DNA from: Gnetum montanum
Lineage: Eukaryota > Plantae > Gnetophyta
Assembly: GCA_015680685.1 (NCBI GenBank)
Contig: MNCI01000673.1
Coordinates: 1-64,000 of the forward strand
Length of the DNA stretch: 64,000 nt
Direction of reading: 5' to 3'
Below, piece after piece: positions 1 through 64,000 of the stretch (the first letter of the stretch is position 1; every line of letters starts with the position of its first letter). The notes under the pieces are model-generated. The model was not told the origin of the DNA, did no database searches, and saw only the letters and a program-made list of their open reading frames with translations. Both the position numbers and the translations under genes were made by a program.

Positions 1-1470
1 CAAAATAATAAGATGGCTCATGATATTACTAGAATTCAACATCACCATGAGTGACACATAAGTGATAGAGAACATAGTAGTTATTTATTTATCAAGATTA
101 TGATGAAATTCAAAATATAATAAAGAATCTTTATCAAATCAATTTTTCAACAAGTCCTTATTTATAAGAATAATAACAGTTGTAGATTCAGTGAAAAAGT
201 CCTAGATCATAGACTATATGACTTATCTAAAGTCATAAGATTTTTATACTAAATAAAATAAAAGGAAGAAGAAACTATTTCTCCATAGAGTCAAGCAACT
301 CATAAAATTTCAAAGTAATCTATATAAGCTCTATGCATATGAAATAATTCGATTTTGTGTTCCAAAAGAAAATTAGCAAAGAGTCCTACAAGATGCACAT
401 GAAGGATCATATGGTGGTTACTTGGGAAGAAGAAGGATTGCTATGAAACTTCTTATGATAGGTTACTTCTAGCTTGTCATATTCAAGGATGCACATCAAT
501 TTATATAATGTTGTAAAAGATGCTAGAAAGACATAGGGCTAACAACCAAGAATGAAGGATCATAATAATGAATAAAGTCATCTTTACTATTTTATATCAA
601 GGGAATAGATTTTATGAGGTCCATTACACTAATGTTTAATGGGAATTCATACATAATTTTGATTGTTGATTATTATACTAAGCAAAATGAGTTGTAGTTA
701 AGGATTATATAGCAATAATAGCTACGAAGGTTTTTCAACAACATGTGGTAAATAGAATTGAAGTATCTAAAATACTTATATTAAAAAATGGGTTACACTT
801 TACTAAAGTTACATTAAAGAAATTAATGCAACTTCATGGGGTTAACATTAACTCACTACATTATATTATCCCCAAGAAAATGGTCAAGCTAAAGTGACTA
901 ACAGAGAAATTACATGCATATTAACTAAAATTGTTAGTAGGCATAGAAAGGATTATAGTATTAAGCTTAATGATTCTCTATGAGGATACTAATCAATCTA
1001 GAAACTTCTTATAGAGTATTCAACCTATAAACCTATATATGAAAAGTTACCTACTCTTCCCATTGATGTAAAAATCAATATTCTAACCACTACTTATTTG
1101 ATTAAATTAAATGTATACTTTGTCTAGAAGCAATAACTAATGAACCTTAACTTCTTAGATGAAAATAAGTTAGTTTCCCAAATGTATAATGAGATTCATA
1201 AGAAGTTTACAAAATATCAACATGATGATAGGAATAGACAAGTTTTTATTAGACTAAGAGATAGAATCCTCTACTATAATGCAAGTCATATCACTCAAAA
1301 GGCTAAGTTCGAAACTTTATGAAAGGAACCCTATATTGTCCATGCAACATATCAATTTGCCACCATGAAAATATAGCATCCAACCAATTCACAAAAACAT
1401 ATCCTTATTAATATTTAACAAATCAAACCATTCCAAAAGTTTCCACCATCAATAAGCTCTACCATAGCTT
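1..1470 (+). pseudogene. Degenerate Ty3/gypsy (Athila-type) pol 3' end of element A: RNase H tail and integrase
   Basis: Translates with stops/frameshifts to IRWLMILLEFNI (RH end), HEGSYGGY...CCKRC (HHCC zinc finger), GIDFM, YPQENGQAKVTNREI (integrase core) and a GPY-like KEPYIV near 1325; ORF 1140-1322 is homologous to ORF 26095-26466. Confidence 0.9.
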
Positions 1471-2035
1471 AGACTTAAATAAAACCTTGCTAAATATTAT
1501 ACATTTTTTACATAGACAATAAACATAGAGGAGTTACCCCTAGTCTTTAGGCCTTGAGAGTTATTACATTTTTCACTTTTTCTTATTTTTCAATTCTTTG
1601 ATATCTTCCTAATTCTTAATATGTTCTTAATTCTTTAATGTCTTTCCTATTCTTTGATCTATTTAAAATTCTTATTATTTTTTATTCTTTGACATCTTTC
1701 AAATTCTTCATATGTTTTTCTATTCTTGCATATCTTTGATTCTTTATAAATTTTTCCATTCTTGAAGTACATATTTTTGTATATTTTTCTATTATTTTTG
1801 TTAACATATTTTTCTTAAAGAACTTTCTAAGCTTCTTATCTTCCTTTCCATATACCTGATTTACATCTTTCTTTGTTCTTTTAGCTCTTGGAGTGAGCAT
1901 CTCTATCATGAGGGGTACACTACACAAAGTTACAAAACTCTGCTAATGCTTGAATTATCAATTAAAGGTAAGGATTATTTCCTAAATAAAATGAATAAAA
2001 ATGACTTTTTCAAATTGAATCCAATTTAAGACAAC

Positions 2036-2901
2036 TGATGAATGGTGAATACCCCTATGATCAACCATATGAATCACTAAGCATTCACGCACGGTCCAGT
2101 CAAATTATGTGGATCCTTTGTCTTTTGATACACTAGCCTCTAGGAAGTGAACTTATCCTAACAATCATTTGTTGTCTTCCCAATTCCAATTATGATATAC
2201 AATGGTATGGTTAAGTGTAATCAAGGTGTATGATTTTTATTATTTTTATGTTTTATGTTTTGGGTGCTACAAATAAAGGATGAAAGGAATAAAGTAATTT
2301 AATTGCTAATTTAATCTAACTAACTAACCAATGTCTAACTAATCCTAACATAAGCATCTAATTCCACTTTCTATACACATCCTAAACACATACAATGCTA
2401 CTGGGTTATCAAACATTAAGCGTTACTGGGATTACCAAGCATCATGCGCATTGTTGAAGTGGTTGTACTTATGTGCCTAATTAATTGCTATTTAATCTAG
2501 CTTAATTTAGCTTGATTATCTAAAGCATTAAAGGAAATTGCATGAAATATTAAATGCATGAAGAAAATATTTAATCTAGCTAAAGTGCTTCAAGGTTTAT
2601 TAGAAAGATTGTCTTTATTACCACACACACTATTATGCTTAGGTATAGTATAATAGTTCTTGAATAAAGATCCGTGCACTCAATGACTCCTACTATGGAA
2701 ACTTGGGAAAATATTCTAAATTTAGGAAAGAAAAACTATAAGAGCTTTGCTAATCTATGATAAAAAAGACTTCCAAACCATGCATCCAAGTGTTATATTT
2801 ATAGGTCAGCACACATCCCATGATATCAGATATCTAACATCACTTTTTGGCCCTTGATATCAAATATCCAAAATCAAAGTGAAACAAAATACACTTCATC
2901 A
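2036..2901 (-). repeat. 3' LTR of element B
   Basis: Aligns end to end with 10020-10878; its reverse complement aligns with the end of LTR 13585-14420; adjacent - strand ATGGTGGTA|TGAT matches the ATGGGGGTA|TGAT PPT junction of element A. Confidence 0.9.
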
Positions 2902-4525
2902 TACCACCATAACTAAACAAAAAGAGGACCAAGTCCCTTATAAAATATTAAGAAGTTATGGGATTATTGACTAATATGCAAATTGACTCAAACGAAACAG
3001 AAAAATTCTAAGTGCCCAAGTGTACAAATTTAAAGTCCTTAACAAAAATGGATGTTCATGATAATAGAATTTAACACCCTAGCCAAAACTGACATCCAAC
3101 TTCTCTGGTAGCTAAAGATCAAGGAAGAAGATTTAATGATTATGAAGGGACCTCATCGCATGGTGCTACTACTTATTCCTTGGTGAAGATAGTCCTACAT
3201 CCATACTTCCCACTACAATCACATCAAAATCATAGATTAGTATACAATGTGTGACTTATAGCTTTTAGATACCTTATCTCATCGGCAATTATACTCGGCT
3301 AGGTTGTGATTATGGTGGATTAATTCTTTTAATAGTATTTGATTTTTGTAGCTATTAGAGTTTGTTGAAAGGTTTTAACTTCATGGATTGATGTTGTTAG
3401 TGTTAGTCCTTTGTTAAACATTTGAGGAAGTTAGAAAAATTTGAAATAAAAAATTGGTTATTAGAAAAAACCTAAGTGGCCCCCATGACATAAACCATAC
3501 CTTCGGTAGCAAGAAGACTAAAAAATGGATGAAATTGATAATTGATTATCATTAAATGCTTGAATAGTATTAAAGAATTTACAAATACAAAAAAGAGGCT
3601 TTTACTAAAAAACATTGTGAAGATGTGCACACTTGGAAGTCATCGATGGGGCATGCAAAAGGATTTAATTGTGAGAATGCCTGAGGATAAGGAATTTAAC
3701 TATCCCAACCAAAAAGTATGCAAGTGGATCCTCCCCAAAGTAGGTACATGTCCTTTGTTTCCCTTGTATATCCTCAAACCAAGGAGTCCATAGGCCCTAT
3801 GGGTGATTAATGGTTACAGAGATTTAAGTACAAAAATCTAGAAGAAGCTACTTAAGAATTTTGACACATCAAACCAAAACATCGAACAAGGACATGAATA
3901 TGAGTAGTAGGTAAAGCATGGAAAGCATAGATGGATGAGAGAGAAAAAGTGTAATGAAGTTCTTGATTAAGGTCACATAAAGACCCTCATGAATTTTGGG
4001 GTTAAATGACTTGATAAAATTCATCCTTAGTCTAGACCAAAACCAACCATGTTTAGTGACTTTGCATTGCCACTTTAAGACTGGTCCACCCCCTTGAGAC
4101 ACAAGTGGCTCACATAGATCAAACATTGTTCCTTATTTAATAAGAAAAGTGAAGTAGGAAGTGAGAAAGAACCTTAGTTAGAGGGGACCATCAAGCATGG
4201 ATAACATGTCAATATAGTCCCATAACTAGTGCTTGTAGCTTGTTTATTTTGTCTAAGGGGTGTGCTTTGAATTTGCATCGTCTGTTCGTTTTTATGAATG
4301 GGAATCACACCATGGAAAGACTTATTCAACTTCCTTTTATAGGTTAACAAGGAACATTAAGAGATCCATGGAAAACACACTTGTAAAGACTTTTTTTTTG
4401 GTTTGAAACATGCACTATCTAGGCATAGTAAAAATCATTAATATCGTTGGACAAACCCTAAGAGAAAAATAATTTTAAAATAAAATAATAATTTAAGCAT
4501 ACTGATATCTTATTCTAATTACAAA

Positions 4526-7500
4526 ATGTCTTCTTCTCACAAGTGTGATGATAATAAATCAGCAATGCCTTAAGAATGCAGGGTGGTATATACTCATCCA
4601 GATGAGTATGTACCTGACCTCACCTTCATCTTGCATTAGGATGAACAACTGTAGTGGTGAGAAATGGATGGAAACATTCTAATGCCTCTTAATTGATTTG
4701 TGCCTACGATGCTACTCCAAACTCTTAAGAGGTTGGGCATCCAAGATCTCTAAGAAGAGTACATTATGCATGACCATGACTATTGGGACTACCATCTCAC
4801 TAAAACACAACGTAGGAGAGATTGACGTAAGGAGAAGCACCATGAGGTTATGATAGGGGAACGATTCACCAACCTTGTTCCTACTAAACCAAAATAACAA
4901 TGAGGATCCTCCCTCTAGGGGTTCTCACCATGAAGATTCTCCACCCCTTGATATTGGTGATGGGGGCTTGAACCTGAATCTACAATCCAGTATCAACAAT
5001 CCAAGTTTAGGCAAAAGTGGGAGTCAAAGAAAGGGCTTAAGAAACCATCAAGATGACAAGAAAGCTGAAAAATGTGGTTGTGAAAAGTGTAGTGGAGGTG
5101 GAAAATACCATGGTGGTGGCAATCCTCCTTCCTCTTTGCCCTCTTCATTTACATCTTCTTTTTCCTCTTCTAGTTTTAATAGATGCCACAAAAAGAACAA
5201 CCATGATGAAGGTGAAGAGTGGGACAATGATAATCATAGAGACCACCATGAATGAAGGGGTAGCAAAGGACATTATAGGAATCATCAAAATAATGATGAT
5301 GATGAGCCTTTACTAGTAACTCAAAGCATGCTAAATATTGTAGAGGTAATAAAAATTTCAACCAGACATATCAAAGATAGTTAGATCAAGTGACTTGACA
5401 TGAACAATATCCCCAGATTTGAGGGAGGATATAACTCTAATCTGCAAACACATCTTTAAGCCTTTCACAATGCATGTTCCTTATAGAATATTTAAACTGA
5501 TTGGTAGAAATTAAGATATTTTCTAGGACATTCATCAATGAAGTAGAAAGTTGGTATCAATCCTTGGAGTAAGAATCCATCCATAGGTGGAGTATAATGC
5601 TAGAGCTATTCAATAATAAATATCAAACATACTCCTAAGTCTCAAATTTGAAAAGATAGATCCAAGGATGAAAGCAAGAAACGCATGAACCCTTGGATGC
5701 CTCCATGGGTAGATTCTATTCTCTTATACACCAATGCCCTAGCCATGATTATTCTCATTGGGAACAACTTCTCCACATAATAGATGAACTCAAATAAAAA
5801 ATGAGAAGAACTCTTGGGATCTATTTCCAAGGAAGACTATCATAACTTAGAGTCCATTAGATCCAAAGGTTGATAGAGTAGGTAGAAAAATAAGAAGAAG
5901 AGCTGAGGAAATAGGAAAGTGATAATGAATATAATAGGACTATTTCCATTAGAAAAAGGAAATTCTAATTTTGCAATAATAAAAAGTAGTCACAACTTGA
6001 TGAGGTGGTGTAGTGAAAGACCTTACCAATCCAAAAATTTATTTTTGATATATCATCCAAAGTTGATAAATTATGGAACTCTTTGGATGAAAAATTCCAA
6101 ATTACTCTAAAAATTGTAGAAGAATCAAGAGAGCAAAGTAGTGATGGTGATCATAGAAGGTAGAGAGAAGCTGAACGTGCCCACCAAAGGGGTAAGGGCA
6201 AAGCTACTATAGTAGAAGAAGTTGTGGAGACAGAATTAGATGATGATGGTCAATGTGAAATTTTCCAATACAAACATCCTAAATGATGTTGCCCTGTCAT
6301 GTCACACTTGTAGGAATTTGGGATGTATGCACTGGATTCTGGACTAGCAAGAAGGCAAGCACCTAGAAGATGCCTTATCCTCAAGATAACCCAAGGTAGT
6401 TCCACTAGCAACAACAAGCTTATTATCCAAGTAGAGCTTTACCACAACCAAATGAGCAAGACCAGTAGTGGCAGCACCCATAGTCATGGGGGATGCCACC
6501 ACAAATGTATTAGTACCCTTATCAGCAACCAAATCCATATGGATACTATATTCAGTAACTCATTTCTTCATGTGACTCTTTCATTCATGCCACCTACCAA
6601 CACTACTACCCTCCTAAGTATTACCAAACTCATTCTCCATCTACTAGAGGGGAGTCCTCACATCCATATTACCCTCCTCATCTTTCTACATATATCCCTC
6701 CATCCTCAACCTTATTACTACTTGCTCTATTAATGTAGGAAGAAATTCCACCTCAGCCATAACAATGCAATACAATGAGGGATGTTAATCTATAGCTAGC
6801 TCTTAAGGTGGGTGGTTCAAAAACTAGGTCAAGAAAAAGACCTTTTTTCTAAACCAACAAACCAACTAAACCCTTATATACACCTACAGTTAGCAACCCT
6901 ACTTCTCCATCTTCCTCTGCATCTAATTCATTCAAGTCCCCTTTAAAATAAACACCCTCAAAAGTGCATACCATCATGTTAACTCATGTAGTAACTAATT
7001 TGATTAAGGTTGGCCACCTTCCTAGGAAATTATCTAATCCTAGAAGTTCCATTATTTACCTTTAAATCATTGGGAATGAGCCTTGCAAGGCTCTTCTAGA
7101 TTTAGGTTCTGATGTTAATATGATTTTTCATGATATGTAAAAATCTTAGAACCTACCTCCACTCAAGAAGAGCAACATCTATCTCAAGTTGACTGATTAG
7201 TCCATTACTATTCCCTTGGGACTAGTGAAAGAACATTTTAACCACCATTTGTGGGTGGTATTACCCTACTGATTTCCTGGTGATCTGAGTGGACAATTGC
7301 AAGGGGGACTTCTCAATCATCATGGGAAGGGCTTGGCTAAGCACTATTGATGCATGATTGAAGATCTAAGATCTTTTCCTTAAAATCTCTAAAGAAATTA
7401 CATTCAGAAAGATCAAGAGTAAGAAAGTTCCATGCATCGCATATAGTGATACAGGGTGCAACTGTGTGCAGAAACTATGGGCTATTAACAATGTATCTAT

Positions 7501-10004
7501 CAAACCATGTAGTTAATGTGATGATATATCTAAAATTCAAAGGTTCCTATACATAGTAGCCACATAGTAGGAGGACATCCAGTGGCTGATAGTTGACCTT
7601 AAGAGTATCTCAACACTTTGCATGAAACCTGCTGAAAGCCTAACATGTGCCTACGTGGAAGGCATGGATGAATTGAAAAAGGTTCATCACCAACTCTTTG
7701 ATGATGCAAATGATGATACCTTTAGGAAAGAGTTGAAAATTTCCAAAAATTTTAAACAAGATCCCCTTGACTTCAAAACTCTACCTACTAGTATGGAATA
7801 TGCATTTGTGAAAAATGAGAAGCTGGTAATAATCAATGCAAATCTTGCTCTTGAACAAAAATAGATGCTACTAAAGGTGGTAAAAAAATGGTGAACATTC
7901 TTTGCTTAGTAATATCCTAAACTCATAAGGATTGATCCTAGGATATGCCTACATTGTATCTACACTGATCCAACCATGAAGCCAAAGAGGTAGCTACACT
8001 AGTGGTAGTTGAATTCCAAATTGAAGCAGATCATCAAAGAGGAAATAAAAAATCTCCTCAAGGTGGATTTTATCTATTCCATTGTAGATAGTGAGTGGGT
8101 TTGCCTACTTGTGATTGTGCCAAAGAAAGGTGGCAAGTGGCAAGTCTCCATCAACTTCTAACTATTGAATATGGAAACATTCAAAGATCACTTTCCATTA
8201 TCATTTTTAAATCAAGTGTTAGACACTATATCTAGGTATTTCTATTATAGCTTCTTAAATTATTATAGTGACTAAAACCAAATTCATATTGCATGAGAAG
8301 ACTAGGCCATAACGACATTCATGAGTCCTTGGGGAACTTTTTCATATCAAAAGATGCCTTTTGGCCTGTGCAATGCTCCTATAAAATTCTAATGCTTGGT
8401 CTTGAGCATTTTTTTAGCAACAAATCGATAGCAGGATGGAAGTCTTGATGGATGAATTCTTTACCTATGGGGCTACATTTGAGCAAGTCTTGGATTGCCT
8501 TGAGAAAGTGCTTAAAAGGTGTATGGAGATGAACCTTCAGCTCAATTGGTAGAAGAGACATTTGATGATCTAGAAGGGTATTGTACAGGGGCATAGAATT
8601 TCTCAGGAAATGATTAAGGTAGATCTTGAAAAAATTAGGGCTGCCCATCAACCAAAAACTATAAAATATGTTCAATAATCCCTTAGATACACTAGTTACT
8701 ACTAAAGATTCATAGAAAATTCCTCTAAGATCACAAAACTATAGGTCAAACTGACAAAGAAAGATGCTTCATTTTTTTAGACCAAGAAATGTGAAAATTT
8801 ATTCCAATAGCTAAAGGAAAAACTCATAGAAACTCCAATTCTATGAGCACCAGACTAGTCTAGACCATTTCACATCATGAAAAATGCATCAAATTATGCC
8901 TTGGAGATCTTACATAGCTAGACAATTAGAAACACCCTTATTGCATTCACTATGCAAGTCAAATCATTGTGGATGCACAGCTAAATTACACCACCTTAGA
9001 AAAGGAATTGATTGCCATGATGTTTTCCTTTGAGAAATTTAGGCACTATGTGCTTGGATACAAGGTGTTCATGTACATGGACAACAATACAATTATCTTC
9101 CTAATGAATAAGCCAATGGTGAGCCCCCATGTCATATGGTTGCTAGTGATCTTGCAAGAATTCAATATTACAATAGTAGATCAAAAGTAAACTAAGAATG
9201 TGGTTGCTAACCACTTGTCTTAGTTGAGATGGGACAACAAAGAGGAGGAAAGCCCTCTTTCTGATTAGTTTCCTAATAATCTCCTCTTTGCCAAGCCTAT
9301 AACTAAACAATTGTCCACTAAACCTAAATGGTACAATGACATTCTCATTTATCTTTACACTAAAGAGATGCCACAAGAGCTAGATTGCAAGAAAAAATAA
9401 TAGTTTTTTCACTAGGTGAAACACTTCATGGAGATCTATAGGCACCTCTACAAAGTGTGTGCTTATGGTCTGGTTCATTGGTGTGTCCTTGATGCTGATC
9501 AACTATGTGTTCTCCAAGACACTCATGAGGGTCCTTGTGGGGGCTAGTATGTAGGGAGATGCATAGCCATTAAGATCCTAATGGTAGGATATTATTGACT
9601 AATGCTTTTTAGAAATGGTCATCAATATGTTAGCTCTTGTAAATGTTGCCAATGCGATGGTGAAATGAATGCTAATATGGAGGATCCTTAACAATGGATC
9701 CAACCACCGGAACCCTTCAACATCTAGGGCATTAACTTCATGGGTCCCATCATGTCCATGTCAAATCGAAAGGCATACATCATAGTCGATGTTGACTATT
9801 ATACAAAATGGGTAGAAGTAGTAGTGGTCATCAACTGTACATCTTCTACTATTTCTTAGTTTATACAATAGAATGTTGTAAATAAGTTTGGTATGCCACA
9901 TGCATTACTTTTTGATAATAAAACCCACTGTACATGCACTATGTTTCAAAAGCTCATGAAACATTTTGGGGGCTAAACATAAATTAACAACACCTTATCA
10001 TCCC
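4526..10004 (+). pseudogene. Degenerate gag-pol (gag, protease, RT, RNase H, 5' two-thirds of integrase) inside element B
   Basis: ALLDLGSDVN protease (~7090), MPFGLCNAP (~8355), NASNYALG and NYTTLEKELIAMMFSFEKFRHY (RH), HEGPCGG..CKCC (~9525-9650), GINFMGP, ending at LTTPYHP; collinear with element C. Confidence 0.9.
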
Positions 10005-10019
10005 TAGAAATAGCACCAA
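10001..10019 (-). promoter_or_regulatory. Primer-binding site (tRNA-Asp type) of element B
   Basis: - strand TTGGTGCTATTTCTAGGGA abuts the LTR end; a degenerate form of the Athila PBS TGGCGCCGTTGCCGGGGA. Confidence 0.75.
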
Positions 10020-10878
10020 TGATGAATGGCAAATACCCTTACACTCAACCATAAGAATCAGTAGGCATTCATGCACAATTTGGTCAAATTTTGTGGACCC
10101 TTTATCTTCTGGTACACTAGCCTCTAGGAAGTGAACTTATCCTAATAGTCATTCATTATCTTCCCAATTACACTTATGATATGCAAATGTATGGTTAAGT
10201 GTAATCGAGGTGTATGAATTTTATTATTTTTATGTTTTATATTTTGGTTGCTTAAAATAAAGGATAACATGAACGAAGTAATTAATTACTAATTTAATCT
10301 AACTAACTAACCAATGTTTAACTAATCCTAACATAAGCATTCGAGCCCATTTTCTATACAAATTTTAAACATGTACAACATTGTTAGATTACCAAACATT
10401 AAGCATTACTAGGATTACCAAGTGTCATGTGCATGCTTGAAGTGGTCATACTTATGTGCTTATTCTAGCTTAATTTAGCTTAATTACTTAAAGCATTAAA
10501 GGAAATTGCAAAAAATATTAAATGCATGAAGAAATTATTTAATCTAGCCAAAGTGCTACAAGGTTTATCAAAAAGCTCATCTTTATTGTCACACACACTA
10601 CCATGCTTAGGTATAATACTGCTTGAATAAAGATTCATACACTCAATAACTCCTACTGCAAGCACTTGGAAAAATATTCTAACTCTAGAAAAGAAAAATT
10701 GTAATAGCTTTGCTATATTATGATAAAAAATACTCTCAAACCATGCATCCAAGTGTTATATTTATATGCTAGCACACATCCAACAATATTGGATATCTGA
10801 CATCTCTTCTTGGCCCCCAATATCAAATATCTGATATCAAGGCTCTGATATCAAAGCCAGACATAATAAACTTCATCA
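10020..10878 (-). repeat. 5' LTR of element B
   Basis: Homologous to 2036-2901, TG..CA ends, followed on - by the PBS. Confidence 0.9.
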
Positions 10879-11219
10879 TCAACAAATTCCAAATTCTTTC
10901 TTAAGGAACATTTTATAATTTTTCAATGATAGGTCAAGGATAAGTGACTATTAATGATCTTTTGAATATTTTAATTACTAGAAAATTATTCAAATAAGGA
11001 CTTTCCAAAAATTCAGAAATTCATAACACTATAATCCAAATTAAAATTGAATTTCTTAATAAAACCCAAAATCTAATAAGAGGTTACGAACTATTAGGAA
11101 TTTTTCCAAAATTTTTGAATGATTCTAGAATTCCATGTGAATGTAGATGTCTCCATAATAAGTATCCAAAGCTAGTGATCATCTTAATACAATAAGAAAA
11201 CACACAAAGGGAGTAGAGG

Positions 11220-13370
11220 ATGGGATGTAGAACAAAATTCTACCGTGAAATAGAAGGCACAATTCTACTCCATCTAGAAGCTTATACAAAGTATAGGATA
11301 GTTTCCACAAGTAGAAGCTATAAACCCACCATCTGCTCTAGAACTAGACCAAGGTTAACACTTGTAGATGGTTATCTCCATGCCAAAAATTATAAATCCA
11401 TCATGTCCACTATCATTATGGAACTTAACTTTGGCACATTTATGAAGTTTACACCTATAGAGATGCATGAATAGCTACAAGCATCACTCTTTTGGCCCAC
11501 AATTTCTAACAATGAATGATACCTATGGGAGGCTTACCAATTTTAACATAATCAACAAGACGATGCCATAGTGAAGATTGAAGATATTACAATACCTTAT
11601 TTAGGTAATGTCATTATCATAGCTCTTAATCTATCAAATACTATAACCAACATTACTTAGATTTCTATAAGGTCTTACATTAATGCAAGAAACATGTCAT
11701 TGCAAAAAGCTTATGGGATAGCTAAAAAGAAATATAATGAATTGTTCACTACCAACAAATAATTTCAACATATGTTGCTAGAGGAATTACTATCGTAATG
11801 GGGAAATTCAAAGTAAACATGGTTCATCTACTATTTTTGGAGATTCAAAAAAGATTTAAAAATAAAACATGAAAACCTATACTTTCATGAAAAATAGTAA
11901 TAGATCATATTAAGGAATCTTATAATGTTCTAATTATGTCACCATCTAACATTTCAAGAGCAAGGAATGTTCATGCTCTAGTAAGAACATCAAAAAATGA
12001 TAAGGGAAAAGGAAAGAAACTCATGATTCTAGTACAACATGAGGATGCATTAGACATATTGATGTAGATAAGATAAGTGATGCAAAATCTTTTTGATATC
12101 CATAGTGATGTCATTGTAGTACATTCTGAGTTAGTCTCAATCAATGGATTGCAAAGATTAGAATGCAACATGCAAATGAAAAAGTACAAAGATTGTAGAG
12201 AGAATTAAATCAACTTTACCTAGAAAATAAGATCCTACATAATATGCAGCACTAGAACAACTAAAATAGTTTAAAGATGACTAGACAACCAAATGATGTC
12301 AAGAAAAAAGCAACTATAGATGGAAAGGAAAAAAGCAACTTGGGATGCATACACTACAAATGCTAAACCTTATGTCCGTGTTAAGATCATTGCTAAACCA
12401 AAAGAGAAAAAAATAAAAGAATTTCTACTGAAAATTGAGGTTGACCAGTATTGAAAAAAGGGAAAACATCTATTTAAAGACAGTATCAACTAGTTAAGAG
12501 AATAGTTTGATTATGTCAACCTAGATATAAGATAACTGACCAGAGAAAATAGAACCTTATCAATAAAGAAAATGTATGAAGTCTAGTAGAATGCACTAAT
12601 TTCAATGACAGAATTCTGCCATTGAAATTAGTTCATGGTAAAATGACACCAAAAAGTACGAGAAGCTTAAGAAATACTTTAGAGATTAGGAGGGCATCTA
12701 TAAGCAAATCAATGAGAAGGGAATTCAAATTTCTAGAGACAAGCTCAATTCAATCACATAGTAGCTATTTGATTGGCAAATGATCTTGGGTAGGCTCACC
12801 TCAATTCATCAAGTAGAGATAAAAAATAAAGACTTGCAAATTCAATACTTAATAGAGTACATAGAGTTGACAAATCTGCATTAGAGCAACTTATCCATTT
12901 AACAGTATGTAGGCCAACAACAAAATTAGAATAACAACTAGCAACAATGTACTCAATGTACAAGAAGGAGTTTGTGGGCAAAAACAAAAATCCTGAAAAA
13001 AGCTCCACATTGCAATCTTTAAAATCCAAATTGTAAAGGTTAGTTATTAGGATCAAAAAGATGTAGCAACAAGCTTGATCGAGAGAATGATAGAATATTA
13101 GGAATTGTAAAAACATAAGAAGGAGTTTGAATTAGAAAGAGTGTAGTTTGTAGCATTTTACATGAAGGTAAATGAGTTGTTTCCACAACTACCATGTTTC
13201 TAGAAGGTACCAACACTAGAAAACACATCAAAGTAACAGAAAATTCATGATCCAAAGATAGAAGAGGAAAAGCTAAGAGACTATTGAGCAAATACCAATT
13301 CAAATAGCCTAATGACAAAGGAAGGAAACTAATGAAATAGGAAATGAGAGTACTAAGAACTTAAATAACT
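11220..13370 (+). pseudogene. Decayed extra (env-like position) ORF of element A
   Basis: Coding-like sequence between pol and PPT, readable through stops (LFWPT..YLWEAYQF..DDAIVKIEDITIPY..IALNL), with a K/E/Q-rich coiled-coil-like C-terminal half. Confidence 0.55.
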
Positions 13371-13584
13371 ACATGACGCATTTGTTTTGTTTTGTATGTC
13401 TAATAGCTCATTTATGTATCAATCATGTGTTACATGATAATTTTGTAAATTACTTGAACAAAGATCCAACATTCATATTTAGTTAGTCATAGTTATTGAT
13501 TCTATGTAACTCTACAATTTTGTAACAACTTTATCCTCCGTTTGTTTTAACTCAAGGATGATTTTATAGTCAATCATGGGGGTA

Positions 13585-14420
13585 TGATATATCAAGTTTT
13601 TCATCCTTGACTACAATATTGTAGCTCTATATATAATTTCATAGATGTTATGTAGTGGGCCATGATCATGCTTATAAATATGAGCCTACTATCATGTCAA
13701 ATATCTCCTTTAGTAAAACCCTTAGTGAAACTATTAAATTTTGTTTTAGTAAACTTAATAATAGTTATGAATGCTTATAGTGCAATGACTAATAGTTGCA
13801 CACCATCTTTATTTGAGTGAATTGTGCCTAGAAGCATTCCATGACTAGAAATAAAGATTGAGATTATTTCTCATCATAACAACATTTTACTTAGATTAGA
13901 TTTACTTTTTTATATTATTAACATTCTAATGAAATTTATATTCCAATGACTACTAGTCAATTGGTAGAATAAGTACAACTAATATTGAATACAAAAATAT
14001 GATCATTTGATAACCCAGTAATGGCTAAGCTTGATCTACTCAATATCCAGTCACTTGGTAATCTCAATAATGGTTATATTAGCCTAGGATGTGTTCAACA
14101 AGTTGGAAACAAATACTTATCACCATTAGGCTAGAATAGCTTTTCAATTACATTGTTCTTAATTAATAGAATTCATACTTAATTTATTATGTTTGACAGT
14201 ATTATCCTAAGGGCCATTTAATATCATATAATCATATATCTCACTTGGAGTTAAACTATATATTTTAAATCTCACTAACTCTAGTGAGAAGACAACAATA
14301 ATTAACTTATCATTAGCTTTCTAGTATACTTATATTGTTCCATCCACGGATTATGATCTAGTTACATATGTGCACTTATAACTTGTATGGTTAAGTATTC
14401 GGTACTCTTACTACTCATCA
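13585..14420 (+). repeat. 3' LTR of element A, preceded by PPT (CATGGGGGTA)
   Basis: TGAT...CATCA ends; 3' part homologous to the LTRs of B (reverse) and C. Confidence 0.8.
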
Positions 14421-15746
14421 ATGATGTTTATAATGTCTCTTATGGTTATGGTAAATGTCACATTGTTGAAACTAGTAGAACTTTTTCTATTAGATTTAAA
14501 GAGCACATAAAGATATACAATATAATATATACACAAAATTATAACTTCTCTAAAAATCATAAATAGTTAATGGATAATACTAAAGTTTTGTGTGTAATTA
14601 TACAAAGAATTAGAGAAGATAATTCATTCTAAAAATATTAATTAAGATCATTGTTATTTTACCTAATTAGCTTAGTGGTCTATTTTAATAAAAATTAAGT
14701 AATCTAAAATCTTCTTAAAAATCCTAAATTTAAAACTTTTACTCTCCTTTTTAATAATTTTAAATGTTAGTATATTCTATCTTTATTTACAAGCTCATTA
14801 CCTTATATGTTAGAAGTTGTGAGTTCAACTATGATTGAAAAATCACTATTTTTTGCCTTAAACATTTTATTTTACTTTCTTTTTGGTTTCTCTTTTTTTT
14901 TATTTAGTTAATTTCATTTGGTTTTTATCTAGTTTATATCTTTTTGAGTTTCTTTTATTTTTTTAATAATAGTTTTACTTTCCCTAAACTAGATGTTATA
15001 TCTTTCAAAATTAATTTTTTCTATTTCCTTAATTTTCCAGGCTATTTTTATTGTGCTAAAGCTCATAATTACATGTTGCATCTCAATTAGTTGTTAATGG
15101 TAATGTTCATTATTCTCTAGTCTAATTTGAAACATCTTTAAAATTAATAATATGCAACCTATGAATTGTACAACCAACATTATTTTTGAAATTTATTTTA
15201 TATGTTATTTAAAAAATAATTCTGCCTCACCTACATAGTCAAATAAAAGAAAAAGAAAAAGATGTAATTTCAAAGATACTTAGTTGTTATAATGATAATA
15301 CAATGATAATGAAAAATGTAATATGTATAAATTACTACAACATGTATAAATTTTTTATATGTTTGAAATTATATAAGTTTATTAGTTCCTAGCTACTTTG
15401 TTTTGCTTTTCCTTTTTTGTCTAATTTTTATGTCACATTTCAAATATTTACTAATTTGTTTCATAGTTAAAATATCTATAGAAACAATTTTATAAACCTC
15501 TTATAGTACATCCAATTTTCAAAATTTTCTAAGCCTACTTCCCTAAGTATTTTGCAAATAACTCTGCATGTCATGTATAAAAAGTATAAATAAGATTAAA
15601 CACCATTTATAAAAAAGGATAAAAGGATATGGATGCATGTCTTTGCTAATCTTATTAATAAAAATTATAATTTTTTTATAATAACACAAAAGAAAATTTT
15701 AATAAAATTTCTCATAATTATTATTATAAAATTTTAATTTATTTGT

Positions 15747-16170
15747 ATCATCATCATCCTTGTTCCAACAAAATGGGGTCTACTACATAAGTTTTTTTTT
15801 AGTTGTTTACCTTTATGATGAGGTAGATCTTTATTTATTTGTAGTTTCTTGAATTATCTTCAAGCTTTCCCATGTCATTTTTTGTCTTCCTCTCAATGGC
15901 TTTCCTACTGATGTAGTAAGCTTTTCTCATAGGCTTATTGTCTCATCTTCTTTGCACGTGTCTAACCCATTTATGCTGTCACTCATGTAACTTATCTAAA
16001 ATTCAAATCACTCCAAGTCTTCCTCCAATGTCTATGTTATATAGTTTATCTCTTCTAGTAATATTTAGCATCCATTTAAGCATTCATAGATTTATTGTTA
16101 ATTTATTTGTATATGATTCTAAGATACCTTATAACTTTTATTTTCTTAGCTTTAATTGTCATCATTTATA
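15747..16170 (-). mobile_element. RTE-clade LINE 3' fragment
   Basis: - strand encodes MLKWMLNITREDKL, WVRHVQRR, RGRQKMTW; ends in GTAGTAGACCCCATTTTGTTGG..(GAT)n, like the plant RTE tail. Confidence 0.8.
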
Positions 16171-17088
16171 TTGTACTAATATATACATATAATCATATAC
16201 ATTAAAAATTTATATGCAGTTGTAAATTAATGTATGATATCTTTTCAAAGGTTTAATATGATAGCACAACAATGAAATATTATAGGTTAAATGATTCTAA
16301 AAAATTAGTAGGAAAAGATTTCACCTTATGTACTAATTGGGCAGGACTTGTTTTCAATATATGGCCAAAGTATAGATATGTATTATAAATATATAGTTAA
16401 ATTAGTTTTAATCATATAGATTAAAATTATGCATTTTTTCATCATAAAAGCTCACATGTAGCTTTATATATTGTTAGCCTTATCAAATTTTCAATAACAT
16501 GTGCCTTTTAAAGTTCAAATCTAGTGCAAAATTAAATATTGGATAGAAATTTATCATAAATAGAATTTTGATTGTTAATTCCATTGTCATTTTCCTAGTA
16601 TATTGTTAATTCCATTGCCATTTTCCTCGTATTATCCCAACAAATGGGTTTGCTATTTTAACTTATAATTTATTTTTTAATATAAAAAAGGCTTTCTTTA
16701 GGAAATATTTATAGCGTTTAAAATATTTAAAATTTCTTTTCTTCTTCTTTGCATAAATGCAGTCCATGTATTTTTCTTTTTGCCCTTTCCTCACCAAGTT
16801 TTAAAATTTTATATCTCTTTTTATATTTTTTAAAATTTATTTTTAATATTTATTATTTATTTTGAAAATAAAAAACTCTGTGGAAACGTCGTAGTTACCT
16901 AGAATTTGATAATATGAAAAATTTTATTCATTAATATATATGCAATCTTAGTATTAAAAATAATTTTAAAATTTACCTTTCTTAATGAAACTTTAAAGAA
17001 AGGCATTAAAACGGCTCAGATGATAAACTTGGAGATAGGATTGTTTTGTTGGGAATGCAACTCAGACCGAAACGTGATGAAGAATAGT

Positions 17089-17214
17089 TTGGATAAATTT
17101 GGATGAATTTGTTGTAGACGGTGATTTGTGAAATATGGATAAATTTGTAGACGGTGATTACCCAAGATGATAGAATATGGATAAATTTGTTGTAGACGGT
17201 GATTGGTTAAATAT
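17089..17214 (+). repeat. Three copies of GGATAAATTTG(TTG)TAGACGGTGATT with short variable linkers
   Basis: Seen directly at ~17101, ~17137, ~17179. Confidence 0.8.
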
Positions 17215-18633
17215 ACTCCAGGTTTACACTGCAATTCGGATAATTCAAACATTTTGAAAACGTCTTGAAAGGAAAAACAATAATGATAGCTAGTGCATAA
17301 TTTATCATGGGATACTGCTGCACCGTATCCTACAAAAGTTCTCACATGTTTTGGGACCGGTCCCAAAACGTCCTGAACCTACAATTCGTCATGGAAATAC
17401 GTCCCTACATAACAGTGTAGGACCTTTTATACCGTGAAAGGTCTACTGTCTAGTAATTCTTCTGAGGTTTTTACTCCTTGCCTCAAATAAAGCTGTAATA
17501 TTTAATTTTTAAATTAATTTCTCACCTAGAGCAGAAAACTTTTAAGCTTCACATATCTTGAGTACATAATTAACCTTTCTTAGAAAATTAATAAAACCCA
17601 TTTTTTGAATCAGTATTTGTTTTTCCGTGTTGGACCCGTGTTTGAAAACGTCCCTGAACTGAGTTCTAAATTAGTCTGCAGAAGCTTTGGCTGGTTGTGA
17701 AAAAGAAAGACAGATCCCAACAAATGGCAGCGCTTAATGGTACGAAAGATTGTTTTAATTTGCATGGGAAAACACATGGAGATCTCTGCATGCCTCGCCT
17801 CCCCTCCGATTGTATAACGACGAAAAGAGCAACACAGACTGTGTCTGCAGTGAGTGAGTGTGAATTGTACAAATTTAGGCGTCAAAACAAAACAGAATCC
17901 AGGGCGTCTCATCTCAACTATACATGCACGGGTATGTTTCCAGCATGTCAAGCCCATTTCAGTATGAGATAGCACCGCCTTCTTGTGGATGCTTTAATTT
18001 ACATAATTTTGGACTGTCATTGCTATCTTTAGAAAGAGGAAAAACAAGAAAAACAAGTTTCTGGAATCTCACGGGACCAATTTAAATTGAAACTTGAATA
18101 TATGAACAAGGTTTAGTGATTACACACTCAAATATGCCTTAACTTAAATGGTATTATGCTACTCTTTCTGAAGTTAAATGTTGAGTTGTTTTGTTGGTTG
18201 GATTGTTTAAGAGTTCCAGGTTATTATTGGGGCAGACAAGCAGTTCTGAGCTAATTGTGGTTTCCGTTCAACGATTTTGACAGAATTTGAAAATTCTGAG
18301 TCTCCTATGCTAAGGCAGAAATATTTGATATTTCATGCCAAATCACCATTAATATATGGGGTGTGGGTTTTTATCTTTGTCAAAAGTGAAGACTCTGAGG
18401 CAAACTCGGCTGAATGCATGCAATTATCTGGTTGCCGATGTTGTTTTCTGGATGCAGCGAAAGGCACTGAGAAGGAGGGGGAGTCAATGCCTTACAAAAA
18501 AAATATCTACTAAAAATGGAGATTGGCAGAAGACCAGCAAAAGCCCCAAATAGCTTTAATACAGAAAACAGAGTATAAACGCAAAAAAGAGTAAACACAC
18601 ACCAAGCTTTTAAGGTGGTCCAGCAGATAGATT

Positions 18634-19543
18634 TGTTGGCCTACATTCACCATAAAACTCTCTGCAGATCCTACGGGGTAGAATAAATAATTTTATTAAT
18701 CAAAAGATGGACTGAGTAATAATTACCGGGTAGAATAATTTTATTAATCAAAAGATGGACTGAGTAATAACCACCAGGTAGAATAATTTTATTAATCAAA
18801 AGGTATTTACAAGGCTTCTTTCATAAATATGGACCGAGTATAACCACCAAGTTCAAAGTCATCCAAATCTGATTTTACAATACACAGAGAAAGAGGAAAA
18901 AACTCTGTCTTGTCTCAATCACAAAGGCTCCAGAGTTTTCAAGCTTTCTGAGTAAAAGAAAACAGAGCTTTTACGGAAGAAATAGAGAGAAGAGGCTCCA
19001 GAATTTTCAATCTTTCTGAGTAAAAGAAAACAGAGCTTTTACGGAAGAAATAGAGAGAAGAGAAAGACATTCTAGTCCAAGCCCTAAGGCCAGAAAACTA
19101 GAATTACTAAGCCAAGCCCAACAGCTTCACTTTGTAGCCTTCATCCCTCTTACCTGTTTCCATAGCCATTCTTCCAGCCATTATCCATTATCAATCTCCT
19201 AAAGAAGCACATGAGGAAGTAAGCTATAACCTTTACCAGTCCATTAATGAGTAGCTGAAGAAGAAGCCATACGCATTGCATTACATCTGAGCTTCCATTA
19301 CTGCATTTGGTATGAGCTTTAGATGAGCATTAACAACTTGGCAAATGAAGAAATCTGTCATTTCATCTCCGCGCACTAACAGCTCCTTTAACAACTTAGC
19401 AAATGAAGCACTAACAGCTCCTTTAACAACTTAGCAAATGAAGAAGAAATATGTCATTTCATCTTGGCACTAACAGCTAGTTCCTGCAGAAAAACGAGCT
19501 TTGCTATTATTAGAGATAATGGCTCTTTTAACTTCAACCAACA
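18634..19543. mobile_element. Solo-LTR-like unit with internal tandem duplications
   Basis: TGTTGG...CCAACA inverted ends; ~49-bp x3, ~67-bp x2 and ~36-60-bp duplications inside; no matching TSD. Confidence 0.45.
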
Positions 19544-19754
19544 ACCCAACCCCTATTTACATTAATGGGTTCAACTCACTTTTATAGTAGTACTAACTTT
19601 TAGTTAACTTTTTGAGTATAAGCTTAGAATGCCTCCTTTTATTTTGTAGACATGGCGTGGTCCATTTTGTGTAGCTTGCATAGATCTGATTCAAGGTTCT
19701 AAAAATTGGTTCTAGTTATTCTTTCATTCAATTTGGCATGGAAATGAGAAAATA

Positions 19755-19886
19755 TAAATCTTTTTAATCTTTAAAGCTTTCCTATTTTTGAAAATAAGCT
19801 TCGTTGTGCATGATACAAGATAAATCTTTTTTATCCTTATAGCTTTCCTATTTTTGAAAATAAGCTTCATTGTGCATGACACAAGA
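19755..19886. repeat. ~66-bp tandem duplication
   Basis: ATAAATCTTTTT..AGCTTTCCTATTTTTGAAAATAAGCTTC.TTGTGCATGA.ACAAGA twice. Confidence 0.85.
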
Positions 19887-20480
19887 GCTAACGTGGTAGC
19901 AATTTGAGTAAGCCCTTGTAGAATAGGAAAATGGCTCTACAAACTAATTCTATCTTACACCTTTTTATCATGCTAATATAGTAGAGCAAATCAAGTAGGC
20001 CCTTGTAGAACAAAACTTCGCTTTTGAAGCTAGTTCTATTTAGTGCTTTATCATTAAGTTGATGTGGTAGAGTTATTTAGGTAAACTTTGTAGAATCAAA
20101 AAATGGTTCCAAAAATCAATTCTACTTGCTAATATGGTAGGGTGCTTAGTAAGACCAAAAATTAGGTTAGAAGCTTTTTTGTAAAGGGATAAATATTTAG
20201 ATTGAGAATTTTTGTCTAAGCTTGCATGTATAAAGGAAATGCTAATGTGGTAAAGATAATTAACAAGCCCTTGTAGACTATAAAAATGGCTCTACAAGCT
20301 ATTTCTACTTAGCATTTTTTTTCTCTTAGGCTAATGTAGAAAAGCTAACTGATTGAGCCCTTCATAGAGCAAAAATTGCCTATTCAAGTTAGTCATATTT
20401 TAGCACTTTTCATTTTAGGCTAACATGGTAGAGCTAATTCTTGTTCTTCTTATAGAACAAAAAAATGGTTCTACAAAATG
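19886..20480. repeat. Degenerate ~85-90-bp tandem array (about 7 units; one more unit at ~26558-26640)
   Basis: Recurring GCTAA.GTGGTAGAG....AAGCCCTTGTAGAA..AAAAATGG.TCTACAA. Confidence 0.75.
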
Positions 20481-23400
20481 GCTAATAATTACATGATCCC
20501 TTAACATGTACGGCAAGTTAGGAGTGGATGTTTATCATCCATAGGCTAGAATAGGTTCTTTACTCTCATTTCACTTAGACTTAGGATTACACTAACACAT
20601 TTACACCATGTTTACACTTAGTCTTAATTTGAGCCAAGAACATCAACATATCATATACCATAACAAAAGTTGAACTATATAGCTTGAGCTTTACTAACTG
20701 AACATAAAAGGATAACAATTATGAAGTGAACATCAACTACTAGTAAATATACAGTGGTCATTCACATATACAATCAGGTTGCATAGGTACACTCATGAAT
20801 TTTATAGTAGAGTGTTAGAATACCCAACCCTCATCATTGGTGTCATTGACATGGATGTGTTAATATTTGCTAAGTAGTTGATCTTACGAAGTTCATTATG
20901 TGAAAAATCATCAAGTATATCTTTTACATTTAACCTAATTTTTTTAAAGTACATAATTAAAGCATGAAATATTTAATATGACTTCTACAATTAAGGAGAA
21001 ATCACCACCTACTACTAAAGTTAATAAGATTTATGATAGGGAATATAATAAAGAAGACTGGAATGCACCAATGCAAACTAGAATCTCTGACATTCACAGT
21101 GATTCATACTATCCTAACTTCACATTTTTCTTTTACTAGGATGAACAACTAAGATGGAAAGATTTACAAGGAAAAATTATCTTGCCTCTAAAATTTTCTA
21201 CACTTTCAATGCGTCAAGTAACCCTTATGAGGTCAAAATTTAGCCACATGCAAAAAGGTTACCATATCATCAAGTACATGACTACACCATATTGACTAAT
21301 AGTGGCTCAGGTAAGAAGGAATGTTTCTAGGGAAACAAGACATGAGCTTGATAAGGGAAAGAAAGTACCTCAAATAGTTTTCCTATAGAAAAAAGATGAA
21401 GCTATGCTTCAAATGAAGTAATTCTAACAAACCCATGGATCTCAATCTCAAACACCAATAATCTATATTGAAAATCCCATCAAAATACAATTACATTCAT
21501 ATCTTGCAGAAACATTTAGAGAAGATAAGGAGGACTCTAGACTTAAGAATAACTCAAGGCCTCAAGCCTCCACTGAATCAAAAAGGGATGAATGAAGGTG
21601 CCATAGAAGGAAAACTAGCTAGTACCATTCTTTAACTCCTTCCTCTTTCTCCTCACACTTATCTATAGATTCTATCAAGAGAGAAAGAAGAATGAGGGAT
21701 CATGATGGGGACAGAAAAATGGATCATGAGAGATATGTACATTGAAAAAGACATCCTAATAAAGAAGAGAATAATTATGAATAAAAAAGAAAAAGGATCA
21801 AACATTAAGAGAGAAAGCATCATGAGCATCAAAGGGATCATAACTACAACAAAACTTACGAACCCGGAGACTACAAAGAACCTATACTAGCAACTCAAAA
21901 CATGATTAACATTAAGGAAGCAATGTATATTCCTACTAGGCATGTAAGGTATAGTTACACTAAGTGAGTAGATATGAATAACATTCTTAAATTTGAAGGT
22001 AGATATAATGTAGATCTGGAGAACCATATTTAAGCCTTCCACAATGCCTATGCCCTATAAAATATTAAGAATAATTGGTAGAAATTGAAGTTTTTTTCTA
22101 GAACACTCATAAAGGAAGCAAAAAGTAGGTACAAATTCCTAGAACTAGAATTGATTCAAAGATGGAGCACCATGCTAGAGCTCTTTAATGACAAATATCA
22201 AACTTATGCTAGAGTGTATAATTTGAGAAAAGAGATTTAAGGATGGAAATAAGAGACACATAAATCCCTTGATCTAGTAATGGAAAGATACTATTCACTA
22301 TGACATAGGTGCCAAAGCCATATATTTTTTCAAGGATAACAACTATGACAATTCATCGATGGGCCATGAGATAAGACAAAAGAAAACCTTAGGGTATATG
22401 CATAAGGCAAGTTATCCAATATGATAGCTCATTGTATTCAAAGACTCATTCATCAAGTGAAAAGAAAGAAGAAGAGTTAAGAAAAAGACAAAACTTTGGA
22501 AGATACGATCTAATGGAAGACTCTACCAATCATAGAGTAGTTAATGACATTGCAACCAACTTAGAGAAAATGTGGGATTTTGTGGATGAGAAATTTGCTA
22601 CTGCATTAAAGATATTAGAGGAAAAGACTAAACAAGCCCTNCCAACTAGCAACTAGTTCCTCACTTCAAACTTCTAACAACTTATTACTAGTACCACCAC
22701 CTGTTATGCAAGGAGAGTTACCAGTAAACCACAATACAAGAGTGCTAATATGGTAATAACTACACAAGAGGAGGTAATATCAAGTCAACCAAAAGTTAGG
22801 AGATGTCCTTTTTTCATAGCAAGTCTAGAAAAGGTTTGAAGGATGGGAACTTCATCTAACCCTACGTCATTCACACATGCTCCTCTAAGAAATACTATGC
22901 TTCAAGTTACTACAAACAAGAACATCACAACTATCATGCTCACTTAGACAATAAAACATTGAATTAAAGTTGAAGCACTTCCCAAGAAGAGAAAAAATCC
23001 AAGGAGCCCCTTAGTTTACCTACAAGTAGAAGGACATAAACCATGCAAGGTTCTCTTAGACTTTGGATCAAGAATAAACCTCATTTCATAAGACATGTAT
23101 AAGGTCTAAAACCTTTCCACATCAAATAAGAGTAATATTTGAATATAGCATGTAGACTAGTCAATCATTGTTCCACTTAGACAAGTGGAAGATGTAATCA
23201 CTAATATAAGTGGCTAGTCCTATCCTGTTGACATTGTAGTCATACATGTGGGAAAGAACAAAGAGGAATTCATAATAATCATGGGAAGATCATGTCTTAG
23301 CATTGTTAATGTTAAGCTTGGAATTAGAGAGTTGTCCTTAGAAATCTCCAAGGAAGATGAACCAAAATCACTCAAAAACATAGACTTCCATGTATCACAT

Positions 23401-26400
23401 ATAATGATAATAGGTATAATTGTGTATAAAAGATTTGGATCATAAAACATGATGCCATCATAGTATGCAATAGATATATATAAGGCGTGTGTACAAAAGT
23501 ACCTATATGTAGCATCCACTTGATAAGAAGGTACCCAATGGCTAATCATTAAAAAAGAAGTAGAATCTAATATATGCATGGAACCATTAAACAAAATTAC
23601 AAATGCATATGTCAAAGAAATTTAAAAACTAGAATAGTTAAAAAGATAATCTCCTTATTTAAAATCACATTAGGAGAAAGATATTGAATGGGGATAATTA
23701 GAGATACAAGAGAAATACAAACCAAAACCCTTAGAACGAAATGTCCTACTAGATGTGCTTGAGTATGCTTTCCTAAATAGTAAAAAACTAGTAATCATAA
23801 ATGCCAAACTTGATAAAGAGGAAAAGATAAAGCTACTAGGAGTGGTGAATAAATTATTGACTACATTTGCATGGTCCTATGACAAAATCAATGGTATTGA
23901 TCCATGCATTGATCAATACCAAATATATACAAACCCAGCTAGTAAACCACATCACCAACATCAAAGAAGGTTTAACCCTAAACTTAAGAAAGTTAATAAA
24001 CAAAAGTTCAAAATATATATTAAATGTTATGATCATCTATTGCATAGTAAATAGTGAAAAGATTAGTTCATTGGTCATTTTTCTAAAGAAAGATGAAAAA
24101 TGAAGTATCTGCATTAATTTTTTATTATTGAACATGGAAACATTCAAGAAGTATTTTCCTCTATCATTTGTTTCCTAAGTCCTAGACACTATCATAGGAC
24201 ACTAGTATTATAGTTTCTTGGATGCATACAATGGGTACAATCAAATCCACATTGGACTAGAAGATCAAGAGAAGACCACATTTACCACATCATGGAGGAT
24301 GTTTCTATGTAAGAAAATGTTCTTTGGCTTGTGTAATGTCCTTTTTACCTTCCAAAGACTTGTACTAAGCATCTTCCAAAAGCAAATTGGCAATGGAATT
24401 GAAGTCTTTATGAATGATTTCTCCACATATGGGCTAGATTTTAAACAAGCCTTAGTTCCTTTGGAGCAAGTATTAAAAATATGTGTGGAAACTAAGCTAA
24501 AGCTCAATTGGTGGAAAAGCCACTTAATGATTTAAGAGGACATAGTATTGGATCAAAAAGTATATGAAAAAGGAATAGAGGTAGATCTAGAAAATATTAG
24601 TCATTCAAAATATCACTTATAGGACACAAACTATCAAAGATGTTAGATCATTTCTTGGCCATATAGGATACTATAGGAGATTTGTTAAAAATTTATCAAA
24701 GATTTCCAAATCACTAGTGAAACTAACTAAGAAAGATGTGTCATTTTAATGGATAGAATAATGTTAGAAAGCATTTGAAATATTGAAACAAAAATTAATA
24801 GAGACACTAATTCTTCGAGCTTCAAATTGTTTGAAGCCTTTTCACATTATGACAAATGCTTCATACGATGCACTAGTAGTAGTACTAACTCAACTAGATG
24901 AAGAGAAATGATCCTATTATATCTATTATTCTAGTCAAAGCATCACAAGGGCACAACTCAATCACACAACCACATAAAAGGAGCATATAGATGTGGTGTA
25001 TGCACTTGAGTAATTTAGACACTATGTGCTTCATTATCCTATCTATGTCCATACTAATCATAGTTCTATCAGGTTCTTAATTGAAAAACGAAGATTCAAT
25101 CCAAGAGTGATAAGATAGCTCATTCTCTTTCAAGAATTTGACATTATCATGATTGACAAGAAAGGAACCAAAAATATTGTAGTAGATCATTTTTCAAGGC
25201 TTAGATGGGAACTTCAAAAAAATGATGAACCAATATTTGACTAATTTTTTGATAAAAACTTATTCACCAAGACCATAATGGTTGTAGACTCAACAGAGAA
25301 GTCATGGATGAATGGTTACATAACATATCTTACCAAACAAGAACTTCTTATTGAATGGGATAGAAAACATAAGAAACAATTCCTCCACCGAGTAAAAATG
25401 TATATGGAAATTAATGAAAACCTTTATAATATATGTGCTAATAGGTTGATATGATGATGTGTTCTAAAAGAAAGTCAATAGAAATTCCTACAAGTTGTAC
25501 ATGAAGGACCATGTGGTGGTCACTACGTAGGATGAAGGACAATACTGAAACTAATGATGGCAAGCTACTTTTGGCTATTTAGGGATATACATCATTTTTC
25601 ATAGTCTTGTAAAAGATAGCAAAGAGATGAAAGGTTGATAGCTAGAAATGAAGGATCATAATAGTGAATACAAACATTGGAATCCTTCAACATTTGAAGA
25701 ATTGACTTTGTGGACCCCATCATGTTGATGTCAAATGGAAAGTACTACATCATAGTAACTATTGATTATTAAACAAAGTTGATAGAAACAACTACAGTCA
25801 AAGATTGTATAACCATAACAACTACCAAATTCTTTCAACAACATGAATAAATTCAAAGTATTATGCATGCTCATATCAAATAATGGGACTTAATTCACAA
25901 CAACCATATTTAAGAAGCTAATGCAACAACTTCGAGTTAGTCATTAACTAACTACTCCATATCACCCCCAAGAAAATGGTCAAGTAAAAGTAACTAATAG
26001 AGAAATCAGAAGAACACTAACTAGAACCATTAGTCATTATAGAAAGGATTAGAGAACTAAACATAATGATGTTCTCTCAGCATATAGATCAACCTTGAAA
26101 ATTTCTATAGGGTATTCACTATATGAGTTAGTTTATGATAAACTACCTACCTTGCCAATCCAAGTAGAATTAAATACCCTTTCCACTACTAGTGTTCTTG
26201 TTCTAAACTTAAGCTTACCTAAAAAACAATGCGTAATGAAGCTCAATCTCTTAGATGAAAGTCAATTAGTAGTTCAAATGAGTAATGAAGTCCACAAAAT
26301 GTACTCTAAATATAGACATAATGCTAAAATAAGACAAGTAACTATCAAGCCTAGTGATAGAGTCCTTTACTATAATTCCAATCACATTCCACAAAAGGCT

Positions 26401-26510
26401 AAGTTTCAAAATTTATTAGAGGGATCTTATATCATCCATGCTACATACCAGTCTGATACCATGTAACTCTATCATCCAAGAAGCACACAAAAACTGATTT
26501 TATCAATAAG
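20478..26510 (+). mobile_element. Truncated Athila-type Ty3/gypsy element C (partial 5' LTR to 20836, PBS 20837-20855, gag-PR-RT-RH-INT, no 3' LTR)
   Basis: CATCA|TTGGTGTCATTGACATGGA PBS; KVLLDFGSRINL protease; DAYNGYNQI..DQEKTTFTT..FGLCN..VFMNDF RT; HEGPCGGHY; YHPQENGQVKVTNREI; many stops. Confidence 0.9.
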
Positions 26511-29239
26511 CTAAAAAGAAGAGGTGGGTTGGATTGAAAATGCCCAAGTGCATGTGATGCTAAGCTGGTAGAGTTAGATCAAGCTAAGTAGAACCCAAAA
26601 ATGGTTCTACAAATAAGCTCTACACATTAATGTGGCAGAAAACACTCCCTTGATAAAAGATAAGTGAAGAGCTCAAAAACAAAAGCTCTACTATAAAGCC
26701 AAAACCTTCAAACAAGTTCAAAACACATAAGAATTTAATTATGGGCAAAAGGAATTCAAAGTTATGTGGGCAGAAATTCACTTAGATTGGTTATGATAGT
26801 TTAGGGTTCACACTGAACCTAAATGAATAATAAGCTTTGCGGTTAAACTAGTGAGGCCGTTCGTATAAAAATTTCCGTAGGCATGTGTCTTATGTATTTC
26901 CGTAGGTATAATAAGCTTTTGCCGTTTGTGTTATTATTTACCGACTTGAAATACATTATATGACTACGTCACTATATTTATGAGGTTCTTAATTGTTTTC
27001 CTAGATGACGGTGCTGTTAAAGATATTTGTGCAGGGTAAGTTACCTTATTTGGAGGGTAGGGTTAGGGTTTAGTCTGCATTTTTAAAGATAATCTCAGAA
27101 TTTTTCCCTTTTACCATTGAGTATTGGATCTCCTGATCATCTGTTAATGCTGTAAAGATAAAGCTGTTTCAGAAAGAAACAGCTTGCAGCAGCAGCAGCA
27201 TGGTTCAGAACTTATTCATAGTCTGTACAGCTGGCCCATGATCCACTCTCCAACTAGCATATATTGTCCATAAGCATTCTGTTTCTGGGTATGCGCCCTG
27301 GATTTGCCTCCACCTTGCTCGTGATAAACCCAAAGCAATGTGTGTACTGCCACGTGTTTTTTCAAAAAAAAAAAAATTTATGTCCATCTTCTGTAACACT
27401 CAGTTATTTGCAAGGCCTACGGGGTCCAGCCGTCCAGGGTAGCTGCTGGACGGAATGACAGATGAAAACAAAGGTGGTGGTGGTGGCTCGATCAAATTCT
27501 GATTGCCATTCCCGATGAAGTTAGGTAGCAACTGAGACTGTTTGCTTGCTCCTGGAGCAGCAGAAGTAGAAGAAGAAGAATTAGGGAAGGGATTATCTGT
27601 GATAGTTGACCTTTGGAGTTTGCAGAAGCCTTATGGTTATGGTTCCCAAATCCAACTCATATTGACGAAGATTCCCTCCTCAACCAGTTCAGGAAATGAT
27701 AATTTATGTGGACCATGGCACTGGGAGCTGATCACTGATCACATGGCTGGTCTCTATCAGACAAAATGCCTGAGACACGGTCTGAAGCATAAGACATTGA
27801 TATAACTTGTTTATGCACTCCACAGAAACCTATTTTTGTAGCCATGCACTGTATGTCTCCTTGCCACTGGACATTAGGCTGCAGGTTCGAATCCATTGTT
27901 CCTGTCTTTTATGTCTACTTTAGGAGTTTAGGTCATCGACAGCAGCAGAGAATTTGCAATACCCTGGATACGTGTATGCAGCAGCGTATTTTACTACAAC
28001 GAATTACCCCTAATCCATGATGTTTGGAATATGCTAGGTTTTGTCCTTTTCTTGTATCTAAATTAGCATCAGGTATAGTGTATGAAATTTTAATTCAGTT
28101 TTTTATATTTAATCATTGTCATAAATCCGTAGTCATTGGTGAAGGCAGCGGCCTATAATTCATATGGGTCCAAACGCATTTCTTTGGGTGGTGTTGCAAT
28201 AAAAAATGACATTTTAGTTTTTCAATTTTTAGAAAGCGAGGCTGACATATGAATGACGTGTATTTCTAGTTAATCATTTTTATTAGTTTTGGAAATTTCT
28301 GGGGAATCCCAATATGTAGGGTATCCACCTGTCAATCATTCAACCGTATTTGACGAAAATGCTCAAATCTATAATTTGTTCTAGTAATCACACTGTTCTT
28401 TTCTCTCCTGATAATCAGTAAGAAGGATGGCTTGGAGATGTGCAAAATCTGAAAATTTCTTTAAAGAAATACATCGTTTATTAATTGGACAAATTTTCTA
28501 AATTCAAAACCTAACCCTTTGTGGATAATGTAAGACTACCTAGAAAAATAATCCTTAATGTAAGAGTATTAAGAAAAATAGTCCTTCGGGTTTGATTGTG
28601 CCTGATCAAAGTGTGAAGACGTATCTGTGCACAATTACTGACGATGAAGTGCGTTGAAAGCTGAAGATTTCAAAGACCGTGGGTTTAAACCGCTGGCAAA
28701 AACAAACATTTTTATGGGATAAGTGCAAGAATAATTCCTATCAACATCAACATCAACGTGCAGCAAACAGGAAAAGCCGAAGAAAAAGCCTTTCAACTTT
28801 CAATGTAGCCCTTGAAAACTGCAAACTTGATGATGATCAGTTTTGGGTGATAAGAAATTTTGGAATTTGTTTGGGGTCGGTTTATATATGTATTACATAA
28901 TATTGAACAGTGTACGGAAACAGTGCGTGTGTCATGATAATCGGTTCAGATTTGGGGAGTGTGACTGACTGACTAGTGGCTTGGCACTGGCGCTGGCCCA
29001 ATGCAACGATTTGCTTGTGTTGTGTTGGGAAGAAAGAGAAGCAAAAGCCAGGCCAAGGAGGGCATCATCACCCTCATCCTCATCCTCCGATCATGTTCAT
29101 GTTCATTTGGTGTGGTGTTGTGTTTGACCATCTTGTCAAGTCAAGTCAAGTCAGTCCTTGCCTTCCATGACCGTGACCCCTGCTACTAAAGTATATGATA
29201 TGCCATGATGATGCTACGCACCCACAAGTCTTAAAATCA

Positions 29240-29515
29240 TAGATTGAGAAATCAGATCAGATCTGTAAATCGGGAACCATTTTTTATAAATCTGATCATG
29301 TAAAAATCGGATTAAAATCATCACCCATGTTAGTAGGGGCATTTTCCATTTCTTTTCCCTCATCTAAGAGATCAGTTAGAGAGTGAAAAATTAAATATTG
29401 AAATTTTAGTTTTTACCTGACATCAGAATTAACAATATACAATATATTAAACTTAAAAAATCAATAAAAATATAGCACTATTCATTACATCTGATCCGAT
29501 TTTGAATAGGCTTGA
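29240..29515. mobile_element. Possible MITE relic
   Basis: Inverted AAATCAGATCAGAT ... ATCTGATCCGATTTT ends with internal ATCGG/ATCTGA repeats; no clear TSD. Confidence 0.3.
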
Positions 29516-31169
29516 ATATTGCCTTGTGATTCATGGCAGATTTCTTGAACTACGTCTAAAATAGAAATGATAGCAGTGCAGCTTCTTATGTTGATTCTGC
29601 ATAATTCAATTCAATTCATGGTTTTGGGGAATGTTCCTCCTCCTCCTGCTGCATCATCTCATTTTGAAATTTGATAAGGAAGGCAGCCAGCCAGCCAACC
29701 GTGTTACGTGGCTCATGTGGTGCCTTATGCCTCATACTTGCCTCGGCTGGGCTAGGCGTGGGGATATTGAATGCGGTCTCTGAGCCAGCGCATCTCATTT
29801 CAATCTCATCTCATCATTTAAACTGTGTCTTTTGATTGAATGAATGAATGGTAGGCACGTAGTGGATTGACATCGAACCTGGGCTTGGCTCTTGCTGTTA
29901 GTCCTTGCATAATATTATTTAAGGTGACTTTCATTTTGGGGTTCACACAAGCTCTGCTGGGCCACTGCAAACTATTTCAAGATGTGAAAGTTACAGTAGA
30001 AAATACTTCATCCTGTGGGCAGAACCCCCCATTAACTTTGCTTTTATTGTTGAAAATGGAGCTATCCAATGGTAACATCTGGCAATGCGTTTAACCGGGC
30101 AACTGCTTTCATCTTATATGACATCCCCAGGCAGGGCAAGTCTCCTCCGTCAATCGTACATGAATGAAGCTCATTGCCCTGAAGACGATGATGATTTACA
30201 ACTTACAAGCCACAGCAATCAATGAGTTTCTGTTTTACAAAGCAATACAATCAATCAATTTCCGTTAGGGGTACCACGACATAGGCCTGCCCCTTACAAA
30301 CCTTCCTTTAATCAAGAGATCAGATTGTGTTTTCACCAGTCACAAGTCAAGGAGACAATATGTAAGATGGGTAAATATTTTAAAATAGGATTTGACACCT
30401 AAACTATGCATCTCTGATCTTTCTGAAGATGATTAGCGTATTCTTTTTCCTTCACGACTAAATATAATGTTAAAATGTATCTCTGGTCTTTTTGACAACC
30501 CAAATACTTAAAACTCATTCTTTTAGGAATACATATAATGTTATCGCTCATGTAATTACATGAATTATTTAGATACATTTTATTACAATTAATTAGTTTA
30601 TTGAATCACTACTACATTATGATGAGATATATATGAACTTCTGTCCAATAGATCTTATGGGTGTTTGCACACAATGAAACACCTCATTTGGGAATTAGAA
30701 ATAGTGTTATTTCTTAATTGATGAATTAAACTCTTATATAGACCCAAAAAGAATAAAACATGTTTATATCAATGATACTAATATTATCAAAAATTTATCA
30801 AAACAATTTCATAGGTTGAAGACACCTTCAAGACATGTTAAACAAGTCATACAAAGTTTACTTGTAGTTATCTTTAAATTCTTCTATAATTCATCTAGAG
30901 CATTATATTAGCTATATGTCTTGAAGTGTCCTTGTAATCAAATTGTTTACTTTTACTAACAAAATTACCAAGGATTATGCTAATCTGATACTATTATATT
31001 TTCTTTTTAAGTTCTTCTAAACTATCATATTGGTTATATATCTTGGGTGTACTTATAATCAAATTATTTCAAGTTGCTAATCTAACACCCACCAAAATTA
31101 TTTCAAGTTTCAAGACCCTTTTAAAAATTGCATTTATATCTACAAATATTTTTTATACAATATGATTTT

Positions 31170-33260
31170 TAAGAGAGAAAAGGTACTTAATACATATTAA
31201 GATGAAGCCAAGGTCCAATACAAGTACAAGATCAAATATTAGAGAAGAACCCACCAATGGTGTTAAGGATTACATAGAATAAAACACTCATCCTCTCTTG
31301 TATATAATTAGTCTACATCTTCATCTTCTTACTAAATATTTTTCTTTCTTTTAGTTTCAAACTCTAAGATGATGAGAGCAGGTGTTGAACCCAAAAAATA
31401 AAATGTATTATAATAAAAAATTCATATTACAACCATAGAGGAATATCAAAGAAAGGTGAAACTCCATCATAACATAAAAGGAAGGACCCAACAATTTTGG
31501 AGATCACTTTTCAAATCTGCATCCTTACAACCAATCCTTTAAAAATTCACATTTGGGATAAGGAAAGGATCAAATCTTACCCTTTTTTAGATGCATCCTA
31601 TCAATTTTTACTTTCTACTAAAAACTTCCTATAAACAAAAGGTAATCCATTAATTATACATGCAAAGAGATGAAAAAGACATAATGCCAAAGATGTAGAT
31701 GCTTAATAGCTCAAGGTTCATTATTAATCAGAAGACATCAAAGAGATAACTTGTCCAATATTGAAGCAAAAATTATGAAATTATTAAAGTCCAAAAAATC
31801 ACTAATAAAAATCCAAGGTTTTCAAATATGTTTTACAACAATAGAGCCTAACTTATACCTATAAACAAAAAATAATGAGATGTTAGCCTAGTAGTAAGAC
31901 TCTTCATTTAGAAGCTCCAAGTCATTAGTTTAATTTTGGTGGGTGATGTTGAGTTATAAAGTTCTAATTTCACTATATGTCTTGGGGTAAATAATGTTAA
32001 AAAATATTTTTTCTAACACCCTCCTCCTATACCTTTAGGGAAAAAATGTAGTTTATAACATAAGTATCTTTTCAATAAGCACTACTTTTAGGTTTATCCA
32101 TTTAGATGCACTTACAAAAAATAAGCTTCCAAGGCTCAATACCAATTCAAAACTTTACCACCTACTTGGTACATAATGCAATACCTTGTTTATAACAATT
32201 TACCAAGTTTGAACTACCATCCTCTTTGTAAGAACTATAAATATTCTAGGAAACAGAACAAAAACACTTTCTAGAATGGCTACTATTCCTAAAGGAATTT
32301 TTGCACAAGTTGCTGAGTGCAATGATATGCAATATTATTAGAAGGCTAATACAAGGAACATTATGCATGATTTCCTTATGTTTACAAATAATAAACTTTC
32401 CAAAATTATAAGCTTCTTGTCTTTTCACTTGTATAATGTTTTTTCAATTTTCTTAACTATAAACATCCTATAATTTTTTTAAGGATTTAGCAAAGTAAAA
32501 GGAAGTTCCTAATAGCTTGATGACATTTAATTTTTTCCCAAAAAAATTACATAAAGCCCAATCTTGGAATCCATTATTAGAAAAAATTAGAAGATTCTAA
32601 CCAATTAATCTAACTTCAAGATCTATTCTATTAATTAACATGATAAATATGATTTGGAATAGCTTTTTCATTTCTTTTTATAAAAAAAAGTCATTTGTAA
32701 AATGCATATTTAATAATTTTAGAACATTATTATCAATAAGTATGCTTGATAGCAAATTATATTCTTGATCTTTTTGAATAACATAACATAAAAAATCTCT
32801 AGCAAAGACAAAAAGATAGGGTGCAAGAGGACAACCTTGCTTGAACATGTGCTCAAGTTTAAAACTTTTAGTAACACCAATTTTTCTATCCATTTGCATA
32901 ATAGCATCAACAACAAAAAGTGTTGGCTATCCTAATAAATTTATCTTTAAAAATATATTTGCAAAGATAAATAATAATTAAATATCATTCAATCCTATCA
33001 TAGGCCTTAGCATAATCAATATTTAAAAATACAATGTCTTGATGAATTATATTCTTATCCTACTAATCAAATATTTGAACCTTCATGGATATTACTGTAT
33101 GTAAATATTTTTTCTTATCCATCAAGCTTACCCTTTTTATATACTTGTAATGGAATTATACCTTTCTTTAACAATTACTTTGCAATCTTAATAAGCTTGC
33201 AAACCTCCTATGAATCTATTATTACAAAGGATATATTAAGGCATGTGCTACGTGAAGGCA
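31170..33260 (-). mobile_element. L1-type LINE relic (ORF2 RT and C-terminal region)
   Basis: - strand IDYAKAYDR (~33020), KQGCPLAPYLF (ORF 32678-32899), HFTND (FADD box), YLGLP-like at ~32510. Confidence 0.85.
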
Positions 33261-33671
33261 CAAAAAATATATGTTCAAAGACTATGACATCAAGTGGATA
33301 ATCATTCATAAAATAATAATCAAGTCATTCATCTACCTTAAGGATTAATCCATGTTGATGGTATAAAGCCATTGAGATATTGAAGATGATGATGTTGATG
33401 GTATAAAGTCCTTCAAACTCTACATACTTAAATAATGGTAGGTTGTACAATGGTTGGGAATAAGTATTTGCAAATTTTCTACAACTAAGTATTTTCTTTC
33501 TTCTAGTTACTCTTTGCTACTTAAAAATCCTTAAAACACATGCAACTATTTGTGGTGTGCATCAATTCCATTTGTAGGTATGATAGAACTTCACTACTAA
33601 AATGAATAATATATTTGATATGATTGTAAAGTAAGATTACATGGGTTATGTTGTAGTGAAAAAGGATAGAA

Positions 33672-34520
33672 TATCATCATCATCATCCTACCTTTGTCCC
33701 AAGAAAATGAGGTTGCGTACATGATTTCTTTCTTCACTTATGTTTATTAAGAGTTAAATACTTATCTATATGTAATTTTTCTATATCGTCTTCATGATAT
33801 TTCTTTTAATGACCTCCTTCAAATTGTAAGATGACAAAGGATCATTATCTAATCTTCTTTAAAGATGACCAAATCATCTAAGATATCATTCATGTAGCTT
33901 ATTGGTCAATGAAGTGTTACTTAATTAGCTAGAACATCTACCTTATGGCATTACTAAGTTATAAAGTTCTACTTGAGCTATATGTCTTAGGGAAAAATAT
34001 TGTAAAAAAAAATGTTTCAAGTTTTGATATTCATAGGTTCAATTCCAACAAGCATGCTAATATGCTACATCATTGTGTACAAAGAAAGTTTTATTTTACT
34101 TATATATCCTTGGAGTACATATAGTCATTTAGTTTTGGTTTCGATAAGTACCTCCATTTCTATAACTTATTTATAATAGAACCCATTGAAGTCTTTCTAT
34201 AATGTTTTTATTATGTAGTTTAATTTTTTATAATATTTAATATTCATTTAAGCATTCACATTTTTGCTACATTAATTTGTTGCTCATGCCACTACCATAT
34301 AAAATAGTAGGTTGAATTATACTTTTGTAAAATTTTAATTTAGGTTTATTAAGATATTTGTCTTGCATAAAACACCATTAGCGTATTTCCATTTTAACTA
34401 TCCTACCTTAATTTTAATTCTTAAGTCCTTATCAATTTCACTATTTTATTAGAGCATTAATCTTAGTTGGTAAAATTGTTTACAATAAGGGACTTTTTGG
34501 CCTTGAATGTTTACTTATAT
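33672..34520 (-). mobile_element. RTE-clade LINE 3' fragment, interrupted at about 33910-34200
   Basis: FYKSIIQPTILYGS, MLK*I, LR*FGHL and (GAT)n tail similar to 15747. Confidence 0.75.
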
Positions 34521-35213
34521 TTTATTTGTTATTCATATTGAAGTAATTAACATAAAATTATATAAAATAATGCATACAGAAAAATCCTTCTTTTTAATCT
34601 GTATATTTAATTATTACTAATGTGAGGTGACTTAGCTACCTATTTCATTATTTAACAAGTATTAGTTAAGAAACAAGTTACATATTTAAGTCACACTTGA
34701 GGCACAATTTCATATTTTACTTAAGATATATGAAAATATTGTCCTTACTATATATCTTAGGGACATTTATAATAAAATAATTTTAGGTTATGGTAAACCT
34801 TTATAGGTTGTGTTATTAAGCATATCCACAAGTTTCTTGATCAAAAGGATTGTTTTAACCTTTTCATATTAAGGTTTGTAAATTGATTAAAGCAAGCAAC
34901 TTGCATATTCAAGTTACAAATTGGATTCTAATAGGCTAAATGTTAGGATACATAAGCATTATATATAATCAATAGATTACTTAATCTAAATGTTGATTAT
35001 CTATAGCATAAAACTTTAATTATTTGGGATTATAATAATAGTCTACTTGTTTTTTCATGGATCAATGACCATCTTATTTTTCCATTTTGATTGAAGCTTT
35101 CCCATACTATTATCAATTCTAATACTACTAGTTGGAAAAGATTCAATTATCTATGAAATGTCAATCATAATGTGCAATTGAAACTAGAAGATATAGAATG
35201 CTTTTACTCCTCC

Positions 35214-35222
35214 ATATATATA

Positions 35223-35254
<32 letters not shown>

Positions 35255-35259
35255 CGTAT
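35214..35259. repeat. Compound microsatellite (AT)n(ATGT)n
   Basis: Seen directly. Confidence 0.95.
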
Positions 35260-37865
35260 TTGAACAATCAAGATTTATCTATTAGTATTTATTGCTCTCA
35301 TTTGGGTATTCATGATCCTAGACTTTTTTTCAATATTGAAGACTTCTTCATCTACTATTGAAATTGTCTCCTTGCATGAAATCCTTTGTCTTGGTACAAC
35401 TTATATTTACATGGATTTCAATCAAGCTTGAATAAATTTTTATTTTCTTTATACTTGGATTTGCATTTGTCATATTATTTTTTATGTCATTTAAAAATTT
35501 CAATGTACTATAGTTTATCACAAAGCTTCTTTAGATAATTTTCTTCCTTATTAGTTTAAAATGATATCATTCAATAGTTCATGCTTCAAATGCATCCTTG
35601 AATGAATCCCTCTTCAATTTATTTTGTTTTTATTTTGTTTACTAGAAATCTTTAGGAGGAAGGAAAAACCTTAAAGGGTGCTTTTGAAAAAGGGAGGATT
35701 TTCTAGATCAATTGTAGGAATAAATACCTAAAAATGCATTAGCCCTTTTATTTATGATGTTCTATATTTTCACCTCCCTTTAGTGTTCTTCTACTATTGT
35801 ACTTTGATTTTTTCTTATTTTTAATGTAATTTATTTTTATGATTCAACACTACTTTAATAGATCCATAGGGTCTAGTTATAATTAAAATAGTTTCAATTT
35901 TAGGTAAAACATGTATCAATATCTACAAGGATTTGAAATTTTATTCCCTAAAGATATAGCCAACTAATTTTTCTAAGCTAGTGCTTTGTTAGCAAAATTG
36001 GTTTATCCAAAATTATATTTTCCTAATGTAGGTTTTTGAATTGCTTTCAACTTCTTTTATTGATGCTAAAAGTTCTTCTTTAGTTGGCATCTATGACGTC
36101 TATTTCTAGTTATGTTATTCCAACTAAGACATTTGATTTTTTTTCTTCTTAATAATGTGTACATATCTTTGGTTGTAGCTCTTAGATTACAATATTTATT
36201 TATTTAAATTTTAGATTACCTATATCATAATCTAAGTTTTACTTATTGCTAAATGATGTGATGCAAAAACACAACTTTCAACACACTTATATAAGATACT
36301 ATATTTATTTTTTAATGCTTGCTAAGCTAGCTAATGATTGGAGGATACAACTTACTGTTAATGCAAGGTAATTTATACATAATCATGTAATGTTAAATAC
36401 TTATAAGTAAACTTATATTTTTAATGTCCAATTTGAAGAATATTATAAAGTTCCATGTTTTATCAAGCTATTTAATCTTCTATTGATTTTTAAAAGAGAC
36501 GAATAACGAATTGTTAGTCTTCTTGGTATCATTTAGCATATAAAATCTCTTTCTATAATATTTGGTTCATGTAGAAGTTTATTTTAATCAACATTCTTAA
36601 TTGTAAATGAAATTTATATGGCAAACAAGTAGAAAGACATACATTTAGTCAATTACATATTATAATCTTCTAAACTCTTGAAACTTTTGTTATTGTGAAT
36701 GACATTTGGTTAATGCATATTCTGTTGTGCTCAAGAAAAAGGATATGCAAAAAATAAAAAATATGTTATAGTTTAGCATTACAAAAATATTTGAAGCTAA
36801 GAATACGAAAAATCAAGTTAATGTTAATGATAAAAATAATCAAATGACAAAGAAATAGAAAATAAAATATTGATGAGTTTGAGCAAATAACTCATAAGAT
36901 AAATTTTTCCTCAAATAATAAGAATAATGTTAACTCAAACTGCAAAATTAATGTTAACAAGTAGCTTATGAAATAATATGTGCGAACTAGCACAAGAAAA
37001 GTAAATGTATGATCAATTCTATCGTTTAACAAAAGAGACATTTAGTATCTATAAGAGCATGTAGTATAGTTTTGATAGGTAATCCATTTGAGCCAAAGAT
37101 CAATTCAGGAAGATATATTTTAGACATGACATAAATTTTCCAAATGTCTTTAATTTAAAGAACTAGTGTTAATTAAATTTTAAATTGGTAAACCTCTATT
37201 TTTCATTAAGATAATGAGTATTGAAGTGCTGCAGAATAAAGAACCTACAAATATATTTGTTGAAGAGATTCTTTAGATATTTTTCTTCATTAATATTCCA
37301 ACTATTTACCAAATAGGCTACATGTAGAGTAGAAGAATCTATGTCTAATAAAAATGACTAAGCTTAGGTAACAATGATATGTTGGGCATTACTAAAAGAA
37401 TGAAGTTGTAGATTATGATTGTGTTTGAGGATAAAAATTTTTGTACAATACAAGCCAGTAATAGTCATTTTATGAAAGTTTGAAGTAGACCAATGAGCTA
37501 GTCATGAGAGATTAAAAGGACAATTCCTTATACCAAAATTGAAAGAACTTCAAAATGATTGAGTTTCATTAAATTATCATCATATCTTTCAAATCTCACT
37601 AGTAGAATTAAAGCCTCCTAGATAAATTCATTTATTTTATTTTTTATATTTGTAAAACTTAATATTCATGTGAATTTAAGGTCATATACAATAATAATCT
37701 TCATCTTAAAAATTTAAGCACAAGACTAAATAATTATGCTTGAAACTTTCTTTAGCATATTTAGGAAGGTTGTTGAAACTTAGAACTTTTTTCTTAGGAC
37801 ATATACCCAACATAATATTTTGGTAGAACTTGGATTGAGTTTAAAATCATTTCAAGTTTAACTTA

Positions 37866-38629
37866 TGATGAGGATTCCAATACTCTAAGAACAAAATTGA
37901 AATCCCAATCTTCAAACTTGCAAGATGAATTACAATAAGAAATGAAAATAGTTCTTTCTTCTTGAAAAATCATGATATAATTACAAGGCTGAAAAAATTT
38001 TTCCAAAGTATTGATAAGGGCTTAAGAGAATCATACTCACAACCCCTCATACAATAGACAACCCACAATGGCTGAAAGCCTTCTAACATGAAACATAATG
38101 GAAGCCCAATTTGAGCTCAACCATTTCTTCTTAGCTCTCTTTCAAAATTATCTCACAATTCACTCCTCTATCCCCTCTTCAAATGAAAGGCTTGGATCCC
38201 ATCTTCCAAGTATTCCTATCTTCCCTCCTATTTGGAATTCAAATTGAAGTTTGTTAGAATTTGTATGAGACATCTTAAAGAAGTAGGAGATGTATTCCCC
38301 AAAATAGTCAAATCTTAGACAAGACATCTTGGAGTTAAGGGATATGTCTTAGATCAGTAGGATACATCTCTCTTAAGTTTTCATCAATCATAAGAGACAT
38401 CTTCCTTCATCATGATACATCTTGGCCTACCTAGAGATGTCTTAACAAAGAGAACTATAAAAGAATAAAACTCTTCCCAGAATTCGCACAAGTGTAATGT
38501 ACTTCCAATTACCTTCTCTTGTCTCTTGGACATGCATATCCATACAAAAATAGACACACCTAAGATATAAACAACACACACAAAAACATAGTTTATGGAT
38601 GTTACATGGGCTAGGTAATTTCCTCATCA
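37866..38629 (-). repeat. 3' LTR of element D
   Basis: Homologous to 43529-44336; perfect 8-bp terminal inverted repeat; PPT adjacent. Confidence 0.9.
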
Positions 38630-41600
38630 TCTCTCCCATCCTTAAATTTGAAACTTGTTTTAAGTTGGATAAACACTTGGGATAGCATTAAGCCCCCAAA
38701 AAGCCAAATTATTATCATGCATCCAAATTTCATTTTTTAGGCTCTTCATCATTCAAATGAATCATTTATTCATGCACCTTTTGATTCCTTATGCTCCTAG
38801 CTTTCCTTACTTACAACATAATAGATTCCCTTGGTGACTTAAATGGGCTTGGATTAGCAAGTACATTTTTAAGGATCTCTAAACTATCCTCCAAGTTAAA
38901 GGTGCACATCTTGCCATGGTAATGGCTTAAATCTTAGGCTCTCCTTGCCTAAATGAAGCCATGCATAATCTCCAACATCAAAGAACACCTTTCATTTTCC
39001 CAAGATCTTTGTAGTACCAACTTCTTTGTCCTTGCCTTCATGTTTTATCTTCACTTGCTTATGTAAGTCTTGCATTCCTTCACAAAATAATAGCTAACAT
39101 AAGCACAATCATAAAATTATTTCAAATCATAAGACATTTGAGAGGCATAGCCATAGTTTACCTCAAATGGGATATTCCCAATTCTAGGGTGATAAGAATT
39201 ATTGTAACTAAACTCATCATGTGATAAAAACTTTTCCCACCTATTGGGCTAATTCTCACAAAGATACCTCAAAATTTTAAGTAATGATTTATTTACAATT
39301 TTAGTTTGGCCATCAATTTGTGGATGATAGACACTAGAAAAAGATAATTTGGTACTCAAAATTTTTCATAGTGACCTTTAAAAATGACTTGTAAGTTTAA
39401 CATCTCTTTTACTTATAATGTTTGATGGAAGATCATGTAATCTTATGACATTTTGAAAATATAAGTGAGCAACATGAGATGTATCATTACTTCTTTTACA
39501 AGGAACAAAATGGACCATTTTAGTGAATTTATCAACAACAACAAAAATAAAATCATGACCATCTTGTATCTTGGGAATCCCACAAATAAAATCCATTGAA
39601 ACACTTTCCCATGAAGCATTAGAAATGGGTAAAGGTAAGTAATGTCTAGTAATACCTTTACCTCCCTAGAATTTTTGACAAACAACACACTCTCTAATAA
39701 ATTTATTTATGTCATTTCTTATACTTGGCTAATAGTAGCTCTTTCCCACAAGTTCATAAGTATTTTTCTTACCATTGTGTCCAACCATACTATAATTATG
39801 ATTTTCTTCCAAAATTTTTGACCCAAAATCATATTGTTTTATACATATTTTATTATGTTTGAAGACGATGCATTGTTGTAGATGATAGTCTCTTCACCTA
39901 TCCATTTTACTAAGTAATGGAGCCTAAAGATCCCTCTAAACCTCTTCAAAATTAGCATCACGAGAATACAAGTTAGGATTTCAAGTCGTTGTACTTGAGC
40001 ACAAGAGTGATTCACAACATGGATTCTTAAAAGAGCATTTGCTACTACATTTCTTTTCCCACTTCTATGTTTCAAAATGAAACTCTTGCAATTATTCTAC
40101 TAGTTTCATATGTTTAGTGCTTAATTTTTTTGAGAAATTAAAAATTAAAGTGTTCTATGATTAGTAGATAAAGAAACTATGATCCTAGTAATTAATCTCT
40201 CTAATGTTTAATGGCTTGAAGCATAGCATATAACTCCTTTTCATACACACTATAATTTTCTCTAGATTTATTTAATTTTTTGGAAAAAAAATGCAGTTGG
40301 CTTATCTTCTTGAGAGAGCACACCTCTACTAGCAAGCCCACTTACATCTACCTCAACTTTAAAAAGTTTTGAGAAGTATAGAAATTTCAAAACTAGAGCA
40401 ATACAATTTTTCTCTTTTAATTCTTGAAAAGATTTTTCTTTCTCATTATCCCACATAAAGGCTGAATTTTTCTTAAAAAAAGTGAGCATAGGACATGCAA
40501 TAAAACTAAAATTCATAATAAATCTCCTATAGAAGCCAACTAAACCAAGAAAGAATCTCATCTCTTCCACATTCGTAGGTGAAGACCATTCTTTGATTAT
40601 CTTGATCTTTCTTGATTCCATCTACTTGGTTCTTAGAGAGAACATGACCTAGGTAAACAATTTCTCCTTTCATGAAGTGGCATTTCTTGGAATTAATCAC
40701 CAATGCAACCTCTTGTAACTTGGAGCATATCATCTTCAAATATTATACATGGTCCTCTTCTTTAAAACTGTACACAAGCATGTCATCAAAGAAAATAATA
40801 CAACATTTACCAATAAAATCTCTTAAAACTTCATTCATGAGCCTCATAAATGTGGTTGGAGCATGGGTTAGTCCAAAAGGCATGACTAACCACTCATACA
40901 AGCCATCTGGTGTATTAAGGGTTGTCTTCAATTCATCTCCCAATCTAATCCTTATATGATGATAATAACTTTTTATATCAATTTTAGGAAAAATCTCAGC
41001 ATTGGCAAGCACATGAAGAATGTGATCCATCCTAGGAATAGGAAATCTATACTTGATAGTAATTATATTGATAACGCTAAAATCTATGCACATCCTTAGT
41101 TCATTATTATCTTTCTTTAGAACAAACATAGCTAGAATGACACAAGGAAAGATGGATTCCTTAACAAAACCATTAGAGGGTAATTCACTTTCTTGCTTAA
41201 TTCTCCCATTTGATTTGAAGTCATGTAATGGGCTCTTTCATTTGGAATTATAGCTCCTAGTATGAAGTCTATTTGGTGTTGTATGGATCTCATTGGTGAA
41301 AGACTGTCCAATTTTCCCTTGAAGACATCTACAAATTCCAATGCCAAAGATTGCACCACTAGAGGAAGTTCATTTGTAGTCTCCTCTTGACTTGTTGTAA
41401 GTGTTGACATGATAAAAAAAACCATGCCCAGCCTCTTCATGTTCTTGTAGGTACTCTTGCTCACCAAACAAGATCAATGAAGCATTAACAGGGATATTTT
41501 CCTTGTACTACTGCCAAGTCATAGGAATGAGTTCATGTATGTCATATTCTCTTAGGATAGACCAAACATTTCTTGTATCACTGAAATAAGCCATATTGAC

Positions 41601-43528
41601 AAAGTTCCAAGGTCTTCCTAAAATAACATCAACATAATTAATCAAAAGGATATCACAATGTACCTTGTCTCTAAAGGATCCAATTTTAAAGGATAAAATA
41701 CATCTCATTTTTACCTCTTGTAAATGATCCTTGGAAAGCCAATGGAATATATAGGGTTTAGGATGTGAAATTTTCTTCAACCAAAGCTTAGAAATACTCT
41801 TTGAAAAGATCACATTTTCTTGAGCACTACCATCAATTAAAATTTGTATCCATTTACTAGTATATAGACACATAGCTATAATCATAAAGAGCATCTTTCT
41901 TCTAGGATCCTCATTGATATTCACTTTTCTCATAAACATAAAAAAATTAATTTTAGTGATATCTTCAATCATTGGTGCATGAGGATTACCTTCATTAGAG
42001 AATTCTTTCTTCTCTAAGGTCTGAACCTCCTTACCTTTGGAGATCTTCTTCTTACACTCCCATTACTTATGTCTCTTTCCACCATAATTGAAGCATTAAA
42101 GTTTGGATGCATAGTCATTTTCTTGTCCCCCTTCATTCTTGAGGTAGTCCTTCTTGAGCTTCTATTGCTTCTCCCTTGTGTCGTCTTTGGCATTTTCCTT
42201 CTCCTTGGCTTCCTTCTCATCGTAAGAAGCTTTGGAGTGTTTGCCTTTAGAATATTTGGCATCTCTATTATATCCTTGGAGTTTCTTCTTAGTCTTAAGA
42301 TCTAATTCAAAAGTCTCATATAATGTTTGTGGCTCATAGAATATTATCTCTTTTTGGTATTCTCTCTTTAATCCTCCTTGGAAATTAGATGCTTGTTCAT
42401 AATCATCTCAAAGAACTTTTGCAAGTTAGAAGGCTTTACAAAAATCCATGTAAAGGTCTTTAATACTCTTATTACCTTACCTTAGCTACTTCAATTTTTG
42501 AATTACTTCTTACGCATGCTGGGTCTTCTCAAATTTTTATTTAAGCATGAACTACATCAAGGACCAATCTTTGATGGAAGTTCCATTACTTACAAGGTAA
42601 GAATGGCTTTATTTTTCCCATTAAATTTATGTCATACCATCAAGCTTGGTTTCAACATATGAAACCTATTGATTTTTTTCATATCTTCTAGTTCAAAGTA
42701 CTTTTTTAAATTCTTAAGCCAAGAAAGAAATGATTTAGTTCCTTCCATCCTATTAAACATCTTCACTTTCACATAAGACATTTTAGAGGCATGCCTAAAA
42801 GCCCTTACAAGAGTAATCTCTAATCCTTTCCTTTGGTTCCATTAAGGTCTAGAAGTAGATTCACTGTTTCTTCATCTTGGAAATATAGACCTATGGGACC
42901 TTGACCCAAAAATTAGAGAATGAGGGTTTTCATCATGGTCCTCATCTTTGCCAATGTCTTCATTCCCAAAATGAATGTCATCTTAAAGAGTAGGCATCAA
43001 TTGTTTCCTTGATGAAGAAGCCCTTGATGAAGGAAACTTAGAGTTGACATCTTGCCTAGTTGCCCTTGATGTTGGAGGTTGATCCTTCTTTTCTTTAAGC
43101 TTTCCCATTCTATTCACAAGAGTCTAGAGTACATCCTCAAGTCTTCCATGTTCTTGGATAATCCCTTGACTGATTTTTGCTTAGGTGCCATGATCAAGTA
43201 GACCTAAATGAAAAATTAAACAAATACCCACAATAAATTGCATAAGTATTAAAAGTGATCACAACTCAATATTTAGCATCCAAATAATTCCCACAAATCC
43301 TAAGTAGGTTAATGAGTATCTTAAAAATAGGATTCCTCACTACCCAATTCACTTGATCATACCAATTGACCAAAAGAAGGCTAATTAAACCCTAATCAGG
43401 TATTACAATTAACATCAATAAAATTGCAAACCAAAATAAACTTGAACAAAATGAATTCTTGTGAATTGTTGTAGTGGATTACTTTTCTTGAGGTAATTTT
43501 CTTCAAATCCTATGCTATGCTACCAATC

Positions 43529-44336
43529 TAGTGAGGATTCCAATACTTCAAGGCCAAAATTAAAATTCCAATCTTCAAACTTGTAAAATGAATTAAGACA
43601 AGAAAGGAACATAGTCCTTCATTCTTGCAAAATCATGATAGAATTACAAAGATGAAATCAAACTACCAAAGGATACATAGGAGCTTAAGAGAATCAAACT
43701 CACAACTTCTCACACAATAGAAAAATCACAATGATGAAAAGCCTTATAACATGTTCAATCCTCTCTTCTCAACTCGCTTTCAAAAATCTATCACAGCTTA
43801 CTTCTTTCTTTCCTATTCAAATGAAAAGCTTGGATTCCTTTTTATAGTCTCTTCCCAAGTGTTCCTTCATCTTTCCTCCCATTTGAAATTTAAATTGAAG
43901 TCCATTAGAATCTATATAAGATGTCTGAGAGAAGTAGGATATTTCTTCCTTGAAAAAATTAAATCTCAAAAAAGACATTGTAAAGTCAATGGAGACATCT
44001 TGTAGAAGACATCTTGAAGATGATGTCTTGGATCAGTAGGAGATGTCTCGCTTGAGTTGTCACTGATCTTAAGAAACATATTTTTTTAGCATGTGATATC
44101 TTGGCCTACCTAGAGAAACCTTGGCTAGCATAGACACATCTTGATAGAGAGAACTATCAAAGATTAAAACTCTTCTTGAAATTTCCATAACTAGAATGCA
44201 CTTCCAATATCCTTTTCTTACCTCCTGGAGATGTAAATCAAATACAAAAATATAGACACATCTAAGATACAAACAATACAAAAAAATAAAAAACATAGTT
44301 TGAGGATGTTACATGGGTGGGGTAATATTTTCATAA
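43529..44336 (-). repeat. 5' LTR of element D
   Basis: Homologous to 37866-38629; Met-type PBS adjacent. Confidence 0.85.
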
Positions 44337-44385
44337 ATGTAAATTAGTAGTCTTTTATGTGCATAATATTTTTTAGATAATGAGT

Positions 44386-45641
44386 TATAACACCCTACCT
44401 TAATGCTCCTAGCTAGGATGAAGTGATGCTTAAGATCACTAGTAATAACAGAATGGACGTATGATAAACTATAAGCTAATGATGCATGAAAATATGTTAA
44501 GAATAAACCATTTAATATATATAATATTAAGATAGACCAAACTACATAAAAATCCATGCCAAACCAAAGACTAAGCATATTGATCAATTTATAAAACTAC
44601 ATGTCTCTATGCAAAATAAAACTTAGTACTACTTTTACAAGATACAAATTATAAACTTCATCATATACATAAGACTATAGTGAGGGTTATACAAATATGA
44701 ACAATCCAAAATACTACATATGAAAATATAAATTAGCCAATCCCTAAGAATTTCCCTCTCCTTTATTCCCTCTCAATGCTTGCTTGCATCCCTATGGATT
44801 CCACCTATAAATAAATAAAGTCAATATAATACTAAGTGGAAAGCCTTTATACTTCTCTTACTAGATGGTTAATAAGTGTTGCACTAGAGGAGAGGAATGG
44901 AGTACAAGAAAACCCACATCAACTATTAGTCTTATGTATGCTCTAAGTAATACTTGTGCATACTGTATCATACATAGCATAAGCATAATCCCTACTAAAG
45001 TGAATAGATAGCCATCACATAGTCATAGAGATACTCATTGTCAAACATAATCAATCATATATGTTTTACACCACACCACATGCATCTATGCTATTATGCC
45101 CATACCATCATGCCCACTCCATACCATCAAGCAACACATGGACCACATAAACATAGATCAAACATAACACATATTATCAATGCTATGATCCACAAATCGA
45201 TACCATCATATACACAACCCATATAGTCACTAGCATATCTGCACTTAGTGTAGCTTGTAAAACATTTCCATGAGTGCTCATAAATAATCATTTCCTATAG
45301 GTATTTATTAGTCTTCTATTTATCTAACTAGTGCTAGGATCCATCAACTTGTGATCCACAATTGCTAGCCTTTTGGAGAACTAGCTATAGGGGAAAACAC
45401 ATCTATGTGATGTGCCAACTGTAGGGATGAACATACCTACACTCTCCCACTCTCAGGATGAGGCTTGAGATATGAATGTTACTAATTCATCATAGTGGGG
45501 ATCAATCCATAACTACCTCTAGGGTACCTCATCACCAACTAGTCCACATCCTTATGTTAGCATCACCTACCAAAAACTACTACAAGTGTTGTTGCGAAGA
45601 CACATATAAATCTAGGCTAGCTTAAACTAATATATGTTACA
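44386..45641. mobile_element. Possible Tekay/Del-like solo LTR relic
   Basis: Ends TATAACACCC ... ATGTTACA resemble Tekay TGTAACACCC/GGGTGTTACA termini; CATA-rich interior; no TSD. Confidence 0.4.
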
Positions 45642-47224
45642 AGTGTTTCACTTGGAAAATTTGGTCACTGGAAAACTAAAGATCATAAGCATGGAATAGG
45701 TTTAGTCTTGGATCCCAAGGACCTCCCAAAAAGAGGATTCAAGGCACGTTGGATGATTTGGCCAATCACCGAGGGATATGAGAAACATAAACATGGGTTA
45801 ACGAACTGCAAAAATACTATAGATTTGATCTAGGAAATAAATGCAAAAAATAAAATTATAATAACTTTGCATAGAAAATGAACTATAAATTTTATTACAA
45901 TGAAAATATTGTAAATAAAAAAAGTTCAAAATGTGTATAGATAGTGCCTAGATGCATAAGGGATTTCTCTTGGTGGAGTTTGAAGCTTGTTGATGCTAGT
46001 AGTCTAGAACCATAGTCAACTATATGATCTAGGTACTTTGCAACTTCCAAACCAAAATACCATGCTAATTCCTCTCACAGATCTATAGCATTGGTCATAG
46101 GGGGGGTAAGGCATGTGAAGAACTTTTGTCACAAGGGGGGTACTACGCTAGAAGTCTTGATGCCCAAGTAATTCAACATTACTCTAAAAAGTCTCACACA
46201 AGCCTTAAGTGTTGAAAAATCTAGCTGTAAGTTCAACATTGAAGAATTAACCAAAATCTTTATGTTTTCTCCAAGATTAAAAAGCTTAGTAATTCAAAAG
46301 TGGTGGAACCCTTTCAATGTATTTAAAGTGAATTTATATAGGCTATATGGCTATTGAATTTTGGCTGCAAATTTTTGTCATGATTACTAATAGATTGGTG
46401 TCATGTCCAGGTGTGGCATGTATTTAATTCTATCATAGCTACTATTTGTGGGAAGTTTTGATACCTCCAAGGCACCAAAACCATGCTAGTTACCAAAAAT
46501 AGTAAACAGATTTTTCATCCACATTGGTTACTTTCACCCATGCTTGCTTTCCAATAGTAATGTTGAAGTTATGGAATCAATGCTAAAATTTGATGAAAAT
46601 GGAAACTCCCACCACTCCAATTCTATCCTTGATGTGGCAATGCTAGCTTTATGTTGACTACACTGGCCATAGTTGGGGGAATGAAAGCAAAATCCTCTAA
46701 TGCTAGCATAGATGCTTTCAATGTAGTAATGGTCCCCCCTCCCCCCCCCTCCAAAAAAAAAAACCCTATGAAAATGTTAATTTTGGTAGTCCAAAAGGCA
46801 TTTTTAACCTTCCCAAGCCCAAATATAAACATGGTGGAACTTTGTTCACTTGGAAAGTAAGGCTATAATAACTTATGATATTTTAGCAGTATGTGAAATT
46901 ATATCTCATGGATTACAATCTTCATATTTTATAATGAAATTCCAACCTCAAGTTTTATGGGGTGAAAGTTATAATGCTAAAAAGGTTACAACATGCATTT
47001 TCTTGGTGGTGTTTCATTGGCCCTTCTTTGTTGATGCTTGGAGGATTGACCCAAGATACATCGACAAAGAACACAAAACACCACCAATAGACCAGATCAC
47101 CATAGGTTACTATCATTACAAAGCTCTATAGTTTATTTATTGTGCTAAACAAAGAGGGAGATAGAAAAAGAACATACAAGCGTGCTTGCAATCTGATGCA
47201 AATGTTGTATATGTCAATTATTAG

Positions 47225-50200
47225 ATGTAATAGGGTTTTATATAGGAATGGTTGACTAGATTGACTAGTTCATTCCCATCCATGTCTGCAATATTGAATG
47301 CTCTATTTTTGTAGGCCTTCATGATTAGGAAAGGCTCTTCCTAGTTAGCTAAGAACTTGTCTGGATGTTCATGGATAGCTTTGAGAACCAGGTCTCCCTC
47401 CTTAATCTTCCATTTGTTTAGGTCATGATGATGTTGTTGTTTTTGCCTCTCTTAGTATGGCTTAATGTGAACATGCATTCGTGCCCATTACTCTTCCACT
47501 AAATCTAGGTTAATAGTACATAGCTTCTTATTCTTCTCATCATTGATGAGGTTTGATAATGTCACTCTAAGTGATGAAACCTGCATTTTGAAAGAGAAAA
47601 TAGTTTCAATACCACAAACTACGCTATACAAGATTACACTAATTGTAGTTCGATAGCTTATTCTGTAGGCCCAAAGTACATGAATAGGCTACTCATGCCA
47701 CTTGCATCTGCTATCATTAAGCATATTTTTCAACAAGCTTATGATGGCCTTCTTGCCTGCTTCAACTTGTCCATTGGCTTAAGAATAGTATAGTGATGAA
47801 AAGAAATGCTTGATAAATAGATCTTGACAAAAGGCTTTAGTTTCCTAGCTGTTAAATTATGGTTCATTATCTGTGACTATGATCAAAGGTATGTCAAAAT
47901 GGGCCACTATGTTAAGTATAAATCTATAGACTTGTTGAGATGTTATTTTTCTTAGGGGAATAGCTTCAACACACTTTGTAAAGTACTCAGTTGCAATGAT
48001 AATGAAACTATGCCCTACAAAAGATTTAAGCATTACAGGTACAACGACGTCCAATACCCACTATTGAAATGGTCAAGTTATTGAGTAGTGTATAACTTAG
48101 TTGGTGGCATGTGTATTAGGTTGCTATGCCTTTGATAGGTGTCCCAAGTTTTGATCTTCTATAGGTAGTGTATTTTCATATAGGGCTAGTAATATCCTAG
48201 TCATCTAATTTTAGAGACCATGGCTCTAGGTCCTATATGCCCTCCACATACACCCTCATCAACTTGCTCCAAGACTATGCTGGCTTCAATTTTTCCTAAG
48301 CACGCTAAAAATATGTCATCATAGGACCATCAACATAATGTATTATCTCTTATAATGATATACTATTTTGATCTTTTATGTACAATGTCCTTTTGAGAAG
48401 TAGTTAGGCTTTGTGAAGATTAACCATGCATTAGGTAAAACTTAATATTATCATACCACTCCTTTTGAGGAGTGATGTTGACAAAGGCTATGGAATCACT
48501 CCTAGTCTTCTACGTGGGAATAGTATAGTTCATGATTAAGGAAGGTAAGTTGCTAAACACATCACACATCATATTTAGGTCTAAGGATGAAATGAAATTA
48601 GCTAACATGTTCTCAGTTCATGGTATATGTTGGATATAAATGTTTGTAAATTATCACATTCGTTTCTTACCTAGGTCATAGTAGGGTTTCAAATGTTTGG
48701 CTTTACACATGTAAACCTTGAGTACCTCATTAACCATAAGTTGTGAATCACCTTTTATTATCAAATGTTTGATTCCTTCATCACAAGCTACCATCATTCT
48801 CCTAATTAATTCTTCATACTTTGCCATATTGTTGCTACATGAGAATTCAAAATGATAGGAGAAGGGTTGGATTTCACAAAAAGATGATGTTATGATAGTA
48901 GGAGCACTAGCCCCATGGATAGTTGAAGCTCCTTCAAAGTGCATAATTGCCTCATAGCCCTCAAGTACTTTGGTAACAATGTTGACATGATTTTCAAGGA
49001 ATTCAAGATCTATGGTTGCATGGTCTTCTACTAGTGAAAAATTAAATGCTTGAGAGACATAATGGAGATTAAATTTGGATGTAATGACTTTTCAATACGC
49101 TATATGGATAATTTCATAAATATTCATTGGTATGGTCCTAAGAACATCATCCTTGAAAATAACATTGACCTAGCTCCTAAAGAGGTAGTGTTGTCACTCC
49201 TTTAATGAGAAGACTAGGGCTAGACAATACTTCTCCACCTCAGTGTATTCAATGCATGGCTTAGGTAGTATATTGGTAACTTTTCTCCATCATATTGTTT
49301 TTGATAGAGTAGAAAGACAATGGACATATCAAAGATTGTAAGGCATATGTAGAAATTTTTATCCTTTTGTGGTGGATAAACCATGGGTAATTATGCCAAC
49401 TCTTACTTAAGGTTTTCAAAGCCTTATTGGCATTAAGTTGTTCACTCATAGTGAACTCCTTTCTTAAGCAAGTGCTGAATGGATTGTAACTTATTTGTAA
49501 GCCTAGAAATGAACCTAGGAATAAGTTGTAATCTACCTTGAAGTCCCAAAAGCTTCTTATGATTGGTTGGTATTGATAGATTGGATATGACCTTAACCTT
49601 GTTAGGGTCAACATATATTCCTACTTCAACTACTAAAAATCCAAGCATGTTAACAATTTTGACACTAAAGACACATTTCTTTGGGTTAAGCCTAATATCA
49701 TACTAAGGCATCATTTCAACATGAGGTCAAGATCATGTGCATGGTCATGGGCCATTTTGGATTTAATGACTATATCATCCACATAGTCATTAAGTAATCC
49801 TAGCATATAATCACTAAAGATATACATCATGGCTCATTGATAAGTGGCTCATGCATTCTTTAGATCAAAGGACATCATGGTGTAACAAAAGGTTCTCCAA
49901 GGGGTTATGAAGGTCATACAAAGTTGATGTTCCAGGTTAATCCTAACTTTTTTATATCCTAAAAACCCATCCATGAAGAATAATAAGGCATGTCTAGCTG
50001 TAGTATCAATAAGTTGGTCAATATTAGGCAAAGAAAATTCATCCTTGATGGTTTCCTTATTTAGTTACTTCAAATCATTATAGCTACATATACTCCCATT
50101 TTTCTTAGGGAGCACCACTATGTTGGACACCCATTTCATGTAATCAACAACTCAAATGAAACTAGCCTAATATAGCTTTGTGATCTCATCACAAACTACC

Positions 50201-50691
50201 ATGACTAAATTTGGTCTAATCTTACAAACATTTTACTTACCTAGTTTCATACTAAGGTCAAGTATGATTTTAAGTTGCATCAAGCATGGGTGAAGACCTG
50301 GCATATTTTCATATGATCAGGTAATCACCTTATTGTTGTCTTGGAGGACCTTGGTGATATCTTGAACCTACTAAGGTTTTAGTGAGAAACTTAGTTTTAG
50401 CATTTTATCCTCACGATTATGTGTCATGACAAGAACTGTAACTAGAGAATCCTTGGCAACGTCACCAACCTCAAGGTCAAGGGTTTAAACTGGATTTTTA
50501 GGGCATTCTAGAGGTTTCTCTATCAATGCTATGTGGTCAATGAGGCTCTTAGAATTAATATTTAAGTGATTGAGATCAATAAATTGTTCAACTTCACCAT
50601 GAGGTCCACTTAGGTTCAATGGAAAATGGATCTACTTCTAAGTGTCCATACTCTAATCCTACATATCAACCATAAGCACATTAAGTGGCAC
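47225..50691 (-). pseudogene. Degenerate RT-RH-aRH-INT of element E
   Basis: *SYENMPGL, PNIDQLIDTTA.HALLFFMDGFLGY..MMSFDLKNA, YVDD; aRH HFEGAS..CSNNMAKYEELI..KGDSQLMVNEV (48654-48944); integrase IIIATEYFTKCVEAIPL, N*EEPF. Confidence 0.92.
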
Positions 50692-51029
50692 CTATGTAAA
50701 ATGATCAATTAATATCAAAATAATGAAAAATACTTCAATAATAATGCATGAATAATCAAAAAAACATTGCATCAATGGTCAAACAAGGTTTAAATAGGGT
50801 GACTAAGGTTACAAGAGGTAGGTGAAATAAACATGATGAAACAAAGGCCAAACAAGGTCAAATGAAGGGCAAATGATAGGTAAAATGTGGTCAATATTGG
50901 TCAATTAGGGTTAGATTTTGTTATTTTTAGGCCATAGGAATCCATAGTGGAAGATCACAAGGTTGAAAGATGAGTTTGGGCACTAAATGATGGTGTTTTG
51001 AGGTCATTTAAGGTAAAAAAAATCAGGCC

Positions 51030-53290
51030 TTTTTTGAGCTTCCACATTGGACAACATGGGTGGGATGAGCCCTAGCATGGATAGGATGGAAATGTGATTT
51101 TATAGTTTGAAAATGGTCATTTTTGGAGTCCTGATGATTTGTATGGTTAGTGAAATGAACTGTGGATGTAGATTTGGTTCTGGTGTTGATTTGATCCTTT
51201 AGAAGCCATAAAGACAACTTGGAACTACCATCCACACTAGGACTATGTTGGTCAACGTGGTCCCAATGTGGGTACATGGAGAAATTGAGTTTATAGCCTC
51301 CCAAGGTTAAAATTGATGTTCTATTGGCTTTCTAGGGTAGCATAGGGTCATGAGGTTTGGAAATAGTGACTATGAAGCCAAAATATGCAAATAGAAGTGG
51401 GTTTGGGGTATTTCCCTCTAGGGCTATGCTAGCTATCATAGCTAGGGGTGGTCCTAGTGTGGATGAGTAAAATATGGTATTTTTATGATTAAATAAAGGT
51501 TAAATTGTAGCTACATTTAGGGTTTTGAGGTTATATACTCCCACAATTGAGTTTTGAGGCCATTTGGTGGAGGTTATGCTGGTAAAACCTATTTGAAAAT
51601 CCAACTACATTAGAGCCATACTAGGCAGCATGGTTCTAGTACCCTGAAGCATAGTTACATTTGATTTTTGCTTCTTAGTGAATTCTACAAAAAATTTACA
51701 AAGTTTTCAATATTTTAGGATCACTAGTATTCATGGTCAAGGTTTAGGCTTGTAATTGTCAATGTTGAGGGTTGTTTGAGTCTTAGCATGGTCATACCCC
51801 CTTAGACTATGCTATCTAGCATAGTCCTAGTATGGATGAGGGGGTATGATGAGTTTTTTATCATTTGTTAACCTAATTTCTAGGTTTTTATGAACCCTAA
51901 AGGATTTGACAAAGTTCTGGGTTTCCCAAGTTAGATTTTTTGTTGTTTGAATTGTTGTAATATTGGAAAAATTGATCTTAGGCCTTATCCACACTGGAGC
52001 CATGCTGACTAACATGGTTGGAAGTGACCCCAATGTGGATGGATAAGGCATGATGTTTTTATGACTAAAATAAGGAAAAATTGTAGTTGGTTTTAAGGTC
52101 ATGATGTTCTAGGCTTACCAAGTAGAGTTTTAGATATCTTGGTGTATTATGAAACTAGTAGAATTGGTCAAAAACCTCATCAACATTAGAGCCACATTGG
52201 ACAATGTGGCTCTAGCCTTCTTCAACATGGGTACACTAAGGTTTTAACTTTTAGGTGGTTTTGGTGCAATATCAACAAAGTTATTGAGTTCCTAGTATTA
52301 TTGATGTTGATGGAAAGAATTTGATCTTGAAATTGTTAATTTTAAAGGCTTTTTTATGGCTTTTGTAGTCATCCCCCTCTGGCTATGCTAGCTAGCATAT
52401 CCCCAACATGGATGAAGGGGGAATGAAAGGTTCTTACCATTTTTGACTCAATTTCTTGAGTTTTGGTAGTCGCTAGAGGCTTAAGTAGGGTTTTAGGGTT
52501 AGAGGGATGAGTTTTGAGGTTGACTTGACCCATGTATGGCTTTTCTATTAATTTTCTTAGGGTACCCACAAGCTAGCATGGGTGAGGGCTTCCTTAGCTT
52601 GGGAAAGGAGGGTAACATGAAATTTGACTTATTTATTATTGATTTTTGGTTATAAAATACTTTGGGAAGTCATAGTGGCCATGATATGTCAATTTAGAGG
52701 TTTTTTAATATTTTACAACCAAACCCTATCCAACCATGTTAAAGCCATGTTGTCTAGTGTGGTTGGGGTCTTCTCCAGCATGGATGCAAGGTTAGAGTGG
52801 AGTTTTGACTAAATTTTCCTAGTTTTCTTGACATTTTGGGATAAGTAGGAATCTTGGGAAAATGTAGAGGCCAAAAAATGCAAGTTTGAAGGTCTTTTAT
52901 GGCATGTTATGGCCAAACCCCTACCATCCATACTAGAGCCACATTAGCCAATGTGGATGGGATGCATCCTAGTGTGGTTGACCCAAAACTAATGATTTTT
53001 AACACTTACTGTAGGTTTTTAGGGGTTTTGGGAACTATTGGAGGCTTCTACTAGGGTTTTAGGCTTTGCATATTATTTTAGAGTCAAATTGATGCCTAAT
53101 TGGTGTTTGGAAGTGTCATTTACCATGGAGCCAAAATAACAAATTTTGTTAAGGGGGTTAGATTCCTCAGTGCTTGATTTTTTACAATGTGTTAACCTTT
53201 AGTTTTTAGTTTTGGAATAGGAGGTTTTTAGGCTTCAATGTGTTGAGAATGGTGGACAAATCCACACTAGATCCATGCTAGCTTTATGGA
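51030..53290. repeat. Array of palindromic cores at ~190-bp period with diverged spacers
   Basis: Dyad centres at ~51050, 51251, 51432, 51624, 51815, 52008, 52200, 52391, 52572, 52753, 52947 (partial 53281). Confidence 0.85.
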
Positions 53291-53419
53291 GTTATTAGTG
53301 GATTTTGGTGGTGACTGAAATTTAGAGTTCATCACAAGGCTTTATGGAGCTTCAACCTGAGTGTAAATGGGGGTTTTGGTTGTGGATTTCATTGCAATGG
53401 GATTTTTAGTATTTTTATT

Positions 53420-56400
53420 AGGAGGCACCTAGTAAGACCCATCCAAATTTAAATGGTGTTTTCATTTTGAACTTCCCACCTTCTCAATGTAGCTAGGATT
53501 TTCCCCTTTTGCACTCTTAATTCACTATGAGTTGAGTAAGTGACTTTAGGAAAGAGGTTTTTAATGGATATGCATAGGTAGAGAGATCTTGAAAAAATCA
53601 TTTTATGAAACTCATTTTCTCAAGGTAGTGCATCTATGGAGAGCTCTTACAATATTTTTTACTTATACTCTACTAGTTCTCAATGTTGCTTACCTATTCT
53701 CCCTTAAGGAGTAGCATTGGCATTTAGAGCTTGGAGATTTTTGGAGGTTTTTGCATTGTTTATGAAGATGTTAAAGAGGAGATTAGTCACAAGCAAGAAT
53801 CCTACCTTGGAGGATGTAGAAATTATAGCCAAATGATTGTGACACTTGCCACAACCCATATTGGAAGAAGGATCATCTTCAATGACTCCTAGGTACATAA
53901 TTCTTGGTCATTTTCTCATGTGTTTTTACAATTTTCTTACTTAGGGCCTAGGTGTTTTGGCTTGTTTTGGTTGATTTATGACATGAGATCTAATTTTCTC
54001 AAAACTCTATGTTAGATCTAGGCCATGTTTATGAGGCTTTGTTGTTGCTTTGGTTTTGGGATTGGTCTATGTCAAATTATACATTTTGTTCCAGTCTTTT
54101 CTATGTGTTTTTTGTAGCTTCCCACCAAAAAGGAACACAAATTTTGTATTTTTTTTATGTGAAAACAACTTAAAATTTTCATTTTCTATGGCCATGGGGT
54201 TGTGGTACATTTTTCAAAGGTCAAAACAATGGTTGAACCATTGGATTTTGACTTATGGTGAATTTTCTGTGAATTTTTCCATAAGCTAGTTCATAGGGGT
54301 TTTTTAGTGTTTTGTTATTTTTTATGCTATGTTTCCAATTTTTAATGTAAAAATAGATAATAATTTTTGGTTTTTTTGGATTTTTAATTTTTAGTTTACT
54401 ATTTATTAGTTCAAATGGCTATGGAATCACTGAATTCTGATCCATAGTTACTTTTTGTGAGTTTTTTTTTGTGGATTAGTATACAGTGAAATTTTTAATT
54501 TTTATGGTTTTACCCCTTCAAAACTTGGTAATGTTGACACTTAGAATATTTTTTCCAAACAACATCCTAGGTTCTTGGGGATGTTTAAGACTATTTGGGG
54601 GGTTTGGCATCAATTTTGAATGTTTGAAAATTTCATTGATGTTTTTTTCAGTAATTTACTGTTAAGTCTTATTTTAGGTTTTAAAGGTTATAAGTGGTAT
54701 TCTTTTGTCTAGTCTAATGTGGTAACATTGGTATTATGGTTGTAGTTTTAGTTATCTCTAATTTTTTTTAGTAATCATTAGGTTTTAGTTGTGGTCATGT
54801 AAATTTTAAATGGTTATTTTTATGTTGTGCAAGGTCTTTCTCAAACCCATCCTGATGGTGAATGAGTTGGTGGGACTCTTGTGTTGTATTCATACACTAG
54901 GGCCCAACACTTCACCTCCGCATATGGTGTTGGAGTATGATTCATTATTTTTTAGGCTAAGAACAAAGAAGTTCCTAGCCTTTTTGTTGGAAAACTTTAG
55001 TGTGATGGTGTGGTCACACTTAGCTTTCTGCATAATAGCTATTATCATGAAAACCTTGTTACCTCATTCTACTAGCTTGATCATCAAATTTATTGTTTAA
55101 GATCTTGAAACACATGCCTAGGATGAAATACTTGATGGAAAGTATACTAGAGGTACTTGTAAGCTATCCAATATTTGGGACATGCTCGAGTTCAATCAAT
55201 ATAATGCCAATAATACATTGTTAGTCAACCAATGTGTCAACACATTATTTTACAACCTTCCTAATATTGTCTACCATGTGGAAGGGTAAACATGATTTTG
55301 GCTTATACATTTGGTTTAATTATCAATCTCATTAGGTTATTTGGTTTTAATAGCCTTTTTCTTGGATTGGCATATTTGTAGGTATAGGTTAAATGATCAA
55401 GGGCTCATCAAGGATGTCTAGTTCTTGCCCTTAGCTCAAATAGCATTGCAAGTCTTTGCCAAAGCACCATAGTGTGGCTCATAGTGGTGGAGCAAATCAA
55501 AGTTGACCTTGGTAGATACACCACACACTATGCCCAAGCCTACCAAAGATGCATAGCCAATGGGATGGCTCTTGATTGGTGGGATAAATCATATCTTGGT
55601 GTAGAGGTATGTGTATTCCTTAGGACCTTCTAGCCACCTTCCTCAAGTAGACAAAGCAAGGATGTGTAGTTTCATTTTAGTCTTTGTTTTTATTTTTTCA
55701 TTATGCAATGTTGATGTTTTCTAGTTATATCGTTATTTGGCGATCTTGGCTTTGATTGTTTTATTGGTTCTAATGGTGTTGTCCTAAGTGTTGTTTCTAA
55801 TTCATTATGTTTAATACTTATTATATTACTTTATTTGTTTTTTCCTTTGGATGTTGTATGATGTACTTGTTCCAAAGCTAACAAGTCATTTTTGTTGTGT
55901 TGTAGGGGCTACATCACCATTCTTCGTCACCGTAATTTCTTTGGGATGTGGTGAGAAGATAGTTATCCTTAAGTTTGCAAGGTGGAGGTGGCATAGAATT
56001 AGTTAACTAGCCAAGCACCCAAGGAGATCCAAGCAATGACCACCAGCATAGGATTGCTTGACTTAGTCATGGCTCCTACTCGAGCTATTCATACCTCTAA
56101 GATGATGAACATCATCAACTCCATTAGCAAAGGAGTGAAGAAATTCATCGCTTAGGTCCATGGTGTGCCTATCACCTTGGTCCTCAATGAGTCTATCATT
56201 TGTGATCTCTTTGGCATCCCTTGTGAGGGGATGAACATTGCCACCAAGCCAAGGAAAGATGCACACATTGGAAGAAGGTGGAACAATGGCTAAGTACTTC
56301 TTGCAGCCATTCTAGATTGTCCTTGACCAATTGTCAAGTCATGGAGGTGAATGAGATGTACCCATTATTCCAGTCCCAGGCTTTTCCTAGCTCTTATCAT

Positions 56401-58460
56401 AGAAGAAGATGAAAGGCATTGAGCAAGCATGAACCATGAAACAGTTCCTCACAAAGGATTCTCAGTTCAACTGGGCTACTCATTTGGCTTTTGGGCTACA
56501 AAGGGAGATCCTAAAAATTTGGGAGAATCTTGACATGATAAACCACATGCATTATGCATTCTTTGTAGTGTATCTTAGGATGTTCATGGAGTTTCTAGTG
56601 GTGTAGAGGGATGGATGATTAATGTTCCAAGATCCATACCAGCTTTCTAATCCTGGGGGTAAAACATATCTTTCCAACCATGTAGGCTTAGAACCCACTA
56701 GAGAAGATTGGGGAATTGATGTTCATTATCACTAAGAATTTTAGTGATGTACATTATGCTTCCCTTGACAGCATGGGGATGCAAATCCAAGTTTTCCAAG
56801 AGAATGTTGAGAAGGCCAAGGAGTTTCACACTGAAGTTGATGGAGTAGCTACATTGAAGTTGAAGAGGCTTGCAATTGAGAAAGTAGCACCAATTATAGA
56901 GCAGCCTACGAAGAGGATTCTTGTGGCTAAACTTAGCCAAGTGCATCACTTGGTCACAAGTGCATCTTATTTATTCTATCCTTAGATTATCTTTGCATTT
57001 ACACTTCATGTTATATGGCTATATTGTTTTCTTTTAGCCAAAATCATGCTAAGTCATTCTATGTTTTAGTTCCATTTTTCTTATAGACAAGCAACAAGAA
57101 CTGGTAGCCTAAGTAGTAGTAGCAGAGGTAGAGAAAAGGTGCTTAGAGGAGGAGGTGCTACAAAAACATGAGGATGAGGGATTATGCAATGCCACATTGA
57201 ATGATCTCAATGCTATATTTGATGGCTCATAGCTAGATGAACCCATTGTTATCATCTCAAATGATATCCCAAGTGCTTATGAGCTTTGTTTTAATGTGTT
57301 GTATTTCATATTTTCATGTTTAAGCTTGGTTTTAACAATATGGGCTAGAGTTACACCTGTTGCAGTTCCTAAACCTAGTTAGGTACCTCAACCTCTACAT
57401 TCCACATGAAACCATGGGTGGAGGTTTCTAATAAAATGAAGTTCATATGTTGGATTATCATGGATATGATCAATTAGTTGCAATAGGATTTCCCGATGTT
57501 GTTAAGAATCTAAGTTTATCTTTATCTTCATCATTGGTTCATATAGGTCTCATGGTCATGTGATCTTAGTGGTTTAGAATTTTTTTAGTTATTCTTTGTT
57601 GTTTAACATGCATGTATTGTTGGTATATTACTTGTAGTGCCTAAGGTTGGATGGGATTCCAACCATGCCATGGAGATTGATGCTCTACCTAGCTTGCCAC
57701 TTGAGGTGGAAAGTGTTTCATGAAAGTTATATGAAAAGGCCACTAAATGTACATTTTCATTTGTAATAACTTTGTTGGAATGCGAATGTTCAAACAAGTT
57801 TCTATGAGAGAGGTTCATGGCATTAAATAGGGAGACTATGAGATAGGTTGAAGTAATTAGAGATCTCTAGGATTGTAAGGGATTCATGGAAGCCCAAGTG
57901 AATAATAGGGAGTCCTTGTAGACCAAAGAGATAAGATGGAAATGGTATTGGAATGCCATTCATGGAAAGATTGCTCTTTCCAAAAAGGTTGCAAAGTATA
58001 AGTTGTAGATGCACCTATTAGCCTATAAGGCTAGGTAGTGGAGGGAGTATTATGCCAAGGTCCTCAAGTCGGGCTGAGTAGAAAAGGACCATGAGAAAAA
58101 GTATAAGGTTGAACAGGAGGCCTATCTTAATTGGTTGTAGGAGGAGTCCACAAAGTGATGCAAGTTGGAGCCATTCATGAAGGGGATCCAAGTAGAGTGT
58201 GTCTATAAACTATTTGAAGGATCTTTAGTGGTGGATGACTTCCCAACTCGTTAGGTTACTATGGCTTTTGGGGATGTAACTATAGCTATGTTTTCATAAG
58301 AGCCACCTATATGGACCAATATTAATGAGAGAAACATCTTAACAGGAATTAATCTCACAAATGTGGATTGGGCCTACATGACCTAAGACCAAATCATCCA
58401 TCATTTAGAGGTTGGTTTTCAAAGATTCATCACAAAGGAAACTACTCTAGAGTCTTCCTA
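53420..58460 (+). pseudogene. Decayed multi-exon gene of unknown function, antisense to element E
   Basis: Purine-rich coding-like blocks (e.g. ORF 56716-56985; KDHEKKYKVEQEAYLNWL) alternate with T-rich blocks ending in TAG acceptors (55905, 57086, 57637). Confidence 0.55.
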
Positions 58461-59245
58461 GGTTTGTTTAATTTTTTTAATTAGTTATATTTTACTTTAA
58501 CTTAGTCTGTGGTTTAATTATATTGATTATTAACTAGCCCTTTGTTGTTATGATTGGTATGGGTACCAGGTGACATCAGCCTTTGTTTATCTATGAGACA
58601 TTTATTGTTATTTTACATTATTGCTACATAGTGTAGTTATGGTTATTCAAACTTTTATTTATTCTAGACATTTGTTAATTGAACTTTCATCACACTGTGT
58701 GAGTTATGGCTATAGGCTATGGACATTTTGGTTATTATCATTATATCTATTTTAATTTGGCTTATACATTCTAGCATTTTTATTTTTATGCATTTCATGT
58801 TTATGTTATGAGTCCATGTTAGGCTCCATTGGTTGGGTCATGTGGTTTTATAAGGTTATTCATTAAAGTAAAAGAAAAATGCATGTTAAACTATGGCAAT
58901 GAAAGGTAGACTAAAGCATAATAACTAAGAATAGATTATGAAAATGTTGCTAGTTTTAGGTTATGGTGGGTCATGTGTTATCAATTTTAGGCCATGGTGG
59001 GTTATGGCTTTTACCAATTTTGGGCCATGGTGGACCATTCATTTTTTTTTAATTTAAGACCATGATGGGCCATGCATTTTGAAAGGGAAGAACAAATAAA
59101 AGTAAACCATAGGTTACATGCTACAAATGCTAAAACAAGGTAGAATAAAGTAATGCAAAAAAAAAATGATGCATGTAAACAAAGGTTAAAAAAAGATTAT
59201 GCTACATGGTTGGTGGGATAAGATGAGAAAATAAGAAACATATGT

Positions 59246-60476
59246 TCAATTGTGCAAGTTTTTCCTAATCTTCAAGAGATTATGAAAGGTGTAGGGTCTA
59301 TGTTGCACAATCTTGTATTCCCTATTTCCTTTGCTAATCATGTTGAAGGGGAGCTCTTGCCATGATGCATCCACAGTTACATTGTTATCTATTTGGGCCT
59401 CTTTTGCTCTATCAGGTCTTTGGACTTCATTTTCTATAGTAGGAGCAGGTTCTTGAAACTCCATCATAAATCCTTGTTCTATGTCCACATTGTTGACCAC
59501 CAAGGGAACTCCACTATCATTATGGACAATTATTCCACCTCCCTCATAAGACAAGTGAATTTCTTGGTGGATGGATGAGCAAATAGCTCATAATTGAGCT
59601 AACCAAAGCCTCCCAAGAATGAGATTTAATTTTAGTATCTCTTCTACCATAAATAAATTTGTTGTTTTGGGGAATGATTCCCCTACTGCAAAGTCCAAGG
59701 AAATTAATCTTTTAACTATAACCTAAGAGCCATTAAAGGATTTGAGAGAAAAAGTTGATGTATGTTGCATGTGCTCTATTATGAGTAAGCATTCAACAAT
59801 GGTGTAGGGTAGAAAGTTAGTGGCTACCTCATCACCCACATGTACCCTATGTACTTTTTATTACCATACTCTTATTGTTATGAAGAGAGGGGTCTTGGTT
59901 GTCATGCCATCTTGGGGGGTTGTTCTTGATTTCACTATTAAAGAACACTAGTGTTGTTGACTTCATTTCTTTCTTAGGTGAAGGTGGTACAATCACCATG
60001 TGGATGGACTCTCCACTAGCGAGGATGCCCTCACTAACAAGAATAGAAGTCAACATCTTCACTAACATCTCATGGTATGCAACAAAGGTTATTATCAATT
60101 CGTGCAAGCTAAGGGATGTATTTTTTTTGTTTTAAAGACTATTTAACCTATTCCATGGCATTAAGAAAGTCCTTATCATTTGTTGTCATTTTTTTATTTT
60201 TGTTCGCTTTGAGTTTCTCCATGCATCCCAATATGCGAACTTTATGTTTAAGTGGTTGTGCCTTAGTCTCTTTCCCCTTTCCTTGTGGTTTGGAGTCCTC
60301 CTATGTTTGGCTACTTAAAGTGGCCTAAGTTTTAGAGCTCATGGGAAAGGATGAAATAGGAGTGGGCTTCAGTAGGCTTACTTCCTTCCATGCCTTGGCT
60401 TTGTTGTTGTATTTGTTCTTGGGTGAAACACCACAAAATTTTGGGTCTCAGCATCTTGACAACAAATTTGGCTAAA
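59246..60476 (-). pseudogene. gag end / aspartic protease of element E
   Basis: HRVHVGDEVATNFLPY (degenerate VDxGxxxNxLP), LKSFNGS, LLGR-W-like, PSTK, continuing into ORF 59246-59554. Confidence 0.65.
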
Positions 60477-60596
60477 TGTCAAAACAATGGCATTTTGACC
60501 ATATTCTATCCAAGTGTTGAGTGTAGTTAGCTCCAACTACCAAATTTGCAAAATTTTTCTACGTGTTAGAATCATGGCACTTTCTATAGATTCACA

Positions 60597-61392
60597 TGTC
60601 ACACTGCATAGTGTAGTGCAACGTAGCACCCTGTCACACTACGTAGTGTAGCATAGTGTAGCACCCTGTCACACTATGCAGCGTAGCATAGTGTGGCACC
60701 ATGTCACACTACGTAGCATAGCGCAGCGTATCATCCTATCATGCTGCATAGTGTAGCGCAGCATAGCATCCTATCATGCTGTGTAGTGTAGCATAGTGTA
60801 GCACCTTGTCACACTACATAGTGTAGTACAGCATAGCACCCTGTCATGCTGTGTAGCGTAGCACAACATAGCACAGTGTAGCATCCTATCACACTACGTA
60901 GCATAGCACAGTGTAGCATCCTGTCACACTACGTAGCATAGCACAATGTAGCATCCTATCACACTACATAGCATAGCACAGCGTAGCACCATGTCAAGCT
61001 ATGCAATATAGTATGGAATAGCACAACGTAGCACAAGTGTCAAGCTGTGCAGTGTAGCACAGTGTAGCGCAATGTAGCACAAGTGTCAAGCTATGTAGTG
61101 TAGCATAGCATAGCACACCTATCCAGCTATGCAGACAACATCCCATGTCCTGCATGTAACATGGGACAAGTAGAGTAGACAGCATCCCATGTTCCACATG
61201 TAACATGGGACAAGCATGGCAGATAGTATCTTGTGTCTCTCATGTAACACGAGACGAGCATAGCAAATAGTGTTCTATGTCCTGCATATAACATGGGATG
61301 AGCATAGAAGACAGTGTCCAATGGCCTATGCATAACACAAGACAAGCATAGCAAATAGCATCTTCTGTCTCATACGTAACATTGGACAAGCC
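60597..61392. repeat. Tandem arrays within LTR of F: ~34-bp units, then ~41-bp units
   Basis: GTCACACTACGTAGCATAGCACAGTGTAGCATCCT-like units, then ATGTCCTGCATGTAACATGGGACAAGCATAGCAAATAGCATCC-like units. Confidence 0.9.
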
Positions 61393-62199
61393 CAATAGCC
61401 AATGTCCCACCTGATCCACATTTTGGGCTAACCCTAGCCCTATAAGTACCCCTACACCCTAGTGTTTTAGGAGAGGCATGGAGGAAGAGAGGGGTTAGCT
61501 TCCATTTTTCACCAGTAAGGTAGTTGGCACTTCCATTTTGCATTTGACACTCTGGCATCTTGAAACTTAGCTCTGTGGCCAAACGAGACCCAGAGCACAC
61601 CACATCGGAAGAAAGGCATAACTACACTACATGGTATACTACAGCCCCATTGCAACCCTATAGAAGATCGCATGGTACACCATGGCTACCAACCCGGTAG
61701 GCACAATTCAACATAGTGAACACTAGACTTCACAACCTGACACCACTAAGGCTATGACTATGCTCCCACTACATCTATTATACATTTGTGTATCTTTTGA
61801 GACTCATTGCGAATTAGCTATTCTCCCTCTTTTGGGGCGGTGCATTGCTGTTCTGAAATTCTGTTGCATTTCTCAAGCATTTCTCTTTTTCATTTAGTGT
61901 AATGCTTGTATTTTCTTACTTTTCATGCATATTTGCATGTTCACGTCATAGTTCTCAAGCTGGGACACCCTACTATGCTCTAGCTTTTCCAGACCTGATG
62001 CCCACATGTAACGTAGTATAAACTCTTCTCACACATGGTCATTTTAACACCATGTAAGTCCCTGTCTAATTGACAAGACCATTTAGGGCATCCCATTTCC
62101 ATTTTCCCTAGCATAGCCCCCACACGAATTTAGGGTTAGGTTGTACGCTCGTGGACTTCTCAGTGTTCCATCCACCAACATTTTTGGACATCACAGTTT

Positions 62200-62217
62200 T
62201 TGTAGCTAGAAGAAGGG
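62200..62217 (+). promoter_or_regulatory. Primer-binding site, tRNA-Asn type
   Basis: TGTAGCTAGAAGAAGGG versus TGGCGCTAGAAGGAGGG, the complement of the plant tRNA-Asn 3' end. Confidence 0.7.
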
Positions 62218-62278
62218 CCTGACCATTTCCATCTCCATTTTTTGATTAGCACTTAGTCAAAACTTTGGATGTTCTAGA

Positions 62279-62640
62279 GAGTGTAACAAGTTCTTAGAGT
62301 GTAGAAAGCTTTAGTGTAGCGATCTTGACAAGCTATAGTGTAGCGAGCGTGGAAAGCTCCAGTGTAGCGAGCATGACAAGCTATAGCATAGTAAGCTCTA
62401 ACGTAGTAAGCATGGCAAGCTTTAATGTAGCAAGTGTGGCAAACTCTAGCATAGCGAATGTGACAAGCTCTAGCTTAGTAAGCTCTAGCATAGCAAGTGT
62501 GGCAAGCTCCAACGTAGCAAGCATGACAAGATATAGCGTAGCAAGCTCTAGCGTAGTAAGCATACCAAGCTACAGTGTAGCAAGCTTTAATGTAGTAGGC
62601 ATAGCAAGCTTCAGCATAGCAAGCGTAGCAAGTGTAGCAC
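62279..62640. repeat. 24/15-bp tandem array in the 5' UTR of F
   Basis: CAAGCTCTAGCATAGCAAGTGTGG-like units; source of the repetitive ORFs 62325-62767. Confidence 0.9.
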
Positions 62641-63437
62641 CAAAGTTGGCCATTTTCACAGTTTTCATACTTAGCATTTTTTCTATATTTTTCCACTTAA
62701 CCATTTTCATATAATTTTCTACTACTACATACTTAGTCATTTTTCTGCAATTTTCAGAGTTAGCCATTTTCTACAAACTGCAACTCTCACAACTCAATCT
62801 ATGAATATGAATTCAGGTTAACCTTCCACATCAATGTCTAACACGTTTGATACCACAATCCAGCCAAAGCATCCTACACAAAGCTACGAACAATATAATT
62901 TTTTTGTGCCAAAATTCAAGCAGGACTACCAGTGGACTACATTCATTTGGAGGCAAATTAGGACTATGAACAAGTCCACTAGAATGGATGGAAGTACAAC
63001 CCCTCCTTGTTTGACATAATCTCACTCACGAAGTCCTACCACTAATTGTTGTTCCAACTCATCTATGCAAACAAGCATGATGCAAGGACAACCTACGAGG
63101 AAGCCTCACAAAAGGAAGAAGATGAGTTTGAGGCCCACTTCGAGCATGAGAGCCCCTTCTACATTGTCTTCCAATGACCACTCCCTAGTATAGCCCCTTA
63201 GTTCAATCCACCCATCCTCTTTGAGATGGTGACCATGTCAATTCATCCTTCCTTTCAAGAAACTAATGCATTTTCCCAACACTATGCTCATGCAGGGACC
63301 ACCTCCCAGCCCCACAAAACTCAAGTATTCTACATCCCACCTATCTTGTTGGTGTCTGTGGTATCTATCCAACCTACTCATGTGTGTTCTACTTTGATCA
63401 CCACACATGTCTCTCAGCCAACACATCAACTAAACCC

Positions 63438-63580
63438 ATCCACTATGATGTTAAACTAGTAACAACTGTTCACTATGACATTAAACTAGAAACAAGCAGC
63501 TACTATGACATTAAACTGGCAATGCCTATCCACTATGACATTAAACTAGCAACAACCATCTGCTACAACATTAAACGAGC
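63438..63580 (+). repeat. 30-bp in-frame-length tandem repeat (about 5 units) in the gag region of F
   Basis: CCACTATGACATTAAACTAGCAACAACCAT-like units. Confidence 0.85.
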
Positions 63581-64000
63581 AAACTCCACAACCAACAATT
63601 TGACCCTATGCTATGCAACCAACACAAGCCCAGCCAATGTAACCAGCTGGCACATCCCCAAGCTTGGATCAAGCATTCCAACTGATCCAAAGCTTGATAG
63701 AGGAGATCAACCGACTCAAGGCTACCTCCTCCAACATCATTAAGGTGGTGGAATTCTATTGAGATGATCCCATAAGTCATATGATACCACCTCTAACTCT
63801 CCCAACTGGGGTCCAACTACCTTAATTCACCAAGTACAATGGTGAAGGGGATCCTAATGCACACTTGGTCATATTTTAATCTGAGTGCCTACTCTTTCAA
63901 GCCTGGCCACATGTAATCATGCACATGTTCCCCATGTCACTCATGGACAAGGCCTTAGACTAGTATTGCATGCTACCCAAGGCCTCAATCTCCTCTTTGG

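Follow-up and report, generated by a model that had tools for sequence, protein, structure and literature searches.

A Tat-type retrotransposon of Gnetum montanum with an antisense gene and a palindrome array in a putative giant intron between protease and reverse transcriptase

Results

The window analyzed here is a 64,000-nucleotide stretch of Gnetum montanum DNA (contig MNCI01000673.1, positions 1 to 64,000), and an LTR retrotransposon of Tat type, present as a dead copy, lies on its minus strand. Reverse transcriptase (RT), RH, aRH, and integrase (INT) all lie below 50691 (Pfam RVT_1, RT_RNaseH_2, RVT_3, and rve), and together with the protease (PR) they follow the order of Tat structure 1 (PR, RT, RH, aRH, INT). 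The aRH that marks Tat elements stands beside the native RH (RVT_3, E 5e-8, after RT_RNaseH_2, E 3e-7). In a quick RT tree of 86 rows, built without named references, the element sat on a long end branch inside a 78-row group of fetched Tat-like loci (support 96). Pfam itself gave no protease match in the element; a profile derived from 14 fetched Tat loci matched 59920-59513 on the minus strand (E 7.6e-18), and tblastn of this region against Tat proteases gave E values down to 6e-10. The parts of the element are as follows.

59921 to 60424, minus strand: gag 3′ remnant, running into the protease (position and frames)
59513 to 59920, minus strand: aspartic protease, decayed (Tat-loci profile, tblastn)
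59246 to 59512, minus strand: open tail of the gag-protease frame, stop at its end (frame coding-like; putative use of a donor)
50692 to 59245, no strand: spacer between gag-protease and pol, a putative giant minus-strand intron, 8554 nt, multicopy (domain positions)
47221 to 50691, minus strand: pol, decayed (Pfam, end of frame)
50094-49705, minus strand: RT of pol (Pfam)
49441-49244, minus strand: RH of pol (Pfam)
48839-48594, minus strand: aRH of pol (Pfam)
48075-47788, minus strand: integrase core of pol (Pfam)
46733 to 46752, minus strand: polypurine tract, ~470 nt after pol (sequence)
After the polypurine tract, reaching 44335, minus strand: 3′ LTR-like sequence (estimated extent)

We infer the identity of the gag remnant from its place and frames, because 59921 to 60424 has no Pfam match, and the extent of the 3′ LTR is likewise an estimate because no second LTR survives. 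The 5′ part of the element is lost at 60424, where 111-133 contigs per DNA run depart from the window sequence. The ~470 nt between pol and the polypurine tract are too short to accommodate an extra gene on the 3′ side of pol. A search with the long broken RT frame returned no matches, none were found among viral contigs, and Rfam gave none within 44000-64000. The observed/expected CpG ratio was 0.03-0.10 in pol, the array, the antisense gene, and gag-PR (0.03 in the array of this dead copy) versus 0.34 in a neighboring LTR, and by CpG depletion these four parts are one age class.

The protease and RT had been described as lying on the same strand about 8.7 kb apart, and this held. The distance from 59380 to 50692 is 8689 nt, and because the protease frame stays open and coding-like beyond 59380 until the stop at 59248-59246, the noncoding spacer measures 8554 nt. 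From protease to RT core the element spans 9826 nt; the corresponding distance was 1083-2566 nt in 39 of 79 fetched loci, and the 10 long loci checked among the other 40 were truncated, deleted, or nested, with a giant spacer in none. When the spacer was removed in silico, the distance from PR start to RT residue 200 became 1137-1274 nt, at the low end of the relatives' range, which supports an intron-like geometry. Three further features concern the borders of the spacer.

50692 to 50752, minus strand: acceptor-like T-rich tract with a terminal TAG that is in phase with RT
59380 and 59239, minus strand: GT dinucleotides, the first a candidate donor in phase with the acceptor, the second after the stop
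58945 to 59074, no strand: four repeats of 31-35 nt, between the antisense gene 3′ end and the protease tail

The donor is ambiguous: a GT overlaps the stop in Ogre-like loci L009 and L019, and the element has no such overlap. In the nearest RT relatives among the fetched loci (8 loci viewed), the PR-RT frame was continuous. The spacer is likely an integral part of the retrotransposon family and would be skipped by splicing.

On its plus strand, the spacer holds a decayed multiexon gene with up to seven exon-like blocks, which was likely spliced.

53768 to 53892, plus strand: possible first coding exon, ATG to AG/GT (borders, composition; coding p 0.28, not significant)
54956 to 55285, plus strand: exon-like block (coding p 0.027; borders)
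55382 to 55606, plus strand: exon-like block by borders and composition only (AG/GT borders, T 0.27; coding p 0.76, not significant)
55906 to 56959, plus strand: long exon-like block with several frame changes (acceptor 55905, donor 56960)
57087 to 57272, plus strand: exon-like block, acidic (coding p 0.003; phase fits donor 56960)
57349 to 57423, plus strand: short exon-like block, start at 57349 or 57366 (AG/GT donor at 57424)
57638 to 58461, plus strand: last exon, one frame, 273 codons, 13 internal stops (TTGTAG acceptor; coding score)

The opposite-strand gene of the preliminary description was borne out. With blocks chosen by eye before the test, the plus-strand coding score was significant against 300 shuffles in five of the eight blocks tested (p 0.003-0.04) and not significant in the other three. 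Within the long block, p was 0.04 for 55997-56265, 0.18 for 56390-56700, and 0.003 for 56700-56948. The last exon scored 25.9 bits versus −39 to −67 in the other five frames (p 0.003), and T content was 0.47-0.49 in the plus-strand introns versus 0.24-0.34 in the exons. In all four runs, DNA contigs from other copies have their breaks between 57426 and 57626, in the intron that follows the short block.

Searches for relatives of the antisense gene gave no family in Pfam with 21 and 13 of its frames (broken single frames), no relative in a word search of longer proteins or in a metagenome scan for the protein, none at E 0.001 in phmmer of the last exon against 1.84 billion proteins, and none by tblastx and tblastn against the 79 loci and the rest of the window. 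Three frames compared with PDB sequences gave a best E of 0.057, taken as chance; a PMD/DUF7745 profile built from 6 loci had no match in the spacer; and a single-sequence fold of the protein reached a pLDDT of 34. A likeness of 56150-56520 to Transposase_32-type domains, judged by eye, is tentative.

An array of palindromes separates the head of pol from that of the antisense gene.

51041 to 52956, no strand: 11 degenerate 18-bp palindromes, period ~190 bp
50789 to 50799, minus strand: TATA-like motif, ~105 nt above the pol acceptor (pattern looked for after the fact)

The unit centers run from 51050 to 52947 at spacings of 181-201 bp (mean, 190), with leave-one-out scores of 10-31 bits, whereas Markov-shuffled sequence gave 0.06 expected matches per 2.8 kb (300 shuffles; maximum, 1). 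A twelfth unit at 53281 was rejected at −3.5 bits. The array contains a 576-bp, three-unit block duplication, and among 99 positions in the palindrome arms there are 72 exact pairs, 17 transition differences, and 10 others. The label "nucleosome-spaced" that the array had been given describes its period only. The count of 11 units stood, but a position immediately upstream of the gene did not: from the end of the array it is ~0.8 kb to the first exon-like block, whose coding score is not significant, and 2.0 kb to the first block with a significant score.

The spacer is multicopy, being found in four runs of DNA from three organisms. Diverged copies, ~80-85% alike, cover the antisense gene, exons and introns alike, in all four, and 8-23 contigs per run carry single-site differences from the element copy in the array and gene. 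One contig, in run X6 only, joins 56033 to 59555 and so links the antisense gene to a protease in another copy. A contig bridging either spacer border was absent among the 32 pieces listed, with 273570 more beyond them. In the four runs, 93, 106, 122, and 119 contigs follow pol as far as 50701, which is 8 nt beyond the AG, and then depart into A+T-rich sequence unlike the element copy. These departures may mark a shared border with a divergent interior; they can equally mean that, at 80% likeness, the spacer is missing from most relatives. Summed contig depth was 148-465 for the array, 418-1385 for the exons, and >30000 for RT, values that are not copy numbers and cannot rank the parts.

Four RNA runs (26, 26, 26, and 2 in 100 of the respective runs were read) placed 101, 71, 91, and 403 reads and yielded no spliced joint of any kind, and such RNA cannot decide splicing because the reads are too few. 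For the pol intron proposed in the preliminary description, an intron-like geometry was supported, and the joint did not appear in these sparse runs. In poly(A) RNA, 8-13 reads in each of X13 to X15 (two samples from one study) came from a distant relative of 57856-57900, among the 40 of 253 rows listed; five of the eight listed differences fell at third codon positions (p ~0.09, by hand), which is no more than a weak hint.

Discussion

The best reading of these results, which we hold with modest confidence, is that the element carries an accessory gene inside a giant Ogre-like intron. The 8.55-kb spacer would probably be the element's own and be removed whole as one intron, giving a Gag-PR-Pol protein. 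Translation of unspliced RNA would stop at 59246 and yield Gag-PR, and the same RNA would be the genome from which new copies inherit the spacer, a role for unspliced RNA that has been shown for the much shorter Ogre intron (PMC6317226). The antisense gene would then likely be a family accessory gene relocated to the PR-RT gap from the 3′ side, where Ogre and Retand usually have it, and the array likely its promoter or enhancer region and possibly a set of binding sites for its product. The linkage of these parts in other copies is part of what this reading predicts. On the whole, the original interpretation is partly supported.

The main rival also makes the spacer the element's own but treats the array as a two-way promoter hub for pol and the antisense gene, with gag-PR as a separate unit driven from the LTR. 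The array does lie between the two heads, starting 350 nt from the pol border; a TATA-like motif stands ~105 nt above that border, codons 7 and 10 in the RT frame are ATG, and the gag-PR stop has no convincing donor. Furthermore, 6 of the 19 best weaker matches to the array profile outside the array fall in the array of repeats located above a TATA-like site in the neighboring LTR, all of them under threshold and copies of one repeat. However, the motif was found post hoc. At its frequency in the window, the chance of a match within 200 nt is ~2 in 100, and of the 12 matches to the strict pattern in 128 kb at least one is coding (that at 47246, in integrase coding sequence, was rejected). The border shared across the family coincides with an AG in the proper phase, as a splice site would, no RNA start was visible in the four sparse RNA runs, and a Pol made without Gag fusion would need another route into particles. 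We regard an internal pol promoter as unlikely.

Still less probable, in our judgment, is that the spacer is an old passenger, another transposon or a captured gene that inserted into an Ogre-like intron when this was still short, no longer has its ends, and either replicated with one subfamily or multiplied on its own. A spliced opposite-strand gene resembles a DNA transposon or host gene, many relatives diverge directly past the acceptor, and the fetched relatives have PR-RT gaps of 216-639 nt or none. Against this, the borders carry no target site duplication (TSD) and terminal inverted repeat (TIR) pair and no CACTA-type end, and the spacer has no LTR pair, no LTR-like direct repeat other than the palindrome array, and no similarity to the 3′ LTR region of the element itself, so that its description as lacking the ends of a nested element was upheld. 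In addition, the Pfam and phmmer searches found no transposase or host family in the antisense gene, the decay of the spacer equals that of pol, and the X6 contig ties the gene to PR elsewhere. This counterevidence is not decisive because old ends can decay beyond detection.

A junction of PR and RT from two different elements by deletion or recombination, which would make their distance meaningless, is very improbable: the region is rearranged and the element's 5′ end is lost at 60424, but no LTR separates PR from RT, the two are in order on one strand at a spacing that is normal after spacer removal, and the shared border at 50701 would be left unexplained even then.

We found no description of an antisense gene and an array inside the PR-RT gap in the literature searched. 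Extra open reading frames (ORFs) of plant retrotransposons are known upstream of gag or downstream of pol, and the main survey scored those positions only (PMC6317226). A spliced gene in the PR-RT gap would be a third position, in a spacer ~30 times the size of the Ogre intron, and because a candidate accessory protein and a candidate target array lie in one module, extra-ORF function becomes directly testable.

We do not file the element as Ogre. As in Ogre, a noncoding region separates a GAG-PROT ORF (here with its stop at 59246) from an RT ORF (here from 50691), and the Ogre region is an intron with partial splicing in pea and Medicago (PMC6317226, PMC4408406); antisense extra ORFs are also common in Ogre, with eORF-3′R in 60% (PMC6317226). 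However, with a mean of 274 bp (four fetched loci have 216-639 nt), the gap in Ogre is far shorter than the 8554 nt here and has no described gene (PMC6317226, PMC4408406), and the extra ORFs of Ogre are located either 5′ of gag or 3′ of pol, often with a PMD, which was not detected in the spacer. In the quick tree, the element's RT fell outside the 52-row Ogre-like group (support 97; loci with 5′ DUF7745/PMD ORFs), a weak placement on a long branch, so that of the Tat/Ogre identity first proposed, Tat was retained and Ogre membership was not.

Retand and Grande share with the element a multikilobase region holding an antisense gene and tandem arrays, and gene23 of Grande is driven by an antisense promoter of its own and encodes a nuclear product (PMC11963269, PMC7264820). 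Their region lies between pol and the 3′ LTR and spans 2.9-6.6 kb, whereas here the module sits between PR and RT. Their ORFs mostly carry TRP28 and their units are 8-100 bp, in contrast to the multiexon gene and ~190-bp units here (PMC11963269, PMC7264820); no Pfam match to TRP28 occurred among the antisense-gene frames.

Gymnosperm Tat clusters J and K have the same RT-RH-aRH-INT order (PMC10508981, PMC13468544), and the text consulted describes no spacer, intron, or extra gene for them; the element is unplaced in J or K. In Table S3, neither GAG nor PR is given for five of five structure-1 cluster J and one of two cluster K representatives, and PR is listed for 17 of 17 in cluster E (PMC10508981). 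The pipeline reads 7500 bp around RT (PMC8775202), a search span that would not extend past such a spacer, so gag and PR could be missed. The layout may be lineage-wide and overlooked, which would explain the absent gag and protease in published gymnosperm representatives and would mean that pipelines with 7.5-kb windows misannotate an abundant group. The pattern may instead reflect divergent gag and PR, and some of the entries without GAG/PR list LTRs found within the 7500 bp that the pipeline reads (PMC10508981).

VANDALs likewise are transposons with a multiexon accessory gene and tandemly repeated motifs in noncoding regions (PMC5735166). They are, however, Mutator-like DNA transposons, and no Mutator-like transposase or ends were found here; VANC carries DUF1985/DUF287, with binding and demethylation shown (PMC5735166). 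For DUF1985/DUF287 or a MAIN-like fold, the broken single frames here gave no Pfam match and a model with a pLDDT of 34. The proposed analogy with VANDAL/VANC drew no sequence or structure support from Pfam, the fold, or the profile searches. A bolder extension, which we consider quite improbable, is that the element represents an overlooked gymnosperm Tat branch in which a multikilobase control module splits gag-PR from pol and the product of the spliced antisense gene binds the array, activating the element or shielding it from silencing. Beside VANC, the counterpart of such a module would be the internal promoter and transactivator of foamy viruses.

PR-RT distance in the element and its relatives

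The window is plant DNA, rich in repeats and strongly depleted in CpG, presumably of a seed plant with a large genome and probably of a gymnosperm. As judged from sequence, the domain order of the element, the decayed minus-strand retrotransposon, is that of Tat structure 1 as defined in PMC10508981. Its parts and its neighbors are as follows.

below 50691, minus strand: RT, RH, second RNase H and integrase (Pfam)
59920-59513, minus strand: protease (E 7.6e-18; search profile derived from 14 Tat loci that had been fetched)
near 47221, minus strand: end of pol (sequence)
~470 nt beyond the pol end, minus strand: polypurine tract, then LTR-like sequence (sequence)
60424-62180, plus strand: LTR of a younger element, cut at 60424 (CpG o/e 0.34)
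37869-44334, minus strand: separate gypsy element (LTRs 70% alike), adjoining the 3' LTR region

The protease frame is open to a stop at 59246, with a coding score that persists down to ~59281. Public DNA runs containing the stretch derive from organisms coded A, B, C and D. Comparison with contigs from four DNA runs showed that the 5' part of the element is missing from 60424 on. Because all frames carry many stops, this copy is dead. The protease of the gypsy element is presumably CRM-like, judging by its motif.

An RT search gave 12 candidates and, from these, 5 relatives, whose alignment yielded 79 loci from metagenome contigs. The protease lay upstream of RT in 39 of the 79, at 1083-2566 nt from RT residue 200; the remaining 40 were mostly too short, and the 10 of these inspected were truncated, deleted or nested. 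In the window element the distance is 9826 nt, which is exceptional, and removal of the spacer in silico brought it to 1137-1274 nt. Whereas PMC6317226 gives a mean Ogre gap of 274 bp, the gap here is 8554 nt. The gaps in four Ogre-like fetched loci are T-rich and 216-639 nt long, and in two of the Ogre-like loci (L009:6021 and L019:7178) the likely donor GT overlaps the gag-PR stop codon. In a quick tree the window RT does not fall within the Ogre-like group, but its branch is long and its place therefore unsure; in eight loci close to it the PR-RT frame is continuous. An AT-rich Tat group (L001:3900-5130, L002, L003, L006, L018 and L063) has an unusually long yet continuous PR-RT linker of ~400 residues.

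The literature searched described no PR-RT spacer carrying a gene, a statement on which the per-element supplementary data of PMC6317226 may bear. Among published gymnosperm representatives (PMC10508981 Table S3), PR is listed for 17/17 of cluster E, 8/9 of cluster H and 6/9 of cluster L, and GAG and PR are both unlisted for all five structure-1 representatives of cluster J and one of two of cluster K. Long spacers may be hidden in such entries, since a pipeline window of 7500 bp around RT, as described in PMC8775202, is too short to span a spacer like this one. Divergent domains could also explain the absences, and some of the entries concerned do list LTRs.

Borders of the spacer and its proposed working

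The T-rich tract at 50692 closes with a TAG whose phase matches that of the RT frame, and the GT at 59380 shares this phase. We slightly favor a scheme in which unspliced, LTR-driven RNA would yield Gag-PR and also serve as the genome, and splicing of the protease tail to 50691 would yield Gag-PR-Pol. Among the 666 RNA reads placed, too few to decide between the readings, there were no joints.

It is unlikely that pol is instead made from a promoter of its own, the location of a TATA-like motif ~105 nt above the pol border notwithstanding. That the spacer is an old passenger is quite unlikely. In each DNA run, 93-122 contigs match pol to 50701 and then continue into A+T-rich sequence unlike the window copy; this departure would be expected of a common acceptor followed by a quickly evolving intron, and equally of relatives without this spacer. 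As the preliminary description had stated, no ends of a nested element were seen at the borders: neither a TSD with TIR nor an LTR pair was found, and the spacer did not match the element's own LTR. One level of CpG decay is common to pol, the palindrome array, the antisense gene and gag-PR, and the younger neighbor differs. A chimera of PR and RT is very improbable.

Some other copies are rearranged. Contigs of three of the four runs join 47382/47409 to 50642, fusing the pol end to the pol start, which is likely a nonautonomous derivative that kept the acceptor side and lost RT to integrase. One contig (run X6) joins 56033, in the antisense gene, to 59555, in the protease, a deletion form. 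Four repeats of 31-35 nt occupy 58945-59074, between the antisense gene end and the protease tail.

The antisense gene and the palindrome array

On the plus strand of the spacer, blocks with a T content of 0.24-0.34 alternate with stretches of 0.47-0.49, with GT and AG at the transitions. Under a codon model trained on the fetched loci, five of the eight blocks, which were picked by eye, scored as coding on the plus strand (p 0.003-0.04); the RT control reached p 0.01, and significance was attained neither by the array nor by either of two introns. The decayed opposite-strand multiexon gene described earlier is upheld in its borders, its composition and five blocks, the other three not scoring as coding. 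Each of the four runs has contigs ~80-85% alike that cover parts of the gene, and each has some contigs that break from 57426 to 57626, within one predicted intron. The last exon has a distant relative in poly(A) RNA, at most a weak hint. Searches named no family or relative of the protein; since all of them ran on single broken frames, the missing relatives are weak evidence of novelty. RNA reads match 30 nt at 54991-55021, in a bin of high summed contig depth, and diverge on both sides, probably a short likeness to unrelated sequence.

The array comprises 11 palindromes of 18 bp, far more than chance would give. Neighboring units are spaced by 181-201 bp, and there is also a higher-order period of 576 bp. 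All 11 units of the preliminary description stand; their place, given there as immediately upstream of the antisense gene, is between the heads of pol and of that gene. Six of the best 19 array-profile hits outside the array fall within 60424-62180, each below threshold. That younger LTR has palindromic arrays of its own (35, 46 and 44 nt) above a TATA-like site near 61440, and the leader of its element has further tandem arrays (24/39/63 nt at 62300-62630 and 30 nt at 63436-63582), followed near 63800 by a frame that we take to be gag-like.

The antisense gene would be driven by a promoter within or after the array, in the way of Grande gene23 (PMC7264820). A VANC-like role for the module, spread throughout the lineage, is improbable and is no more than an analogy to VANDAL/VANC (PMC5735166).

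Follow-up and report, generated by a model that had tools for sequence, protein, structure and literature searches.

Why should short palindromes recur at near-regular distances along DNA in which the sequence between them has diverged to saturation? The question arose from the original prediction for this locus, which placed eleven palindromic cores in a 64,000-bp stretch of Gnetum montanum DNA (hereafter the window) at centre-to-centre gaps of 201, 181, 192, 191, 193, 192, 191, 181, 181 and 194 bp. All ten gaps were reproduced, with core centres at 51051, 51252, 51433, 51625, 51816, 52009, 52201, 52392, 52573, 52754 and 52948. A deamination-tolerant 18-bp dyad pattern matched 10 times in 50901–53400, compared to a mean of 0.088 (maximum 2) in 500 dinucleotide shuffles; the core missed by this pattern was that of unit 9, where the right half is retained and the left half-sites have been lost. 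Autocorrelation of the region peaked at 576 bp (z = 5.8) and 192 bp (z = 5.1). The array is a genuine feature.

The 576-bp higher-order period, previously noted between units 4–5 and 7–8, proved real and extends over units 3–5 versus 6–8. Alignable spacer pairs were 3–6, 4–7, 9–10, 8–11, 5–8 and 5–6 (z = 4.2–11.1), and the array grew via unit duplication. Monomers alike over their full length, by which a satellite or tandem repeat is recognised, were not seen: TRF did not report the array, and spacers were saturated overall. Four of the window's 11 telobox-like 8-mers fell inside the array (51518, 52486, 52721 and 53052).

Each palindrome was resolved into clustered 9-bp half-sites whose offsets are fixed, with forward copies at −20 and −9 and reverse copies at 0 and either +11 or +21. 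The outer reverse half-site was at +11 in units 2, 5 and 8 and at +21 in the other eight, a difference of one helical turn, so that half-sites are spaced 9, 11 or 21 bp. Position 3 was A in 40/40 half-sites and position 7 was T in all 40. Positions 4–5 carried a CpG-decay signature (TG 20, CA 15, TA 3, CG 1, other 1; n = 40) and positions 6–8 a CHG-decay signature (CTA 17, TTG 12, TTA 5, CTG 4, other 2; n = 40). These signatures support the earlier proposal that the cores derive from an ancestral dyad by CG/CHG deamination, but the dyad proposed was wrong at its third base: since position 3 was always A and positions 2–3 were TG in 0/40 half-sites, its start was not CCG, for which the expected TG or TTG remnants were absent (p about 0.001). 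In one contig from each of two other organisms, 43 extra bases at 53131–53143 read as a full 12th cluster, and the reverse half-site of the partial 13th cluster was visible in a related contig. The structure of three to four half-sites per cluster, the helical rhythm and the host retrotransposon were absent from the original prediction.

Conservation of the cores was judged on transversions, because deamination creates none; the window is depleted of CG (O/E 0.17) and CHG (O/E 0.43–0.50). Within the 576-bp duplication, transversions affected 11/149 cluster columns (7%) and 72/409 spacer columns (18%; p = 0.002). The difference was p = 0.066 for half-site columns alone, and gaps numbered 2 in clusters versus 18 in spacers (p = 0.12). 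Over all pairs, inner 18-mers showed 6.8% transversions, while identity across all 45 spacer pairs was no better overall than for shuffled sequence (47.9% versus 46.8%). The expectation that spacers are more diverged than cores was borne out, and equal divergence of the two under mutation bias, set beforehand as the result that would speak against it, was not found on transversions. This pattern suggests that selection maintained the clusters during the family's mobile period and that they later decayed, like the rest of the window, through methylation-driven deamination.

A new finding is that AA/TT recurs through the mostly unalignable spacers in a common, phase-locked rhythm of 10.1 bp, to which G/C runs in antiphase. 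With ten spacers stacked on the cluster centres, the amplitude of AA/TT/TA (WW) dinucleotides was 109.6 versus 32.4 ± 9.3 in shuffled sequence (equalled in 0/200 shuffles) at a best period of 10.0–10.2 bp, and the rhythm consisted almost wholly of one-strand T-tracts (TT 89.7 versus AA 10.0). It persisted whichever anchor was used and in each of two six-spacer sets of lower relatedness, SS dinucleotides peaked half a turn off WW (4.5 versus 9.3), and the period of the whole array peaked at 10.09 bp. Phase was coherent between spacers (p = 1e-4; six spacers, p = 0.013); taken singly at period 10.0, only 5/10 spacers reached p ≤ 0.05. Mean amplitude was 12.6 in spacers and 5.7 elsewhere within the window, about a twofold difference, and 1.2-kb windows of related loci reached ratios of up to 3.6 (99th percentile 2.55, n = 967) compared to 1.4–2.3 for the array. 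The rhythm was stronger in the spacer flanks (13.6 and 10.8 per 100 nt) than in the middle (3.4), extended one spacer upstream of unit 1, and continued in phase for one spacer downstream of unit 11, after which it was gone. Spacer 8 contains words resembling a 10-bp sub-repeat.

Expressed in turns of the period taken from the spacers, the gaps measured 17.9–19.9, each within 0.21 of an integer (18, 19 or 20; p = 0.001, and p = 0.046 for six gaps); they are mutually dependent through duplication and through a half-site-sized deletion in unit 9. Nucleosomal rhythms are weaker near the dyad, and a period of 10.1 bp is nearer to that of nucleosomal than of free DNA. Half-site-free intervals were 131–153 bp long (median 142), and the ~10-bp WW rhythm, the SS antiphase and a length of roughly ~147 bp correspond to the description of a nucleosome-positioning sequence. 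The nucleosome core spans 147 bp, with A/T facing inward and G/C outward at ~10 bp, and natural sequences position nucleosomes weakly (PMC8228248). As far as sequence can speak, the evidence for a helical design of the array is strong.

The array lies between the protease and reverse-transcriptase regions of a decayed Ty3/gypsy-type element of the Tat group, E1, on the minus strand (Table 1). Its PR-RT-RH-INT order with a second RNase H (aRH) between RH and INT is that by which Tat/Ogre elements are recognised; RT-RH-aRH-INT order marks Ogre and Retand (PMC6317226). In a reverse transcriptase (RT) tree of 29 rows, 27 of them chosen from 81 related loci, E1 was placed inside a 99/99 set (18 rows) holding 6/6 Ogre-type and 0/6 Retand-type loci; it fell outside the core Ogre set on a long branch (1.18). 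Distant RT matches (L002–L050) were left out of all analyses. The best matches of the E1 integrase were angiosperm proteins at about 33–38% identity. The CG and CHG depletion of the window is reminiscent of large genomes of gymnosperms or ferns.

Table 1 Positions in the window of the array, its clusters and the neighbouring elements
Feature	Position	Strand	Remarks
Decayed pol of host element E1	47250..50700	−	Pfam RVT_1, RT_RNaseH_2, RVT_3, rve
RT of E1	about 50700–49700	−	followed by RNase H
Second RNase H (aRH) of E1	48839–48594	−	
Integrase of E1	48099–47250	−	
T-rich stretch ending in AG	50690..50900	−	just ahead of RT frame; candidate 3' splice site
Lattice	50890..53120		about 12 nucleosome-sized segments with 10.1-bp AA/TT rhythm (mostly + strand T-tracts), alternating with clusters
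Cluster 1	51042..51080		half-sites −9, 0, +21
Cluster 2	51232..51271		half-sites −20, −9, 0, +11; symmetric
Cluster 3	51413..51462		C-rich left flank; half-sites −9, 0, +21
Cluster 4	51605..51654		half-sites −20, −9, 0, decayed +21
Cluster 5	51796..51845		half-sites −9, 0, +11; C-rich/G-rich flanks self-complementary
Cluster 6	51989..52038		half-sites −20, −9, 0, +21
Cluster 7	52181..52230		decayed −20, then −9, 0, +21
Cluster 8	52372..52422		half-sites −9, 0, +11; homologous to cluster 5
Cluster 9	52573..52602		left half-sites absent
Cluster 10	52734..52783		half-sites −20, −9, 0, +21
Cluster 11	52928..52977		half-sites −20, −9, 0, +21
Remnant of 12th cluster	53120..53143		192 bp past cluster 11
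Partial 13th cluster	53262..53290		two forward half-sites, 11 bp apart
Three-unit 576-bp duplication	51418–51906 vs 51994–52482 (span 51418..52482)	+	65% identity, E 8e-47
Putative antisense multi-exon gene(s)	54810..58460	+	stop-poor frames near 54810–55097, 55950–56950 and 57700–58460, between T-rich stretches
Decayed protease end of E1 gag-PR	59246..59944	−	E 2.3e-14 at 59944–59504 with a profile built on 15 related loci
Second Tat-like element E2, interrupting E1	60424..64000	+	104 low-agreement loose ends at 60424; LTR and gag by eye

The gag-PR frame of E1 stops at 59246, and RT begins about 8.5 kb further along the minus strand, in a separate frame behind the T-rich AG end. Ogre (Tat IV/V) elements share the RT-RH-aRH-INT order and a gag-PR frame that stops ahead of a separate RT frame (PMC6317226, PMC4408406); their protease-RT spacer is a partly spliced intron averaging 274 bp (PMC6317226), far shorter than the interval in E1. 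The extra ORFs described in these reports flank gag-pol on its 5' or 3' side and do not separate PR from RT (PMC6317226, PMC4408406). No PMD protein was detected here. No PR-RT splice joint was found among the matches listed from three partly read RNA runs, where coverage was near zero. Protease and RT were separated by 217–1506 bp in 60/81 related loci versus 9191 bp in E1; of the remainder, 19 had neither a protease match nor as much as 2.5 kb upstream and two had long upstream DNA without protease. The latter (L053 and L063, with 8.2 and 4.2 kb upstream of RT) may be disrupted copies or have long intervals of their own. Spacers were short in L075 and L073, the loci nearest to E1 in the tree. 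Searches of the interval against the 81 related loci by tblastx and blastn gave no match, and a crude detector, which recovers only 4/11 cores here, picked up no similar array among 62 related loci measuring at least 3 kb. Periodic palindrome chains in L097, L128 and L112 were rejected as ordinary tandem repeats of 87, 57 and 201 bp. In an Ogre-side locus (L054), an LTR-like segment at 8660–9440 showed a strong A/T rhythm of 10 bp that gives way to a perfect GC-rich palindrome of 20 bp, possibly a single-unit analogue.

Taken together, we read the array as a lattice, once conserved and now decayed, that lies between protease and RT in an Ogre-like element and is probably composed of nucleosome segments and predicted linker binding sites, and give this reading a probability of roughly 0.58. 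Segments of about 142 bp with the 10.1-bp bending rhythm would each hold one nucleosome, and the clusters, of about 50 bp, would fall in the linkers, where a dimeric protein is predicted to bind them. The binder, either element-encoded (VANC/PMD-like) or a host factor, is possibly methylation-sensitive because the half-site contains CG and CHG. In its most likely role, the lattice would control chromatin from a position upstream of the antisense gene(s) and keep the element readable. The earlier suggestion of protein-binding linker sites at nucleosome spacing is thereby favoured at the level of sequence, through core conservation, the in-phase spacer rhythm and the existence of relatives.

Those relatives are numerous. 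The stretch was found in sequencing runs of four organisms, one carrying only a small share, and the check on other copies suggested with the original prediction returned many relatives of the array in these runs; many related copies of the array exist. Summed contig depth over the array, which is not a copy number, was 49–716 in one run (X1), where near-identical contigs reached 5.5–8.7. Related contigs covered every bin from 50300 to 60560. A contig from organism C joined 50762 to a cluster-like stretch at 53261 with a net loss of 2471 bp, and six further joints shifted by 1, 3, 4 or 7 units; the number of units may vary among copies, or units may cross-match. The four-half-site pattern matched no viral contig and no metagenome contig.

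Contig depth over the interval was far below that at its RT and protease ends, so the interval is either carried by a subfamily or is itself a nested element. The second of these, compatible with any mechanism, regards the 8-kb interval as a mobile element in its own right, inserted in a normal Ogre intron, with the array as its subterminal or promoter region; CACTA elements, for example, have subterminal repeats bound by transposase. We regard this as a real but lesser possibility. It is favoured by the flips of strand T-skew near 50900 and 59050 (T-richness is on the minus strand at either end of the interval and on the plus strand in between, array included), by related-contig depth, highest at 50654–50780 and dropping ~20-fold at 50780, by the short PR-RT distance in most related loci and by the multi-exon-like plus-strand frames. 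Neither an LTR pair nor a convincing terminal inverted repeat with target duplication was present, although decay could hide them. The matches listed include no cluster of low-agreement loose ends inside the interval, unlike at the terminus at 60424, and no well-supported joint skipping the interval, and the contig from organism C carries 50762 directly into cluster-like DNA. On balance the interval is probably integral to E1.

The same rhythm could be read as a curved-DNA barrier, in which phased T-tracts act like the PATCs of nematodes, disrupting nucleosomes against silencing, with the palindromes as protein sites. The dominance of one-strand T-tracts and the intron-like position of the array agree with this, and PATCs of C. 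elegans are similarly 10-bp phased A/T tracts in transposon-derived, intronic, nucleosome-depleted DNA (10.64898/2026.08.08.743475). Plants, LTRs and Arabidopsis, however, go unmentioned in the main text of that report. Within the array the rhythm comes in ~142-bp blocks that are weak in the middle, with G/C antiphase and a 181–201-bp repeat, and its period is closer to that of nucleosomal than of free DNA, all of which makes a barrier of this kind distinctly unlikely.

Serial RNA hairpins in the element's transcript, serving packaging, splicing control or as a small-RNA source, were also part of the original prediction and are weakly supported. Sirevirus LTR palindromes offer a parallel, being likewise GC-rich, repeated and able to fold in a plant LTR retrotransposon; they differ in lying at four loci of a Copia LTR and in lacking sequence conservation, whereas here 11–13 internal clusters retain a conserved motif at whole-turn spacing (PMC4728375). 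On the minus strand, the sense strand of the element, 5/11 clusters folded with z ≤ −2 (best −5.5), compared to 3/11 on the plus strand, but any DNA dyad folds. For left arms, pairing with the right arm of the same cluster was slightly better (p = 0.009–0.15 in six settings), an advantage not significant without the inner dyad (p = 0.10–0.22). The outer flanks of clusters 5 and 8 are complementary, and clusters 3 and 6, which are duplicates, differ on both arms simultaneously; against this, the outer site is one helical turn off the hairpin register in 8/11 clusters. Hairpins would leave the 10.1-bp phasing and whole-turn gaps unexplained, and RNA depth over the array was 0–0.29 in three partly read runs. 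Their chance is about as slim.

Least likely of all is an ordinary old tandem repeat with a ~190-bp monomer composed of 10-bp sub-repeats and decaying neutrally inside a Tat element, since the block duplication, the alignable spacers, the sub-repeat-like words of spacer 8, a common phase that could stem from shared ancestry alone and the presence of arrays in about half of Retand elements (PMC11963269) are set against spacers saturated overall next to inner 18-mers so poor in transversions, similar-looking per-base-type transversion rates in the family (a rough change spectrum), lengths that are still whole turns after alignability was lost, and the homogeneity of the arrays checked in related loci (91–92% matches).

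Returning to the lattice of nucleosome segments and linker sites, its proposed reader was sought in the antisense frames. Protein searches, Pfam and PDB sequences (best E among the latter 0.13) gave no match, nor did local profiles for PMD/DUF7745 (built from six sequences), TRP28 and coiled coils match these heavily decayed frames. A PMD-type extra ORF in E1 likewise gave no match, with frames heavily decayed and the 5' part of E1 lying beyond the window. A by-eye likeness of the frames to PMD and Ulp1 proteases was not confirmed by searches and is not claimed. Poly(A) RNA of less decayed relatives was seen at 57856–57900 (one study; 10 reads in one run and 9 in another) and at 57147 (4 reads, one run), and such relatives may still be transcribed. 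The present copy looks silent in the three RNA samples, since no read 99% alike was found anywhere along the stretch in the three partly read runs; no RNA run was among the listed holders of the stretch.

The closest functional analogy is with the VANC proteins of VANDAL transposons, whose 9-bp target motifs lie in introns and non-coding tandem repeats of these elements (PMC5735166). As in VANDAL, a 9-bp motif (here in 40 half-sites) has been multiplied by tandem duplication in the non-coding parts of a transposon with extra genes; VANDAL, however, is a DNA transposon, its VANC motifs are without CG, unlike the present motif, and a nucleosome-length lattice is not part of its description in that report (PMC5735166). 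PMD proteins, which resemble VANC DUF1985, have been linked to a palindromic motif (10.1101/2024.09.27.615353), and they are common in Ogre extra ORFs (PMC6317226). As no VANC-like or PMD-type protein was found among the antisense frames, the array may be said to work like the VANC system, which is not membership. A stronger version, in which a self-contained chromatin module in the gag-pol intron of an Ogre-like lineage comprises 12–13 rotationally and translationally phased nucleosomes and methylation-sensitive linker dyads with a reader from the element's own antisense gene, is unlikely; if true, it would give retrotransposons a counterpart to VANC anti-silencing in which the DNA itself encodes nucleosome geometry.

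Arrays and antisense ORFs of Tat elements are already known, and their purpose is stated as unknown (PMC11963269). Retand elements likewise carry a non-coding array next to antisense frames (PMC11963269). Here the spacers are saturated and only motif and phase are kept. Membership of Retand was rejected: array and frames lie between PR and RT rather than between pol and the 3' LTR, TRP28 was not matched, and the RT tree is Ogre-sided. In the literature covered (titles and abstract openings, few subscription papers, no supplements), neither a phased nucleosome-and-dyad lattice nor a multi-kilobase protease-RT interval was described for a plant retrotransposon. The array yields exact predictions of nucleosome dyad places, the bound 9-bp site and its helical face. 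Such a lattice could help explain the continued activity of these families in heavily methylated plant genomes. Even without anti-silencing, nucleosome phase kept during spacer turnover would offer a clear example from nature of DNA mechanics under selection.

A related dyad was present in E2, whose LTR-like start contains a 35-bp repeat (60597–60996). This repeat holds 11 occurrences, compared to just 4 in the rest of the window (3.2 on average in shuffles), and the dyad has the same CA-CG-CTG-NN-CAG-CG-derived core as the array, reflecting either a binding word common to two Tat-like elements or convergence of CG/CHG-rich words. Short tandem arrays were also observed in E1 and E2 at 58954–59033 (33 bp), 61140–61391 (44 bp), 62306–62632 (24 bp) and 63436–63582 (30 bp). 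Elsewhere in the window, two decayed LTR-like pairs were noted, one at 37869–38627/43532–44334 (70%) with gypsy-like frames at 40268–42062 and another at 2036–2877/10020–10840 (82%).
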